A model generated the notes under the pieces. The model saw only the letters and a program-made list of their open reading frames with translations, was not told the DNA's origin and made no database searches. DNA of 64,000 nt from Candidatus Omnitrophota bacterium. Its GTDB lineage: Bacteria; Omnitrophota; Gorgyraeia; Gygaellales; Profunditerraquicolaceae. This document shows positions 1 to 64,000 of the stretch, piece after piece. The DNA lies in the NCBI GenBank assembly GCA_041650295.1, contig JBAZLM010000003.1:66933-130932 (forward strand), given 5' to 3'. Both the position numbers and the translations under genes were made by a program. Every line of letters begins with the position of its first letter. Positions within the stretch are counted from its first letter, which is position 1.

Positions 1-116
1 GCATTCATTCCGACAAAACGCGCACAAGAACCCAGCGCAAACGCCAACAGAAATAAAATGATTAGTTTAAGGCTCTGGCTTTTCATTTTAGTATAATTTT
101 ATTAAAGACCTGCTAG

Positions 117-686
117 TTATCGCAGAACTGATTTAACGCGAACGTGTATCTTGCTATAGACAACCGTTGCCAAAAGAACCTTCAAACAGTCACCCAATAC
201 AAATGGTAGGAAGCCAATTAAAAAAGCTTTACTTAATGAACAGGATAAAATTGTTTTTAACCAAAGCGTACCGCAGAATAAAATTACAAAATCCGCAAAT
301 AATAATTTCAAGAAAACAGTAGCATTATTCTGCTGCGCATTATTTAATAAATTACCAGCTAAATAGGCCGCTAAGATAAATCCCACGATATAACCACCAG
401 TAGGCCCAAGTAAATAAAGACTGCCACTACCTAAACCAGTAAAAACCTGGCTGCCCGTTAAACCTAAAAACATGTAGGTGGTCTGGGCGAAAAATCCCAA
501 CTTTCTACCTAATAACGCACCAGAAAGTAAAACGAAAAATGTCTGCAAAGTAAAAGGAACTGGAGTAAATGGCAAAGGAATACGTACAAAGGCAGATAAA
601 GCCGTCAAAATAACAAAAGCGCCTACCGCTAATACCTGACAAATTTTTTTGCTGCTCACCAATTCTCTACGAATAATATTTTCCAT
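117..686 (-). CDS. bioY: Biotin transporter BioY (ECF transporter S component)
   Basis: 189-aa polytopic membrane protein. It carries the BioY-like motif PFTPVPFTLQTFFVLLSGALLG and a Gly-rich TM core. Confidence 0.75.
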   Translation of the reverse strand: MENIIRRELVSSKKICQVLAVGAFVILTALSAFVRIPLPFTPVPFTLQTFFVLLSGALLGRKLGFFAQTTYMFLGLTGSQVFTGLGSGSLYLLGPTGGYIVGFILAAYLAGNLLNNAQQNNATVFLKLLFADFVILFCGTLWLKTILSCSLSKAFLIGFLPFVLGDCLKVLLATVVYSKIHVRVKSVLR

Positions 687-744
687 AACTTTCTCCTAAA
701 TTTATAAGTAAATATAATTTCCACTATTATATATGAAAACTAAA

Positions 745-795
745 TAATAGCAAAAAGAAAATAGGGCTAGTTCTTTTTTTTAGATCTAGCCCTAT
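745..795 (-). terminator. Rho-independent terminator downstream of the 814-1038 gene
   Basis: Stem atagggctag / ctagccctat with an A/T loop. A T-rich run (tttctttttg) follows on the minus strand. Confidence 0.5.
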
Positions 796-813
796 CTGCT
801 TAATCCTATCTAC

Positions 814-1038
814 TTATTCCTTAGCTATGGCTAAAGTAATTACGCCAGCTAAAAGCAGAAATAATCCAATACCACCTTTAACCATCGTCATCAGGTCCGG
901 CCAGAATTTATATATAGCCAAACCACCTAAAACTAAAAATACTAAACCTAAAACTACTTTTAACAATGTCGCTAACATTTTTTTAGAACCGCAACATTTG
1001 CTCTCTGTTCCACAACATTTCTTTTCATCTTGTGCCAT
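814..1038 (-). CDS. Small membrane protein with Cys-rich N-terminus (hypothetical)
   Basis: 74-aa ORF with a CCGTESKCCG motif followed by two hydrophobic helices. No family recognised. Confidence 0.45.
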   Translation of the reverse strand: MAQDEKKCCGTESKCCGSKKMLATLLKVVLGLVFLVLGGLAIYKFWPDLMTMVKGGIGLFLLLAGVITLAIAKE

Positions 1039-1050
1039 ATTGCACCTCCT

Positions 1051-1350
1051 TTATTGACTAGGTCTACCCCGTTAGAGATAGGAAACGCTTCAGACGATTC
1101 TTTAAATAGCGTTTACCCATTCCTGTTTTTAAATATCTTTCTCTAGTAAAAGCATCGTCCTTATCTATACAAGCTTCGTAATATATTAATTCAAAAGGTC
1201 CTCTATTTTTAGTTGATACTACTTTGCCTTCATTATGTTCACTGAAGCGTTTCCGTAGATCAATAGTAGTGCCGGTGTAAAACTTGTTGTCCTTTTTACT
1301 CCTGATTACGTATGTGTATACCATAAGCCGTAATCTCTAACGGGGCTTAC
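1051..1350. mobile_element. Hairpin-repeat element carrying the GIY-YIG gene (IRs ccccgttagagat / atctctaacgggg)
   Basis: A perfect 13-bp inverted repeat flanks the GIY-YIG ORF. The same IR is found at 16692-16756 and 35555-35599 with only a short loop. Confidence 0.55.
1064..1324 (-). CDS. GIY-YIG nuclease family protein (UPF0213/YhbQ-like)
   Basis: 86 aa with the GIY-YIG core YVIRSKKDNKFYTGTTIDLRKRFSEHNEG. The gene lies exactly between the 13-bp inverted repeats at 1067-1079 and 1333-1345. Confidence 0.8.
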   Translation of the reverse strand: MVYTYVIRSKKDNKFYTGTTIDLRKRFSEHNEGKVVSTKNRGPFELIYYEACIDKDDAFTRERYLKTGMGKRYLKNRLKRFLSLTG

Positions 1351-2248
1351 TCTTCCACCGACGATGAATCCAACCCCATTCTACCGGATACTTACGAATA
1401 TAAGTTTCAATAATATCGGTAAGCCTTTGAATATTAATTAATATCGTATCATGCGCATCTTTGCCTTCGATTAATTCTAACTCCGGTTCAAAAATTATCT
1501 TGTGCGTATCATCAGGCTGCCTAATAATAAAACAGGGAATTAATGCAGCTTTGGTTCTCTGTGCCAAAATTACCGGCCCAGTTGCCGTGGCTGCTTTTTG
1601 CCCAAAAAAATCTACAAAAACTCCAGCCGTACCAAAGTTTTGATCAATTGGAATAAAAATTGATTCATTATCTCGCAAAACTTGAATCGATTTATTTACA
1701 CATTCACTGCGCGGCTGACTATAAATTGTTCTGACTCCAAATTTCTCTCTTTTCTTAAAAAAGATCTTCTCCATTCCGGCATCATGCATCGGCTTCATAA
1801 TTCCGCCAACTTTATAACCCTCCACCGCCAAACGACCTAAAAGTAACGGAAAATTACCGAAATGTGCACTCACTAAGATGACCCCTCTGCCGGCAGCTAA
1901 AGCTTTATCCAGATTCTCTTTTTCAAAAAGAAAGGCGCGATCTTTTAAGGCATGTGGCTTATCAAAGAAAAACATTAATTCTACTGCGCTCTTCGCCAAA
2001 TAAACAAAACAAGTTTTCGCAATAGACTCAATTTCTTGTGGAGTTTTTTCTTTACCAAAAGCGATGCCTAAGCTTTCCAAGGCGATCTTGCGATGCTTTT
2101 TAGCAAAAAAATAAGCTAGGCCAGCCATACTTTTAGCAAAAGCATAGAGACAGCTTGATGGTATAATTTTAACGATAAAAGAACATATGCTTATACCAAG
2201 CCAGGCTGCAAAACGACTAATTGATTTTCTAATTTTTTTCGTATCCAT
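1337..2248 (-). CDS. Lipid A (Kdo2-lipid IVA) lauroyl/myristoyl acyltransferase family (LpxL/HtrB-like)
   Basis: 303 aa with an N-terminal TM and the HFGNFP motif (the HxGNWE class of the LpxL family). The stop codon TAG is supplied by the right inverted repeat. Confidence 0.65.
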   Translation of the reverse strand: MDTKKIRKSISRFAAWLGISICSFIVKIIPSSCLYAFAKSMAGLAYFFAKKHRKIALESLGIAFGKEKTPQEIESIAKTCFVYLAKSAVELMFFFDKPHALKDRAFLFEKENLDKALAAGRGVILVSAHFGNFPLLLGRLAVEGYKVGGIMKPMHDAGMEKIFFKKREKFGVRTIYSQPRSECVNKSIQVLRDNESIFIPIDQNFGTAGVFVDFFGQKAATATGPVILAQRTKAALIPCFIIRQPDDTHKIIFEPELELIEGKDAHDTILINIQRLTDIIETYIRKYPVEWGWIHRRWKSKPR

Positions 2249-2303
2249 ATTTATTTTAAATTAGTCAAATTATAGCAAACTACTTTTAAATTACAATACA
2301 AAA

Positions 2304-3725
2304 CTAATCCACATCCGGATTGATTCTAATCTTACGATAACCTACCGCATCAATAGTTAAATTACCACGGCGCATTTTAAGCGAAGTAAGTAAATAATCA
2401 GGATCATTTAAAAGTTTAAAAGGAACTTTTAAAATTAAATAATCTTTATTTAAATCTAACAAAACTCCAGAATTAACCACCGTCTCTTTTCCACTTAATA
2501 CCTTGATTGCTCTGCCAGAAGTAATGATACGAATTTTAGGCATCTGAGCGAACGGAATATTGCTATTATAACCAAAAATATACAACATTACGCCAAATCT
2601 CCAACCTAACTGCTTGGGAAGATCCAAGCGCACGATAAAGTAATCATCTTCTTGCGCATAACTTACCAGCTCATTATCCTGGGCCACATCAGGCTCATCT
2701 TGTGTCTCTGTCCACTCCTGAGTGTCCTTGAACATCTTAGAGATACCTAAATAAGTAATCGGCGCATCATTAGTTAACGGTTTAGGGGCTAGATCTAAAA
2801 CCGGATAATCACCGAATAATTCATTTCTTCTAGCAAATGCCAACAAATAAAAAGCACTCACCTGAGTCTGACTTTTATACAAAAGGATACTTTTATATTT
2901 CTTGTCTAGTTCTGCCATGCTCAGATTTAAACGCTGCCAATTAATAGAAGAACCGATAAATTTGTCCGGAGGATAAATCTCTAATTCTGGATGATAATGT
3001 CGCGGCTTAGGCCAACCAACCGTATGCACTAAATAGGGATAAACTTTAGGAGTAGGGATCTGAGCAGTTAAATCACTTAAAACAATTTGTAAAAATAAAT
3101 ACAACGATTTATGGTCAACATTTACATCTGCCGGATGCGAAACAAAGATAATATCCGGTTGATAACTTAAAATCTGATGGGTAAGATCTTTTAAAATATT
3201 TTCTCCACTATATGACGCTCCATAAGAAGGGCTATCTTTATAAGGAACATTGGATATACGCGTTAGACGATCGCGAAACGGTTTCTTTGTCTGCCAATGA
3301 TTACAAAAAATATTAAAAGTTCCAAAATCAGGATACCCTAAGAAAACAAGGTTATCTTCAGAAAGACCTAAAAACTTCATCGCTTTTATTGCTTCCTTTT
3401 GACGCACCTTACCCATATGTACAAATTCACCCTGACGCATAGTTAATCTTTTTTCATAAACAATAAAAGATAGCTCATTATGATCACCGTTAGTTAAATA
3501 AACTATTTTTACCTGAGCACCCACACTTAATGCTTTTTGGATAACCCCAGCGCAAGCAATAGATTCGTCATCTGGATGTGGGGCCAAAATTAAAATCCGT
3601 TGGTCCTTTTTAAATTCTTCTAAAATCGGAAGATTTTTCCAATAATCATAATTAGTCTTATTAACCGTAGCGCAACCAGCTATAAATAAAAGTAAAAAAT
3701 AAATTAATAATTTTTTATTACGCAT
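2304..3725 (-). CDS. PIG-L/LmbE family deacetylase lipoprotein with C-terminal extension
   Basis: Lipobox FIAGC. PIG-L motif LILAPHPDDESIACAG. At 473 aa it is longer than canonical PIG-L proteins. Confidence 0.65.
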   Translation of the reverse strand: MRNKKLLIYFLLLFIAGCATVNKTNYDYWKNLPILEEFKKDQRILILAPHPDDESIACAGVIQKALSVGAQVKIVYLTNGDHNELSFIVYEKRLTMRQGEFVHMGKVRQKEAIKAMKFLGLSEDNLVFLGYPDFGTFNIFCNHWQTKKPFRDRLTRISNVPYKDSPSYGASYSGENILKDLTHQILSYQPDIIFVSHPADVNVDHKSLYLFLQIVLSDLTAQIPTPKVYPYLVHTVGWPKPRHYHPELEIYPPDKFIGSSINWQRLNLSMAELDKKYKSILLYKSQTQVSAFYLLAFARRNELFGDYPVLDLAPKPLTNDAPITYLGISKMFKDTQEWTETQDEPDVAQDNELVSYAQEDDYFIVRLDLPKQLGWRFGVMLYIFGYNSNIPFAQMPKIRIITSGRAIKVLSGKETVVNSGVLLDLNKDYLILKVPFKLLNDPDYLLTSLKMRRGNLTIDAVGYRKIRINPDVD

Positions 3726-5214
3726 GGTTATATTCTTTCTTCCTAATGATGCTCATCAATAAAATAAAACACGCCAATATTAAGCAAAAACTAATAAAGA
3801 CATCTCCGTAGAGATTATAAAATGTAAACTGATTAGATTGCAAATAAATCTTCTGACTAATCTGGCCGTTAACAAAAATATCCTTTTGATGTAAATCGCA
3901 AACCTTAGCCAAAATCCTTCCACAAGGATCAATAAATCCAGAGATCCCGGTATTAGCGGCTCTGGCTAAATACACATGATTTTCTATAGCCCGAAAAACC
4001 GAAGCAGCAAAATGTTGATAAGGAGCACTCCCTTCTTTATACCAAGCATCATTGGTAATATTAATTAAAAATTTTGCCCCATTTTTTATAAAACGACGAC
4101 TTAATTCAGGAAAAAGATCTTCAAAGCAAATCAGCACGCCAAATTCAGCCGGCTGTTTAAAAATAGTATAATTATCGCCAGCAGTGATATCGCCAATCGG
4201 AGCAATCGTCTCTAAAAAAGGAAAAGTTTTCTTAAAAGGAATAAACTCCCCAAACGGAACCAAGTGCAATTTATTATAAATTGCTGTTAATTGACCAGCT
4301 TTGTTTACCAGTAAAGCACTATTAAAATAATTTTGGTTAAATTGTGAAACAGCGCCAACCAATAAATTAATATTTTGCTCTTTGGCTAAAGAAAAAACTT
4401 GAGCATACTCATGATCATCTTGACCAAAAATTCCCGGAACGCTAGCTTCCGGCCAAATTACTAAATCCGGTTTATCCTGGGCTGCCTGTACGGTTAATGT
4501 TTTATAATTATTCAAAACAAAATTAACAGCCCCTAAATTCCATTTTAAATGCTGTGGAATATTTCCTTGAATTACTGAAACTTTTAAAGCTTTACTAGCA
4601 ACTAAGCCTTTAGCGCTATAATTTAATTTAAAAAATCCATAGGCCAAAGTTAAAAACAATGCGATTAAACTAATTAACAAAATCTTATTTTTAGATTTTT
4701 TTCGCAAAATTAAATAAGCACCTGCATTAATTAAAACAATTAAAAAACTTACCCCCCAAACACCAGTAATATCGGCGATTTGGATAATTGGTAAATTCCT
4801 ATACTGCGAAAACCCCATTAAAGCCCAAGGAAAACCAGTAAATAAATAACTACGTAAGTGTTCTAATATCACCCAAACGCTAGGAATAAAAAATAACTGG
4901 CTAACTGTAGAAAGTTTTTTAGACAGATATACTAAGCAACCAAAAATTCCAAAATAACTTGCCAAAAATAGAATTAAAATTATCTGCCCCATTAGAGTAA
5001 CATGGATTAACCAATAAACTGTCAAGCTCCAGAAAATAACTCCACAAAAATAGGCAACCAAAAACGATTGCCGTAAAGATTTATTTTCTAAAGCCATTAA
5101 AAGAGGCACAAATCCACACCAGGCAAAAATCCAAAGGTTAAAACTCGAAAAGGAAAGTGATAATAAAATTGCAGATAAAATAGACAGGATTACGCCACTC
5201 ATTTTCCACAACAT
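3718..5214 (-). CDS. lnt: Apolipoprotein N-acyltransferase
   Basis: 498 aa. N-terminal multi-TM region plus a CN-hydrolase domain (LVIWPE ... FGVLICFE). Confidence 0.8.
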
Positions 5215-8132
5215 TTTTTATATTTCTTACCAGAGCCACAAGGGCAAAGATCATTACGCCCAACTTTAGGCTGGCTAGATTCAATAGTTTGACGAACTTG
5301 CTCTTTAGGGGCAACCTCTTCTCCTAAATCTTGATCTTGACTAGAAGATTGAAATTTATCCACTTCTGGATGAGAAAACTCTTTAGGTAGAGAACTAAAA
5401 ACACCCTTTAGCTTTTCTTGATTAGCCGGTTTAGCTGGCGCTAATTTAAAAATTGTAGCTACCGCATCCTCTTCAATCGCCGCAATCATCTGGCTAAACA
5501 TGCCAAAGGCTTCCCTTTTATATTCAATTAAAGGATCCCGTTGGCCATAAGCTCGCAAACCAATCCCTTCACGCAAGCTGTCCATTGCATAAAGATGGTC
5601 CTTCCACTTAGCATCAATAATTTGTAAAAAAACCATTCGCTCTAAATTCCGCAATAGCGGCGGATCAATTTGCTTTTCTTTATCTTCATAAGCTAGTAAC
5701 ATCTGATCAATTAAAGCATCCTTTAACTCCTGGCCACTGGAATTAGTCAATTTTTCTAAATTTAATTGCAGTCCAAAATTTAAGGCCAAAGAACTAATTA
5801 AATTGGTCATATCTAATTCTGAAGAATCACCAGGGTTATAAGTTTTTAAATAATCCTCAACTACTTTAGGAATAATTTCCAGAATATTATCTTTTAAAGA
5901 AAGACCCTCTAAGATCTGCAAACGTTGCCCATAAATAATCTCTCTTTGTTTATTCATAACATTATCATACTCTAATAATTGTTTTCTAATCTCAAAGTTA
6001 TGCTGCTCAACCCGACGCTGCGCAATTTCAATCGAACCGCTCACCCAAGGATGCTCAATCACTTGGCCTTCTTCAAGACCTAACTTATCCATTAGACCAA
6101 TAATTCTATCTGAACCAAACAAACGCATCAGGTCATCCTTTAATGAAACATAAAAACGGCTTGATCCCGGGTCTCCTTGGCGACCACAACGACCGCGCAA
6201 CTGATTATCAATACGCCTGGCTTCGTGGCGCTCTGTACCCAAAACGTGTAAACCCCCTAAATCTACAACCTTATTATGTTCAATCGCGCTCTCTGCTTTA
6301 TAACGATCCATTATCTTTTTATATTCAAGATTATAATTAGGATCCTGCGGATCTAATTTTTGCTTAGCCACATTTTTAGCAATAAATTCAGGGTTACCTC
6401 CCAAAAGAATATCTGTACCACGACCGGCCATGTTCGTAGCAATAGTTACACCTTTATAACTACCGGCCTGAGAAATAATCGTCGCTTCCATTTCATGGTA
6501 TTTGGCATTTAATACTTGATGGGTAACCCCACGCCGTTTTAACATTTCAGAGAGCCGTTCGGATTTATCAATAGTAATGGTTCCCACTAATACCGGTTTA
6601 CCTGAATTATACAATTCTACAATCTCTTCAACTACCGCATCAAATTTTTCTTTTTCGGTTTTAAAAATCCGATCAGGATAATTTTTTCTCACTAAGGGTT
6701 TATTGGTAGGCAAAACTACCACATCTAATTGATAGATGCTTTTAAACTCATTGGCCTCCGTAAACGCCGTTCCGGTCATCCCGGCCAATTTTTCATACAT
6801 ACGAAAATAATTTTGAAAAGTTACTGTGGCTAAAGTTTGATTTTCTCGTTCAATTTTTAATCCTTCTTTGGCCTCAGTAGCCTGATGTAAACCATCACTC
6901 CAACGTCGTCCGGGCATCAGTCGACCGGTAAACTCATCCACAATAATTACTTGCCCATCTTTAATTACATAGTCAACATCGCGCTCAAAGAATTCCTTAG
7001 CTCTTAAAGCCTGAATCGTATGGTGGCGATATTCAATTGTTTCAATAGCATGTAAAGTCTCTACCCCCCAAAGCTTGGAGGCCTTATATTCTCCGGCTTC
7101 GGTTAAGGCTACCGTCTGAGCTTTCTCATCGGCAACATAATCAAAACCTTTGCCTAAATCTATTCCCTTATATTTTGCATCGATCTCGTCGCGCTCAGTA
7201 ACTCGACGCCCTTCTAACTGTTCCACAATTTTCTTAGCCGTATAATATTTTTCCGTAGACTCTTCGGCCGGACCAGAGATAATTAACGGAGTGCGTGCCT
7301 CATCAATTAAAATCGAATCTACTTCATCAACAATGGCATAATAAAATGGTCGCTGTACCAAATCCTCAACAGAATACTTCATATTATCGCGTAGATAATC
7401 AAAACCAAATTCATTATTAGTACCGTAAGTTATATCGCAAGCATAGGCATGCTTTCTTTCCATGTCTCCCATATCATGCTGAATAGTACCTACGGATAAA
7501 CCTAAAAATTCATAAATCGGGCCCATCCATTCCCGGTCGCGGCGAGCCAAATAATCATTTACCGTAACTACATGTACCCCTTTACCCAACAAAGCATTTA
7601 AATAAGCCGCTAAAGTAGCGACTAAAGTTTTACCTTCTCCGGTAGACATCTCTGCGATTCTACCTTCGTGCAAAATAATACCTCCGGCAATCTGCACATC
7701 AAAATGTCTTAAGCCAATTGTGCGCTTAGAAGCTTCTCTAACTACCGCAAAAGCTTCCGGTAAGATCTGCGCAAAAATTCTATTACGACTAATTTTTAAT
7801 TTTTCTTTTATCTTTTCTTTTTCTTCGGGAATCGCCACACTTTGCATCGCTTGACGCAATTGATCTAATTCATCAGAGACCTCTTCGGATTTAATTTTTA
7901 AATATTTTTTAAATTCTAAAGACTTTGCGGCCAATTCTTTATCACTAAGTGCGCTAATTTTAGGTTCAAAAGAATTCACTAAATTAACTAATCTAGCTAT
8001 CTCCACCATCTTACTCATGGAAGGGCTAGGCATATCTGCATGCAAAGTAATATTTAACTGCGGAAATTTACTTTTAATCGCATTCTGTTTATTTTGTAAT
8101 AAAATTTTTTTAATAAACCCTAACATTAACAT
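5199..8132 (-). CDS. secA: Preprotein translocase ATPase SecA
   Basis: 977 aa. Motifs [17 protein letters not shown] and [12 protein letters not shown]-terminal zinc finger [15 protein letters not shown]. Confidence 0.95.
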
Positions 8133-8155
8133 TATTTTCCTCTTATTTATTAATA

Positions 8156-9257
8156 CTACGCCTTATTAGCACTAAACTTTAAATACGCTTCGATAAACTC
8201 ATCCAATCCACCGTCTAAAATTTTTTGACTATCTCCGGTCTCAAACTCCGTGCGATGGTCTTTCACTAAATTATACGGATGTAAAACATAAGAACGAATC
8301 TGGCTACCCCATTCAATTCTTTTTTTATCGGAATCCTGCTGTTTTACTTCAGCTAATTTTTTAACTTGTTCAGATTCATAAAGTCGAGCCTTTAAAATCT
8401 TAAAAGCAGTTTGCTTATTTTGAAACTGAGAACGCTCGTTCTGACATTGCGCCACAATCCCAGTCGGCAGATGCGTAATTCTCACCGCCGAATCCGTAGT
8501 ATTTACGCTTTGACCACCAGCACCTTTAGAACGATAAACATCAATGCGCAAATCTTTTTCATCGATCTTAATATCTAACTCTTCTTCAATCTCAGGAATT
8601 ACATCCACTGAAGCAAAAGAAGTATGCCTACGTGAATTAGCATCAAACGGAGAGATGCGCACCAAACGATGCACTCCGCGTTCAGCTTTTAAATAACCAA
8701 AAGCATAAGCACCTTCAATTAAAATAGTGACGTTTTTAATTCCCGCTTCTTCTCCGGGGAGCAGATCAATGGTTTTTACACTATAGTTATGCCTTTCCGC
8801 AAAACGAGTGTACATTCTTAACAACATCCCTGCCCAATCACAAGACTCTGTTCCGCCAGCTCCAGAATTAATACTTAAAATCGTACTATTCTTATCAAAC
8901 TTTCCACCCAAAAGCACTTGAAACTCTAATTTATCAATTATACCAATAAGCTCTTGAGTATTCTGCGTTAAATCTAAAACTAAATCTTGATCATTATCTT
9001 TGACTAAAGGAACCAGCTCAGAAAGTTCTTCATATTTCTTATGCGCTAAATCCCAAGGCTCAACCGTTGCCTTAAGGTCTTTTAACTCCTTAACCATTTT
9101 AGTGGATTTTTCTGAATTATCCCAGAAACCTTCGGAAGACATCTGAGCAGATAAAACTTCTATGCGTTGCTTTTTATTGACAACGTCAAAGATAACCTCT
9201 TAAATTTTCTACTCTCACTCCAATTTCAATAAGTTGCTTTTTAATTTCCTCAACCAT
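8156..9257 (-). CDS. prfB: Peptide chain release factor 2 with programmed +1 frameshift
   Basis: SPF motif ([16 protein letters not shown]) and GGQ motif. A frame-0 [26 protein letters not shown], ends at CTT TGA C (plus-strand gtcaaag, 9185-9191). The +1 frame then continues as [22 protein letters not shown]. Confidence 0.9.
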
Positions 9258-9276
9258 GTCTTCTGCCCCCAATTAA

Positions 9277-10347
9277 TTAACTCTTCTTAATTCCTCTGTA
9301 AGCTAACATAAATTCTTCGCGACTATCTGCAGCTAAAGCGGCATCCTCTAAAGTTATTTTTCCTTCATTAACTAATTTAACCAAAGACTGCGTAAATGAT
9401 TGCATTCCAAAAACTCCACCTTCTTCAATAAAATCAGGAATCTCCCAAATTTTACCCTCGCGAATTAAGCGACTAATCGTCGGTGTAAGTAACATAACTT
9501 CATAAGCAGGGATACGATTACCATCTTTAGCGGGAATTAAGCGTAAAGAAATTACTCCCTTTAATAATGTAGATAATTGATTTTTCACCTCTTGATGTTG
9601 ATGTGGAGGGAAAAAATTAATTAACCTCTCTACAGACTGCGACGCATTAATCGTATGTAAAGTACTTAAAACTAAAACTCCGGTTTCTGCTGCTGCAATC
9701 GCACTAGATACAGTTTCATAATCACGAATATTACCAATAAACATTACATCTGGGCTTTGTAACGTAAAAGCTCGCAAAGCAGTAGGGTAGTCTTTAACAT
9801 CAATTCCTAGCTCCCGTTGATTAATAATCGATTGTTTATCAGCAAAAGTTAATTCAATCGGTTCTTCAGCCGTTAAGATATGCTTCTTTGAATTACTATT
9901 AATATATTCAATCATACTAGCAATCGTCGTAGATTTACCGCTACCCATACTACCAGTTAATAAAACTAATCCACGAGATTCCATCGATAATTTCTTTAAT
10001 ACTTCCGCAGGCAAATTTAGCTCTTCAAAAGTGGAGATAGTATTACGTACATTGCGGATGACAATCGATGGCCAATTTCTTTGCGTAAACAAACTTACGC
10101 GAAAACGGCGGCCAAATTCTTCTAAATAAACCGCAAAATCTACATCCAAATTATTTCTAAAAACTTCTAATTGTTTCGTATTAGCTAATTGTTCAACCGC
10201 AAGCATTACATCCTCTACACTTAAAATCCGGGTATCCATAGCGACGATCTTACCGTCAATGCGCAGGCGTGGTGTGCCTCCGGCTCGGAAAAAAAGATCA
10301 GAAGCATTCTTAGCCACCATCTCCCCTAATAATTTTCTAATATCCAT
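9277..10347 (-). CDS. pilT: Type IV pilus retraction ATPase PilT/PilU family
   Basis: Walker A box GSMGSGKSTT and the PilT family fold. The start is set at MDIRK, which has a GGAGGA Shine-Dalgarno sequence 7 nt upstream. The ORF-track start at 10425 is an upstream extension. Confidence 0.8.
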   Translation of the reverse strand: MDIRKLLGEMVAKNASDLFFRAGGTPRLRIDGKIVAMDTRILSVEDVMLAVEQLANTKQLEVFRNNLDVDFAVYLEEFGRRFRVSLFTQRNWPSIVIRNVRNTISTFEELNLPAEVLKKLSMESRGLVLLTGSMGSGKSTTIASMIEYINSNSKKHILTAEEPIELTFADKQSIINQRELGIDVKDYPTALRAFTLQSPDVMFIGNIRDYETVSSAIAAAETGVLVLSTLHTINASQSVERLINFFPPHQHQEVKNQLSTLLKGVISLRLIPAKDGNRIPAYEVMLLTPTISRLIREGKIWEIPDFIEEGGVFGMQSFTQSLVKLVNEGKITLEDAALAADSREEFMLAYRGIKKS

Positions 10348-10371
10348 ATCTCCTCCAAAAACAAGAACTTG

Positions 10372-10503
10372 TCCTACATGTTTTCTTCGAAAACACGTAG
10401 GACTGCAAAAATGTTTGCCTATCAATGCCTTGCCCTACGCAAGTTTTTAAAAAAAACTTGCGTAGGACTGCGGAAATATTTGCCTTACGGCAAATATTTC
10501 CTT
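10372..10503. repeat. Intergenic array of three palindromic hairpins plus a roughly 26-bp direct repeat
   Basis: The hairpins are cctacatgttttc..gaaaacacgtagg, ccctacgcaagttttt..aaaaacttgcgtagg and aaatatttgcc..ggcaaatattt. The unit cgtaggactgcRRaaatRtttgcct occurs twice. Confidence 0.6.
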
Positions 10504-10505
10504 GA

Positions 10506-11999
10506 TTATACCACCTTATTTCCTTTTAACGTAGAATTAAATTCCATATACTTGGCCATCATTAGTCGGCTTTGCGCATCTAAAGCCGGAATAGAACCCA
10601 CAATTAAAATTATAAATGGCACAAAAAACCATTCTAAAACTAATAATACATGCTTAAGCCAACTAATCCCCTTAGGCCGCGGCGGTAAAATAGTCCAGCT
10701 TAAAAATATCCAAGTTAAACTAGTCAACAAAGTAAACCTAAACAATAACCCGGCAATCTTTGGTAGATTGTAAGCAATCGCCGTCTGACTAAAGAAAACT
10801 CCCCCAAAAAGTAAAGGCAAATATCCAATCACGACCAAAATAAACGCCCAAACCGCCCAAGTAACATGGCTTTCTAAAAGATGAAAAGACCTTCTTAATT
10901 TATTCAACAAAGAAATATTTTTATTTTGCATAAACCCGTCTACCACAAAAGGAAAATTCTCCACTCCCCAAGCCCATCTTCTTTTTTGTTTATACTGCAC
11001 TAAAATCGTCTTCCAAAGATTATTGGAATAAGCTACATCCATCGAAACAGTGATATACAAAGGGACAACTCGATAATCACCATTATAATGCAAATAACCT
11101 TTCCAATAAATCACTGAATCATCAGAGATCATATTCGTTGGCCAATAACCCACCTCTACTAATGTTTTAAAGCTCATACTGTGACTAGAAAATGTCACAA
11201 ATTTCTCAAGCCGCATACTTTCAATCAACTGACAAAATGAACTACTAATTTCGATGAGTCTGGCAAAAGAAGGCGCTTGCCAAATATTATTATTATAAAC
11301 CGGCATCGGCTGATAACTAGCCTGATGCGGCTTAGCTGAAGTTAAAAAATGATATGCCAGGCAACCAAAATATTCTGCCTCTACGCAAGTATCCGCATCA
11401 AAACAAGAGACAATTACTTTTTCATAATCTATTCCTTGCATATCTAAAAATTTTTTAGCCTCCCTAGCCGACCAAGTAGCATTAGCACCTTTAGTGCGTG
11501 CCTCCCCCGCCAACCCATCCGGATGAAACGTCGATAGGTGCGCCCCAAATTTTCCGGTAAACTCATTTTCTAAAATCGCAGCAGTTTCATGTGCCAAGAG
11601 ATTGCGCTCCTCAAAAGCCATCACTAAAATAATCTTTTCTTTTGGATAATGACTTTTACTTAAAGCCTCCAAAGACGGGCGCAAAACTTCCAGTCCCTCG
11701 TTATAAACTGGAAATATAACCAACTGATATAAAGCAGAAAAACCCTGAATTGCTGGCAACTCTAAACAACACTGTAACCAATCTTTATTTTTTTGCCGGA
11801 ATAACCTTTGGTGAGCCATAATTAAAAGTGTAGTTAAATAAATCGTACGGATAATCCAATAAAAATCAAAAGTAATAATAATTAAAGCACTGATTACCGG
11901 ATGAATAATCGAAAGGATAATTAACCCGAGAATTATCCCCCAAGACAAACCTCCGGGAACTATCTCCATAACTCTTCTTAAGAATGCGCGCTTATTCAT
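10506..11999 (-). CDS. Family 2 glycosyltransferase, integral membrane (cellulose-synthase-like fold)
   Basis: 497 aa. N- and C-terminal TM bundles flank a cytosolic GT-A domain (VIVSCFDADTCVEAEYF, QxxRW-like KQKRRWAWG). Confidence 0.65.
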   Translation of the reverse strand: MNKRAFLRRVMEIVPGGLSWGIILGLIILSIIHPVISALIIITFDFYWIIRTIYLTTLLIMAHQRLFRQKNKDWLQCCLELPAIQGFSALYQLVIFPVYNEGLEVLRPSLEALSKSHYPKEKIILVMAFEERNLLAHETAAILENEFTGKFGAHLSTFHPDGLAGEARTKGANATWSAREAKKFLDMQGIDYEKVIVSCFDADTCVEAEYFGCLAYHFLTSAKPHQASYQPMPVYNNNIWQAPSFARLIEISSSFCQLIESMRLEKFVTFSSHSMSFKTLVEVGYWPTNMISDDSVIYWKGYLHYNGDYRVVPLYITVSMDVAYSNNLWKTILVQYKQKRRWAWGVENFPFVVDGFMQNKNISLLNKLRRSFHLLESHVTWAVWAFILVVIGYLPLLFGGVFFSQTAIAYNLPKIAGLLFRFTLLTSLTWIFLSWTILPPRPKGISWLKHVLLVLEWFFVPFIILIVGSIPALDAQSRLMMAKYMEFNSTLKGNKVV

Positions 12000-12927
12000 T
12001 ATCTTTTTTCATTAATTTTTCTAACAAAACTGGGCTAGAGCTTAAGTCTAACTTATATAAATTATTATACGCTCGGCCATTTATATTTTTTTGATTATCG
12101 CTAAAATAAAGCAAGTTTTCTTTGCTATCATAGAAAGCTACCGTAGCTTCTTTATTTAATTTTACTAAATTTATCGGATGCGCTTGCGTTCGCGATTCAA
12201 TGATTTGAATATACTTGTCCGTAAATACAATTAAATGATAGCTATCCGCATACCAAAAGACATTAATTATTTTCTCCTGCGGATAATCTAAAAATACCGC
12301 CGAATCCGCATACCCATAATCTGCCTGATTATCAAAGAAAACTACCACAATTTGGTGTTGGTTAAAAATAAATAATTTATTTTTATCATCAGCTACCTGC
12401 CAGCCAACAATTGAGGTAAATTTTTCCGGTAAACTAGCGATATCCTCAAAATTGCCCCCTTCTAAATTAGAACGATAAACTACATTGGTTTCTTGATCTA
12501 AATAATAAATAAATTTTTTTTCAAAATCTATATGAAAAGAAGAAAACTTTTCTTGATTCAATTGCAATAAATTAGGACGCAGTGGGAAAAGAATGATTTT
12601 ATCTAAACGACAAGCTTTCCCCGCCTCAACGTAAGCCTCTCCCTTCCAGGGATAATGCTGTTTCAACTCAATCGCAATTTTATAAGTACCCGGGACTAGC
12701 TCATGCAAACTAGTGGGAGTTTTTTCAGCAGTTAATTTACCATTTAAATATACTTTTGCACCGTCAGGTTGGGTTTTTACAAAAATTAATCCGGTTTTAG
12801 TGAATTTTAAAGTATGGGGATTGAATTTATACCCTAAAGCAAAAGAAAGAATAAAGGGCAACCCAGCAAAAAACAAAGATAAGCTTAGATAAAATAATAA
12901 GCTTCTAATTTTTTGAAAATTTAACAT
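11992..12927 (-). CDS. PEGA domain-containing protein
   Basis: An N-terminal TM is followed by a PEGA-like segment (FVKTQPDGAKVYLNGKLTAEKTP). The rest is uncharacterised. Confidence 0.5.
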   Translation of the reverse strand: MLNFQKIRSLLFYLSLSLFFAGLPFILSFALGYKFNPHTLKFTKTGLIFVKTQPDGAKVYLNGKLTAEKTPTSLHELVPGTYKIAIELKQHYPWKGEAYVEAGKACRLDKIILFPLRPNLLQLNQEKFSSFHIDFEKKFIYYLDQETNVVYRSNLEGGNFEDIASLPEKFTSIVGWQVADDKNKLFIFNQHQIVVVFFDNQADYGYADSAVFLDYPQEKIINVFWYADSYHLIVFTDKYIQIIESRTQAHPINLVKLNKEATVAFYDSKENLLYFSDNQKNINGRAYNNLYKLDLSSSPVLLEKLMKKDNE

Positions 12928-14201
12928 TTTGTAAAAGTCTCTTTCTTACGCAGCAGATGATGATAGCTTAAAGCAAAACGATGCGCTTCATCGCGTATTC
13001 TGCGAATTAAATTTAGCCCCACAGCATTTTCAGGAAAATTTAAACTCACCGATTCTTGGCTACTATAAATATGCTCTTTTTCTTCACCCCGTATAAAACC
13101 GCAGGTTTTTTTACGGGGTTTGGCAATGCTAACTAGGGGAATAGTTAAATTTAGCTGCTTCAGCATTAAAGAAGCCGTTAAAAGATGTCCTTTGCCACCA
13201 TCAATGAGCACCAAATCCGGCAAAGCTTTATTTTCTCGAATTAACCTGCTATAGCGTCGACTAACGACTTCTGCTAACATCTTATAATCATCTACACCAC
13301 TAAAACTTTTTATACGATATCGTCGATAATTATTTTTATCCGCTACTCCATTCTCAAAACTAACCATCGACCCTACCGCTTGCTTACCAGAAATGTTAGA
13401 GATATCAAATCCTTCAATTCTTTTAGGAAGATTGGTTAGGTTTAATCTATTTCTTAGATCATCTAACTCTGCCTGACGAGTAAATCGATTGGGAGTCGCA
13501 GAGATCTCAGATAAAACAATAATTTGATCACGTATTTTAGCTGCAGCTTCAAAATCAAGTTTTTCAGATTGAAGCTGCATTAATTTATGTAATTTTTGTA
13601 ATAATAAGTCCGTTTTTCCTTCCAACACTAAAACAATCTGATTAATTAACATCGCGTATTCTTTTTGTGTAATCTTACCTATGCAAGGAGCCGGACAAAG
13701 CTTAATGCGAGCATAAATACAGCTCTGCTTGGGTAATTTTTTACAAGATCTAAACCCAAAACTATGCCGAATAATTTTTAAAGCACTTTTTAGAAGCTTG
13801 GCATTAGTATAAGGACCCAAATAACGGCTAGATAAATCATCTTTTTTGCGTGTGATATAAACTGCAGGAAATTTTTCATCAGTAATTTTAACTAATGGAA
13901 AACTTTTATCGTCTTTAAGAGAGATATTATATTTAGGCTTTAGATCATGCACCAAAGCAGCTTCCAGCAATAAAGCCATCGCTTCATTGGCAGTTAATCT
14001 AAATTCAACATCGGTTACCTGAAAAATTAAAGCCGCAGTTTTATTATTAACATCTTTAGCTAAATAGTTTAACAATCTTTTTTTTAATGAATTAGCTTTA
14101 CCTACGTAAAGCACTTGCCCAAAACGATTACGCATCAGATAAACGCCACAGGAATCCGGAGCAGCTAAAAATTTTTCTCTTAAATTTTGTAAGTTTGCCA
14201 T
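12921..14201 (-). CDS. uvrC: Excinuclease ABC subunit C, short form lacking C-terminal (HhH)2
   Basis: N-terminal GIY-YIG domain (GVYLMRNRFGQVLYVGKANSLKKRL), a UVR domain and an endonuclease domain. At 426 aa it is shorter than the roughly 600-aa canonical UvrC. Confidence 0.75.
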   Translation of the reverse strand: MANLQNLREKFLAAPDSCGVYLMRNRFGQVLYVGKANSLKKRLLNYLAKDVNNKTAALIFQVTDVEFRLTANEAMALLLEAALVHDLKPKYNISLKDDKSFPLVKITDEKFPAVYITRKKDDLSSRYLGPYTNAKLLKSALKIIRHSFGFRSCKKLPKQSCIYARIKLCPAPCIGKITQKEYAMLINQIVLVLEGKTDLLLQKLHKLMQLQSEKLDFEAAAKIRDQIIVLSEISATPNRFTRQAELDDLRNRLNLTNLPKRIEGFDISNISGKQAVGSMVSFENGVADKNNYRRYRIKSFSGVDDYKMLAEVVSRRYSRLIRENKALPDLVLIDGGKGHLLTASLMLKQLNLTIPLVSIAKPRKKTCGFIRGEEKEHIYSSQESVSLNFPENAVGLNLIRRIRDEAHRFALSYHHLLRKKETFTKC

Positions 14202-15730
14202 AAAATTTTATCGGTCAACTCTTTTAATTCAGTAACTTTAAAAATAAAACAAAAGACAATGTAAGCTATGCCGCCGCAAAATAATGCCCAATAAAAATTT
14301 AATGCCCGATTCACTAAAAAGCAAACCGCAGCCATACCTAAAGTTGCCCCACAAACACGTAAAAATGAAAAAAGTATTTTATTTTCTTGAAAACCACCTA
14401 AGCGCTTACTTAAAATGAAAAATAAAACAAAAAAAGTAATTACCCCAGAGATAGAAGTAGCCAATGCTAAGCCGCCGATTTTAAGGGGAAACATTAAAAT
14501 AGCATTAAGTGCGACATTTAAAAATAAAGCCAAACCCGCGATCTTAGTCGGAGTAACCGTATCCTTTAAAGCAAAAAAGCAACATTGTAAAATTTTTGTG
14601 CCCCCGTAAGCAAATAACCCAATACTATAATAAAATAAAGCGCTGCTAGTCAAAACTCCTGAATTGAAATCAAATCTCCCTCCGCCGAAAAAAGTAAAAA
14701 CTAAAGGCTTGGCCAAAACCATAAAGAGTGCAGTCATTGGCATCAGCACAAAGAAAACTGTCCGCAGCCCCCAGGAAAGCGTATGCTTAAGATTATCATG
14801 ATTATCTTCTAATACCTGGGTTGAAAATGTGGGTAGAATTGCCTGGGCAATCGCATTACTAAAAATACCGATCGGAAATTGAATCAGCCGATAAGCAAAA
14901 TAAAGTACAGCAACTCCCCCATCTCCGACAATAGCTATTAATGAACCAAAAATGGTATCCACAAAATTATTTAACTGATAAATACTGGAGCTAACTAATC
15001 GCGGCAACAATAATTTCTTAATTTGCACTATACCGGGATGCTTAAAATTAAACGCTACTCTTGGTCGAAAGCCTTTTTTATATAAAAGCGGAATCTGCAC
15101 TGCTAACTGCAAAACCCCGCCTAAAAGAACTCCAGTGGCTAATCCTTTCGTCCCTTCCCCTAAAAGCAAAGCGCAAATAATTATCGAAATATTTAATAAA
15201 CAAGGCGCAAACGCCGAAATGGTAAAATTCTTTAGCGAATTCAACACCGCCATGGCATATGCCGCTAAACCAATCAGAAAAATATAAGGAAAAATAATGC
15301 GATTTAAATTAATGGTTGCTTGTAATTTTTCTGGGAAAGCGATAAACCCCGGAGCAATCAAACGCACAATCAACGGGGAAAATATAATCCCCAAAATAGT
15401 GATCGCGCTTAAGATTACCACCGCTAGATTAAGTAAAAGATTAGCCAGTTCCCAAAACTCTTCTTTAGAACGCTTATGATTATATTCACTTAAAACCGGA
15501 ACAATCGCCGCATTGGAAGCCCCTTCTCCCACTAAATCGCGAAAAAGATTGGGTATACGAAAAGCAATGACGAAAGCCTGAGCATAAACATAAATACCAA
15601 ATAAGCGGGCAATAATAATATCTCTAATAAAACCCAGGATACGCGAACTCAACGTGGCTAAGCTAATCATCCCCGCTGAACGGGCAACGCTGTGATTGTG
15701 ATGATTTATGAAAGATTTGTCTGTTGACAT
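14180..15730 (-). CDS. murJ: Lipid II flippase MurJ
   Basis: 516-aa polytopic protein. N-terminus LSRILGFIRDIIIARLFG is typical of MurJ/MviN. Confidence 0.85.
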   Translation of the reverse strand: MSTDKSFINHHNHSVARSAGMISLATLSSRILGFIRDIIIARLFGIYVYAQAFVIAFRIPNLFRDLVGEGASNAAIVPVLSEYNHKRSKEEFWELANLLLNLAVVILSAITILGIIFSPLIVRLIAPGFIAFPEKLQATINLNRIIFPYIFLIGLAAYAMAVLNSLKNFTISAFAPCLLNISIIICALLLGEGTKGLATGVLLGGVLQLAVQIPLLYKKGFRPRVAFNFKHPGIVQIKKLLLPRLVSSSIYQLNNFVDTIFGSLIAIVGDGGVAVLYFAYRLIQFPIGIFSNAIAQAILPTFSTQVLEDNHDNLKHTLSWGLRTVFFVLMPMTALFMVLAKPLVFTFFGGGRFDFNSGVLTSSALFYYSIGLFAYGGTKILQCCFFALKDTVTPTKIAGLALFLNVALNAILMFPLKIGGLALATSISGVITFFVLFFILSKRLGGFQENKILFSFLRVCGATLGMAAVCFLVNRALNFYWALFCGGIAYIVFCFIFKVTELKELTDKILWQTYKI

Positions 15731-15810
15731 GAGTAATTAATTATGCTAATAATATCCCTTGTTATTACCGGCCTAAAGGGGCCGATTATTCTAAACATTA
15801 AGGAGAATAT

Positions 15811-16074
15811 ATGCCTAGACGTAGAACATCAATTAAAAGTACCCGCGTAAATAAAAGAAAACATACTCGTAATCTTAAGGTCAAAGTAGCACTTAAGAAA
15901 GCGATCAAGAATTTTCAAGAATTAATTACTAAAAAAGATGCTAGTGAAGCTAAAAAATGCTTAGTTAAGGTTTTTTCTCAGCTAGATAAAGCCGCCAAAA
16001 AAAATGTCATCGCTTTAGGAACCGCTAATCGCAAAAAATCGCGCCTCATGCTTCGTTTAAACAAAAGCGCATAA
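15811..16074 (+). CDS. rpsT: 30S ribosomal protein S20
   Basis: 87-aa basic protein (SIKSTRVNKRKHTRNLKVK ...). AAGGAG Shine-Dalgarno sequence lies 4 nt upstream. Confidence 0.9.
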   Translation: MPRRRTSIKSTRVNKRKHTRNLKVKVALKKAIKNFQELITKKDASEAKKCLVKVFSQLDKAAKKNVIALGTANRKKSRLMLRLNKSA

Positions 16075-16764
16075 ATTTACCACTAATTTTTCCAAAGCAA
16101 AGGCAGGCCTAAGCCTGCCTGTTTTTATCTCAATATCACAATTCAGCAAAAGTTTTAATTTTCTCTTTGCAATTTGACTTTGGATATCCTGTTTTTCCCA
16201 AGCAAAACGCAAACCGCCCAAAATCCTCTCCGGGGCTTGGCCATTTTTAAGCAGCTGGCTTAAGACCTCCAGAGCATAATCAGTTTTTCTCAATTCAATC
16301 TGGCGATTTAAAGCAAATGTATCCGGATTAGTTATCTCTTTAAAACGCATAAGCGATGCATATGAAGAGATCGCCTTAACAAATTCATCTTTATAATCAT
16401 ATTGCGGAAAATCTAAAACTAAAATTAATTGTTTAAATGGCTTTTTAGCATAAGCCAGCAGAAAATCCCGCGATGCATCATCTAGAGAATCTGCTTCTTT
16501 AATTACAACAATTCTTTTTTCACTTTTTAAGGGAATTGCCAGAAAACGTTCTTGGATATCTTTTAATTTTATTTCATTAGCATATAAGATATCCAGGTTA
16601 AAATCCTGCAGATCTTTAGAAAGGGCTTCCTGCTTTATTTTTCTAAGTTGAGTTTCTTTAGCCGCGATATCCTGGCCAATAAGTAAATAAACCCCGTTAG
16701 AAACAGGTTGTCGCAGACAACCACCGGATGTCTCATTTATCTTATTTCTAACGGGGTAAACCAT
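16057..16764 (-). CDS. holA: DNA polymerase III delta subunit (HolA), short
   Basis: VYLLIGQD...RKIKQEAL signature of the clamp-loader delta subunit. The ATG lies 1 nt after the lptE stop. Codons 3-24 are encoded by the hairpin repeat at 16692-16756. Confidence 0.7.
   Translation of the reverse strand: MVYPVRNKINETSGGCLRQPVSNGVYLLIGQDIAAKETQLRKIKQEALSKDLQDFNLDILYANEIKLKDIQERFLAIPLKSEKRIVVIKEADSLDDASRDFLLAYAKKPFKQLILVLDFPQYDYKDEFVKAISSYASLMRFKEITNPDTFALNRQIELRKTDYALEVLSQLLKNGQAPERILGGLRFAWEKQDIQSQIAKRKLKLLLNCDIEIKTGRLRPAFALEKLVVNLCAFV
16101..16126 (+). terminator. Rho-independent terminator for rpsT
   Basis: Stem aggcaggc, loop ctaa, stem gcctgcct, then gttttt. It lies inside the 3' coding end of the convergent holA ORF. 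Confidence 0.6.
16692..16756. repeat. Hairpin repeat copy 2 (ccccgttagaaa ... tttctaacgggg)
   Basis: 12-13-bp perfect inverted repeat with a 41-nt spacer. Same motif as the IRs flanking the GIY-YIG gene. Confidence 0.8.
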
Positions 16765-16765
16765 A

Positions 16766-17338
16766 TTACCATTGTTCAACGGTGCGTTCGACAATACGCC
16801 GAGCCAAATCCTCTACTGCATTAGTAACGGCTGTATCTTCAGAGACCAAAATCACATTACCAGAAGCAAAGCTGGTAAAATAAGAATAGTTACCATTAAA
16901 ATTACTCTCTTCCCAAACTAATTTATTCTCTGTAGTATCCCAAAGGCTAAGTTTTACATAAACATTAATACGATACTCCGTAACATTTTCACTATCGGCA
17001 GTATAACTCAAAGGATCCTTACGATATTCAATAAGTTCTCCCTTTAGCACTAAATCAGCTTGGCCATCTTTAGCCGGTTTTAGATTTCCATCAAAAAGAT
17101 ATTTATTAATTACTTTTTTAGTAATTTCAGTCTCAAGCATCGGTCGATAAATACGATATTTACTGGCAGAATAAGACTCTTGAGTTACATCTACTTTATT
17201 TAAGAAGGGAGTGACATAAATCGTTTTATATTTTCCATAAAGCATGGAGCGGGTAGTATAACCGCAACCACTTAAAACACTGGTTAAAATAAATAACCCG
17301 GTAGTAAAAATTACAAAAAATTTAACTTTATTTCTCAT
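16766..17338 (-). CDS. lptE: LPS-assembly lipoprotein LptE-like
   Basis: Lipobox LSGCG. Size and beta-rich composition match LptE/RlpB. Gene order is bamD-lptE-holA. Confidence 0.55.
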   Translation of the reverse strand: MRNKVKFFVIFTTGLFILTSVLSGCGYTTRSMLYGKYKTIYVTPFLNKVDVTQESYSASKYRIYRPMLETEITKKVINKYLFDGNLKPAKDGQADLVLKGELIEYRKDPLSYTADSENVTEYRINVYVKLSLWDTTENKLVWEESNFNGNYSYFTSFASGNVILVSEDTAVTNAVEDLARRIVERTVEQW

Positions 17339-18275
17339 TTTTACGCTCCATCATCTGCAACCTCACTAATGCCTCTTTAGCCAAAGGACTTTCTGGATGA
17401 CTATCAATTATATCATTATAATAAATTTTTGCCGAATTAAAATTCTTTTGTTTTTCATAAAACCGTGCAATGTTATAGCTAGCCTCTGCCTCTTTTTCTC
17501 TAATCCGATCAACATTTTTCTGCGCATCTAAAGAAAGTACAGCATCTGGATGCTCCCTAACAAACTCTTCAAACTTTTCCTTAGCCTCTTGCGCTGCTCC
17601 CTGATCATAAGCAAACCCTTTGGACAAGCTAGCTCGGCAAGAGGCAATCTGAAATTTTGCTGGTGCAGCCCACTCGCTATCCGGATAACGTGAGACTACT
17701 TTATTAAACTCATCTTCGGCTTCATAATAACGCAACAGTCCTTTTAGCACCAAACCTAATTTATATTGTGCTGCTGGAGCTAACGGCCCGTAAGTAGAGT
17801 TCTCGATCACCTTACCAAATATTTCAATCGCCGGATTATCTACGGGCAAAGTTATACCTAAAGCTTTGCGCGTTTCTCCGTTCATAAACCTTTCAGCAAT
17901 TTTATATTCGCGTTCATTAATCTCCTGGATACGCTCACTAAAAGGATACTTATCAATCACCATCTGATAAGCCTGAAATGCTTCATAGATCCTACCCTGC
18001 TTTTCTTCTGCTAAACCTAAATAATACTGACTTTCCGCGGCTTCCGCAGATTTAGGGTAAGCCTTCAATAATTTACGAAATTCACGTTTAGCTTCATCCA
18101 ATTTATTGTCATCGAAAAAGATTTTCGCATAAGCAAATTGATCTTTAGGATTATCTTTAGGCAGAGATTTAGGGTTTATCCATTTACCGGTTTTGGGGGT
18201 CCAGATCCAATAGGAATACACCGGTTGGATAGCTAAAAGAGAAATAATTAAAAAACTTAAAATTATACGTTTCAT
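17328..18275 (-). CDS. bamD: Outer membrane protein assembly factor BamD-like TPR lipoprotein
   Basis: Signal peptide followed by multiple TPR-like repeats (YYLGLAEEKQGRIYEA ... AQYKLGLVLK ...). Confidence 0.6.
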   Translation of the reverse strand: MKRIILSFLIISLLAIQPVYSYWIWTPKTGKWINPKSLPKDNPKDQFAYAKIFFDDNKLDEAKREFRKLLKAYPKSAEAAESQYYLGLAEEKQGRIYEAFQAYQMVIDKYPFSERIQEINEREYKIAERFMNGETRKALGITLPVDNPAIEIFGKVIENSTYGPLAPAAQYKLGLVLKGLLRYYEAEDEFNKVVSRYPDSEWAAPAKFQIASCRASLSKGFAYDQGAAQEAKEKFEEFVREHPDAVLSLDAQKNVDRIREKEAEASYNIARFYEKQKNFNSAKIYYNDIIDSHPESPLAKEALVRLQMMERKNEK

Positions 18276-18352
18276 AGGGGTTTATTGCTGAATTACAGCT
18301 TCTCCAATTTATCATAGCCCAAAGCGTTTGTCAAAGATATTATCGGGTTTGG

Positions 18353-19768
18353 TTAATAACGAATATAAGCAAAGGGGAGCTTAATGATTGCGGTATTTAT
18401 ACTTAAGAGCAAGTTAATGAATAACGCAACCGGAGCACTAAAAAGGCTGGCTAAATATGGATGAATTAAACCAAAAACCACTAAAGTAAATCCGGATAAA
18501 GTAATCACTGTAGCCAGAGGAACAATTAAAATGTTGGCGATAATCGTAATCGGAGCAATAATTCTAAAATTAAAAGCAATAATCCATAAAGTACCTAACC
18601 ATGCCGACAAGGAGACTAAAAAACCTTCGCCTATGAATTTCCAAATTTTATTTTTATAATCTTCTAGATGAAAAAACGCTTTTAATTTAGGGTAGAGATA
18701 AATAATTGCCCATACGCTAATAAATGATAACTGAAAACCAATATCAAAAAATTGTCGTGGAGCAATGATTAAAATAAATAAAGCAGAAAGTGCTAAAGAG
18801 TTATAGATATCGAAATCGCGTTTAAAAAAATAGGCGGACAAGAAAACTACCCCCATAACCGTAGCACGTACCACCGGATTACTGGCTCCCGTAACCGCAC
18901 AATAAATCAACAAGCAAATTATCGCTAAAATTAAACGCTGTTTACGAGGAATGCGTAAAATTTTAAACAACAGATTAATAATAAAAGCTACAATGCTCAC
19001 GTTAAAACCACTAACCACTAGAATATGAACCGTGCCCGATTTGATCATTAAATCATTGATTAACCAGGGGACATTGCGTTTCTGACCCAAAACCATCGCC
19101 GCAAGTAAGCTTGCCGGTAATTCCGGAAGAGCCCGGTAGATTGCCTCCTCCATCTTCGAACGTAGCCAAAACGAACCTGCAATTAATTTAGAGCCACCAA
19201 AGCCGGGTTGTATAATTACCTGTCGCACATCTTTAATCGACATGACCAAATAAATATCTAAGCGCTTTAAATATTCTTTATAGCTATAACTTGCGCGATT
19301 ATAACCATACGGTCTAGATAATTTTCCAATTAAAGTTAAATTAGTGCCATAACTTAACGCTTGGTTAAAATTGATTTTTACTAAAACTTTACCGCAACTT
19401 TTAAATCTAAGCTTATCTGCTTGAGCGCTCTGCAGACGAAAGATAAAACTTAAACTATTATTTTTTAACTCCGGTTGGCTATCGACATATCCATTTAAGC
19501 TATAAAGTTGATTATCTTTATAAATAACAAAATTATTAATATGGTTCTTAGGTAATCGATAAGCATTTTTTAAATTAAAAAATCCTAACAATACTGTTAA
19601 AAATAACACCGCCGATAGAAATATGAAACTTTTTGTCTGTAATTTACTAACTACAAAATAGATAAAAATTCCCACTAAAATTGCTAACCAAAAATTAATT
19701 AACTTAAGACTAGCTAAAATTATTCCCAGGCAATAAAATCCCGTTAACCAAACCAGTAACGAATTCAT
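18353..19768 (-). CDS. comEC: ComEC/Rec2 family competence protein (membrane channel domain only)
   Basis: 471-aa polytopic membrane protein with the DUF4131/competence domain. There is no C-terminal metallo-beta-lactamase domain. Confidence 0.65.
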   Translation of the reverse strand: MNSLLVWLTGFYCLGIILASLKLINFWLAILVGIFIYFVVSKLQTKSFIFLSAVLFLTVLLGFFNLKNAYRLPKNHINNFVIYKDNQLYSLNGYVDSQPELKNNSLSFIFRLQSAQADKLRFKSCGKVLVKINFNQALSYGTNLTLIGKLSRPYGYNRASYSYKEYLKRLDIYLVMSIKDVRQVIIQPGFGGSKLIAGSFWLRSKMEEAIYRALPELPASLLAAMVLGQKRNVPWLINDLMIKSGTVHILVVSGFNVSIVAFIINLLFKILRIPRKQRLILAIICLLIYCAVTGASNPVVRATVMGVVFLSAYFFKRDFDIYNSLALSALFILIIAPRQFFDIGFQLSFISVWAIIYLYPKLKAFFHLEDYKNKIWKFIGEGFLVSLSAWLGTLWIIAFNFRIIAPITIIANILIVPLATVITLSGFTLVVFGLIHPYLASLFSAPVALFINLLLSINTAIIKLPFAYIRY

Positions 19769-20094
19769 CAGATAAAAAATACCTCTTTTAACCGCTCATA
19801 ACGCAGGCGACCGATCCCCTTAACTTCTTTTAATTCTTCTAAAAATCTAAATTCTTTGTGCAAAGAGCGATACTCAATAATTCTCTCTCCCAATTTCAAA
19901 GAAACCCCCTTAACCTTGGAAATTTCACTTAAACTAATTTTATTTAAATTTAGCTTAGCTAATTCAACTTGCGGATAAACCAATTTTTCAACGCGGGCAT
20001 TTACTTTAATTAAATTATTTAAAATCAACCCGCAAAAAGCTAAACCTAAAAGAAACAAAGCTACCTTACGTTCTTCAGTTGTAAAATTGAGCAT
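19768..20094 (-). CDS. comEA: Competence protein ComEA (helix-hairpin-helix DNA-binding)
   Basis: A TM anchor is followed by an HhH motif (LEELKEVKGIGRLRYERL). The start is set at MLNFTT, which has a GGAGGG Shine-Dalgarno sequence. Confidence 0.75.
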   Translation of the reverse strand: MLNFTTEERKVALFLLGLAFCGLILNNLIKVNARVEKLVYPQVELAKLNLNKISLSEISKVKGVSLKLGERIIEYRSLHKEFRFLEELKEVKGIGRLRYERLKEVFFI

Positions 20095-20176
20095 ATTTTT
20101 AACCCTCCTCACTTTAATAGACGAAGGAATTACCATTATCTAACAGGAAAACAGCCCAGTTGTAATCGCTATCTAT

Positions 20177-20563
20177 TTGATGTATACTAAACTTATGCCT
20201 AAAAAGATCCTAATTATTGACGATGACTACAATATTGCCAAAAAAAGCAAAGAAGAGCTGCTAAAAGCCGGTTATACGGTAATAATTGCTTACGACGCTA
20301 AGAGTGGATTAGAAAAATTCAAAGCAGAAAAACCCGATTGTTTGCTTTTAGACTTAGTTTTACCAGATGATAGCGGATTTAAAGTAGCCCAAGAGATTAG
20401 AAACCTAATCGAATTTATCGATATTCCGATTATTGCTACTTCATTAAAACACGAAGATATTGATAAACATATCGCTGCCAAAAGCGGAATCACTGTTTAC
20501 GTAGAAAAACCCCTAGATTATCCCAGACTCCTCTTCCACATCAAAGACGTTCTAAATAAATAA
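20177..20563 (+). CDS. Single-domain response regulator (CheY-like receiver)
   Basis: KILIIDDD ... LLLDLVLPDDSG ... K. The phospho-acceptor Asp and the Lys are both present. Confidence 0.8.
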   Translation: MMYTKLMPKKILIIDDDYNIAKKSKEELLKAGYTVIIAYDAKSGLEKFKAEKPDCLLLDLVLPDDSGFKVAQEIRNLIEFIDIPIIATSLKHEDIDKHIAAKSGITVYVEKPLDYPRLLFHIKDVLNK

Positions 20564-20604
20564 TCCTGTTGCTTTTCAAGTGAGTGTCGATTTATAAGCT
20601 TTCT

Positions 20605-20781
20605 GGCTTTTGCTGAAGGCACATTAGAAGATTTTCGGCAACTGTGTACAAGCCTGTCCTCCGCAGGAGGAGAATTACGTCGAGTGAAGGCGGTGTCCAT
20701 CTAGCGTAAGGAAGAAAGCCGTAGCCAGACGTAAGCCGCAGCAGGCGGCGAAAATCTTCGTGCCGAAGCGAAAGCCGGAAA
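20605..20781 (+). ncRNA. GC-rich structured non-coding element, copy A (unknown family)
   Basis: No ORF. GC content is higher than the flanking DNA. It is about 85% identical to the reverse complement of 47099-47270. A long-range complementary pair gattttcg / cgaaaatc is present. An extra hairpin, tcctccgcaggagga, occurs only in this copy. Confidence 0.45.
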
Positions 20782-20813
20782 GCTTAGGCAGGACCCGCGT
20801 AGACGAAATAAAA

Positions 20814-23212
20814 TTATATAACGATATTAACGAGTTTCTGGGGGACGATGATAATTTTCTTCGGGGACTTTCCTTCAAACCAAGGAATTAATTTTTCATC
20901 TTGCTGAATCAACTCTTTAAGCTTTTCTTCAGAGATATTACGCTCAACAGAAATTTTACTACGCACTTTTCCATTAACTTGAATTACTAACTCTACAGTT
21001 TCTTCCACCAATAATGCCGGATCAAATTTTGGCCAACTAGCTTTAAAAATACTTTCCTTATTACCCAAAATTTCCCAAAGCTCCTCGGCAAAATGCGGCA
21101 CAATCGGACTCAGCATAATTACAAGAGTTGAAAATATCTGCTTATTGGCACCAGTTTGATAAATAACATTGGTTAACTCCATGAGACTAGCAATCGCGGT
21201 ATTAAATTTAAATTCGCTGTAATCCTGGCTGACTTTTTTTATTGCTTTATGCAAACTCTTTAAAGCTTGCGGATCTACTTGATCCTTTAAATTTTCCTGA
21301 ATTCTCCAAACCCGGTTTAAAAATTTAAACGACCCCTCTAACCCACGCTCATCCCACTCAAGTTCAGTCTCCGGAGGAGCCGCAAATAAAATAAACAAAC
21401 GCAGGGCATCCGCGCCGTAATTTTTAATCATTGAATCCGGATCAACGATATTGCCCTTAGACTTAGACATTACCTCGCCATCTTTTAAAACCATACCTTG
21501 AGTAAGCAATTTATTAAACGGCTCGCTAAAATCAATCAACTTTAAATCTTGGAAAAATTTCGTAAAGAATCTCGAGTACAACAAGTGCAAAATCGCATGC
21601 TCAATTCCACCAATATATTGATCAACCGTCATCCAATATTTAGCTTCTTGAACATCAAACGGTGCCTCATTAAATTTAGGCGAGCAAAATCTTAAAAAAT
21701 ACAGGAAGAATCAAAAAAAGTAGCCATCGTGTCAGTTTCTCGACGAGCTTTGCCCTTACATTTAGGACAATTAACTTCCACAAATGCTTTAACTTTATTT
21801 AACGGACTTCCCCCTTCCCCAGTAAAGGGTGCATCAGCAGGTAATTCAACCGGTAAATCTTGATAAGGGACTGGCACAATTCCACAAGTCGGACAATAAA
21901 TCATCGGAATCGGTGTACCCCAATAGCGTTGACGAGAGATTAACCAATCACGTAAGCGCCAATGGGTTTGAATTTTACCAATTTTTTTAGCCTCCATCCA
22001 TTGCGCAATTTTATTTTTAGCTTCTTGATTATTTAATCCATCAAACTCACCAGAATTTATCTGTAGGCCATCACCTTCATAAGCTTGAGTTAAATCTTGT
22101 GCAGATTTTAAAGTTCCCTCTTTAGGCGAGATAACCAAACGCAGCGGTAATTTATGCTCTTTAGCAAAAAGAAAATCACGTTGATCATGTGTGGGTACGG
22201 CCATAATGGCTCCGGTGCCATACTCCATCAACACATAATCAGCAATCCAAATCGGAACCTTTTCGTTATTTACCGGATTAATTGCAAAACTACCGGTAAA
22301 TACCCCTTCTTTCTTAACATCAGAAGCCGCACGTACAACTTTACTTTCCGCCGCCACTTTTTTAATAAAAGCTAGCGCTGCCTTTTCCTCAGGTCTACCT
22401 TTAATTAAATCTTTAACTAATGGATGCTCCGGAGCTAAAACAATATAGGTAGCCCCAAAGATTGTATCCACACGCGTAGTAAATACGGAGATTACCGTAT
22501 CACTATTTTCTAATTTAAAATAAATATCCACCCCGCTGCTTTTGCCAATCCAATTATTTTGCATGGCTAAAACTCGCGGTGGCCAATTGACTAATTTTTC
22601 TAAATCTTCTAATAATCGTTCCTTATATTCAGTGATTTTTAAATACCACTGCTCTAAATCTTTTTGCTCAACCTTAGTATGACAGCGCCAACACTCTCCA
22701 TCGATTACCTCTTCATTGGCCAAAGTGGTCTGACAGCTAGTACACCAATTTACCCCCGAAGCTTTACGATAAGCCAGGCCGCGTTCAAACATCTTTAAAA
22801 AAATCCACTGGTTCCATTTATAATAATCACTCTGACAGGTGGAGACTTCCCTTTCCCAATCATAAGAAAAACCCATTTTCTTTAATTCGGTTTCCATCTC
22901 TTTAATACATTTATGCGTCCAATCAGCAGGCTTAGTTTTATTTTTTATCGCCGCATTCTCCGCCGGCTGGCCAAAAGCATCAAAACCCATCGGATGCATT
23001 ACATTGTAACCTTCTAAAGTTTTAAAACGGCTAGCTACATCGCCAATCGTATAATTGCGCACATGACCCATGTGAATTTTTCCCGACGGATACGGAAACA
23101 TCTCTAGCAGATAATATTTTTTGCGCGCTAGATCAGCTTGCGCCCGAAAAGCAGAACTATCCTGCCAAATTTTCTGCCACTTATTTTCTATTGTTTTAGG
23201 ATCATATTGCAT
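20814..23212 (-). pseudogene. leuS: Leucyl-tRNA synthetase disrupted by a 1-bp frameshift near 21700
   Basis: Two adjacent ORFs, 21692-23212 and 20814-21632, match the LeuS N- and C-terminal halves. Shifting +1 at tcctg^tatttt restores [39 protein letters not shown]. Confidence 0.85.
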
Positions 23213-23213
23213 T

Positions 23214-24062
23214 TTATTTAACCGCCAATTTTTTAACTAATGCTAAATTTTCTTGATCACTTTTTTCCGTAGTTTTAGGTGTCTCTAAGATCATCGGGAT
23301 TTTCTTTAACTTAGGATGATTAATAATTCTTTTCATCCCGGCCATGCCGATATGGCCTTTGCCAATATGGTCATGACGATCGTGATGGCTGCCCAATTCT
23401 GCGGCCGCATCATTAAGATGAATGAGTTTAATCAATTTTGTTCCCACCAACTCTTCAATCTCAGTCATCATTTTATCTAAACCGTCTTTGGTCGATAAAT
23501 TATAACCAGCCAGATAAGCATGCGCCGTATCTAAACACAAACCTACGCGCGATTTATCCTTTATCCCTTTAAGAATTTTTTGCTGATGATAGAAACGATA
23601 ACCCAGCCAAGATCCGCTACCGGAAGTGTTTTCTAATAAGATTCCCACCTTAGAACCCTTAGTTTTTTCTAAAATTATATTCAAAGCCTCAATTAATCTT
23701 TTAATCCCGGCGTCCTCAGATGTCTCCTTATGACTACCCATGTGCGTAACAATATAATCAGCTCCTAATCGATCAGCCTCTTGAATATCCTCAATATAAG
23801 CCTGAATGGAACCACGATACAAACGCACATCTGGAGAAGCTAAATTAATCAGATAAGATATATGAATAAAAACCGGATTAATTTTATATTTTTTACGACG
23901 AGCGATAAACTCTTGGATGTCTTCCGCAGCAATCTGATTACCCTTACGCCAAGATTGCGGTGGCCGGCTAAAGATCTGCATCGTATCGGCACCTAAGTGA
24001 TGGGCGATATCTAATGCCTGATAAATTTTACCCGCTGCGGAAACATGTGCGCCTAGAATCAT
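23214..24062 (-). CDS. nfo: Endonuclease IV (AP endonuclease family 2)
   Basis: 282 aa. TIM-barrel AP endonuclease motifs are present (LGADTMQIF, LENTSGSG, HLNDA). Confidence 0.85.
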   Translation of the reverse strand: MILGAHVSAAGKIYQALDIAHHLGADTMQIFSRPPQSWRKGNQIAAEDIQEFIARRKKYKINPVFIHISYLINLASPDVRLYRGSIQAYIEDIQEADRLGADYIVTHMGSHKETSEDAGIKRLIEALNIILEKTKGSKVGILLENTSGSGSWLGYRFYHQQKILKGIKDKSRVGLCLDTAHAYLAGYNLSTKDGLDKMMTEIEELVGTKLIKLIHLNDAAAELGSHHDRHDHIGKGHIGMAGMKRIINHPKLKKIPMILETPKTTEKSDQENLALVKKLAVK

Positions 24063-24214
24063 AATGTTTAGATTATACCCTTTCCTAAAATAAGCGTCAA
24101 TAGCTTATCCACAACTAACTAAAATTATTTAATAGAAATTTTTTATAAATAAGAGTTCTATGGCTTGAAAATTTTAAATTTAAAGATATAATAAGCTCAA
24201 TAAAGGAAACTTAA

Positions 24215-25816
24215 ATGTTTAAATTCAAAAAACCAACCATATTAATTATCGATGACGATCCTGCCGTAAGAAGTTACCTTAACGACCTGTTAAAAAGCAA
24301 AGGTTTTCTTACCTACTTGGCTAGCGATGGCCAGGAAGCTTTAGAAAAAATAAAAAAATTAAAAATCCAGATTGTCCTCTGTGATATTAAAATGCCTAAA
24401 CTTAACGGCATTGACTTTCTTAAAGCTACTCATAAATTAAACTTAAATGTGCAGGTAACCATTATGACCGGAGTTTATGATTTAGAGAGCTGCAATGAAG
24501 CAGTAAAATACGCCATTTGCGGTTACTTGATTAAACCTTTCTCAAGCGAAGAACTAATGAAATCCATAACTCTAGCCCAACGCAATATTCTAGAGAAGCA
24601 CGAAACCACTAAACACGCCATGGGCCAGCTCAAAGAAGGAAAACATAAATACATCTTGAGCAATATTTTAAAAAAAATTTATTTGGCGATCCCTTTAACT
24701 TTATTACTTTGCGCAATTCTAGTTCCTTTAGTTAATTTTGTCCCCTTCTCAGGAAACTTAAGATGCGGCATTTACGACCAGCTGCAAAAGACAGAAAACA
24801 TCCTCAAAGGCCCACCTGAGCAAATTAACCAAATTGTTTTAGTGCTCATCGATAATCAAACTATCGAAAAAATTTCTCAAAGCTGGCCATATCCGCGTTC
24901 AGTATTTGCACAAGTAATCAAAAATATTAAGGCAGCTAACCCAAAGATAATTGCCCTAGACTTTACTTTTATCGGCAACTCTGATCCTAAAGAAGATGAC
25001 TATCTCAAAGAAGAACTTTCTGGCGGCCAGCCGATAATTTTAGGCTACGGGATTGATGAAGCTAGTAAGATTAATTTCTCTACCTTGCCCCAAATTACTT
25101 CAGTAACTTCCTCAGGATTTGTTAATTCATTACAAGATCATGACGGGGTAGCCCGTCGAGGATTAACTTATCTTAAAAGTGAAAACAATCCTAAGCTCTG
25201 GTTTCTTTCTTGGGAGATGCAAGTATTAAAAACAATCAAGGGAATCAACTACTCTACTTTTATAGACGACAAAACTACTATCTCCTTTAAAAACAGCGCT
25301 CAAGAAGAATGGGAGATTCCGGTTGATCCACAATCAAGTTCATTTCTCATCCGTTTTCGCGCTAAAACTGAAGACTTCAAACAACTTTCTTTTGTACAAG
25401 TTCTAAATCACAACTTTAACCCTCTAGATTTAAAAGATAAGATTGTCTTTTTAGGAATTAACTCTACTTTGTTAGGTGATTACCAAAATGTGCCGATTGG
25501 TAAAGTCCCTGGAATAATCTTAAAAGCTAACTCTTTTTTAACACTTTATGCACATAATTTTTTAAAAATTGCGCCAGTGGCATTACGCTTAGGATTTCTG
25601 ATTTTAGGAATATTTTTAATGGTCTTAGCTTTCTTTTTCCTTAAAAATTGGAGAAGGGCCGCAGTGGCGGGGTTACTGGTGTTTTTATTTTTCATTTTAA
25701 GCTATGTGTTTTTTAGCTTTGGTCTAATTTGGAACTACGCAGTTTTCCCTAGTGTATTGGTATTAACTTACTTACTCTTATCCGCTACACAAAATATCTG
25801 GAAGTTTCCGGCTTAA
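24215..25816 (+). CDS. Receiver domain fused to CHASE2 sensor domain membrane protein
   Basis: N-terminal receiver domain (ILIIDDD ... CDIKMP ... K), then a TM segment, then a CHASE2-like segment (VLVLIDNQTIEKISQSWPYPRSVFA ... ALDFTF), then C-terminal TM helices. No output domain is present. Confidence 0.6.
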   Translation: MFKFKKPTILIIDDDPAVRSYLNDLLKSKGFLTYLASDGQEALEKIKKLKIQIVLCDIKMPKLNGIDFLKATHKLNLNVQVTIMTGVYDLESCNEAVKYAICGYLIKPFSSEELMKSITLAQRNILEKHETTKHAMGQLKEGKHKYILSNILKKIYLAIPLTLLLCAILVPLVNFVPFSGNLRCGIYDQLQKTENILKGPPEQINQIVLVLIDNQTIEKISQSWPYPRSVFAQVIKNIKAANPKIIALDFTFIGNSDPKEDDYLKEELSGGQPIILGYGIDEASKINFSTLPQITSVTSSGFVNSLQDHDGVARRGLTYLKSENNPKLWFLSWEMQVLKTIKGINYSTFIDDKTTISFKNSAQEEWEIPVDPQSSSFLIRFRAKTEDFKQLSFVQVLNHNFNPLDLKDKIVFLGINSTLLGDYQNVPIGKVPGIILKANSFLTLYAHNFLKIAPVALRLGFLILGIFLMVLAFFFLKNWRRAAVAGLLVFLFFILSYVFFSFGLIWNYAVFPSVLVLTYLLLSATQNIWKFPA

Positions 25817-28800
25817 TTAAAGACTTCCTGATCGGTTGATTTTTTATCTTGTTGAAGATTAGGTTTAGCCAACGGCTTTTCTGCGCCTAAAGGAATCACT
25901 CCCATCCCACCCGGAGGAATAATCCCGCTACCATGAGGAAACATCAAACGATTGGTAATTTCAGGGCTTTGATTTGAGATAAAATTTTGCTTTGAATACG
26001 AAAGATTGGAAACATCCGCAATGACTGGCATTGTCACAGGCAAAATCGCCGGGTTCACAAAGACTGGAGTGACCCCCATAGGAATAATTAATGGTGCGCT
26101 AACCGGAATGGGCATGGCCATTGGCACAGCAGGGACTACCCCAGTAGAAATAAACACAGGAACAGAGATATTTAAAGGTGTTGGTAAATTACTAACATAT
26201 AAGACACTTTCGCCTTGCATAATGGTTAAAGATTGATTAATCGCCAATGATCCGGGTTGATAGGTGATGGCATAATTACTCAAACCTGTTCCCTCTGCAG
26301 CGCTAGCAACGATACTATAAGGTGATTGATTAACCCCGGCACTGGCGGCAGCACCAGAGCTAGTTAAAGTTACGCTAGAGATTAGATCACTATTAATTAA
26401 TCCGCTGGAAGTAAACTCTGTTCCCGTAAAATTTAAATTATCGCCAAAAGTTTTAGTAACATTATCGGCGGTAATGGTTAAAGGTTTAGTAGTAATGGTT
26501 AGATTAGCTCCAACAAAATTAATTGAATAGTTGCTACCTGCAGATAAAGTGCCTTGATTAATCGCATAAGGACCAGCAGTAACAGTTTCGCCAGCGGCAC
26601 GCGCTAATGCGCCAGTAAATGAAATCGCTTCACTAGGTGTATAAGTAAATATCGGATCCACTGCACCGTAAACTTTGGTTTGAGCATCTGCAATCACGGT
26701 TACCGATTTAGGAGCAATAGTAAAATTAGCCGAAACAAAAGTAATGTCATAATTAGTACCAGCAGTTAAAGTTCCTTGATTAATGGCGTAACTACCGACG
26801 TCAGTACCAGCAGCGCGGCTTAAAGCACCAGAATAAGTATCTAAACCAACTAAGGTATCCGCAGTATAAGTAAAGACTGGATCAGCCGCTCCATAAACTT
26901 TAGATTGTCCGGCATTAGCCGTAACAGTTACCGGCTTAGCACTGATGGTTAAGTTGGCCGGAACAAAAGTAATTGTATAATTGCTGCCCGCAGTTAAGGT
27001 TCCCTGACCAATAGCATAATCGCCAACATTCGTGCCAACAGCGCGAGTTAATGCGCCAGTGTAAACGTCCTCACCCACTAAAGCAGTAGCGGTATAAGTT
27101 AAAGTTGGATCGCTAGCACCATAGACTTTGGTTTGAGCGTTAGCGGTAACGGTCACGGGTTTAGTATTAACAGTTAAAGACCCATTCTCATAAACAATAT
27201 TATAGTTGCTTAATCCTGTTCCCACTGCATCGCTAGGAACAATGCTATAGCTATTTACATTTGCACCTGAAGCTGCACCGACGCTAGTTAAAGTAACACT
27301 GTTTAAAGTATCCGAACCGACTAATCCTACTGCTGTAAATTCAGTTCCGGCAAAAGTTAAGGTTGAGCCATAAATCTTACTAGCGCTATTAGCCGTAATC
27401 GTCAAAGTTGGCTTAATCGCGCTGGTAATTACATTAAAAACGCCTGTGCCGATTGTAAAATATACATCATTTTCATGCGTTGCTCCCGAGCCGGTAATTC
27501 CCCAGGTTCCGTTAACTTGACCAATTTCGCCTAAAGTAAGCATATCAATACTAATCTCTGCCCCATCAGCAATATTAACTTGCGCTCCTGAAGCAATCGA
27601 TAAATTACCAACCACTATTGTGTCGCTGTATATATTAAATACGCAATTACCGGTTAAAATTAAATTAGCATTATAAGTGGCTGGAAATACATCTTGCTCA
27701 GTAACACCAATATATTCAACATCGCCATTAAATGTGCCACCAATAATTACGCCATTGTTAACAATCTCCCCATTAAATATGCCGCCAAGAATATACATAT
27801 TATTAACAACCTCTGCATTAAATGTACCATCAAGAATTGCTCCGTTATTAATAATTGCGGCATTAAATGTACCACTGGCAAGCGGAGCAATGCTATTAAT
27901 TGTGCCATTATATGTTCCAGCGGCGATACCGTAATAATTATCAATATGGGCGCTAAAAGTACCCTCACCAATTAAAGCGAAATTTCCAAACTCTACCGTA
28001 TAATCCGGAACCGTTTCTTGCACCACCCCATTAACGCTCCAGTTACTTGGAACAGTCGGACTGGCAAACCAACCGGTAAATACCGGAACCAAATGTTTGT
28101 CCGATCCAACCGGCACCGGAGTTCCTAAAACAATTTGATAAAAGTTCCCTCCGGTAACCGTACCATTATTTGTCACTACACCACTAAATCCACCACCATT
28201 AATTGTACCGTTATTCAAAACCGTACCCGTAAATCCTCCATCATTAATCGTACCATTATTAATTACTGGTCTGGCAACATTAAAAATACCATTTTCCATC
28301 GAATATGAACCCAATGTTTCGATCCCCATCCATTCATTACCTGCGCCTATAGTTAATGTCTTCGTATTGCTAGGAACTAAACCCAGGCCACCGACCGACC
28401 CACTGACCCAAATAAAATCTCCTACATATGCACCATCGCTAACTTCTCCACCGTCATTAATAAATGTGCCCTGAAATATTAATACTATGCCCTCATCATC
28501 AGAAATGCTAACTGAGCCATAATTAGTGACTGTACCATTAAATGTTCCACCTAAAATGGAACCATTATTAGTCAATGTGCCAGCATTAGATGTTCCCTCA
28601 GATGGATAATTTATCTTACCTGCATCAGGAATAGTTAGTGTATCATCACTAACTGGCACTCCATTTCCACCGGAATAATTACCAACATTATTTAAATTAC
28701 CATCCTCTGCACCAGTCCAAGTATAATTATAAGGACCGAGTCCATCATTCTGCACGAAATCGCCATTAATAACTCCGGCCGAAATAATTCCACCAACCTG

Positions 28801-31800
28801 ATTAGTTACCGTTCCAGTAAAAGTGCCACCATTAATCGTGCCATAGTTATCCAGATCCGTAGCGGTGGATCCGCTCATAATCGTTCCGATATTGGCAGCT
28901 TCTCCGGTAGAAGGTAGTACCTCAATTGTGGCTCCGTTTATCGTCCAGTTAGCAGCCACATCTAAATCTCCGCCGTTAAATACCGGAACAGCAGATTTAT
29001 CTATTCCACCGCCAATATCCCCATCAACACTCTGGTAAAAATTTCCGCCGGCAATAGCGCCAGTATTAGTAACCACGCCAAAAAACACACCATCCTCAAT
29101 GTCAGCTATATTAATAACCGGACCGTCAAAAATTCCTCCGGAAATTGTACCAGCATTAATCAGCTGATCGCTGTCATAAGTTTCACCACCAAGTTCATAG
29201 CTACCACCCATAACCTGATTATTAAATGTACCGCCGGATATCATTCCCACATTAGCAATCAAACCATTAAATTCTCCTGAATAAATATAACCAGCATTAT
29301 AAATTAGACCGCTAATCTCTCCTCCATCAATAATATTATAGTTGAAAAAATATTCACCTGAATATGACCCACCAGTAATTATGCCGGAATTAGCAACTTC
29401 TGCCTCATCTATAGGTAATGCTGATAATGGCTCACCATTCACTGACCAATTAGCGGCGACATCTAAATCTCCACCATTAAACACCGGGACATCAGATTTA
29501 TTTGTTCCATCTCCAATGCCATATCCTCCAACAGTCCGATAAAAATTACCACCAGCGATACTACTATTATTAGTAACTACGCCAAAAAATTGACCATCCT
29601 GAATATAATAATTATTGATAACTGTATTATTGAATACGCCATATTGGATATAATAATCATTAGTAACTGCGGCATTAAATACACCGCCGGCTATAAGATA
29701 AGTATTAACCACTGCGGAATTAAATACACCGCCACCAATTGCGATATTATTGGTAACTACGCCATTAAATGTACCGCCAAAAATTAACCCAGTATTAGTC
29801 AGCGCTTGGGCAAATGTACCACCCCAAATGCCCATAAGATTTGTAACTACACCACTAAATGTTCCATCGCCGATCAAGCCAGAGTTGTTAATTATGCCAC
29901 CATATACGCCATTCATAATGGAGCCGTAATTATCAATGCGTACAGAAGTTTGGCCAGCAATAATTACACCGAAATTAGCAAATTCTATTTCCGGCAATAC
30001 CTCTGTTGTATACGAATGACCGTCCATAGTCCAGGACCAGGTATCTGGATTATTTAAATCTCCCTCTTCGGCTGTAAATACCGGAACAGCTGACTTATTA
30101 ATACCGCTCTGGATCCCATTTGCACCAATAACCGTTTGATAAAAATCACCGCCGGTAATTGTACCGTCATTAGTAACTACGCCTAAGAAACCACCACCAG
30201 TAATCGTACCGCTAGGATTATTCAATACCGTATTACTAAACCCACCGCCAGTAATCGTACCATTGTTAGTAACTGGAGCAGAGATTGCGAATTTATTGTT
30301 ACCTAATCCGCTCAAAGAAAATACAGCTCCATCCCAAGTAGCGCCTGAGGCAATAGTTAAAGAAGTAATACCTGCAATATCAATAATAAATTGCGATCCG
30401 CCTTCCCAAATAAAATCTCCAGTAAATGTGGCGCCATAAATATGTCCACTATGAGCAGTAAATTTACCTTTAAAAAATATACCTACCTCTAAATCGTCAG
30501 AAATATTACCATTATTAACAACTTCACCATTAAATATCCCACCGAAAATATTACCGTTATTAGTAGTTAACAAAGCATTGGATGTTCCTGATGATGGATA
30601 ATTTGCTTCATCCCCAAGCCAAGGAATAGTTAATGTATCAGTATTAGTTGGTACCACTTCAGCCACTAATCCACCGCAAGTATAATTGCCTGGTTTACCC
30701 AAATCCCCATCAATTGCCCCCGTCCAAACATAATCTAAATCCCAATTAGAGTTGTTAGTTCCTTTTAACGATAAAGTCATTGGCATAAGATAATTAGCCA
30801 CATTATTACCATCCTGAACGTATATATAGGTAAGATTTACTTTTGTCTGATCAAGAGCATTAACCATCCATTGGCTGCCAGCTTCTGTGGAAGATACACG
30901 GATTAAGTTGCCAGATGCTCCCTCTATTCTTAAGTTGTTCAGAATAGTCTGGGTTTTACCGGCTTCAAATTTGATGATTTTTCCAGGAGTGGTGCAAACT
31001 AAATTATAGAAGGTATTATTACCGCTGATAATGGAAACCTTGCTGGCATCAATAAAGCTTACGGTATAAGTAGCCGCATCAAAGGTTCCGGTCTGGTGAT
31101 TAAAATTACCTCTTAAAGCCAAATCCCGGGCTAAAGTTAAAGTACTGGTATAACCATTTATATTTAAATCATCAATCGTCCCCTGGAAAGCCGCATCCAC
31201 AATAGAATCTTTATTCGGGTTATTTCCAGTGACACCATCAAAGGTAACGATGTCATATTCGGTAGGAGTAGTTCCGGTATCCCAGTTATTTGCATCTGAC
31301 CAGTTATTGGTTGCGCCATTACCAGTCCAGAAAGGATCTAAATCGAGGTTGGTATTATTGCCCAAAGAGCTAGAATGAATGATCTTTAACGGAGGAGCAC
31401 GGATATTTAATAAGTTGCTGACTAAAGCATATTGAATATCGCTCTCTCCTTGTGCATTCAGTGACCATTGTTTTAAAGGATCAATAGAAGTTAAAGTTAA
31501 AAGATTACCGTAGCTTCCTTTTAAGTTTAAGTTATTTAAAATGGCTTGAGGATTTTCAGTGTCAAATCTAACGATTTTACCCGGTTCAGTAACGTTAAAA
31601 TTATAAAAGATATTGGCTCCTAAAACATTGGCATCTTGACTAGAAACTAAATTTACCGTAGAGGTACCAGCATTAAATAAGCCAGAATTGGCCCAATTTC
31701 GGCTAATACTATACTCAGTATTAGCCGCATTCAAAGTCACGCCCTTACCTATATATAAGGATCCGGCAGTTCTGACTTGAGAATTATCCTGTTGATTATA

Positions 31801-32979
31801 AATGGCCACCGCTCCGGCTTGATTCAAATTTAAATCACCAATGACATTAATATTGGCTAAAGTCGAAGCTCCTGAAGATTGAATAGTGATATCACCAGAA
31901 GTAGTCGTAGAGATAGTCGTACCCGCAGCCTGATTAAATGCACCAACGCCATCTAAATCATAATCAGCTAATAACGATAAATCACCGGAATCAGCCGCTA
32001 TATCCGCGCTTACCTTAATATCATTATTAGCGGCTAAAGTAGCCTCTCCGGTAATATTCAATTTAGCATTAACCTTAATGGATTCATCACTGGATATTAA
32101 AATTTTACCATTTGCTCCGGCATCCAGGGTGCCAGAGGCAACCACATCTGCTCCGGTAGCCACAATCCGAATGGCGTCCCCTACCTTAATTACTTGATTT
32201 GCCCGCACTACTCCGGTTTGATTAACCGCTTGCTTAAAGATATTTTTAGCAGTTTTAACCGTCATAAACACTTGAGCTGCAGCAATCGTACCAGAGTTAG
32301 CAACAGCTTCTTCTAAAGTAACTCCATTGCTATCACAAACCTGACCACTGGTAGCTTGATTAATCTCAACCTGGATTAAACCCATTTGGTCAAAACTAAC
32401 CGTAGCTTTATCCCCAGAAGCCAGGTGTGCAGTTCCCGCATATGCGGTAATTATACCTATATTATTTACGGCACTACCAATCAAAGCCACTGTATTAGTA
32501 GCTAAATTACCTTCATTCAAAATTTGAGAGTAAGGTGAATTGGCATTGTGTTCAAAGATATAATTACCATTAATAAAATTATTGGTAGTGATATTTAAGG
32601 TAGAAGCGATAAAACGATTTACTTGTACATTAGCATTTGGTCCAAAATGAATACCATTAGGATTAACCAAAACTAACATTCCGTTTGCATAAAGCGAACC
32701 AAAAATTTGGCTAGCCGCATTTCCAATGACTCTACTTAAAACGCTAGCATCATTTGATGGCTGAATAAAATTTACAATTTCATTTTGCGCAATGTTAAAA
32801 GAATTAAAATTAATTACGGTTTGATTGCTGGCAGTAATGTTTAAAGTATTGGCATTGATCTGTTCAAAAGTGGCAGAACCGGATTCCACAGTTTGACCTT
32901 GCGGCAAAGCAAAAAGCAATTGGCCGCAGCTCAAAGAAAAAATTAAAGTTAAGATTATAGTAAAAATTATTTTTTTCAT
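25813..32979 (-). CDS. Giant two-partner-secretion exoprotein (TpsA/filamentous-hemagglutinin-like adhesin), 2388 aa
   Basis: Signal peptide plus TPS secretion domain (VLSRVIG ... LVNPNGIHFG). A long 15-residue GG.FN..V.N...I. repeat lattice follows. VPVF..GDLDVAANW units occur four times. There are four MBG-type repeats (KPVTVTA..KVYG..DP..TYT) and a Pro/Val-rich C-terminus. Confidence 0.8.
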   Translation of the reverse strand: MKKIIFTIILTLIFSLSCGQLLFALPQGQTVESGSATFEQINANTLNITASNQTVINFNSFNIAQNEIVNFIQPSNDASVLSRVIGNAASQIFGSLYANGMLVLVNPNGIHFGPNANVQVNRFIASTLNITTNNFINGNYIFEHNANSPYSQILNEGNLATNTVALIGSAVNNIGIITAYAGTAHLASGDKATVSFDQMGLIQVEINQATSGQVCDSNGVTLEEAVANSGTIAAAQVFMTVKTAKNIFKQAVNQTGVVRANQVIKVGDAIRIVATGADVVASGTLDAGANGKILISSDESIKVNAKLNITGEATLAANNDIKVSADIAADSGDLSLLADYDLDGVGAFNQAAGTTISTTTSGDITIQSSGASTLANINVIGDLNLNQAGAVAIYNQQDNSQVRTAGSLYIGKGVTLNAANTEYSISRNWANSGLFNAGTSTVNLVSSQDANVLGANIFYNFNVTEPGKIVRFDTENPQAILNNLNLKGSYGNLLTLTSIDPLKQWSLNAQGESDIQYALVSNLLNIRAPPLKIIHSSSLGNNTNLDLDPFWTGNGATNNWSDANNWDTGTTPTEYDIVTFDGVTGNNPNKDSIVDAAFQGTIDDLNINGYTSTLTLARDLALRGNFNHQTGTFDAATYTVSFIDASKVSIISGNNTFYNLVCTTPGKIIKFEAGKTQTILNNLRIEGASGNLIRVSSTEAGSQWMVNALDQTKVNLTYIYVQDGNNVANYLMPMTLSLKGTNNSNWDLDYVWTGAIDGDLGKPGNYTCGGLVAEVVPTNTDTLTIPWLGDEANYPSSGTSNALLTTNNGNIFGGIFNGEVVNNGNISDDLEVGIFFKGKFTAHSGHIYGATFTGDFIWEGGSQFIIDIAGITSLTIASGATWDGAVFSLSGLGNNKFAISAPVTNNGTITGGGFSNTVLNNPSGTITGGGFLGVVTNDGTITGGDFYQTVIGANGIQSGINKSAVPVFTAEEGDLNNPDTWSWTMDGHSYTTEVLPEIEFANFGVIIAGQTSVRIDNYGSIMNGVYGGIINNSGLIGDGTFSGVVTNLMGIWGGTFAQALTNTGLIFGGTFNGVVTNNIAIGGGVFNSAVVNTYLIAGGVFNAAVTNDYYIQYGVFNNTVINNYYIQDGQFFGVVTNNSSIAGGNFYRTVGGYGIGDGTNKSDVPVFNGGDLDVAANWSVNGEPLSALPIDEAEVANSGIITGGSYSGEYFFNYNIIDGGEISGLIYNAGYIYSGEFNGLIANVGMISGGTFNNQVMGGSYELGGETYDSDQLINAGTISGGIFDGPVINIADIEDGVFFGVVTNTGAIAGGNFYQSVDGDIGGGIDKSAVPVFNGGDLDVAANWTINGATIEVLPSTGEAANIGTIMSGSTATDLDNYGTINGGTFTGTVTNQVGGIISAGVINGDFVQNDGLGPYNYTWTGAEDGNLNNVGNYSGGNGVPVSDDTLTIPDAGKINYPSEGTSNAGTLTNNGSILGGTFNGTVTNYGSVSISDDEGIVLIFQGTFINDGGEVSDGAYVGDFIWVSGSVGGLGLVPSNTKTLTIGAGNEWMGIETLGSYSMENGIFNVARPVINNGTINDGGFTGTVLNNGTINGGGFSGVVTNNGTVTGGNFYQIVLGTPVPVGSDKHLVPVFTGWFASPTVPSNWSVNGVVQETVPDYTVEFGNFALIGEGTFSAHIDNYYGIAAGTYNGTINSIAPLASGTFNAAIINNGAILDGTFNAEVVNNMYILGGIFNGEIVNNGVIIGGTFNGDVEYIGVTEQDVFPATYNANLILTGNCVFNIYSDTIVVGNLSIASGAQVNIADGAEISIDMLTLGEIGQVNGTWGITGSGATHENDVYFTIGTGVFNVITSAIKPTLTITANSASKIYGSTLTFAGTEFTAVGLVGSDTLNSVTLTSVGAASGANVNSYSIVPSDAVGTGLSNYNIVYENGSLTVNTKPVTVTANAQTKVYGASDPTLTYTATALVGEDVYTGALTRAVGTNVGDYAIGQGTLTAGSNYTITFVPANLTISAKPVTVTANAGQSKVYGAADPVFTYTADTLVGLDTYSGALSRAAGTDVGSYAINQGTLTAGTNYDITFVSANFTIAPKSVTVIADAQTKVYGAVDPIFTYTPSEAISFTGALARAAGETVTAGPYAINQGTLSAGSNYSINFVGANLTITTKPLTITADNVTKTFGDNLNFTGTEFTSSGLINSDLISSVTLTSSGAAASAGVNQSPYSIVASAAEGTGLSNYAITYQPGSLAINQSLTIMQGESVLYVSNLPTPLNISVPVFISTGVVPAVPMAMPIPVSAPLIIPMGVTPVFVNPAILPVTMPVIADVSNLSYSKQNFISNQSPEITNRLMFPHGSGIIPPGGMGVIPLGAEKPLAKPNLQQDKKSTDQEVFN

Positions 32980-33179
32980 TTTAGTATTGCTTCCTTTGGA
33001 AATGTGCCCACAAAGTTTGAACGAATTCCATATTTATCTTCCAAGAAAACTCGGCATAAATAATTCAAGATATCACTAACATCTTTATTAGATTCCATAG
33101 AAATAAACTTAATATGCTCTTCTATTTCTTTGGTGGTTCTAAATCCCAGGAATCCGTTTTGTTTTTTGATTTTGTTCAT
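32976..33179 (-). CDS. Small protein, paralog 1 (possible RHH-like DNA-binding)
   Basis: 67 aa starting at MNKIKKQNGFLGFRTTKEIEEHIKF, with a GGAGGA Shine-Dalgarno sequence. It is 60-70% identical to the 33379-33582 product. The beta-alpha-alpha pattern suggests ribbon-helix-helix. Confidence 0.45.
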   Translation of the reverse strand: MNKIKKQNGFLGFRTTKEIEEHIKFISMESNKDVSDILNYLCRVFLEDKYGIRSNFVGTFPKEAILK

Positions 33180-33378
33180 CTCTTTCCTCCGACAGCTAAA
33201 GTATAACATATGTTTAACAGTTGTCAAGGTTGACAGATAAAATATTTTTGTTAATACCATAATTATTTATTAATGTAAGTTGTTGAATACCAACGATTTA
33301 AAACATAGGTAGGTTTAAATTAGTTAAATCTTTTAAAAAATTTGAAAAAATTTTATCGAGGAGAAATAAACTACTCTC

Positions 33379-33582
33379 TTACTTCTTGGCTGCGGGCTTA
33401 GTTGGTTTACCAGTGAAATTCGAACGGATGGAGTATTCGTCTTTTAAAAATAAACGACAAAGATAATTTAAGGTGCCACTAATTTCTTTATCACATTCTG
33501 CAGATAGCGACTTCATACTAGTTTCAATTTGTTTGGTCGTACGAAATCCCAAGAAACCATCTTGCTTTTTGATCTTCTTCAT
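33379..33582 (-). CDS. Small protein, paralog 2 (possible RHH-like DNA-binding)
   Basis: 67 aa, MKKIKKQDGFLGFRTTKQIETSMKSLSAECDKEISGTLNYLCRLFL. Paralog of the upstream small ORF. Confidence 0.45.
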   Translation of the reverse strand: MKKIKKQDGFLGFRTTKQIETSMKSLSAECDKEISGTLNYLCRLFLKDEYSIRSNFTGKPTKPAAKK

Positions 33583-33594
33583 ATCTTTTTAACT

Positions 33595-35349
33595 TTATAT
33601 TTCAGCTTGAAAAGTTAAATAAAATGTAGATGGTCCTGATCCACTAACCGGTTGGTCTCCTCCAATGGCTTTAGCCCATTGCGCTTTTACAGAACAACCG
33701 GTAAAATTTAATTGCACACCCCCACCAACACCCGCTAAAAATTGATCCGGCATTTCTCCGGGAATTACTTTTCTTAATTTTCCACCACCGCAATCTACAA
33801 AAATTAAAGGTTGAATTTGATAACGCAAAGGAACTTTTTGATTATTTAATTTCCAATCTTTGGGAATTAAATACATGGGAAAAATCCACTCTGTAGCTAA
33901 GTAACCACCAATGTCTGCTAAATAGTCACCTTCCGGATAACCTCTTACGGAATAAGCACCACCAATCTGAATCTGTTCAGAAGCCGGTAAGGTACAAGAT
34001 GCAGCCTGAAACTGAGAACGCATGGAAAGATAGCTACCAAAAGGCATCCTTTGTGTACGATTTAAAGTTTGATCATATTTAAAAAATGATCCCCCCGAAC
34101 CAGTACGACTGGCCAAAGAATTACCGCGTGAAGAAGATCCTAAGAAACCACTGGAACTAAAAGAAAATTTAGGAGAAAAACTAGTTTGTCCGGTAGTATC
34201 CTGCTTAGTAAAATCAAAACCAAACCAGGGAAGGCGCAGTTGATCATCAGAGGTCTTCTCTCCAGCTGTTTTTTGCACAATAGACTTAATATCAATACCT
34301 AAATTAAAATCAGCCTGATAATCTTCTCTTAAAGCTAACTCCCAAGATAAGCGAGGTGTATAAATCTGAGTTTGACCGGTAATATCTTGTGGCCCATACT
34401 CTTTCCCTAGCCTCATCTTAAAATAAGTAGTATCAAAGTAAAATTTTGTTCCATTGGTCCCTATTGGCAGCCCATAACTAATCGACTGACCAAAAGTATC
34501 GCGACTTAATAATGATACAGAGAATAACGAATCTGCATTACCAGTTAAATTAGAGGTGCGTAAAGTAAAGGAAGTGCGGTACTGACCGGTGAGTCGAGTT
34601 CCCTGATTATCCTCTCCTATGCCAATATGCCAGGGAAGCTTGTCTTTTACTTGCAAAACAATATCTGAGGATTGCGGATCTTGACCAGCAGAGATAACCG
34701 TTTTAACCTCTAAATCTGAACTTTGATTTAAACGTAAAACATCTCTTTGTAATTCATTAATGTTTAGAATTTGGTTTTTTTTTGAGTGGAAGAATCTTTC
34801 AATTAAATCGGAAGAAAACCATTTATTACCCTCAATTTTCAAATTTCCCATCTTGCCTTCGGCTACTCTAATCTCTACCTGGCCATCTTTAATATCCTGA
34901 GGAGGAATATAGGCACTAGTAGTAAGATAACCTTTTTTAGCATAAACAGATTCCATCGCTTTCATTACTGTTTCCAAATCTTGAAAGGTTATCTCTTTAT
35001 TAAGGTAAGGCTGATAAATTGAACTAAACTCTTCCGGTTTAAAAATAGTAGACCCGGTAATCACAATTTTCTTTAAGAAAAATGGTACGCTCGGTAAAGC
35101 GGTAATTCCCGGCCGAGTAGGAACTTCAATCACCGGAGTTTTAGCTTTTTGCTGCAGTTGAGTTTTTTGACGTTCGGCTTGCGCTTTAAAACGCTCTGCT
35201 TCAGCTCCCACGCTTTGCCCGGTTGGTGGCGCAGCAAAAGCAAAAGAAGAGATAAAAATAAAGGTTAAATTAAATAATATTGTTTTAAGCAGAAAACCCG
35301 GAAGATTTTTTGATTTACGTTTATACATAATTTTATTAGGTAATGGCAC
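33595..35349 (-). CDS. ShlB/FhaC/HecB family two-partner-secretion transporter (TpsB)
   Basis: 584 aa. Signal peptide, POTRA region and a beta-barrel with the conserved motif GGAYSVRGYPEGD. Confidence 0.8.
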   Translation of the reverse strand: MPLPNKIMYKRKSKNLPGFLLKTILFNLTFIFISSFAFAAPPTGQSVGAEAERFKAQAERQKTQLQQKAKTPVIEVPTRPGITALPSVPFFLKKIVITGSTIFKPEEFSSIYQPYLNKEITFQDLETVMKAMESVYAKKGYLTTSAYIPPQDIKDGQVEIRVAEGKMGNLKIEGNKWFSSDLIERFFHSKKNQILNINELQRDVLRLNQSSDLEVKTVISAGQDPQSSDIVLQVKDKLPWHIGIGEDNQGTRLTGQYRTSFTLRTSNLTGNADSLFSVSLLSRDTFGQSISYGLPIGTNGTKFYFDTTYFKMRLGKEYGPQDITGQTQIYTPRLSWELALREDYQADFNLGIDIKSIVQKTAGEKTSDDQLRLPWFGFDFTKQDTTGQTSFSPKFSFSSSGFLGSSSRGNSLASRTGSGGSFFKYDQTLNRTQRMPFGSYLSMRSQFQAASCTLPASEQIQIGGAYSVRGYPEGDYLADIGGYLATEWIFPMYLIPKDWKLNNQKVPLRYQIQPLIFVDCGGGKLRKVIPGEMPDQFLAGVGGGVQLNFTGCSVKAQWAKAIGGDQPVSGSGPSTFYLTFQAEI

Positions 35350-35428
35350 TACGCTCGCTACGGCACTTGTCGTGCCGTTTTACGCTCGTTTTAGTGCCAT
35401 TTAATTTTTGCTTGTCGCAAAAATTAAA

Positions 35429-35501
35429 TGGAGCTGAGGAGGATCGAACTCCTGACCCTTTGCATGCCATGCAAATGCTCTCCCAGCTGAGCTACAGCCC
35501 C
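35429..35501 (-). tRNA. tRNA-Ala (GGC)
   Basis: Cloverleaf GGGGCTG / GCTCAGCTGGGAGAGC / anticodon loop ATGGCAT / GGGTCAGGAGTTCGATCCTCCT / CAGCTCC-A. The G3:U70 Ala identity pair is present. Confidence 0.8.
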
Positions 35502-35554
35502 AAAATTTATCTATTGACCTTTGCTATTTTAGAATATAAAATGCTTAACGTCAA

Positions 35555-35599
35555 CCCCGTTAGAAATACAAAATTATAATAGCATAATTTCTAACGGGG
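35555..35599. repeat. Hairpin repeat copy 3 (ccccgttagaaat ... atttctaacgggg)
   Basis: 13-bp perfect inverted repeat with a 19-nt loop, lying between the divergent tRNA-Ala and tRNA-Leu. Confidence 0.8.
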
Positions 35600-35616
35600 T
35601 CAACTTAAAAATCTAT

Positions 35617-35699
35617 GCCGGGATGGCGAAATGGCATACGCGGCAGCCTCAAAAGCTGCTGAGCGCAAGTTCATGTGGGTTCAACTCCCTCTCCCGGTA
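35617..35699 (+). tRNA. tRNA-Leu (CAA), type II with long variable arm
   Basis: Acceptor stem GCCGGGA/TCCCGGT. D-arm GCGAAATGGCATACGC. Anticodon stem-loop GCAGC-CTCAAAA-GCTGC. T-loop GGTTCAACTCC. One apparent mismatch remains in my T-stem parse. Confidence 0.55.
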
Positions 35700-35707
35700 T
35701 TTTTTTA

Positions 35708-36367
35708 ATGAAACAAAATATTAATCACAACTGGAATTCAAATTTAGCTTACGCTATCGGCCTTATAGCGACTGATGGAAATTTATCAAAAGACAAAAGG
35801 CATATCCTCTTTACGACAACTGACCTGCAATTAGCAAATACATTCAAAAAGTGTCTAAACATTAAAAATAAAATAATAATCACTTCTCCAAGCGGTTTCG
35901 GAAAGAAACGCGCTTATAGAATAAATTTTGGAAATGTAAAATTATATCAATGGTTGCAAACAATAGGGCTGATGCCTAAAAAAACAATGTTAATGGGTAA
36001 ATTAGATATTCCAGATAAATATTTCGTTGATTTCTTAAGGGGTCACCTTGATGGTGACGGCTCTATTTTTACTTATACCGATAAATACATGAAATACAAA
36101 GAAAAAAAGTATACTTATTTCAGATTATACACTAAGTTTATCTCAGCTAGTTTTATCCAAATTAGCTGGATTAGAGAAAAAATTAAAGAAATATTAAATA
36201 TACAAGGATCATTAACTCACTATCTTAAAATAAATAGAAAATTTCCTATTTGGCAACTTCGTTTTGCTAAAAATGATTCTTTAAAACTTCTATCCTGGCT
36301 CTACTACAAACCCAATCTGCCTTGTTTAAATCGTAAAAGAAAAATTGCACTACGTTTTATTAAGTAA
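35708..36367 (+). CDS. Free-standing double-motif LAGLIDADG homing endonuclease
   Basis: Two LAGLIDADG motifs are present (LAYAIGLIATDGNL and FLRGHLDGDGSI). It is 219 aa long and starts 9 nt after tRNA-Leu. Confidence 0.8.
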   Translation: MKQNINHNWNSNLAYAIGLIATDGNLSKDKRHILFTTTDLQLANTFKKCLNIKNKIIITSPSGFGKKRAYRINFGNVKLYQWLQTIGLMPKKTMLMGKLDIPDKYFVDFLRGHLDGDGSIFTYTDKYMKYKEKKYTYFRLYTKFISASFIQISWIREKIKEILNIQGSLTHYLKINRKFPIWQLRFAKNDSLKLLSWLYYKPNLPCLNRKRKIALRFIK

Positions 36368-36376
36368 ATTTTTTAT

Positions 36377-36982
36377 TTATTTAATATACGCTGCAATTCC
36401 CTGATAGATGCGCTTAGCTACTATTTTATATCCGCGCCCGTTAGGATGAAAGAAATCACTTTTCATCGACGGATTAGTAATAATACGATTTAAAACTGTG
36501 GGTATGAATATTGCCTTTTTTTCAGTAGCTAATTTCTTAAAAACTCCTCGATAATCCATAAAGAACATTCCCGCGCTAATATCTACTAAAGCCACCATCG
36601 CACCCTTTTGCTGGATACGATCAATCATCTTACTTAAATTTTTTACTGTTTCCTCTATAGTTATTTTTTTAAGAAAATCGTTTCCGCAAAATTCTACAAT
36701 CACTAAACGAGGATTCTTACTTAATACATCAGATTCTAATCGTTCTAAAGCCGCAAAAGTGGTATCTCCATCGACCCCCGCATTAATCACCGGCAGCTTC
36801 ACCATTGTCCTTAACACAGTAGGATAATCTTCACCTTGGTTAGCCCCGTAACCAAAAGTAATGCTGTCGCCAAAACAAATAATATTCCCACCCTTAGCAT
36901 CAATATTTTTTATTTCGGGCTTAAAACATCCGGACGATAAAATACTTAAAATTATTAAAATGTACTTAAATTTGTTCTTCAT
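36377..36982 (-). CDS. SGNH/GDSL hydrolase family lipoprotein (arylesterase-like)
   Basis: Lipobox LSSGC. GDSL block ICFGDSIT. A Gly block and a DxxH catalytic triad are present. Confidence 0.75.
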   Translation of the reverse strand: MKNKFKYILIILSILSSGCFKPEIKNIDAKGGNIICFGDSITFGYGANQGEDYPTVLRTMVKLPVINAGVDGDTTFAALERLESDVLSKNPRLVIVEFCGNDFLKKITIEETVKNLSKMIDRIQQKGAMVALVDISAGMFFMDYRGVFKKLATEKKAIFIPTVLNRIITNPSMKSDFFHPNGRGYKIVAKRIYQGIAAYIK

Positions 36983-38000
36983 GTCTTAATCTCAATTGGC
37001 CACAAGCTGCGGCAATATCCTGTCCCCGTTCTTTTCTTAAAGTAACATTAATTCCAGATTTAAATAAATAGTCTCTAAAAGCAATTACATCTGATGTTGG
37101 CGGGGGAGCAATCTTTAATTCCGCAATTGTATTGGCGGGAATTAAGTTCACTTTAGCTAATCGTAAATCTTTTAAAAGAGTAACTAAATTTTGTGCCGCC
37201 GCATGGCTAGCATTAAACCCCTTAATTAAAATATACTCAAAAGTAATCTGGCGATTAGTTTTAGCCGTATATTCATGGCAACATTTAATTAACATCTCTA
37301 AAGGATACTTGCGATTTACGGGCATAATTTGGTCGCGGCTTTTATCATCAGCAGCATGCAAGGATATCGAAAGTTCAATCTGCAAATCTTCCGACTCTAA
37401 TTTCTTTATTGCCGGAATAATTCCACAGGTTGAGATTGTAATACGCCGAGCCCCGATATTAAAAGCTTCTGGTGAATTAATAATCCTAATTGCCGTTAAA
37501 ACATTTTCATAATTATCCAACGGCTCACCGGTTCCCATGAATACAATGTGGGTAAGATCGACATCAACGGTGTTATTTTTCAAGTAAAGAACTTCATCTA
37601 AAATTTCCGCTACCGTTAAATTGCGCTTAAAACCATTTAAACCACTGGCACAAAACTGACAAGCAAATTTACAACCCACTTGCGAAGATAAACAACCAGT
37701 GACCCGTCGAGCAGCCGGAATACTCACCGCTTCAATTAAATTTTTATCCTCTAATTCAAAAAGAAATTTAGTTGTCCCATCTTTAGATTTCTGTAAATCT
37801 GCTAAACTTAAACCTAGAATATTAAACTCTTGGCTTAACCTTGTCCTCAAAGCCACCGGCAGATTACTCATTTTATCAAAATCAACAATCCCCTTTTGAT
37901 AAATCCAATTAAAAATTTGACGGGCATGGTATTTAGGAGCCTGCCAGCTAATTAATTGATCTTGGAGCTTGCTTAAGGATAACTCTTTAATATCCTGCAT
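36966..38000 (-). CDS. rlmN: 23S rRNA/tRNA (adenine-C2)-methyltransferase RlmN (radical SAM)
   Basis: CKFACQFCASG radical-SAM cluster motif and RlmN/Cfr family architecture. Confidence 0.85.
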   Translation of the reverse strand: MQDIKELSLSKLQDQLISWQAPKYHARQIFNWIYQKGIVDFDKMSNLPVALRTRLSQEFNILGLSLADLQKSKDGTTKFLFELEDKNLIEAVSIPAARRVTGCLSSQVGCKFACQFCASGLNGFKRNLTVAEILDEVLYLKNNTVDVDLTHIVFMGTGEPLDNYENVLTAIRIINSPEAFNIGARRITISTCGIIPAIKKLESEDLQIELSISLHAADDKSRDQIMPVNRKYPLEMLIKCCHEYTAKTNRQITFEYILIKGFNASHAAAQNLVTLLKDLRLAKVNLIPANTIAELKIAPPPTSDVIAFRDYLFKSGINVTLRKERGQDIAAACGQLRLRHEEQI

Positions 38001-38008
38001 ATTTAATT

Positions 38009-39511
38009 CTACTTTCTTAATTGTTCTTTATCGATCTTACCCGTACGATTCTTAGGAAGGCTGGTACAAAATTCAAAATAATGCGGAATCTTAAAATTTG
38101 CTAAATTCTGTCTTAAAAAATAACGCAGATCTTCTTCGCTAAGCTGCTTTCCTTCTTTAATTACTAAAAATGCTTTGGGAACCTCTCCTCTTAATTTATC
38201 TGCCACCCCCACTACTGCGGCCTCAGCAATATCCGGATGTTTTTGCAAGCTAGCTTCAACTTCCGGCTCAAAGACAATCTCGCCACCCACCTTAATCATC
38301 TCTTTTTTTCTACCGACAATATAGAGATAGCCGTCCTGATCAAATTTACCTAAATCTCCGGTATGAAACCAACCACCCCGCAAGGTTTCTTTAGTTAATT
38401 TGGCATCTTTAAAATATCCGTCGGTAACCACCCAACTTTTTACCACAACCTCTCCTACCTCTCCGCAAGGTAACTCCTGGTCCGTGCCTGAAAATATTTT
38501 TACCTCTATCCAGGGAGCCGGTCGGCCCACGCTTTCAACGTTTTTTGAACCCATCGGTAAAACTACCGTCGGAGCATTGGTTTCGGTTAAGCCCCAACCA
38601 TTCAAAAGACTAGCCTTGGGACAAAACTGATGAAACCTGCGCAAAGCATCCGGAGAGTTAGATGCCCCAAAGGTAACAATCCAACGCAAACTAGATAAAT
38701 CAAAAGTTTCAAACTCTTTTAATTGTAAAAGCGCATAATACATCGAAGGCACAATCCAGAAAAAATTTATCTTATAATTCTGTACGTTCTTTAAAAATTC
38801 TAACGGGCTAAAACGCTCCATCAAGACAACTTTTAAACCAAAAGAGATCATATTCTGGATATAAATTAACCCTCCTAAATGCGAAAATGGTAAAGCACAA
38901 AGTGCAGTATCTTTGGCACTCAGATCAGAGTTCACAAAAAAAGCCATCGATTTAGGCGGAGCATCTAATTGCGCATAATTAATTAAAACTCCTTTGGGTT
39001 TACCCGTGGTACCAGAAGTATAAAAAATTATGGCATAATCTTTTTCATTAATTTTTACCTGCGGAGCCGAACTTGATCCTTCGGCCAAAAGTTTTTCATA
39101 ACTTAAACTCAAGCTATCCTCTGATTGACAGGAGATAATATTTTTTAATGAAGGTAGTCTGGCCTTAAGATTAGCAAATGAAATATTAGCTTTATGTTTA
39201 GTAATTAGTAACTTAGTTTCAGAATGATCTAGGCAGGAAACAATCTCTTCTTCGGTAAGCATAAAATCTAAAGGCACACTACAAGCCCCCACTGACCAGA
39301 TCGCTAAATAACTAATCACATACTCCGGCCAATTAGGCAAATAGATCGCTACTTTATCCTGCGGCTTAACTCCCAACTTAATTAAACTTTGCGCAAATGA
39401 AAATACTTTATCTTTTAATTGAGAAAAAGAGATCTCATCCTGACGAAAAATAATCGCCGGTTTATTGGCATACTCTTTGGCACAATTTTCTAAAACATTA
39501 ATTACTTTCAC
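38009..39511 (-). CDS. AMP-dependent synthetase / long-chain fatty-acid-CoA ligase family
   Basis: AMP-binding motif YTSGTTGKPKGV and the acyl-CoA synthetase C-terminal domain. GTG start. Confidence 0.8.
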   Translation of the reverse strand: MKVINVLENCAKEYANKPAIIFRQDEISFSQLKDKVFSFAQSLIKLGVKPQDKVAIYLPNWPEYVISYLAIWSVGACSVPLDFMLTEEEIVSCLDHSETKLLITKHKANISFANLKARLPSLKNIISCQSEDSLSLSYEKLLAEGSSSAPQVKINEKDYAIIFYTSGTTGKPKGVLINYAQLDAPPKSMAFFVNSDLSAKDTALCALPFSHLGGLIYIQNMISFGLKVVLMERFSPLEFLKNVQNYKINFFWIVPSMYYALLQLKEFETFDLSSLRWIVTFGASNSPDALRRFHQFCPKASLLNGWGLTETNAPTVVLPMGSKNVESVGRPAPWIEVKIFSGTDQELPCGEVGEVVVKSWVVTDGYFKDAKLTKETLRGGWFHTGDLGKFDQDGYLYIVGRKKEMIKVGGEIVFEPEVEASLQKHPDIAEAAVVGVADKLRGEVPKAFLVIKEGKQLSEEDLRYFLRQNLANFKIPHYFEFCTSLPKNRTGKIDKEQLRK

Positions 39512-39590
39512 CCCGCACCTTCTTCCCTATTTAATTTCTACCCCATCACTTCTTATTCTATCAATACAAAGAAGGTGTGGGGTTCATTTA
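39512..39590 (-). promoter_or_regulatory. Conserved hairpin leader (copy 1) pairing the Shine-Dalgarno sequence of the downstream GTG-start gene
   Basis: On the mRNA strand, ccccacaccttctt ... gggaagaaggtgcggg|GTG. Stem of 12-14 bp. A paralogous element lies at 48085-48157. Confidence 0.5.
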
Positions 39591-41075
39591 AAACCCATAC
39601 CAGTAATTAACTAGAGGCTTGCCCTCAGCGGATTGGTCCACAATTATATTTTTAAGACGAATATACTCTAAGAATCCTTCTTTACCCAATTCTTTACCAA
39701 ATCCACTCTGCTTAAATCCACCGTAAGGAAGTTGATTATAAAACATGCCATAAGTATTCACCCAAACTGTCCCCGCATTTAATTTTTTAGATAGATCATG
39801 AGCTAAATACAGATCTTTGCTCCAAATACAAGCCGCCAGCCCAAAATCTACTGCATTAGCTAATGCAGTAGCTTCATCTGAACCAGAAAACTTATGAATC
39901 AAAACTACCGGACCAAAGACCTCTTCCTTAAATATATGTGAATGCGCAGAAACATCAATTAAAACTGTCGGCTCAAAATAATAACCATTCTTTAACTCCG
40001 AGTTCTCCGGAATCTTGCCGCCACAAAGCACTTTACCACCTTCAGCTTTAGCTTTATCAATATAAGCAATAACTTTTTTACGTTGAGCATCGCTAATTAA
40101 GGGGCCCATTTGCGTTTCAAAATCATCCGCTAAACCCAACTTAATTTGCTTAGCCTTACTAACAAAACTTTTAATAAAATCATCATAGATACCCTCTTGC
40201 ACAAAAATACGCGACATCGCCGTGCACATCTGCCCTTGGTTTAAAAAAATTGAAGTTAACGCACTATTAACCGCCACCTCTAAATCAACGTCACTAAAGA
40301 TTAAACTCGCCGATTTACCACCCAGCTCTAAAGTTAACTTCTTAACATTTTTAGAAGAATACTGTAAAATTTGTTTTCCGGTTTCATTACTACCCGTAAA
40401 GGACACCATATCTACTCGTTTGTCCGTACAAAGCTGCTCGCCAATCTTTGGACCACTGCCATTAACTAAATTAAATACTCCAGCGGGTACTCCGGCAAGA
40501 TGTATAATTTTAGCTAATTCATAAGCAGTCAGCGGGGTAAGGCTAGAAGATTTTAAAATAACCGTATTGCCCGCCGCTAATGCGGAAGCCAATTTCCAAC
40601 AAGCGATCAAAAGCGGATAATTCCAGGGAACAATTAAAACCACTACCCCCATCGGCTCAGGGACTACTTTGGCTTTGGCATCTTCGGAAAGATTGAATTC
40701 TGTCTCATCTAAATAATTAATAAAATTCTCCGCCATAAATTCAAAAGTTTTAGCGCTGGAAGGAACGTCCATAAAAGTAGTTTCTTTAATCGGCTTACCG
40801 GTGTTCTGCATCTCTAATTGCGCAAGAGTAGCAGCATTATCTAAAATTCCTTGCGCAATTTTAAAAATAAATTCTTTGCGTTGCGCTAGCGAAAACTGCT
40901 GCCAAGGTCCCTGATCAAAAGCTGCTCTAGCGCTAGAAAGCGCCAACTCTACTTCTTTTTCACCGGCTAAAGAAACTTCCGCAATTACTTTTCCAGTTGA
41001 AGGATTAATAATATTCTGCTTCTCAACAGTTTCAATAAATTGTCCGTTAATATACAGTGGGCATTTTAAATTCAT
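39588..41075 (-). CDS. NAD(P)-dependent aldehyde dehydrogenase
   Basis: 495 aa. ALDH motifs ELGGKSA and the catalytic Cys block QGQMCTA. Confidence 0.85.
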   Translation of the reverse strand: MNLKCPLYINGQFIETVEKQNIINPSTGKVIAEVSLAGEKEVELALSSARAAFDQGPWQQFSLAQRKEFIFKIAQGILDNAATLAQLEMQNTGKPIKETTFMDVPSSAKTFEFMAENFINYLDETEFNLSEDAKAKVVPEPMGVVVLIVPWNYPLLIACWKLASALAAGNTVILKSSSLTPLTAYELAKIIHLAGVPAGVFNLVNGSGPKIGEQLCTDKRVDMVSFTGSNETGKQILQYSSKNVKKLTLELGGKSASLIFSDVDLEVAVNSALTSIFLNQGQMCTAMSRIFVQEGIYDDFIKSFVSKAKQIKLGLADDFETQMGPLISDAQRKKVIAYIDKAKAEGGKVLCGGKIPENSELKNGYYFEPTVLIDVSAHSHIFKEEVFGPVVLIHKFSGSDEATALANAVDFGLAACIWSKDLYLAHDLSKKLNAGTVWVNTYGMFYNQLPYGGFKQSGFGKELGKEGFLEYIRLKNIIVDQSAEGKPLVNYWYGF

Positions 41076-42067
41076 CTGATATTGACCTCTCTAAATAAGG
41101 CAAACAACCGGTTAAAAGGCACATACCACTTAGAAAGCTGACCTAATTGTCCAGTTAACTTCATCTTACCTTGAGTAACCGCAACAAATGAATCAAGTTT
41201 ACCTAAAAATACCTGCTCCCAAACTACTGCTGGAGCCGAAATTACAAAAGGAGCATCGCTATCTGTTTCTAACTTTACAATTTTTCCATCTTCAAAATTA
41301 AATTTAAAAACACTATCGCTACCGTCGAGTTTAATCGCTAACTTTACAGTTAAACCTAGCTCTTTGCCTTTACGCGCAATAAATTCATCCTGATTAACTA
41401 AATCGACAATTGCCTGGATATGTGGTTGACTAAACATAACATGCGCTAGATCATTGCGTTTCAAATCAGCCTTAAGTGCTGTATCCAAATCATCTAAAAT
41501 ATCTTTATCAAACAATCTAGCAACGGCAGCACTTTTTACCGCCTCCTCTAATGCTTCAGTAACACTTAAAGCATCTTCAAATTTATCCGCAATCGCCACC
41601 GTTCCGTGATTTTTTAAAACTACTAAATTATTAGTTTTAAGCGCAGCAATTACTGGAACAGGATCAGTAACCGTAGGAGTATCTTGAGGGATAATTGGGA
41701 TTTCACCTAAATAAAATTTAGTTTCAAAACTCATTGCTTTCAAATTTTTAGTTACCGCAAAATAACCATTAATTAATGGAGGATGACAATGAATAACTAC
41801 TTTGGCAGAAAAATTTTTATAAACTAAACTGTGCAAAGGCAACTCTGAACTAGGATTTAATATGCCTTCAAGCTTACCGCTAGCTAAATTTACCTTAACA
41901 ATATCACTTTCTTTTAATTGGCCCAAGAATGTTCCAGTGCCAGTAATCAAAATATTATCGTTATCAAGACGAGCGCTGAGATTCCCGGATTTAGCTACCG
42001 CTAAACCGGCAGCATAAAGTCTTTTACCCACCCCGATAATCTCTTGTTTTAATTGCTGCTCTAACAT
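41072..42067 (-). CDS. Class II aldolase/adducin domain (MtnB-like) fused to SCP2 sterol-carrier domain
   Basis: N-terminal aldolase-II fold (VVIHCHPP). C-terminal SCP2-like segment (KMKLTGQLGQLSKW). Adjacent to mtnA and a PNP-family gene. Confidence 0.6.
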   Translation of the reverse strand: MLEQQLKQEIIGVGKRLYAAGLAVAKSGNLSARLDNDNILITGTGTFLGQLKESDIVKVNLASGKLEGILNPSSELPLHSLVYKNFSAKVVIHCHPPLINGYFAVTKNLKAMSFETKFYLGEIPIIPQDTPTVTDPVPVIAALKTNNLVVLKNHGTVAIADKFEDALSVTEALEEAVKSAAVARLFDKDILDDLDTALKADLKRNDLAHVMFSQPHIQAIVDLVNQDEFIARKGKELGLTVKLAIKLDGSDSVFKFNFEDGKIVKLETDSDAPFVISAPAVVWEQVFLGKLDSFVAVTQGKMKLTGQLGQLSKWYVPFNRLFALFREVNIR

Positions 42068-43000
42068 TTATACTTCTCCACTAAAAGTGCCTAAATAAAT
42101 ATGTTTAGTAATTAATGCATTCGGCGTAACATCAAAAGCCGGATAATAAGCTTTAACTTCTTTAGGCGCTAAACGCAACCCTTGATAAATTTTTAATTCA
42201 TCATCCGGCCGAATCTCAATCACAATCTCTTTACCAGTTTTTAATTTTGAAGCCGGCGGACAAATAACATAAAAAGGAATCTTAAAGTATTTAGCCACCA
42301 CCGCAATTTGATATGTTCCAATTTTATTGGCGATATCACCATTTAAAGTTAAATGATCTGCTCCCACGATAACCTTAGTTACTTTACCTAGCGATAATAA
42401 ATACGCCACCATATTATCAGTAATAATTGTAACCTCAAAACCGGCGCGCATGATTTCCCAAGCAGTAAGCCGCGAACCTTGCAAATAAGGACGAGTTTCC
42501 GTAACATAAAAACTGATTTTTTTGCCTTGCTCCTTAGCAAACTGTGCAATTAACGGCATTAAGCCACTCACATTGCAATGCGTCAAGATTACATCACCGT
42601 CTTTAAGTAAATCGGCAGTAGCTTTAGCCTGCTGGATTCTTTTACCTTTAAGCATCTCTAAAAATCCCAAGATACTTTTTTCTAACGGTGCTCCACTTTT
42701 AACCATCCCTAAAACCATATCGGTTAAGAATTTAAATGATAATGTGGGACGCGTGGCATTAATCGCCTGAGCAACTTTAAATAAATCTTTATTCTGGCGT
42801 TTACTTAAAATAAAAGTATACATTACTAAAAGCACTTGGCCCACGGCACGAGTTTTCATCTGTTTAATCGCGCCACAAGCCTCCAGATAATTCTTAGCCT
42901 TAAGATAAACTAATTTTTGGGGCAATTGAGTTTCATCAAGGATATAAATAACATTACCCTTAAGTTGAATCGGCCAAAATAATGGAGAAAATTTCATCAT
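42068..43000 (-). CDS. mtnA: S-methyl-5-thioribose-1-phosphate isomerase (eIF-2B alpha/beta/delta family)
   Basis: GADHLTLNGDIANKIGTYQIAVVAKYFKIPFYVICP matches the MtnA/e2B core. Confidence 0.75.
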   Translation of the reverse strand: MMKFSPLFWPIQLKGNVIYILDETQLPQKLVYLKAKNYLEACGAIKQMKTRAVGQVLLVMYTFILSKRQNKDLFKVAQAINATRPTLSFKFLTDMVLGMVKSGAPLEKSILGFLEMLKGKRIQQAKATADLLKDGDVILTHCNVSGLMPLIAQFAKEQGKKISFYVTETRPYLQGSRLTAWEIMRAGFEVTIITDNMVAYLLSLGKVTKVIVGADHLTLNGDIANKIGTYQIAVVAKYFKIPFYVICPPASKLKTGKEIVIEIRPDDELKIYQGLRLAPKEVKAYYPAFDVTPNALITKHIYLGTFSGEV

Positions 43001-43752
43001 AATTTATTTTTTTCTAATCTTTTAACTAATTCTAAGGCAATTTTAATTACATTACTTTCCGCCATATAATAAAGTGGATTCATAAAACCCATCTCGCCAG
43101 TCACCACATTATCACTAATCGCTAAAATTGAACCTGCCTTAATATTATAGGTCTGACAGATCGTAAGCAGCGTGGAAGAAACCATATCTACGGCTTGAGC
43201 TCCCTCTTTGCGCTTGGCTTCGACAATTTCACGTGTCTCACGCAATAAAGCATCAGTGGTCCAGGCTTTACCACGGTGCACGGTTAAGCCCATCTCTTTA
43301 GCAATATTAAAAAGAAGGTCCGATATATTTTTATCACTGCTCGTTTTAAAATCTTTATCCACATAATAAGGAGTTACCCCGTCGCCACGGATCACTTCAT
43401 CCACCACAAATAAATCACCCACTTTAATATTTTCATCAAGTGCTCCACCGCTACCTACGCGAATAATATTTTGAATTCCTGCATTACACATTACCTCAGT
43501 AGTAATGGAAGTATCTGTAGAAAATCTTCCACCATTAATTCCAGTAACTTTGATTCCTTCGTAAGTTCCCGTGTACATGGTGTATTCCATAAATGAAAAA
43601 TTGCGCACCGGATTTTCAATTTTTTTCATTAATACATCCAAGCGGTCACGCGGTCCGGGAACAATCGCATACTTACCTACGTCCTGTGGTCTAAGCTGCA
43701 CCATATCAGTTAGATCTTTTCCGGTTAAATGAACATTCTTTTGCATCTGCAT
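42997..43752 (-). CDS. Nucleoside phosphorylase family 1 (PNP/MTA phosphorylase-like)
   Basis: PNP_UDP_1 fold (VGSGGALDENIKVGDLFVVDE ...). Its position next to mtnA/mtnB suggests an MTA phosphorylase role. Confidence 0.6.
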   Translation of the reverse strand: MQMQKNVHLTGKDLTDMVQLRPQDVGKYAIVPGPRDRLDVLMKKIENPVRNFSFMEYTMYTGTYEGIKVTGINGGRFSTDTSITTEVMCNAGIQNIIRVGSGGALDENIKVGDLFVVDEVIRGDGVTPYYVDKDFKTSSDKNISDLLFNIAKEMGLTVHRGKAWTTDALLRETREIVEAKRKEGAQAVDMVSSTLLTICQTYNIKAGSILAISDNVVTGEMGFMNPLYYMAESNVIKIALELVKRLEKNKL

Positions 43753-43771
43753 TTAATTTCTCCTCCTAGTA

Positions 43772-44101
43772 TTAAGCCCGATACATAATTACATTTGCTT
43801 TTTCTAAAGTAATTAATCCTTCCTTAACCATAGTATCCAGCTGTGGAATAAACTGATTAATCTTCTCTTCACTATCCACAATCTCCACAATTATCGGCAA
43901 ATCTTCCGAAAGTCGTAATAAATTGGCAGTGTGCATATGACTTTTGCAGCCAAATCCCATAAATCCTTTAATGGCAGTGGCTCCGGCTAACCCGTTTTTC
44001 TTAGCCAGAAAAACAATCTCTTCATAAAGCGGTTTACCATTCCACTTGTCTGCTTCACCAATAAAAACTCTTAAAAGTTTACCATCGGCTGGAATTTTCA
44101 T
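43772..44101 (-). CDS. DUF190 (PII-like) protein, CrcB-associated
   Basis: 109 aa. COG1993-like sequence, translationally coupled to crcB. Confidence 0.6.
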   Translation of the reverse strand: MKIPADGKLLRVFIGEADKWNGKPLYEEIVFLAKKNGLAGATAIKGFMGFGCKSHMHTANLLRLSEDLPIIVEIVDSEEKINQFIPQLDTMVKEGLITLEKANVIMYRA

Positions 44102-44472
44102 ATTATCTCTCCAATTAAACTACCAATTCTAAATAATATAAACCCCAAAATTACACTAGCAAAAATATTTGTAAAAGCACGTAAAGCCTGTCCATTTCTC
44201 ACTAAACTATCGGTTTCAAAAATCAATGTTGAAAATGTGGTAAATGCCCCACAAAAACCAATCATCAATAATATACGCAAATCAGGTCCAAGCATAAATT
44301 TCTTTTCTGAAATGGTAGCTAAAATTCCTAAAATAAAACAACCACTAATATTGACAATCAACGTACCATAAGGAAAACTTGCACCCATAAATTTATAAAC
44401 CAGTCCACCTAATAAATATCTAGCTACTGTCCCCGCCGCTCCACCAATAATTAAATTTAAAAATTTTATCAT
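44098..44472 (-). CDS. crcB: Fluoride ion channel CrcB (Fluc)
   Basis: 124 aa, four TM helices. GFCGAFTTFS signature. Confidence 0.85.
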   Translation of the reverse strand: MIKFLNLIIGGAAGTVARYLLGGLVYKFMGASFPYGTLIVNISGCFILGILATISEKKFMLGPDLRILLMIGFCGAFTTFSTLIFETDSLVRNGQALRAFTNIFASVILGFILFRIGSLIGEII

Positions 44473-44474
44473 AT

Positions 44475-45404
44475 TTAAAAATCCAACATTCTAGCTAAAT
44501 TACCACCTAAAATATTCTTCTTATCCTCAGCGGATATCTCTAAATCATTCACGGCTTTAATGCCGCCGGTCACTTCTTTTTTTGCCGGATAATCCGAACC
44601 CCATAAAATATGCCGTGGCCCCATTAACTCAAGTGCCAGTAAAAAATTCGCTTTGGTCGTATCGCCACTAGTATCGACATAAATATTTTTAAAATAATCT
44701 GAAGGCGCACCCTGCAGGTCTTTAACAAAATTCAGCGTGCGCAACATCTGATAAGTAGTATCGAAACGTTGCTTAAGATAACAGATTGCTCCGCCAAAAT
44801 GCCCAAAAATAAATTTTACTTTGGGATACTGACGTAAAATATCCGACATTAAAAGCTTACCAATAGAAATTGTCGTATCAAAAACATATTCAATCGCCGG
44901 TGTAAGCAACGGATCCTTAACTCGTTCATAGCCAATCGGATTAACAATTTGCGCATGTACAAAGATCGGAATATTTTTAGCTTCGGCTTCCTTATAGATA
45001 GGCCAAAACATTTTATCATCTAAATAAATGCTATTATAACTTGAGGCCAAAGAAATTGCCTTAAACCCTAGTTCATTAGTGGCGCGCTTTAACTCCTCCA
45101 GCATATCGATAGAATTATCTACGGGCAAAACTGCCGCGCCAATAAATCTTTTGGGGTAAGCTTTTAAAATTTGAGCCACGTTATCATTATAAATGTGGGC
45201 AACTTGACTAATACTACCAATCTTTAAATGTGCATCTGAGGTAGGATAACTTAAAACCGCTTGATCAATTTGTGCCGCATCCATTACCGCTAGTTGACTT
45301 TGAATATCACCCCAACCCTTATGAAAAAAATGGGCATTGGTAATTATCTCATCTGGCAGCCAATGGCTATGTGCATCAATTAACATTAATAGTTTATCCC
45401 GCAA
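44475..45404 (-). CDS. Amidohydrolase-2 family protein (ACMSD-like metal-dependent hydrolase)
   Basis: N-terminal HSHWLP metal-binding motif. TIM-barrel amidohydrolase_2 pattern (FGHFGG, WGSDYP). Confidence 0.65.
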   Translation of the reverse strand: MRDKLLMLIDAHSHWLPDEIITNAHFFHKGWGDIQSQLAVMDAAQIDQAVLSYPTSDAHLKIGSISQVAHIYNDNVAQILKAYPKRFIGAAVLPVDNSIDMLEELKRATNELGFKAISLASSYNSIYLDDKMFWPIYKEAEAKNIPIFVHAQIVNPIGYERVKDPLLTPAIEYVFDTTISIGKLLMSDILRQYPKVKFIFGHFGGAICYLKQRFDTTYQMLRTLNFVKDLQGAPSDYFKNIYVDTSGDTTKANFLLALELMGPRHILWGSDYPAKKEVTGGIKAVNDLEISAEDKKNILGGNLARMLDF

Positions 45405-45414
45405 GATAAATAAA

Positions 45415-45834
45415 TCATTGGCGGGACTCCGTACTTTTTAGGATGCGCTCAATCATCTCTTTTTCATAAAGCGCTTTAATCTCTTCTAAACCTTTTTTTC
45501 CTAATTCTTTAGTAATTACTTTTTCAATCGCATCCAACTTTATCTCGGAGAAAATAAAATCCGGATTAATCTTTTTATCCTGATCTCTTAAATCCGAACA
45601 AGCCTTCTCTTTACTCTCGATATATCTTTGGAAATCATCAATACGTTTCTGAATAGCATCTTTTTCATGAGGAAGATAGGTTCCCAAAAGCTCACTCTCC
45701 ATCTCCTCTAGAATATCTTGATCAATATCGATTTGCGTAAACTTTCGTTCGAATTTATCAAAAGCTTCTTTGGCTATTTTATAGAGCCAAATAAAATAGC
45801 GTTTCTTTAAATTTTTAAGATCCTGATTATTCAT
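45415..45834 (-). CDS. Hypothetical protein
   Basis: 139-aa acidic, helical ORF in an operon with the downstream genes. No family recognised. Confidence 0.4.
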   Translation of the reverse strand: MNNQDLKNLKKRYFIWLYKIAKEAFDKFERKFTQIDIDQDILEEMESELLGTYLPHEKDAIQKRIDDFQRYIESKEKACSDLRDQDKKINPDFIFSEIKLDAIEKVITKELGKKGLEEIKALYEKEMIERILKSTESRQ

Positions 45835-45851
45835 CTTACCTCCTACTGTTT

Positions 45852-46631
45852 TTACTTTCCCGGATGCTGCTGCTTAAACGGAATTACCGGAGCAGTCCAA
45901 GGTGTCTGTTGATTGATTACAGAAATCTCCAAGGGACAAACGTTAGCCGGCACGGTTAAAGCAAAACGCACTGCATCCTCTATAGCCTGAGTTCCCATTA
46001 AACGGGAAGTATCGCCGGTTATATCTTTTAATTTACCGGTTAAGTCCGTATCGGTAACTCCGGGCAAAATTGAGGTTACTTTGATTCCATGATCGCGTAA
46101 CTCCCAAAATAAACCTTTAGAGAATGCCCGCAAGCCAACTTTAAGCGAACTGTAAACAATAAAATTTCTGGGAACTGGATCGACTAGAGTAGAACCAGAA
46201 ACAATATTAATAATTGCCCCATACTTTTGTTTCATCATATCATTAATCACTAAACGAATTAAGCGCACATAACCTAAATAATTGGTATAAGCTAATTTCT
46301 CAAAATCCTCAATCGGTTGTTCATTGAAGGGAAACTGTGAAGAGACACCCGCGCAATTAATTAAAATATCTACTTTGCCAAATTTCGCTTTGGCTTTATT
46401 TACTAAATTCTCTAAATCCTCTAATTTAGTAACGTCACAACCCACCGGTAAAACCTCAACTTTATATTGTTTGGCTAGTTCAGCAGCAGTTTCTTTTAAC
46501 GGACCTTCTCCTCTAGCAGCCACCACCAAATTAACTCCAAGGCTAGCTGCGGTTGCGGCCATGGCTTTACCAATACCTCGACTGGCTCCCGTAACAATCG
46601 CTACTTTTCCTTTTAAGTCGGTACTCATCAA
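45852..46631 (-). CDS. SDR family oxidoreductase (3-oxoacyl-ACP/ketoreductase-like)
   Basis: TGASRGIG cofactor motif. YSSLK catalytic dyad region. Confidence 0.8.
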   Translation of the reverse strand: MMSTDLKGKVAIVTGASRGIGKAMAATAASLGVNLVVAARGEGPLKETAAELAKQYKVEVLPVGCDVTKLEDLENLVNKAKAKFGKVDILINCAGVSSQFPFNEQPIEDFEKLAYTNYLGYVRLIRLVINDMMKQKYGAIINIVSGSTLVDPVPRNFIVYSSLKVGLRAFSKGLFWELRDHGIKVTSILPGVTDTDLTGKLKDITGDTSRLMGTQAIEDAVRFALTVPANVCPLEISVINQQTPWTAPVIPFKQQHPGK

Positions 46632-46637
46632 TGCCTC

Positions 46638-47075
46638 CTATTTTACTTCAGACTCAATAACTTTTTTAAAAATTAATAAATTATCTTTAGAATGTTTATT
46701 AATAAATCCTTCGACCTGCTCATCATTAAACTTAGCCTTGGCATCCATTTTAAAATGCTGAATCCAAGTTAACTCTATCCCTTCAGGTTTTTGTGTATAA
46801 AGCCAGATAATCTTCATAAATTCGAAAGGAAATTTAGGATCATGACGCTCTGAATAAGTAAAAAAGTTTTCTTTATATAATAATCTCCAAGAGATCCAGG
46901 ATTTATCCTCATCATCAGTAAGCCGAAAAGTTATTTTGTTAGCTTCCTTCTTGACGATCTCGGCTTTTTTATATTCTGCACCAAATAACTGCGTCCAGCG
47001 CGGGATATCATTAGAAATTTTAAAAACTAAATCGTAAGGCGCATTAATCACCACTGAATTACAAGTATGTCCCAT
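46638..47075 (-). CDS. SRPBCC (Bet v1-like) polyketide cyclase/dehydrase-family protein
   Basis: 145 aa with an SRPBCC-like composition. GGGAGGG Shine-Dalgarno sequence. Sits in a KS/CLF/ACP cluster. Confidence 0.55.
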   Translation of the reverse strand: MGHTCNSVVINAPYDLVFKISNDIPRWTQLFGAEYKKAEIVKKEANKITFRLTDDEDKSWISWRLLYKENFFTYSERHDPKFPFEFMKIIWLYTQKPEGIELTWIQHFKMDAKAKFNDEQVEGFINKHSKDNLLIFKKVIESEVK

Positions 47076-47098
47076 ACTACCCTCCCAATGTTAGATTT

Positions 47099-47270
47099 CC
47101 GTCTTTTACTTCCGGCGCTCAAAGATTTTCGCCGTGTGCTGCGGCTTACGTCTCGTTACGGCTTTCTTCCTTACGCTAGATGGACACCGCCTTCACTCGA
47201 CGTAATTCCTTGCACACTATCAAAAAATTAGAAAGCCGAAAACTTTGAACGCGCCTCCAGCAAAAGCCGG
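47099..47270 (-). ncRNA. GC-rich structured non-coding element, copy B (5' leader of the 46638-47075 operon)
   Basis: The reverse complement is about 85% identical to 20605-20781. No ORF. It lies between two minus-strand genes, immediately upstream of the Shine-Dalgarno sequence of the SRPBCC gene. Confidence 0.45.
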
Positions 47271-47283
47271 AAATTTATAATAT

Positions 47284-48084
47284 TTAGTCTAAAAGAGCAA
47301 CCACTCTCGCCCAAGCTGCGCCAGTATTCTTTATGCGAATCGGAAAACAACTCACTTTAAATCCAAAATCCGGCAATTTCTCTAAATTAGCTAAACGCTC
47401 AATATGAATAAATTCTTTTTTACGACCGTAAAAATGCGCCGGATAAAACTTAGAGGCATCTTTTGTCTCTAAAAATTCTTTAAGCATAAAGCGATACGGT
47501 CGGTCAATGCCCATCGTATCTACACCAAAGATCTTTATACCTTTATTTAAAAGATACTCAATTGCGGACGGATCAACTCCCGGGTAATCGGAAAAATATT
47601 TAGGGCCCCCATAAAGCTTATCAGCACCAGTATGTAAAAATACAATATCCAAAGGCTTAAGTTGATAATTAATCTTCTTTAAAGCCTCCTCGATATCTGA
47701 GGACTTAATCACTTCATTGGGTTTCTTATGACGAAAATCTAACTTTACACCATTTTGATAACAATATTCTAAGGGAATCTCGTCGGCGGTTTTAGCCGCG
47801 CGGCCCTCTGATTGAGAACCATAATGAAAGGAATAATCTAAATGCGTGCCAATATGCACCGGCGCATGCACAATCTCTAACGACAGAAATTCCTCATCAG
47901 GCAAATCAGTTGGCTTAATAATGCGCTGACCCAGTAAATGCTTAACCTTGCCTAATAAAGTTTTACCCATAATCACGCGGTTAAATTTCTTAACCCCAGC
48001 TTTATGGGTAATTCTTTCGATATCTACTTTGTGTACTTCAAAAGCCTTTTCATCAATCGGCAGGCTTAAGTCAATTATTCTCAC
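47284..48084 (-). CDS. Cyclase family protein (PF04199; kynurenine-formamidase-like)
   Basis: HAPVHIGTHLDYSFHY metal-binding motif. GTG start preceded by the conserved hairpin leader. Confidence 0.7.
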   Translation of the reverse strand: MRIIDLSLPIDEKAFEVHKVDIERITHKAGVKKFNRVIMGKTLLGKVKHLLGQRIIKPTDLPDEEFLSLEIVHAPVHIGTHLDYSFHYGSQSEGRAAKTADEIPLEYCYQNGVKLDFRHKKPNEVIKSSDIEEALKKINYQLKPLDIVFLHTGADKLYGGPKYFSDYPGVDPSAIEYLLNKGIKIFGVDTMGIDRPYRFMLKEFLETKDASKFYPAHFYGRKKEFIHIERLANLEKLPDFGFKVSCFPIRIKNTGAAWARVVALLD

Positions 48085-48157
48085 CCCGCACCTTCTTTCC
48101 TATTTATCTTTACTCCCCCACTTTCTAATATTAAATTTTTAGAAGGTGCGGGACTCA
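48085..48157 (-). promoter_or_regulatory. Conserved hairpin leader (copy 2) pairing the Shine-Dalgarno sequence of the downstream GTG-start gene
   Basis: On the mRNA strand, cccgcaccttct ... ggaaagaaggtgcgggGTGAGA. It shares stem and loop blocks with 39512-39590. Confidence 0.5.
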
Positions 48158-48391
48158 TTAGGCAATTTTTGATTGAATATTGTTAACGATATCATTAATT
48201 GTCGAATTCTTAGTAATCTCTTTAGGGCTTAACTTTACTCCAAATGATTTTTCTAAAGCAATCACCGACTCCACCATCTCAGTAGAATCCACACCAATGC
48301 TATTAATCAAAGTGACATCATCTTTTAACTCTTCAATCTTTACTTTCAGCAAATTACTTAAAACTTCTTTTATTTTTATTTTAATATCCAT
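48158..48391 (-). CDS. Acyl carrier protein
   Basis: 77 aa. Phosphopantetheine attachment site IGVDSTEMVE on an ACP fold. Confidence 0.8.
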   Translation of the reverse strand: MDIKIKIKEVLSNLLKVKIEELKDDVTLINSIGVDSTEMVESVIALEKSFGVKLSPKEITKNSTINDIVNNIQSKIA

Positions 48392-48408
48392 CCACGCCTC
48401 CTATTTAC

Positions 48409-49869
48409 CTATATTTGCACTTCACCTTTTGTAGCTGCTGCTTCCCACTTACCTACTCCATCCATCACATCCTTAAAACAAAGTTTAGCCAACGGATCAA
48501 AATCACTTTCCATGATACGATTAATTCTTCCAGGTTTTGAGAAAAATTCTCGCATACACCAAGAGCCTAGTCGACCCAGATCTTCAGTAGTTAAATGATC
48601 TGTAGGAATGACTGGATGCAGAAAATCCCACTGGCTAAAATCTACTTTTTTCGGATCAATCCAATTTTTCTTTAAAGCAATTCTCCACATCGGTGAATTC
48701 GGAGCAGGAGTAACATACCCTACCCAAAGAATATCTGGATCAACCATATCAGTAAACTCAAAACGCTGTTTTATAATCTCTTCAGTATCATAATCAAAAC
48801 CCATCATGATGTCGGCGACAATAGCAATATCTTGTTTACGTAAGATCGCAATCGTCTTTTTAATCTGTTCGATAGTAGTACCTTTGGCGATTCTTTTTAG
48901 TTCTAATTGTGTAGTCACCTCAATGCCGAAAACCCCCATAAACAAACCCGCCTCTTTCATTAAAGGTAAAATAGATTCGCAATTGACCCAATCCACGGCG
49001 CGGCCCAAAGCCACCCATTTAGTTTCAATTTTCTTAGCTAACTTTAATTCACAGAATTTTTTAATGCGAGCTGGGTCAACAATAAAATTGTCGTCCTGGA
49101 TCACCACCACTTTAACTCCATATTTATTTTGTAAAAGCTCTAATTCTTCGATCACTCTTTCCGGACTTTTGGCACGCCATTTTAAGAAATCTGAAGGATG
49201 GCGTGGATCAAACTGATCCCATTCATAACAAAAAGTACAAGCCGAAGGACAACCGCGAGAGGTAACCATATCCACAAACGGCTTCCAATAAGTATGCCCA
49301 GAATATTTATCCATCGGAAATAAATCATACGCCGGTAATGGCAGTTTATCTAAATCTGTCATCAATGGTTTATGTGGGCCCATAACAATTTCACCATTAA
49401 TCCGAGAAGTTACTCCTGCGACATCCTTAAATGATTTGTTTTTATCAATCGCTTCAATTAAATCACCAAATGATTCTTCCTCACCCATGACAATAAAATC
49501 AACTTCGGGAATCTCTTCTAATGTGGGTACAGGCATCGCTGAATACCACAAACCACCTAAAATTATTTTCACCTTTGGTAATACTTTTTTAATCCCAATG
49601 GCGGCATCTTTAAAATGGCGTAATACTCCGTATCCACCGTAACCGTGTAATTGCTCGCCCATCACCACGATATCAGGATTAATCGCTTTGACCTTAGTAA
49701 TTAAATCTTGCATCGGGATCTGATCGGCTTTCGCGTCAATCACAGCCACATCTTTGTATCCTTTTTCCCGAATGTAAGCAGCCCAATGCGCATACAATTG
49801 ATTGGGTGAACGATGAATTCCGTGTGTTGCCCAAGCACCTACTTTTGGCATAACAAATAAAATTTTCAT
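48409..49869 (-). CDS. B12-binding domain-containing radical SAM protein
   Basis: N-terminal cobalamin-binding Rossmann-like domain. CPSACTFCYEW radical SAM cluster motif. Confidence 0.8.
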   Translation of the reverse strand: MKILFVMPKVGAWATHGIHRSPNQLYAHWAAYIREKGYKDVAVIDAKADQIPMQDLITKVKAINPDIVVMGEQLHGYGGYGVLRHFKDAAIGIKKVLPKVKIILGGLWYSAMPVPTLEEIPEVDFIVMGEEESFGDLIEAIDKNKSFKDVAGVTSRINGEIVMGPHKPLMTDLDKLPLPAYDLFPMDKYSGHTYWKPFVDMVTSRGCPSACTFCYEWDQFDPRHPSDFLKWRAKSPERVIEELELLQNKYGVKVVVIQDDNFIVDPARIKKFCELKLAKKIETKWVALGRAVDWVNCESILPLMKEAGLFMGVFGIEVTTQLELKRIAKGTTIEQIKKTIAILRKQDIAIVADIMMGFDYDTEEIIKQRFEFTDMVDPDILWVGYVTPAPNSPMWRIALKKNWIDPKKVDFSQWDFLHPVIPTDHLTTEDLGRLGSWCMREFFSKPGRINRIMESDFDPLAKLCFKDVMDGVGKWEAAATKGEVQI

Positions 49870-49888
49870 GACTCCTCCATAATAATGA

Positions 49889-51118
49889 TTAAACCTTCTC
49901 GACCACTAAAACTGAATTAATTCCGCCGCGGCCGCGCGAAATGATCAAAGACTTGCCTACCTTATATTCTTTAGCTTCTTTAGCGACATAATTTAAATGA
50001 TTAATTGCCGGAGTTTCTAAATTTAAGGTCGGAGCCACTAAATTGTGCTCCATAGTCAAAAGAGCAATGATCATATCCAACGCACCGGATGCCCCCAATA
50101 AATTTCCAAACATCGATTTAGGACAACTCAGCGGAATATTTTTTAATTGCTCACCAAAAACTAATCTTAACGCCTTAATTTCTGAATCATCCCAAAGGTC
50201 CACCGCTAAACCATCTAAACTGATATAACCAATTTCATTAATATTGGCTTGGGCATCATTTAAAGCTAAATTAATGGCGCGTGCTAACTCTTTACCATCA
50301 TTAGAGCAATGAATACGATTTTCTCCGTCGCAAGTAGAGCCGTAGCCACTAATTAAACCTAAAATATTAGCACCTCTTTTTTTGGCTCGTGCCACACTCT
50401 CCATCACCACAATTCCGGCACCTTCGCCAATCACAAAACCGTTACGATTTTTATCAAATGGTCGGTAGGCACCCGCAGGATCCTGATTATTTTTGGATAA
50501 CGTTCCGTAAGTATTACAACACAGTAAAGCATACGGGGTCACCGGAGCTTCCATCCCCCCACCTAAAATCATATTCAATTTATTTTTAGCTAAAACTTTA
50601 CGCGCATAACCTAAAGCCATCGCAGAACTGGCTCGGTCACTGACTACCGTTTTACTAAAACCTTTTATCCCATAATAAATGGAGACCTGACCTTGGGGCG
50701 CGGCAGGAAACCAAGCACTGGCCATATAAGGAGAAACTCCTTCGCGACCTTCTAAATATAAATCTCTTAATTCTGTTTCGGCATAAAGCCAGCCACCAAT
50801 AGCATTACCTAAAAAGATCCCCACTAGATTAGGATCTTCATTTTTAATATCGATCCCAGCGTCTTGCAAAGCTAATTCAGAAGCGACCAATGCCATGTGC
50901 GAAAAAGCATCAATCTTTTTCAAAAGTCTTTCTGAGATATGGCTATATTTTTCTAAATCATCAATTTGTCCGGCGATATGGGCAGGATACAAAGAAGCAT
51001 CAAAACGAGTAATCTCTTTAATAAAGGAGCGACCGCTCTTAATGTTAGCCCAGAATTGACGTTTACCAATTCCTGATGGGCTGACTACTCCAATTCCAGT
51101 AATTGCAATCTTATCCAT
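49889..51118 (-). CDS. Beta-ketoacyl synthase lacking the active-site Cys (chain-length-factor / KS-beta-like)
   Basis: KS fold with thiolase-like domains. The position equivalent to the Cys of SACA(T/S)S reads VSDRASSAM (Cys replaced by Arg). Translationally coupled (ATGA) to the upstream KS. Confidence 0.65.
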   Translation of the reverse strand: MDKIAITGIGVVSPSGIGKRQFWANIKSGRSFIKEITRFDASLYPAHIAGQIDDLEKYSHISERLLKKIDAFSHMALVASELALQDAGIDIKNEDPNLVGIFLGNAIGGWLYAETELRDLYLEGREGVSPYMASAWFPAAPQGQVSIYYGIKGFSKTVVSDRASSAMALGYARKVLAKNKLNMILGGGMEAPVTPYALLCCNTYGTLSKNNQDPAGAYRPFDKNRNGFVIGEGAGIVVMESVARAKKRGANILGLISGYGSTCDGENRIHCSNDGKELARAINLALNDAQANINEIGYISLDGLAVDLWDDSEIKALRLVFGEQLKNIPLSCPKSMFGNLLGASGALDMIIALLTMEHNLVAPTLNLETPAINHLNYVAKEAKEYKVGKSLIISRGRGGINSVLVVEKV

Positions 51119-52410
51119 TATCCACCATACCTTTTTAAAACCAACGAAGAATGAATTCCTGAAAAACCACTGCTGGTTTTCAAAATCATGTTCACTTTTT
51201 TAGAAATTGCCTGATTAGGAATATAATATAAATCGCATTGCGGATCTTTTTCTTCCTGATTAATCGTCGGAGGAAGAATGTTTTTTTCAAAGATCATCGC
51301 TGCAATCGTCATTTCAATGGCATTAGCCGCCGCCAACGGATGGCCAGTCATCGACTTTAAAGAACTAATCGGTAATTTATAAGCGTAATCACCAAAAATT
51401 GCTTTATAAGCATTAGACTCAAAAATATCATTCATCCTAGTACTTGAGCCATGGGCATTAATATAGTCTACTTGACTGGGTTTAATCTGGGCATCTTTTA
51501 ATGCCAAACTAATACAAGTCTCCATCGCTCGACCATCAGAAGGCAGGTCAGTCATATGAAACGCATTACAACTAGTGCCAAAACCTAAAACTTCACAATA
51601 AATCACAGCATTACGTTTTAAAGCATGTTCTAATTCTTCCAAGACTAAAATTCCTGCGCCTTCTCCTAAAACAAATCCGTCACGTTTATTATCAAAAGGA
51701 CGCGATGATTTTTGCGGCTCATCATTATGCACTGATAAAACATTAACCACATCAAAAGCCCCAAAAGTTATCGGAGTTAGCGGAGCTTCCGCCGCCCCAC
51801 AAATCATTACATCCTGTTCACCGTCTTGAATACTCTCCAAACCAAACCCCAATGAATCTGTGCCGGCCGTGCAACCAGTAGAAATGGTATTACAAATTCC
51901 TTTTAAACCGTAACGGGCACTAATCTCAATCGACGGCGTATTAAACATCGCCGCATCATATAGATCCGGTCGCACTAAAGCTGGATTAATCGGTTTTTTG
52001 CCGTCGTCAGTAACTAAAGCAAACTCTTCTTCCATATATTTTGTACCACAAATCGCATTAGCCAAACAAACACCCGCCCGTTGAAGATCAATTTTAGAAA
52101 AATCAATTTTACTATCATCGATGGCCATCTTCCCAGCGGCCACACCGAATTGGACATAACGGTCCATGCGCATTGCCTCTTCATGGTTTAATCCTAATTT
52201 AAACGGATCAAAATCACGTACCTGCGCAGCAATTTTAGTATTAAAAACTGAGACATCAAAACCGTCCACTAAACGTATCCCCGATTTTCCACTTGAGTAT
52301 CCTGCCCAAGCATTTTTTTTACCAATGCCATTAGGCGAAATCACTCCGATACCGGTAATCACTACTCTGCGTTTGTTCACTATCATCCCTTTCGTCATTG
52401 CCAGCCACAT
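51118..52410 (-). CDS. Beta-ketoacyl-ACP synthase (KS-alpha; active-site Cys present)
   Basis: ISTGCTAG active-site block. His-His motifs are retained. The true start is probably MIVNKRRVVITGIG at 52386. Confidence 0.8.
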   Translation of the reverse strand: MWLAMTKGMIVNKRRVVITGIGVISPNGIGKKNAWAGYSSGKSGIRLVDGFDVSVFNTKIAAQVRDFDPFKLGLNHEEAMRMDRYVQFGVAAGKMAIDDSKIDFSKIDLQRAGVCLANAICGTKYMEEEFALVTDDGKKPINPALVRPDLYDAAMFNTPSIEISARYGLKGICNTISTGCTAGTDSLGFGLESIQDGEQDVMICGAAEAPLTPITFGAFDVVNVLSVHNDEPQKSSRPFDNKRDGFVLGEGAGILVLEELEHALKRNAVIYCEVLGFGTSCNAFHMTDLPSDGRAMETCISLALKDAQIKPSQVDYINAHGSSTRMNDIFESNAYKAIFGDYAYKLPISSLKSMTGHPLAAANAIEMTIAAMIFEKNILPPTINQEEKDPQCDLYYIPNQAISKKVNMILKTSSGFSGIHSSLVLKRYGG

Positions 52411-52515
52411 AGTGGCGAAGCAACCTCATCTTTATTGATTGCCGCGTCGCCTGCGGCTCCTCGCAATGACAAGAGTCGCAAATTATCTTAAAATCATTCG
52501 ACTCTTGTCACTTTA
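52387..52515 (-). promoter_or_regulatory. GC-rich structured leader with three-way-junction potential upstream of KS-alpha
   Basis: Closing helix gtcattgc (52394-52401) / gcaatgac (52463-52470). Internal hairpins gccgcgtcgcctgcggc and gccacatagtggc. The closing helix abuts the GAAAGGG Shine-Dalgarno sequence. Confidence 0.4.
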
Positions 52516-53081
52516 AAAATAATATTTCCCCCATCTGGACAAGTTACAGTATCAATCGAATTAGGGTCTGGCATAAAGAAAAACTTAGCTCCAAAATTTA
52601 AAGCAAATAAAGCCGGAAATGCTGTATGAAATGCCGCTCCGCAAAAACCCGGGATACATTTTAATCCCGTAGTCTCCCATTTGTCGCCGACTTTATAGCC
52701 AAAAGCACATTTTCCTTTTGCTGCAACTACCTCCAGCACCATCTTTTTAGGATTTGGCCCTTTATGTAACGGATCGCGCGGGATAACTTGCAACTTACCT
52801 TCTTTATCTAAAATTTCTGCTTTAAATTCTAACTTTCCACCGTCGGGACAAGTAATTAATAAAGAACGCTGGTTATCTCGAAAACCAAATTGCGCACCAA
52901 AACTTAAAGCATAAATTACCGGAAAAAGTGCATGGGCCAACCCCAAACAAAAATGTTTCGGCGCATGCGTAAAATCTTCTAAAATAATTTCATCACCTAT
53001 TTTATAGCCGTGATAACAAACCCCTAAAACTTGAGTTACCGTTAATTTAAGTCGCGGAAAAGGCGTTTTAACTTCTTCCAT
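52494..53081 (-). CDS. TIGR04076-like protein with internally duplicated Cys-rich domain
   Basis: Two homologous halves, each with C..GYK.GD ... FGA.F.F ... CPDGG. Confidence 0.5.
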   Translation of the reverse strand: MEEVKTPFPRLKLTVTQVLGVCYHGYKIGDEIILEDFTHAPKHFCLGLAHALFPVIYALSFGAQFGFRDNQRSLLITCPDGGKLEFKAEILDKEGKLQVIPRDPLHKGPNPKKMVLEVVAAKGKCAFGYKVGDKWETTGLKCIPGFCGAAFHTAFPALFALNFGAKFFFMPDPNSIDTVTCPDGGNIIFKVTRVE

Positions 53082-53083
53082 TT

Positions 53084-54088
53084 TTATATTAACTCCTTAG
53101 TTTTGGCAATTAACTCTTCTTTACTAAAAAAACGATGATTTTTTTCTACTGCATGCACCATCTCTACTAAAACTTTATTTAAAGGTGCTTGGGTATGATG
53201 ATCCAGCGCCAAAGTTACAAATTCGCCATTAATATAATCAATTTCCGAAAGCTTTCCCCGCATAATACTTTGTAAGATCGAGCCATATAAAGGTTCCTTA
53301 CTTAAATTTTTCATCCGCTCTGAAAAAACTTGCGCTGATAATTCAATAGGCATGTTTGTTAACTTAGTAAGATTCTCTAGCGGAAAATCGGGAAGCGAAA
53401 CTAAATTAATTTTAGCCTGCTCTATTACTCTGAAAGCCTCTTTCCAAATCGCCACACTAATGCGACTAATCGCTAAATCGCTAAAAACTTCCTGCATACT
53501 TTTGCCGGTGATTGCCGGTAAACAATTGTTAGCATTTACAAAAATTTTTAAATACTTCATCCCGGTAATATTTTCGCTAATTACCGTTGGAAAAATTTTA
53601 TCTAAGACCAAACTTACTGCTAATAAGGATGCACTAGGTGCTGGATGAGCAAAACCACCCAAGACCCAACTGCCTTCAAAGTTATGTACCACTTTTCCCG
53701 GCTCTAAAGAAGTAGCCCCGAACATAACAATACTAGAGATAATTTTTTCTGCCGGAACATAACAAGCGGCTAATTTATCTGACCTTACTCCATTTTGGAT
53801 CGTTAAGAAATTAGCATTCTGCAATAAATGCGAATTATTTTGTAGCGCCGCATTAACATCTTGAGTTTTAGTAGCTAGAATAGCTAAATCCGGAATATAA
53901 TTTAAAGTGTCGGCGACAGGAATTTGCACTGACAAATTTCCCCTGACCCCAGAGACAAGTATGCCTTGGTTTTGAACTATTTTAACCGCTTTAGTTTGAC
54001 TAACTAAAGTAACCTCTTGGCCTTTTTCCTTAAGATAAGCCGCCACTAAACAACCAATGGCTCCAGCACCAATTACCGCAATTCGCAT
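53084..54088 (-). CDS. Ketopantoate reductase-like (ApbA/PanE family) NAD(P)-dependent oxidoreductase
   Basis: N-terminal Rossmann motif MRIAVIGAGAIGC. Length and C-terminal domain fit the PanE family. Confidence 0.65.
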   Translation of the reverse strand: MRIAVIGAGAIGCLVAAYLKEKGQEVTLVSQTKAVKIVQNQGILVSGVRGNLSVQIPVADTLNYIPDLAILATKTQDVNAALQNNSHLLQNANFLTIQNGVRSDKLAACYVPAEKIISSIVMFGATSLEPGKVVHNFEGSWVLGGFAHPAPSASLLAVSLVLDKIFPTVISENITGMKYLKIFVNANNCLPAITGKSMQEVFSDLAISRISVAIWKEAFRVIEQAKINLVSLPDFPLENLTKLTNMPIELSAQVFSERMKNLSKEPLYGSILQSIMRGKLSEIDYINGEFVTLALDHHTQAPLNKVLVEMVHAVEKNHRFFSKEELIAKTKELI

Positions 54089-54357
54089 TAACCCTTATTC
54101 TCCTTTGGAAAACCGTATTTTTTATAGTCAAAGCCGTTTTGCCCAAGGAGACGCACCATCATACTGTAAAATGGCGAAGGAACATCAGAGAAAAAAGCTG
54201 CCACTACGTCTTGCTCCTCTACTTGTTGGCTATTACGCGTTGCGGCCAGTTTTTCGGCCTGGCCCCTAACCACAGACTCCGTAATATGACGATGAAAGAC
54301 CGGGATCTTAGAGATTAAAACTTTAAATTTATTTTCGGTTTGCAGTTCCCAAGGCAT
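54088..54357 (-). CDS. PCP_red-like small protein (resembles the C-terminal domain of protochlorophyllide reductase subunit B)
   Basis: 89 aa with VLISKIPVFHRHITESVVRGQAEKLAA. Proteins of this kind often accompany B12-binding radical SAM enzymes. Assignment is tentative. Confidence 0.4.
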   Translation of the reverse strand: MPWELQTENKFKVLISKIPVFHRHITESVVRGQAEKLAATRNSQQVEEQDVVAAFFSDVPSPFYSMMVRLLGQNGFDYKKYGFPKENKG

Positions 54358-54428
54358 AACTTAACCCTCAAAATATAGTAAAATTTTACTATATAATTTT
54401 AACAAGACCAGCTATTTTGTCAAGTCAA

Positions 54429-55370
54429 TTAATCTTCACGCCAGGAGAGAACTTTCTTGGCTTGTGGATTGATTACGATGCTATAATGCAACCCTTCATG
54501 ATTACCAGAGGTAGTAATCACATTAAAACGCAGATACTCTGATTTAACCGTAAATACCGGAAGTAAAACCAAGAGATCTTGCTCCTGGCGTAAACTTAAC
54601 ATCGTATACTCCCGCAGATCATTCAATAATGCTGACAAGTTAGCAATGCCATAGATCGGCTCACCTGTAGGCTCAACAACCGGCTCAGAAAAAATGCCTT
54701 TATCAGGAGGCTTAACCTCGGGTTTAATTTCATGTTCCCGGCGAAAACGTAAAATAATTTTAGCTACCTCTTCTTCTAAACCCAAAGCCATCAAAACTTC
54801 CCGGCTAGCCGTATTAATATTCACTCTACCGGTTCCAAAAATCGTAACATAATCTTTAAAAAGCAAAAATTTCTCTTTTGAGATATCTTCAACCAATAAT
54901 ACTTCATTAATCGAACGAAAAGGTCGCCAGCTAGATCTGACAATTGCTTGCGCCATATCTTCATCCATACCCGGTAAACGCGCTAAAACTTCTGCGGAGG
55001 CAAGATTTAAATTAATTAGAGCGCTCTCGTCAATAATCTCCTCTTTATCTTTAAATTTAATTTTATCTACAAAAAAACAGCGATAACTATTCCCACCCGC
55101 TAGATCAAATATCTCCTCTTTAGATAATTCATCCCAAGTATCATAAGCAGGGGTTAGGTCTTTGGCTCTAAAGTTCAACATTCTTTTTAATGCACCTTGC
55201 ACAATGGGCGGTGAAGTAACTAAGCGAGTATAGGTTTTACTAAAATTAATCTCCTGAAGCACTAATCCAGTAATTCCTAATCCTAAAACAGAGAGGATCA
55301 TAATTACCCATAAACAAACTACTAAAACACTGCCTTGATTAGGCTTTTGGTAAATAAACGGTCGATTCAT
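54429..55370 (-). CDS. gspK: Type II secretion system minor pseudopilin GspK-like
   Basis: N-terminal TM, GspK-like domains and helix-hairpin-helix segments (LNLASAEVLARLPGM, INTASREVLMAL). Confidence 0.65.
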   Translation of the reverse strand: MNRPFIYQKPNQGSVLVVCLWVIMILSVLGLGITGLVLQEINFSKTYTRLVTSPPIVQGALKRMLNFRAKDLTPAYDTWDELSKEEIFDLAGGNSYRCFFVDKIKFKDKEEIIDESALINLNLASAEVLARLPGMDEDMAQAIVRSSWRPFRSINEVLLVEDISKEKFLLFKDYVTIFGTGRVNINTASREVLMALGLEEEVAKIILRFRREHEIKPEVKPPDKGIFSEPVVEPTGEPIYGIANLSALLNDLREYTMLSLRQEQDLLVLLPVFTVKSEYLRFNVITTSGNHEGLHYSIVINPQAKKVLSWRED

Positions 55371-55941
55371 ATTTTTTTTGTTGGCTAAAAATAGTAATTT
55401 TTACCGCTACCGGCAAAAACTTTTTATCCCACAGCGCTGTCCACAAATATTCGTTTTTTACTGAATCTTTATATAAATAACTAAATTCAACTGCTTTAAC
55501 ATTAGATAAAAAAATTGCTGGCTTAGCTAATAAATCCGGGTTTAATTTACCTTCGTCGTCGATAATATTACTAAGTTTATCCACAACCTGTTTTAAAGTT
55601 TTAGACCTCAAGTCAAAATAATAAGTCAGGCGGCAGGGAAAATAATCTACATGGGCAGGAAAGCTTAAGCGATCTATTCCTCCAGCAAACAATAATTTGC
55701 TACTCTCTGGTTGCTGGCGTAACTGGCGTGAAAAACTCTCAATTTTTAATAAAATCTTTTGTTGAACTAAATCAATGTTTTTAACTCGGCGTAAAACTGC
55801 TGCTCCGGAAGAAAATGTTGAATAGATCGCAAGACTAACCACTGAAAAAATAGAGACGGCAATCAATAGTTCGACTAAACTAAAGGCGCGCGATTTAATT
55901 TTTTTATTTTTGTTTGGGAAGATAGGTGGCCAAAGAGACAT
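55339..55941 (-). CDS. Pseudopilin with prepilin-type N-terminal methylation motif (GspJ-like)
   Basis: RAFSLVELLIAVSIF class III signal/methylation motif. Confidence 0.6.
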   Translation of the reverse strand: MSLWPPIFPNKNKKIKSRAFSLVELLIAVSIFSVVSLAIYSTFSSGAAVLRRVKNIDLVQQKILLKIESFSRQLRQQPESSKLLFAGGIDRLSFPAHVDYFPCRLTYYFDLRSKTLKQVVDKLSNIIDDEGKLNPDLLAKPAIFLSNVKAVEFSYLYKDSVKNEYLWTALWDKKFLPVAVKITIFSQQKKYESTVYLPKA

Positions 55942-56299
55942 TTTTTAAAGAATTCTTTTCACTCCAACTAACAGTTAAGGACGCTAAGACAAAATCTTCG
56001 GATTCAGTAATCGCCTTAATCTCTTCTTGATATTGATAATTTCTGGATAAAGTTTTTATCTCATCGGTTTTACTCTGCGCTACCGCTATTCCTTTTAAAC
56101 TGTTAAATTCTAAGGCTTCAAATTTTTCTTTGGCTAAGATCAAGGCTCCAATACTATTCTGAGCCGTATTAGCTGCACGCAGTGCCAACATATAGGAGTT
56201 AGCCACCGAAGTCAGGCCAACTCCTAAAATAACCACACTCACCATAATTTCTACTAAGGTAAAACCGCGCAATTTATTCACTCCAGTTATTAATATCAT
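55904..56299 (-). CDS. Pseudopilin (GspI/GspH-like)
   Basis: LRGFTLVEIMVSVVILGVG prepilin motif. The start is set at MILITGV. Confidence 0.6.
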   Translation of the reverse strand: MILITGVNKLRGFTLVEIMVSVVILGVGLTSVANSYMLALRAANTAQNSIGALILAKEKFEALEFNSLKGIAVAQSKTDEIKTLSRNYQYQEEIKAITESEDFVLASLTVSWSEKNSLKNVSLATYLPKQK

Positions 56300-56672
56300 C
56301 GGCAGTATCCGGGCGGCCATCGCTACCTGCAGAAGAAAGATCATAACCATTAGAATTATGTTCCCCTGGAGCTTTATAGATATAAACTTTACCCCAAGGA
56401 TCTAAGGGTTTTTTCTTGATATAAGGACCTTTCCAACTTGTCGCATCCTCACCCGGATTGGTTCTTAAATAATCCAACAATTCCGGATAATGACCTAAAT
56501 CCATCTCATAAAGATCAAGGGCCACTGGTAAACTAGAATTAATATCTGTTTTGGCTGCCTGCACGCGCGCCTGCTCAGAACGCCCGGCCAAACGCGGTAC
56601 CACCATCGCTGATAAAACTCCAATAATAATTACTACCAACATTAGTTCAATCAAAGTAAATGCTTTTTTCAT
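56274..56672 (-). CDS. gspG: Type II secretion major pseudopilin GspG
   Basis: MKKAFTLIELMLVVIIIGVLSAMVVP, followed by the GspG core DPWGKVYIYKAPGEHNSNGYDLSSAGSDG. Confidence 0.85.
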   Translation of the reverse strand: MKKAFTLIELMLVVIIIGVLSAMVVPRLAGRSEQARVQAAKTDINSSLPVALDLYEMDLGHYPELLDYLRTNPGEDATSWKGPYIKKKPLDPWGKVYIYKAPGEHNSNGYDLSSAGSDGRPDTADDINNWSE

Positions 56673-56694
56673 AACTTACCTCCTTCGCTAATTA

Positions 56695-57225
56695 CTAACC
56701 AAAAGCAATCCCTAAAATCACTGCATCAATTTTTAATAAACCGGCAGCCTCATCTTTAACCGCTAAACTGATTTTTTCTATCTGTAATAAAATATTAGCC
56801 CCCTCTACCCCGGAGATAAAATCTAATAAATTTCTTAGCTGTCCCTCTGAGCTTAAATTAACCCGATAAATGGTTACCCCACCTTTAATTTTAGTAGAAC
56901 CGGCGGAGTTCATATCCAAAATCTGCAATTTAGATTTTCTGGCTTCCGCTTCAATCTTACTCATCACCATCGCTGACTTCTCTTCGTCACTGCCTTTAAG
57001 ACTAGAATATCCAGCAATTTGTTTTTGCGCTTTGAGAATTTCCGTACGATTGTGCTCTAAAGCCATATACTTACGGATAGTTAATTTAGCCTGTGCAATT
57101 TCTCCGGAATAAGCACTAGTCTTATCATAAATGGGGCCCAAAATAAAAACCTTCAATAAGAAGAGGACCAATAAAACTCCGATTGAAGCAATTAATATTT
57201 TTTCTTTACTATTTAATTCTCTCAT
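56695..57225 (-). CDS. gspM: Type II secretion system protein M (GspM/PilO-like)
   Basis: Single N-terminal TM, coiled coil and a ferredoxin-like C-terminal domain. Position in the gsp operon supports the call. Confidence 0.55.
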   Translation of the reverse strand: MRELNSKEKILIASIGVLLVLFLLKVFILGPIYDKTSAYSGEIAQAKLTIRKYMALEHNRTEILKAQKQIAGYSSLKGSDEEKSAMVMSKIEAEARKSKLQILDMNSAGSTKIKGGVTIYRVNLSSEGQLRNLLDFISGVEGANILLQIEKISLAVKDEAAGLLKIDAVILGIAFG

Positions 57226-58595
57226 TTTATAAAAACCTCAAAATCTACCACGTCTTTATCTTTTAATTTACGGCGACGAGTATAACGATTTTGTGCCCCT
57301 TTAAAAGTTTCCGAATTACCTAAGGTATTCGTAAACTCTAAAATATCCGGAATAGTTAAAGCATAGCCACGAATAGTTAAAGATTTACCCAGCTCCCAAT
57401 TATAATTCGTAATTACAATATTCTCCGGACACAGACGATTTAAACCATTAAGATAAGTTAAGGCAGATGCCTTAGGGTCTACATATTGACGAGCAATCTT
57501 TAATTTACTGGTAATATCCTCTAGCTCTTTAGCACTTTTACCTAAAATTTCAACTTTCTTTTTAAGATCCGTGGCATATGATTGTTGCTGCGCTAAGCGC
57601 ACTAACGCCATTCCTCCTAGCATAATTAAAATATAAATAACAGCTACCCCTAAAATCATTAATTGCTGTAACTTTGACTTCATCTCCTTCTTAATTTGAA
57701 TCTCTGGAAGTACAAATTTAATATCTTCTTTAGCTACCTGGGCATTAAAACCTAACAACGCCGACAAAGAGATATTTTTTGCACCGGTAGCTAAAAAATT
57801 ATCATACTCTTTAGAAGAAAGATACTGCACTTTCAAATTAAAATCTTTAGCTAAAATATTTTCAATTAAGGCAAGATAATCACTAGCTGCGCCGGTTAAA
57901 AATAATTTATCACAATGGGCATCCGGGATCTCATTATTTAAAGCCACCAACGCTTGTTTGAACTCAGCAGCAAATTTTTCTTTTTCCAAAGAATCCTTAA
58001 GCTGCTCTGCTCCTTGTGGAATAACCACCGTAGAGCCTAATTTTTGTTTATGCACTAAAACTAAATCACTATAATTAGCATCGATATCTAAAATCATATA
58101 TGAATCAGGAAGAGAAAATTTATTCTTAGAAAGATCCGCCACATAATGCAACAAACCTTGCGAACTCATTAAAATGGCTTCCGGTAAAATATTAACCGGT
58201 ACAAAAGCACTGACAATATTTTTGAAAACGTTCTTTAAAGCTACCGCTAAAATTAAATGACTATTACTGATTCCATCAAAACCTAAATTTTGATAGGCCC
58301 AAGAGACCTCTTCCTTATGATAAGGAATCTGGCGAATTAAATAAAGACCTAACATCTGCTCAATCTCGGCAGGATCTTGCGAAGGCAGATCAACGCGACG
58401 CACCGTAATTTTATTACGGCTAAGCACCACAAAAACATCTAAATCTTTACCACATTGATTTTGTTTTAAAACTTTGTTTAAAACTGAGGAGATACTGACA
58501 GGCTCAAGATTAGCTAAGGGCTCAACGTAAACCTTACGGTTGACTGCCACTTTAAGTCCGTGCTCAAAGACTTCAATGATTATTTTAGTGCGCAT
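57222..58595 (-). CDS. gspL: Type II secretion system protein L (PilM-like actin-fold cytoplasmic domain + TM + PilN-like periplasmic domain)
   Basis: 457 aa with a central TM (LMILGVAVIYILIMLGGMALV). Operon context. Confidence 0.6.
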   Translation of the reverse strand: MRTKIIIEVFEHGLKVAVNRKVYVEPLANLEPVSISSVLNKVLKQNQCGKDLDVFVVLSRNKITVRRVDLPSQDPAEIEQMLGLYLIRQIPYHKEEVSWAYQNLGFDGISNSHLILAVALKNVFKNIVSAFVPVNILPEAILMSSQGLLHYVADLSKNKFSLPDSYMILDIDANYSDLVLVHKQKLGSTVVIPQGAEQLKDSLEKEKFAAEFKQALVALNNEIPDAHCDKLFLTGAASDYLALIENILAKDFNLKVQYLSSKEYDNFLATGAKNISLSALLGFNAQVAKEDIKFVLPEIQIKKEMKSKLQQLMILGVAVIYILIMLGGMALVRLAQQQSYATDLKKKVEILGKSAKELEDITSKLKIARQYVDPKASALTYLNGLNRLCPENIVITNYNWELGKSLTIRGYALTIPDILEFTNTLGNSETFKGAQNRYTRRRKLKDKDVVDFEVFIK

Positions 58596-58605
58596 ATTTA
58601 CTTAT

Positions 58606-59829
58606 TTATCCACCCACGATACTGTTCATCTCAAATATCGGTAACAACATAGCAATGACCATTGCTCCAATAATTAAACCTAAAACTAAAATTATCGCCG
58701 GCTCAATCAAAGAACTCAAAGTTTTTAAATCTGATTCGATCTCTTTTTCATAGGATTCTGCAATATCGGCTAAAACTACATCTAAGCGACCGCCTTCTTC
58801 ACCTACTCGCACCATCTGCACAAAAAAATCCGGGAAGATTTTAAATTTAGCCAAAGCATCCGAAAAAGGAATACCCTCGCTAATATCTTTACGCACCACT
58901 TCTAATTGCGCAATATAAATCGGTTTACCAATTACTGGAGCAGCATCCACTAATGCAGAAAGTAAATTAACCCCACTTTGTAAAAGCAACGACAGAGATC
59001 GTGAAAAATTAGCCACTGATTGTTTATAAACAATATCTTTAACCAGCGGAATATGATATTTCAAACGACTAAGTATACTTTCTTTATCCGCACCCTTGAT
59101 CTTTAAAATAAAAGTCAATACTGTAACTAAAAGAATAACTATCCACCAATAACTTTGTAAAAAGCTAGAAATTTTTAATAAAATCAGCGTCGGCATGGGT
59201 AGTTGTGCCTGGAAATCATCAAACATCCCCGCCAAGCGCGGCAAGACAAAAGTAAGCATCACAAAAATTGTCCCCAACCCCACTACGCTCATAAAAATCG
59301 GATAGGCCAGAGCTTGTTTTACTTTTAATTTTAAATCGGAAAGCCTGCGCAAATAATCTAATAACTGCACCAATGATTCTTTAAGTTTTCCGGTAGACTC
59401 TCCGGTATGCACAATATTTACATAAAGCCTGGGAAAATATTTCGGATAGCGGCTCAAACAAGTTGAAAAAGGCACTCCTTCTTTTATCTGATGGATTATT
59501 TCCGCCAATAATTTTTTTTCAACCCGATTATCACAATTTTTTTCTAAAAGCCTTAAAGCACTTAATAACTCTACACGAGAATTAATCAAATTATAAAGTT
59601 TCTGCGTAAACAAGGTCAACTGTTTTAAGCCAAACTTACCAGCTTTTATCTTTGCATTATTTTTTAAATCTAAAACGGAGGCTGACAAAACTACCGCTAC
59701 TGGCTCAACTGAAATTGGCACTAATCCTTGGCTTTGCAACTGCTCCAGCACACTCTCAACACTAGCGCCTTGCAGATTGCCTTGCACAACTTCATTAAGA
59801 TTCTTTTTAGCTTTATATTTAAATTCCAT
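58606..59829 (-). CDS. gspF: Type II secretion system inner-membrane platform protein GspF
   Basis: 407 aa. Duplicated T2SSF domains with three TM helices. Confidence 0.85.
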   Translation of the reverse strand: MEFKYKAKKNLNEVVQGNLQGASVESVLEQLQSQGLVPISVEPVAVVLSASVLDLKNNAKIKAGKFGLKQLTLFTQKLYNLINSRVELLSALRLLEKNCDNRVEKKLLAEIIHQIKEGVPFSTCLSRYPKYFPRLYVNIVHTGESTGKLKESLVQLLDYLRRLSDLKLKVKQALAYPIFMSVVGLGTIFVMLTFVLPRLAGMFDDFQAQLPMPTLILLKISSFLQSYWWIVILLVTVLTFILKIKGADKESILSRLKYHIPLVKDIVYKQSVANFSRSLSLLLQSGVNLLSALVDAAPVIGKPIYIAQLEVVRKDISEGIPFSDALAKFKIFPDFFVQMVRVGEEGGRLDVVLADIAESYEKEIESDLKTLSSLIEPAIILVLGLIIGAMVIAMLLPIFEMNSIVGG

Positions 59830-59830
59830 T

Positions 59831-61446
59831 TTATTCTAGCTCCACCACGCGCAAGATCTCTTCTTTTGTAGTTAGGCCTTGCTCGACTAATTGCATCCCG
59901 TTTTCCATAAGCGTACGCATGCCATTTTTACGCGCTTTATCCTTAATCTCTTGGGCATTTTTATGTTCAACAATCATCTGACGAATATTATTGTCAATAA
60001 CCATAATTTCATAAATCGGACGGCGCCCCTTAAATCCAGTTTCACTACAAGACTCACAGCCTTTACCCTTACATAATGGACAAAGTAGACGCACCAGACG
60101 TTGGGCAATAATTACTTCTACTGAGGAAGCTAATAAATATGGTTGAATACCCATGTCCATCAGACGAGCAATACCACTAGCTGAATCATTGGTGTGCAAA
60201 GTTGAGAAAACTAAGTGCCCAGTTAAAGAAGAACGGATAGCTAAATCCGCTGTCTCTGAATCGCGAATCTCACCGATCATCATAATATCCGGATCATGTC
60301 TTAAAACACTTCTTAAAGCCGCAGCAAAGGTTAAGCCCACTTTAGGATTAACATGAATCTGCGTAATTCCTTCAATCGCATATTCAACCGGATCTTCAAT
60401 GCTAATAATTTTAACTTCTTTACGATTTAATCGGCTCAAACATGTATAAAGAGTCGTGGTTTTTCCGCTTCCGGTAGGACCAGTTAATAAAATAATCCCG
60501 TGCGGTTTTTGAATCAATTTATTAATCGTCTCTAAATCCTGCACGGAAAAACCAATTTTATCTAGATCTAATAAAACCTGCGAAGGTAAGATGCGGATTA
60601 CTACATTTTCACCAAAGTAGCCCTGCAGAATTGATACCCGCAAATCCACTTCTTGACCATCCAGTAATCTTACTTTAGCCCGACCATCTTGCGGAATGCG
60701 ATGCTCTACCACATCTAAATGACACATAATCTTAATGCGAGAAACAATTGCCGGCTCAATATAATAAGCATCTTGAGGCATCTTCATCTCGCGTAAAACA
60801 CCGTCGATACGATAACGCAACACTACTTTATCCACATAAATTTCAATGTGAATATCGGTAGCCCGCATTTTTATCGCCTCAGTAATAATTTGATTCACTA
60901 ATTTTATAACCGAAGCCTCATCGGCATTTCTTTCAATATCTTCCACGCTCTCATCTTTTACTAATTTTGTACCGGCGCTGGCCTTATCTTCCATAATCTT
61001 ATCCACCGTGCCAGCCACTGCTCCGTAATATTTACGAATCGCTGTCTCTACTTCATGACGGCTGGTTAAAACCCTAGCTACTTGAAATCCTAAATTTAAT
61101 TTTATATTCTCAGCCAGCCAGACATCCATCGGATTATATACGGCCACCGTTAATACAGAACCTTCTAAATTAATCGGCATAAAACCATAATGTTGCACAA
61201 ATTTTGCCGGCACGGCTTTAACAGCCTCTGAAGAGATACGCACTTCTTTTAAATGTAAATAAAATGGTAAATTAAATTGTTCGGCCAATACTTTTAAAAG
61301 ATCAACTTCTTTCACTAGGCCCTGATTAATCAGAATCTTACCTAACATCTCTCCATTGCCAGCTGACTCTTTTAAAGCAACATCCACTTGCTCTTGCGTA
61401 ACCAAACCTTTTTTTACTAAAACCTCACCTAATAATTTTATTAACA

Positions 61447-61447
<1 letters not shown>
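59831..61447 (-). CDS. gspE: Type II secretion ATPase GspE
   Basis: N1 domain, Walker A LLTGPTGSGKTTTLY and tetracysteine motif CPLCKGKGCESC. Confidence 0.9.
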
Positions 61448-63683
<2,236 letters not shown>

Positions 63684-63689
63684 CTAAAT

Positions 63690-64000
63690 TTATCCTGGCA
63701 AAAGAGTCCTAAAAAACTCTTTAATTGCTTTATCTAAAGTTGACTTAACCTCAGGAGTTAATTCACCGCGTTTATTTAAATCATCAACTAAGCTATGATT
63801 ATATTTTTCTAAATGGGCAAAAAAATCTTTTTTAAATAACTTAACCTGGCTTAAATCCAATGACTCTAGGATTTTTTGCTGAAAAGCATAGAAGATGGCA
63901 ATCTCCTCAGCTTGAGAGAGTGGGGCATTATTCTCCTGAGTTAAAAGCTCATACAAGGTATGGCCGCGCTGCAGCTGCATCGTTGCCTCCGGCGAAAGTT
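63690..64000 (-). CDS. atpA: F-type ATP synthase alpha subunit, C-terminal fragment (gene continues beyond window)
   Basis: C-terminal alpha-subunit helical domain (QAEEIAIFYAFQQKILESLDLSQVKLF ...). No start codon inside the window. Confidence 0.7.
   Translation of the reverse strand, partial: LSPEATMQLQRGHTLYELLTQENNAPLSQAEEIAIFYAFQQKILESLDLSQVKLFKKDFFAHLEKYNHSLVDDLNKRGELTPEVKSTLDKAIKEFFRTLLPG

Follow-up and report, generated by a model that had tools for sequence, protein, structure and literature searches.

The stretch of DNA analysed here, hereafter the window, comprises 64,000 nucleotides of a Candidatus Omnitrophota bacterium (GCA_041650295.1, contig JBAZLM010000003.1, positions 66,933 to 130,932). 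On its minus strand, two gene junctions carry hairpins that precede genes starting at GTG. The first (copy A) separates an AldDH gene, ending in the stop codon TAA at 39590-39588, from an AMP-binding enzyme gene (38009-39511), and the second (copy B) separates an ACP gene, ending in TAA at 48160-48158, from a PF04199 cyclase gene (47284-48084). A first-pass annotation made from the letters alone had placed hairpins at these two sites and named the downstream products as an acyl-CoA synthetase and a PF04199 cyclase; both hairpins are present, and the gene identities agree with Pfam.

Sequence and predicted fold of the two hairpins

Across 121 aligned columns, copies A and B show 81% identity, and the aligned region takes in a shared block of the loop. 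Their parts are the following:

39511..39582, minus strand: copy A, short MITE-like element, repeat to repeat, 72 nt (covariance model, 76 bits)
39570..39582, minus strand: copy A, left terminal inverted repeat, forming the 5' arm of the hairpin, CCCCACACCTTCT
39511..39523, minus strand: copy A, right terminal inverted repeat, forming the 3' arm, AGAAGGTGCGGGG, with the Shine-Dalgarno (SD)-like AAGGTG
39583..39586, minus strand: copy A, 5' target-site duplication TGAA, which with A39587 makes up the original ATG (39587-39585)
39507..39510, minus strand: copy A, 3' target-site duplication TGAA, whose TG with G39511 makes up the new GTG
39561..39587, minus strand: copy A, mini-ORF from the old ATG, ATG AAC CCC ACA CCT TCT TTG TAT TGA
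39541..39553, minus strand: copy A, internal degenerate third repeat, AGAAGTGATGGGG, read from the sequence
48084..48153, minus strand: copy B, short element, repeat to repeat, 70 nt (covariance model, 72 bits)
48141..48153, minus strand: copy B, left terminal inverted repeat, 5' arm, TCCCGCACCTTCT
48084..48096, minus strand: copy B, right terminal inverted repeat, 3' arm, AGAAGGTGCGGGG, with the SD-like AAGGTG
48154..48157, minus strand: copy B, 5' target-site duplication TGAG
48080..48083, minus strand: copy B, 3' target-site duplication TGAG
48081..48158, minus strand: copy B, mini-ORF of 25 codons plus stop, MSPAPSKNLILESGGVKINRKEGAG, read from the sequence

In copy A, with a loop of 46 nt, the final G of the 3' arm is base 1 of the new GTG (39511-39509), and the mini-ORF spans the 5' arm and stops inside the loop. 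The internal repeat could pair alternatively with the 5' arm; a similar internal repeat was seen in other members of the family, for example at locus L065. In copy B, with a loop of 44 nt, the old ATG (48158-48156) overlaps the ACP stop codon (TAATG), the new GTG (48084-48082) is the start of the cyclase gene, and the mini-ORF opens at the old ATG, crosses the entire element and closes at a TGA that overlaps the new GTG (GTGA, -4 spacing).

Both arms are paired in the predicted RNA folds, with energies of -24.9 kcal/mol for copy A and -22.0 kcal/mol for copy B (z = -3.6 and -2.4 against shuffled sequences). The stem of copy A contains one A·C mismatch, and the outermost pair of copy B is U·G. 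As the first-pass annotation had proposed, AAGGTG and the first G of GTG can be read directly in the 3' arms, and the predicted stem buries the SD sequence together with the start codon. The stems are followed by GUGAAAG or GUGAGAA, with no U-run.

The arm 13-mer, allowing at most 2 mismatches, occurs four times in the window, at exactly the four arms, compared to a chance expectation of 0.61; this count and the 81% identity bear out the claim that the two hairpins are copies of one element and not a chance resemblance. When a covariance model constructed from 82 copies was searched against the 64 kb, the match ranking after copies A and B scored only 17 bits. Matches at 16686-16762 and 35549-35605 belong to a second repeat family (see below), and a weak match at 13081-13124 was discarded as ordinary coding sequence within uvrC.

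A dispersed family at start codons of Omnitrophota genes

A pattern scan for further copies, as the first-pass annotation had suggested, identified at least 115 loci, almost all in Candidatus Omnitrophota (66 of 80 titles among the matches listed), with several loci per genome and extra copies inside single 8-kb loci. Because most positions of the two arms were preset in the search pattern, the invariance of the stem in this sample is partly ascertainment. The short elements are about 60-85 bp in size and consist of 13-bp terminal inverted repeats, CCCC(G/A)CACCTTCT and AGAAGGTGCGGGG, around a long loop, the sequence and length of which vary freely among copies. They encode no transposase of their own, only a mini-ORF of 8-26 codons.

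The position of the element relative to the downstream gene is base-exact. In 91 of 104 copies, the last base of the repeat contributes to a new GTG that is the gene start, and 84 copies open a long ORF in this way; the element thus lies upstream of at least 84 genes of unrelated function, spread over dozens of Omnitrophota genomes. Exact 4-bp direct repeats, usually TGAA, flank 77 of the 104 copies. The 3' flank differs from TGAA in 21 copies, 10 of which carry the same variant at the 5' flank (TGAG in four, TGGA and TTAA in two each, TGAT and TAAA in one each), a number that was not reached in any of 20,000 permutations of the flanks (maximum, 5). In copies with a variant fourth flank base, the two sides match in 6 of 8. 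This agreement, with its TGAG/TGAG and TGAT/TGAT cases, argues for a duplication of 4 bp over the formally possible alternative of 2 bp with repeats ending in A…T, albeit in a small sample. The family thus combines terminal inverted repeats, target-site duplication, small dispersed copies and precise empty sites (next section), all of which are traits of MITEs.

Several classes of palindromic elements were considered and rejected. The ends of attC sites and of IS200/IS605 and IS3-type elements were set aside given that the flanks here are direct, not complementary, repeats, and that both flanks covary. REP/RAYT and IS200-IS605 palindromes are 20-40 bp long, cause no target duplication, and bear a conserved tetranucleotide tag, or have a fixed target, at just one end, whereas in the Omnitrophota family both flanks are duplicated and covarying and the units are 60-85 bp with a long loop.

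Empty and filled junctions in related operons

Operons related to the one in the window, with cyclases 84-91% identical to the window cyclase (for which a 100% identical protein, P0001, is also on record), provide a direct comparison. Some of their junctions are empty and read …TAAATGAAT… and …AAATGAAG…, and the same junctions are filled in other genomes. The AldDH/AMP-ligase junction is empty at loci L116 and L118 (TTTTAAATGAATGT…, TAAATGAAT), filled in the window and decayed at L117, and the ACP/cyclase junction is empty at L117 (…CCAAATGAAGATAGTT) and L118 (…GTAAAATGAAAATAATC), and filled in the window and at L119. In the empty junctions of these three loci, …ATGAA… is present only once. 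Locus L117 contains a further copy at the start of an MFS gene. Decayed copies at orthologous sites are represented by a remnant at L116 and a degraded right end at L117. Because the same junctions are empty in some genomes and filled in others, the hairpins are best described as insertions of a MITE-like element.

Reading frame and orientation of the mini-ORFs

At 50 of the 62 sites with an identifiable upstream ORF, the stop codon of that ORF overlaps the old start codon or lies within 5 nt of it. The old start is in the frame that ends in GTGA in 48 of 70 copies, and the mini-ORF is open throughout in 37 of the 70, which share the layout of copy B. Stop codons are depleted in the mini-ORF frame, with a count of 60 against 188 and 185 in the alternative frames. 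Element lengths, obtained with a regular expression by adding 5 nt past CACCTTCT and AGAAGGTG on each side, most commonly step by 3 nt (70, 73, 76 and 79) and equal 1 modulo 3 in 55 of 82 copies. The orientation of the loop relative to the gene is the same in all 82 copies, even though the repeats themselves are symmetric. The preservation of the frame, the 3-nt steps in length and the fixed orientation together argue for translational coupling, and descent from a few in-frame founders, as opposed to ongoing selection, could be a partial cause of the frame bias and stop depletion. The GTGA overlap is not obligatory, given that the mini-ORF of copy A, with its 8 codons, is not in the GTGA frame.

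Full-length elements encode a predicted minimal GIY-YIG nuclease

Longer units of 297-324 bp with the form ATGAA-CCCCGCACCTTCT…AGAAGGTGCGGGG-TGA were found at loci L081, L120-L128 and L129-L141, where they lie between operon genes (gcvPA and gcvPB, dCMP deaminase and nrdR, RND adaptor and pump) or precede purN. Their ends are identical to those of the short elements, and they produce the same duplication. The single ORF of these units encodes a predicted minimal GIY-YIG nuclease of 90-100 aa that resembles Slx1 and UPF0213 (MNPAPS…EGAG, followed by the stop codon); the proteins of the family range from 85 to 110 aa and have one domain. This ORF starts at the ATG of the host gene, so that MNPAPS corresponds to ATG-AA plus the left repeat, and closes within the right repeat (…EGAG, TGA), where its stop codon overlaps the rebuilt GTG in the same layout as the mini-ORF of copy B. 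Among the 120 homologues listed, an N-terminus of the MNPAPS type is present in 46, a C-terminus of the EGAG type in 57, and both in 32.

The invariant alignment columns (Y15, Y26, G28, R36, H40 and E60) fit the GIY-YIG catalytic set of Tyr, Tyr, Arg, His and Glu. Pfam profile PF01541 matches the GIY-YIG protein P0122 (E = 1.3e-16) and a window ORF at 1064-1324 (E = 3.5e-18), and the nearest solved structures are those of UPF0213 (PDB 1zg2 and 1ywl; E about 1e-7), followed by eukaryotic SLX1.

In a metagenome scan for related loci, which employed the narrower protein alignment A4 given that alignment A3 was too diverse, perfect inverted repeats of at least 11 bp enclose around 285-350 bp at 71 of 80 GIY-YIG loci. 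The repeats comprise 27 different 12-mers, which change along with the divergence of the protein. Related elements with other repeats occur in other lineages. A similar arrangement was also observed at a locus in a Patescibacteria MAG (L022).

The window itself contains such a second family, with a full-length member and two short hairpins:

1064..1345, minus strand: full-length second-family element with an 86-aa GIY-YIG gene at 1064-1324 (tblastn, 42% identity to P0122)
16692..16756, minus strand: short second-family hairpin, repeat CCCCGTTAGAAA, TTTA/TTTA flanks, at the lptE-holA junction
35555..35599, plus strand: short second-family hairpin, repeat CCCCGTTAGAAA, TCAA/TCAA flanks, between tRNA-Ala and tRNA-Leu

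The full-length element has perfect inverted repeats of 13 bp on both sides, CCCCGTTAGAGAT (1333-1345 and 1067-1079; repeat I17).

Discussion

We conclude that the two hairpins are, in all likelihood, insertions of a non-autonomous, MITE-like element that is widespread in Candidatus Omnitrophota, derives from a GIY-YIG element, couples the genes that it separates, and is putatively mobilised by a GIY-YIG protein. The stem consists of the 13-bp terminal inverted repeats, CCCCGCACCTTCT … AGAAGGTGCGGGG, and the target was the start of the gene itself (A|TGAA), of which 4 bp were duplicated (TGAA in copy A, TGAG in copy B). The old ATG is left on the 5' side, the final repeat base, G, joins the duplicated TG to form the new GTG, and the right repeat donates the SD-like AAGGTG, which lies 4 nt ahead of this new start codon. 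The GTG starts and the SD sequence are brought in by the inserted element and are not host features placed under the control of a hairpin. The short elements would be internal-deletion derivatives of the ~300-bp element, with which they share their ends, although the direction of derivation is inferred.

The hairpin would prevent direct initiation at the GTG, and ribosomes arriving from the upstream cistron or from the old ATG would read the mini-ORF and melt the stem. After termination at or before the GTGA overlap, the host gene would be translated via termination-reinitiation or owing to the unfolding of the RNA, and because of this route, the insertion would be nearly neutral, with the two genes in the window still coupled to the upstream ones. 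The candidate mobility enzyme is the GIY-YIG protein, which would act on the repeats of its own lineage and, in addition, on the short copies in trans.

The first-pass annotation had suggested that the hairpin could be a riboregulator or an RNA thermometer, and a dedicated cis-regulatory RNA of this or a riboswitch-like kind, serving the acyl-CoA synthetase and cyclase genes of the biosynthetic operon, would account for a stable predicted hairpin that buries the SD sequence and the start codon; the internal repeat, which could pair alternatively with the 5' arm, also suits such a device. The same element, however, precedes the 84 or more unrelated genes, its loops vary freely, and it is flanked by a target-site duplication. 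Moreover, the junctions that lack it in operons with closely similar cyclases largely refute this explanation, and searches of Rfam, with the whole window at the gathering score and the locus at E <= 10, returned only two tRNAs and microRNA noise. We therefore consider a dedicated regulator highly improbable, with regulatory co-option of individual copies being possible. The annotation also offered a terminator and reinitiation device that couples adjacent genes, and held that ubiquity next to unrelated genes would indicate a generic terminator. Such ubiquity was indeed found, and a generic intrinsic terminator or REP-type palindrome acting on the upstream transcript would explain a GC-rich, genome-repeated stem immediately after a stop codon, but the stem is followed by GUGAA instead of a U-run, the orientation and register are fixed relative to the downstream start codon, the loop is 44-46 nt long, and the target is duplicated, which REPs do not do. 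A terminator or REP is thus hardly credible, and ubiquity here points to a mobile element; the reinitiation half of the proposal comes close to what the comparative data suggest.

Among explanations that accept mobility, the strongest competitor is a true MITE moved by a transposase of a conventional type, such as the DDE enzyme of an IS family whose repeats end in CC and whose duplications span 4-5 bp, with the GIY-YIG ORF as a passenger or lodged selfish gene. Terminal inverted repeats flanked by duplicated 4-bp targets are classically the mark of DDE enzymes, and GIY-YIG transposases are not known. Nevertheless, the GIY-YIG ORF is in frame through both repeats, the 27 repeat variants change with the divergence of the protein, and the window holds a second protein lineage, with a repeat and short derivatives of its own, so that we deem this explanation unlikely. 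A longer element with the same repeats and a DDE partner was not found in the ~0.9 Mb of Omnitrophota DNA flanking 115 copies that this search covered. One wide repeat pair, at positions 4267 and 6551 of locus L038, turned out to consist of chance matches inside mnmE and folC, and the remaining solitary repeats are for the most part degraded or tandem copies. The short copies could also be in-situ remnants of full-length GIY-YIG insertions that were internally deleted and never mobile when short, in line with the shared ends and with the decayed copies at orthologous sites (the L116 remnant and the L117 right end). Against this stands the recurrence of the same internal sequence and deletion architecture (for example, loop …AAATATTCAACTATTAAAGCCATACGGTTTGATGAATTAAATAAGAAAG…) across several genomes, at over 20 distinct genes, which independent deletions would not give, and which makes the remnant scenario quite improbable.

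Beyond the MITE-like insertions, the sequences suggest, more tentatively and with the balance still slightly against it, that the ~300-bp units are autonomous transposable elements whose sole protein is the minimal Slx1-like GIY-YIG nuclease, which would make them a new class of prokaryotic transposons. Such a unit would have no promoter, ribosome-binding site or start codon of its own and would enter the ATGA/TGAA junction of operon genes, its ORF would use the host start codon, and the host gene would receive the rebuilt SD sequence and GTG through the -4 overlap. The same unit would also give rise to MITEs that keep the coupling frame. If so, this would be the smallest autonomous prokaryotic transposon known, less than half the size of IS200. 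To our knowledge, a GIY-YIG domain of ~90 aa lacking a DNA-binding module is unprecedented as a transposase, and the characterised GIY-YIG homing and restriction enzymes I-TevI and Eco29kI produce 2-nt overhangs, in contrast to the 4-nt stagger implied by the duplication observed here.

Comparison with known systems

Known bacterial MITEs (Correia, RUP, ERIC and the Rickettsia palindromic elements, RPEs) are small, multicopy, non-coding elements with terminal inverted repeats and target-site duplications that are polymorphic among strains and co-transcribed with their neighbours, and the hairpins of which can affect expression. They derive from IS elements with DDE transposases and are mostly intergenic, with RPEs inserted in frame inside genes. 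The Omnitrophota element differs in its base-exact placement on start codons, with a single orientation (82 of 82), in rebuilding the start codon and SD sequence, and in that its sole identifiable parent encodes a GIY-YIG nuclease and not a known transposase.

The closest functional analogue is the MIRU. MIRUs are confined to mycobacteria, where the units are arranged head to tail in tandem and have neither terminal inverted repeats nor a hairpin, and we know of no protein-coding parent. The resemblance lies in the mini-ORF and GTGA arrangement of copy B and the 37 other copies: MIRUs are short, apparently mobile repeats at start codons inside operons, with an internal ORF coupled to the downstream gene at -4 spacing, which is thought to render the insertion harmless (PMC12548453). 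The Omnitrophota element, in contrast, consists of one palindromic unit, lacks tandem direct repeats, is flanked by a 4-bp target duplication, donates an SD sequence and a GTG, and has a full-length GIY-YIG version; there is no sequence relationship between the two.

The GIY-YIG genes described here resemble free-standing GIY-YIG homing genes (phage seg/mob, I-TevI-like) as selfish-type genes lodged between host genes with a conserved catalytic motif. Homing enzymes spread to one cognate site and lack terminal inverted repeats and target duplication, whereas the proteins in question are bare ~90-aa domains whose genes are enclosed by repeats at a wide range of unrelated sites. Homing GIY-YIG enzymes also carry extra DNA-binding modules, NUMOD and others (PMC1564403). 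By sequence, the closest family comprises the stand-alone, minimal, single-domain Slx1-like/UPF0213 proteins (YhbQ-type), a lineage that was considered ancestral and essentially vertically inherited by Dunin-Horkawicz et al. 2006 (PMC1564403); the genes in the Omnitrophota elements, by comparison, are multicopy, repeat-bounded, located in operon junctions and accompanied by short derivatives. In the literature outside subscription journals, we found no description of Omnitrophota MITEs or of GIY-YIG genes with terminal inverted repeats.

Implications

In Omnitrophota, dozens of genes per genome start at an element-derived GTG behind a hairpin, and such starts will be mishandled by gene callers, models of ribosome-binding sites and operon predictions; the 100-aa "GIY-YIG nuclease family proteins" are currently annotated like ordinary genes. 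The family would represent a clean natural case of a transposon that is harmless by design, landing on a start codon, duplicating the stop/start overlap, and returning an SD sequence and a start. The 70-nt unit is also a candidate portable translational-coupling cassette for engineering. As an independent parallel to the mycobacterial MIRUs, the family offers a tractable model for the mobility of these repeats. If the GIY-YIG protein does mobilise these elements, it would represent a sixth catalytic class among the transposases of prokaryotes, the minimum size of an autonomous element would have to be revised downwards, and the "vertically inherited" stand-alone Slx1-like family would be, at least in part, selfish.

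Two hairpin insertions in the window

Two minus-strand hairpins, copies A and B, stand at the starts of an AMP-binding enzyme gene and a PF04199 cyclase gene, and the first-pass annotation had described them as a conserved leader that sequesters the ribosome-binding site ahead of two GTG starts. The hairpins are real at both sites, with the layout it described (window positions):

39588-41075, minus strand: aldehyde dehydrogenase gene upstream of copy A, stop TAA 39590-39588
39582-39570, minus strand: copy A 5' arm, CCCCACACCTTCT, loop of 46 nt
39523-39511, minus strand: copy A 3' arm, AGAAGGTGCGGGG
38009-39511, minus strand: AMP-binding enzyme gene downstream of copy A
48158-48391, minus strand: acyl carrier protein gene upstream of copy B, stop TAA 48160-48158
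48153-48141, minus strand: copy B 5' arm, TCCCGCACCTTCT, loop of 44 nt
48096-48084, minus strand: copy B 3' arm, AGAAGGTGCGGGG
47284-48084, minus strand: PF04199 cyclase gene downstream of copy B

The identities of all four adjoining genes are backed by Pfam, and both GTG starts take their first base from the final G of the 3' arm. The copies share 81% identity across 121 columns, their predicted arm-to-arm folds reach -24.9 (A) and -22.0 (B) kcal/mol (z = -3.6 and -2.4), and a covariance model scores them at 76 and 72 bits, with the next best window match at 17 bits. The arm sequence has no further occurrence in the window, and no Rfam family matches either copy. The 17-bit match (13081-13124, minus strand) is a short CCCCGTAAAA…TTTTATACGGGG hairpin with TGAA after it; it is in frame within uvrC, has no duplicated flanks and is most probably a coincidence.

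The window holds other repeats as well. A 2,388-aa ORF (25813-32979, minus strand) of degenerate 45-nt (15-aa) periodic and ~225-nt repeats (families D1-D12) probably encodes a giant surface protein of the beta-helix or adhesin-like type. Perfect palindromes cluster at 10396-10501, in the gap between minus-strand ORFs 9277-10425 and 10506-11999, and bear no relation to the GIY-YIG repeats described below:

10434-10466: palindromes CCTACGCAAGTTTTT/AAAAACTTGCGTAGG
10472-10501: palindromes GGAAATATTTGCC/GGCAAATATTTCC
10396-10420 and 10461-10485: 25-nt direct repeat

Target site and duplication

Every copy of the element was extracted and evaluated in both orientations, and 104 copies with good arms were counted. 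The final repeat base and the next two bases read GTG in 91 of the 104, and this GTG opens a long ORF in 84. The 4-nt sequences that border the left and right arms on the outside are identical in 77/104 copies; the base preceding the left flank is A in 77/104 (…ATGAA/CCCC…GGGG/TGAA…) and G in 16/104. Twenty-one copies have a right flank other than TGAA, and 10 of these carry the identical variant on the left (TGAG in four, including copy B, TGGA in two, TTAA in two, TGAT and TAAA), a number never reached in 20,000 flank permutations (maximum 5). The flank identity is a 4-bp target-site duplication.

When the element and one duplicate are removed from copy A, the sequence reads TAA-ATG-AAA-GTA-ATT…, with an ordinary ATG start. 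The insertion target is the start codon itself, entered after the A of ATG: the 5' edge of the element keeps the old ATG and any upstream ribosome-binding site, the new GTG is formed by the G closing the right repeat and the duplicated TG, and AAGGTG in the right repeat lies 4 nt upstream of it.

Empty, filled and decayed sites

The genes around both copies belong to a conserved operon (KS-KS-B12/radical SAM-ACP-cyclase-…-MTAP-like-MtnA-like-aldolase-AldDH-AMP ligase), which was compared with four orthologous operons (loci L116-L119) whose cyclases are 82-91% identical to that of the window. The ACP/cyclase junction is filled in the window and L119 and empty in L117 (…ACCAAATGAAGATAGTTGAT) and L118 (…GTAAAATGAAAATAATCGAC), each showing the customary ATGA overlap of stop and start; the AldDH/AMP ligase junction is filled in the window and empty in L116 and L118 (GGNTTTTAAATGAATGT…). 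L117 has an extra copy where the MFS transporter gene begins; in the window this site is unoccupied. Because insertion or precise loss is base-exact in otherwise collinear operons, comparison at the sequence level establishes the element as mobile. Erosion of old insertions is shown by a degenerate, scrambled remnant at the L116 ACP/cyclase junction (9966-10001, …CAGGTGTAGGGGAAGGTTAAGCC…), where the cyclase starts with TTG, and by an old copy at the L117 AldDH/AMP ligase junction (20627-20713), which has lost its right repeat end (GAAGGTGTCAAATGAAT) and is followed by an ATG start.

We are confident that copies A and B arose as independent insertions of a MITE that targets start codons, and this supersedes the regulatory-leader reading; insertion into start codons accounts for the two GTG starts, the shared Shine-Dalgarno sequence and the conservation past the stem.

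The gene cluster itself (36966-54088, minus strand, and L116-L119) is conserved in Omnitrophota and comprises an ApbA-like reductase, two ketosynthases, a B12-binding radical SAM enzyme, ACP, the PF04199 cyclase, an MFS transporter, an SDR, an amidohydrolase, CrcB, an MTA-phosphorylase-like protein, an IF-2B/MtnA-like isomerase, a class II aldolase, an aldehyde dehydrogenase and an AMP-ligase. Its cyclase has more than 1,200 homologues, the best 120 of which are all at least 81% identical, an unusually high conservation.

Distribution among genomes

A scan with the pattern CACCTTCT-N30-60-AAGAAGGTGNGGGG, using one genome per species and with ~8 chance matches expected by our own estimate, returned at least 115 loci. 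Among the 80 titles listed, 66 were Omnitrophota/Omnitrophica MAGs and five were 'Planctomycetia/Planctomycetales' MAGs with genuine copies, the remainder being chance-type matches without the CCCC end. Several genomes supplied many loci apiece, 2-3 copies were frequent within one 8-kb locus, and the window cyclase is 100% identical to a protein from an Omnitrophota MAG. The element is a dispersed repeat of Candidatus Omnitrophota.

Tandem or nested arrangements are seen in L057 (4207-4339), L005, L100 and L112 and in the coding sequence of protein P0230, which reads MNPAPSPRRLANRRRCGMNPAPSP…EEGAG, a short copy immediately upstream of a full-length element. In several loci the right repeat is followed directly by GTGAA and a new left repeat, consistent with a second insertion at the rebuilt GTGAA start.

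The element type may extend past Omnitrophota. Analogous hairpins with the repeat (C)CCCCCACCTTCT…AGAAGGTGGGGG(G) are found in the CPR loci L022 (Patescibacteria MAG122; features at 6408-6489, 7152-7630 and 7644-7724) and L073 (Sungiibacteriota). The L022 hairpin right end yields ATG (GGGGGATGA), and a minus-strand GIY-YIG gene there (MFYVYILKSLKNSRLYIGS…) lies between CCCCCCACTTTCTT repeats, its reading frame broken after ~20 recognisable GIY-YIG residues.

A full-length unit encoding a GIY-YIG protein

Among the solitary repeats, L081 holds a 302-nt version with the same ends and duplication, containing a GIY-YIG ORF with one frameshift. More than 120 homologues of the repaired protein were identified; those with a named source come from Omnitrophota, bar a single one from Sedimentisphaerales. 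Many have a length of exactly 100 aa, start with MNPAPS (ATG-AA-CCCCGCACCTTCT) and end with (K/R)EGAG (AGAAGGTGCGGGG-TGA). Full-length ORFs span 303-321 nt, start overlapping or closely following the upstream stop, and end with a stop that overlaps the downstream GTG; they lie between gcvPA and gcvPB, dCMP deaminase and nrdR (3 genomes), and an RND adaptor and its pump, and before purN. Short copies and full-length units share the ends CTTCTwwAwATTCAA … TTGAATAAGAAAGAAGG, so the short copies are probably internal-deletion derivatives that keep a remnant of the nuclease ORF as their mini-ORF. The protein consists of a GIY-YIG domain alone (PF01541, E = 1e-16), has its nearest matches in UPF0213 structures and SLX1, and carries invariant Tyr, Tyr, Arg, His and Glu residues that agree with the GIY-YIG catalytic set.

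A metagenome scan with a GIY-YIG alignment gave 80 loci, and in 71 of them the gene lies between perfect inverted repeats, at least 11 bp long, that enclose 285-350 bp (chance expectation, by our estimate, ~0.001 per locus). The repeats comprise 27 different 12-mers that shift with protein divergence: ACCCCGCACCTTCT at protein identity of at least 66%, ATCCCGCACCTTCT/TTTT, which rebuilds ATG rather than GTG, and TCCCTCACCTTTT, CCCCCCACCACTTT, CCCCCACACCAATTG and others. In 33 loci the downstream gene begins at the right repeat end. A second family has the following members (window positions):

1064-1345, minus strand: full-length copy with an 86-aa GIY-YIG gene (1064-1324) and perfect 13-bp repeats CCCCGTTAGAGAT; flanks TAAG/TAGA, no exact match
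16692-16756: short hairpin, repeat CCCCGTTAGAAA, flanks TTTA/TTTA, lptE-holA junction
35555-35599: short hairpin, repeat CCCCGTTAGAAA, flanks TCAA/TCAA, between tRNA-Ala and tRNA-Leu

The nuclease is favoured over an unseen transposase as the putative mobility factor, chiefly because repeats and short derivatives are particular to each protein lineage. A GIY-YIG transposon is a plausible reading, and we give it slightly below an even chance.

Mini-ORF and proposed translational coupling

At 50 of the 62 sites with an identifiable upstream ORF, its stop lies within 5 nt of the old start or overlaps it (ATGA in 23 of the 50), so the element resides in translationally coupled junctions; if this stop belongs to an ATGA overlap, its TGA is included in the duplication. 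In 48/70 copies the old start is in a frame ending at a TGA that overlaps the new GTG (G-TGA, -4 spacing), and in 37/70 this mini-ORF is open across the whole element. Copy B has the canonical form, 25 codons (MSPAPSKNLILESGGVKINRKEGAG, then stop; 48158 to 48081, minus strand); that of copy A spans the 5' arm and ends after 8 codons (stop 39563-39561, minus strand). When length is taken as the regex span, reaching 5 nt past CACCTTCT at one end and AGAAGGTG at the other, the most frequent values step by 3 nt (70, 73, 76, 79), with 55/82 copies at 1 mod 3. In the A/T-rich loops the mini-ORF frame has 60 stops versus 188 and 185 for the others, and loop orientation relative to the gene is identical in 82/82 analysed copies despite the symmetric repeats. 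Together these patterns point to continued use of the old start codon.

The closed stem would prevent de novo initiation, ribosomes from the upstream gene or the old ATG would open it, and the host gene would then be translated via unfolding and/or termination-reinitiation, two mechanisms reviewed in PMC12548453. This putative coupling, inferred from sequence statistics only, is well supported statistically, and part of its signal may go back to founder copies that were in frame.

Comparison with known systems

A terminator, a REP, an IS200/605-type palindrome, an attC site and a known regulatory RNA are excluded for the element. The closest functional likeness is the mycobacterial MIRU, which is apparently mobile, inserts at start codons and carries an internal ORF coupled to the gene at -4 spacing (PMC12548453). 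The Omnitrophota element works like a MIRU but is not a member, having inverted repeats, a hairpin, a target duplication, its own Shine-Dalgarno and GTG, and a putative nuclease-encoding parent, in another phylum. Structurally it fits the MITE definition on all testable criteria apart from one, the 'autonomous partner', which encodes no known transposase.

Stand-alone prokaryotic Slx1-like GIY-YIG proteins have been described as ancestral and vertically inherited (Dunin-Horkawicz et al., PMC1564403), and our literature search, whose coverage excluded most subscription journals, returned neither repeat-bounded Slx1-like GIY-YIG genes nor Omnitrophota MITEs.
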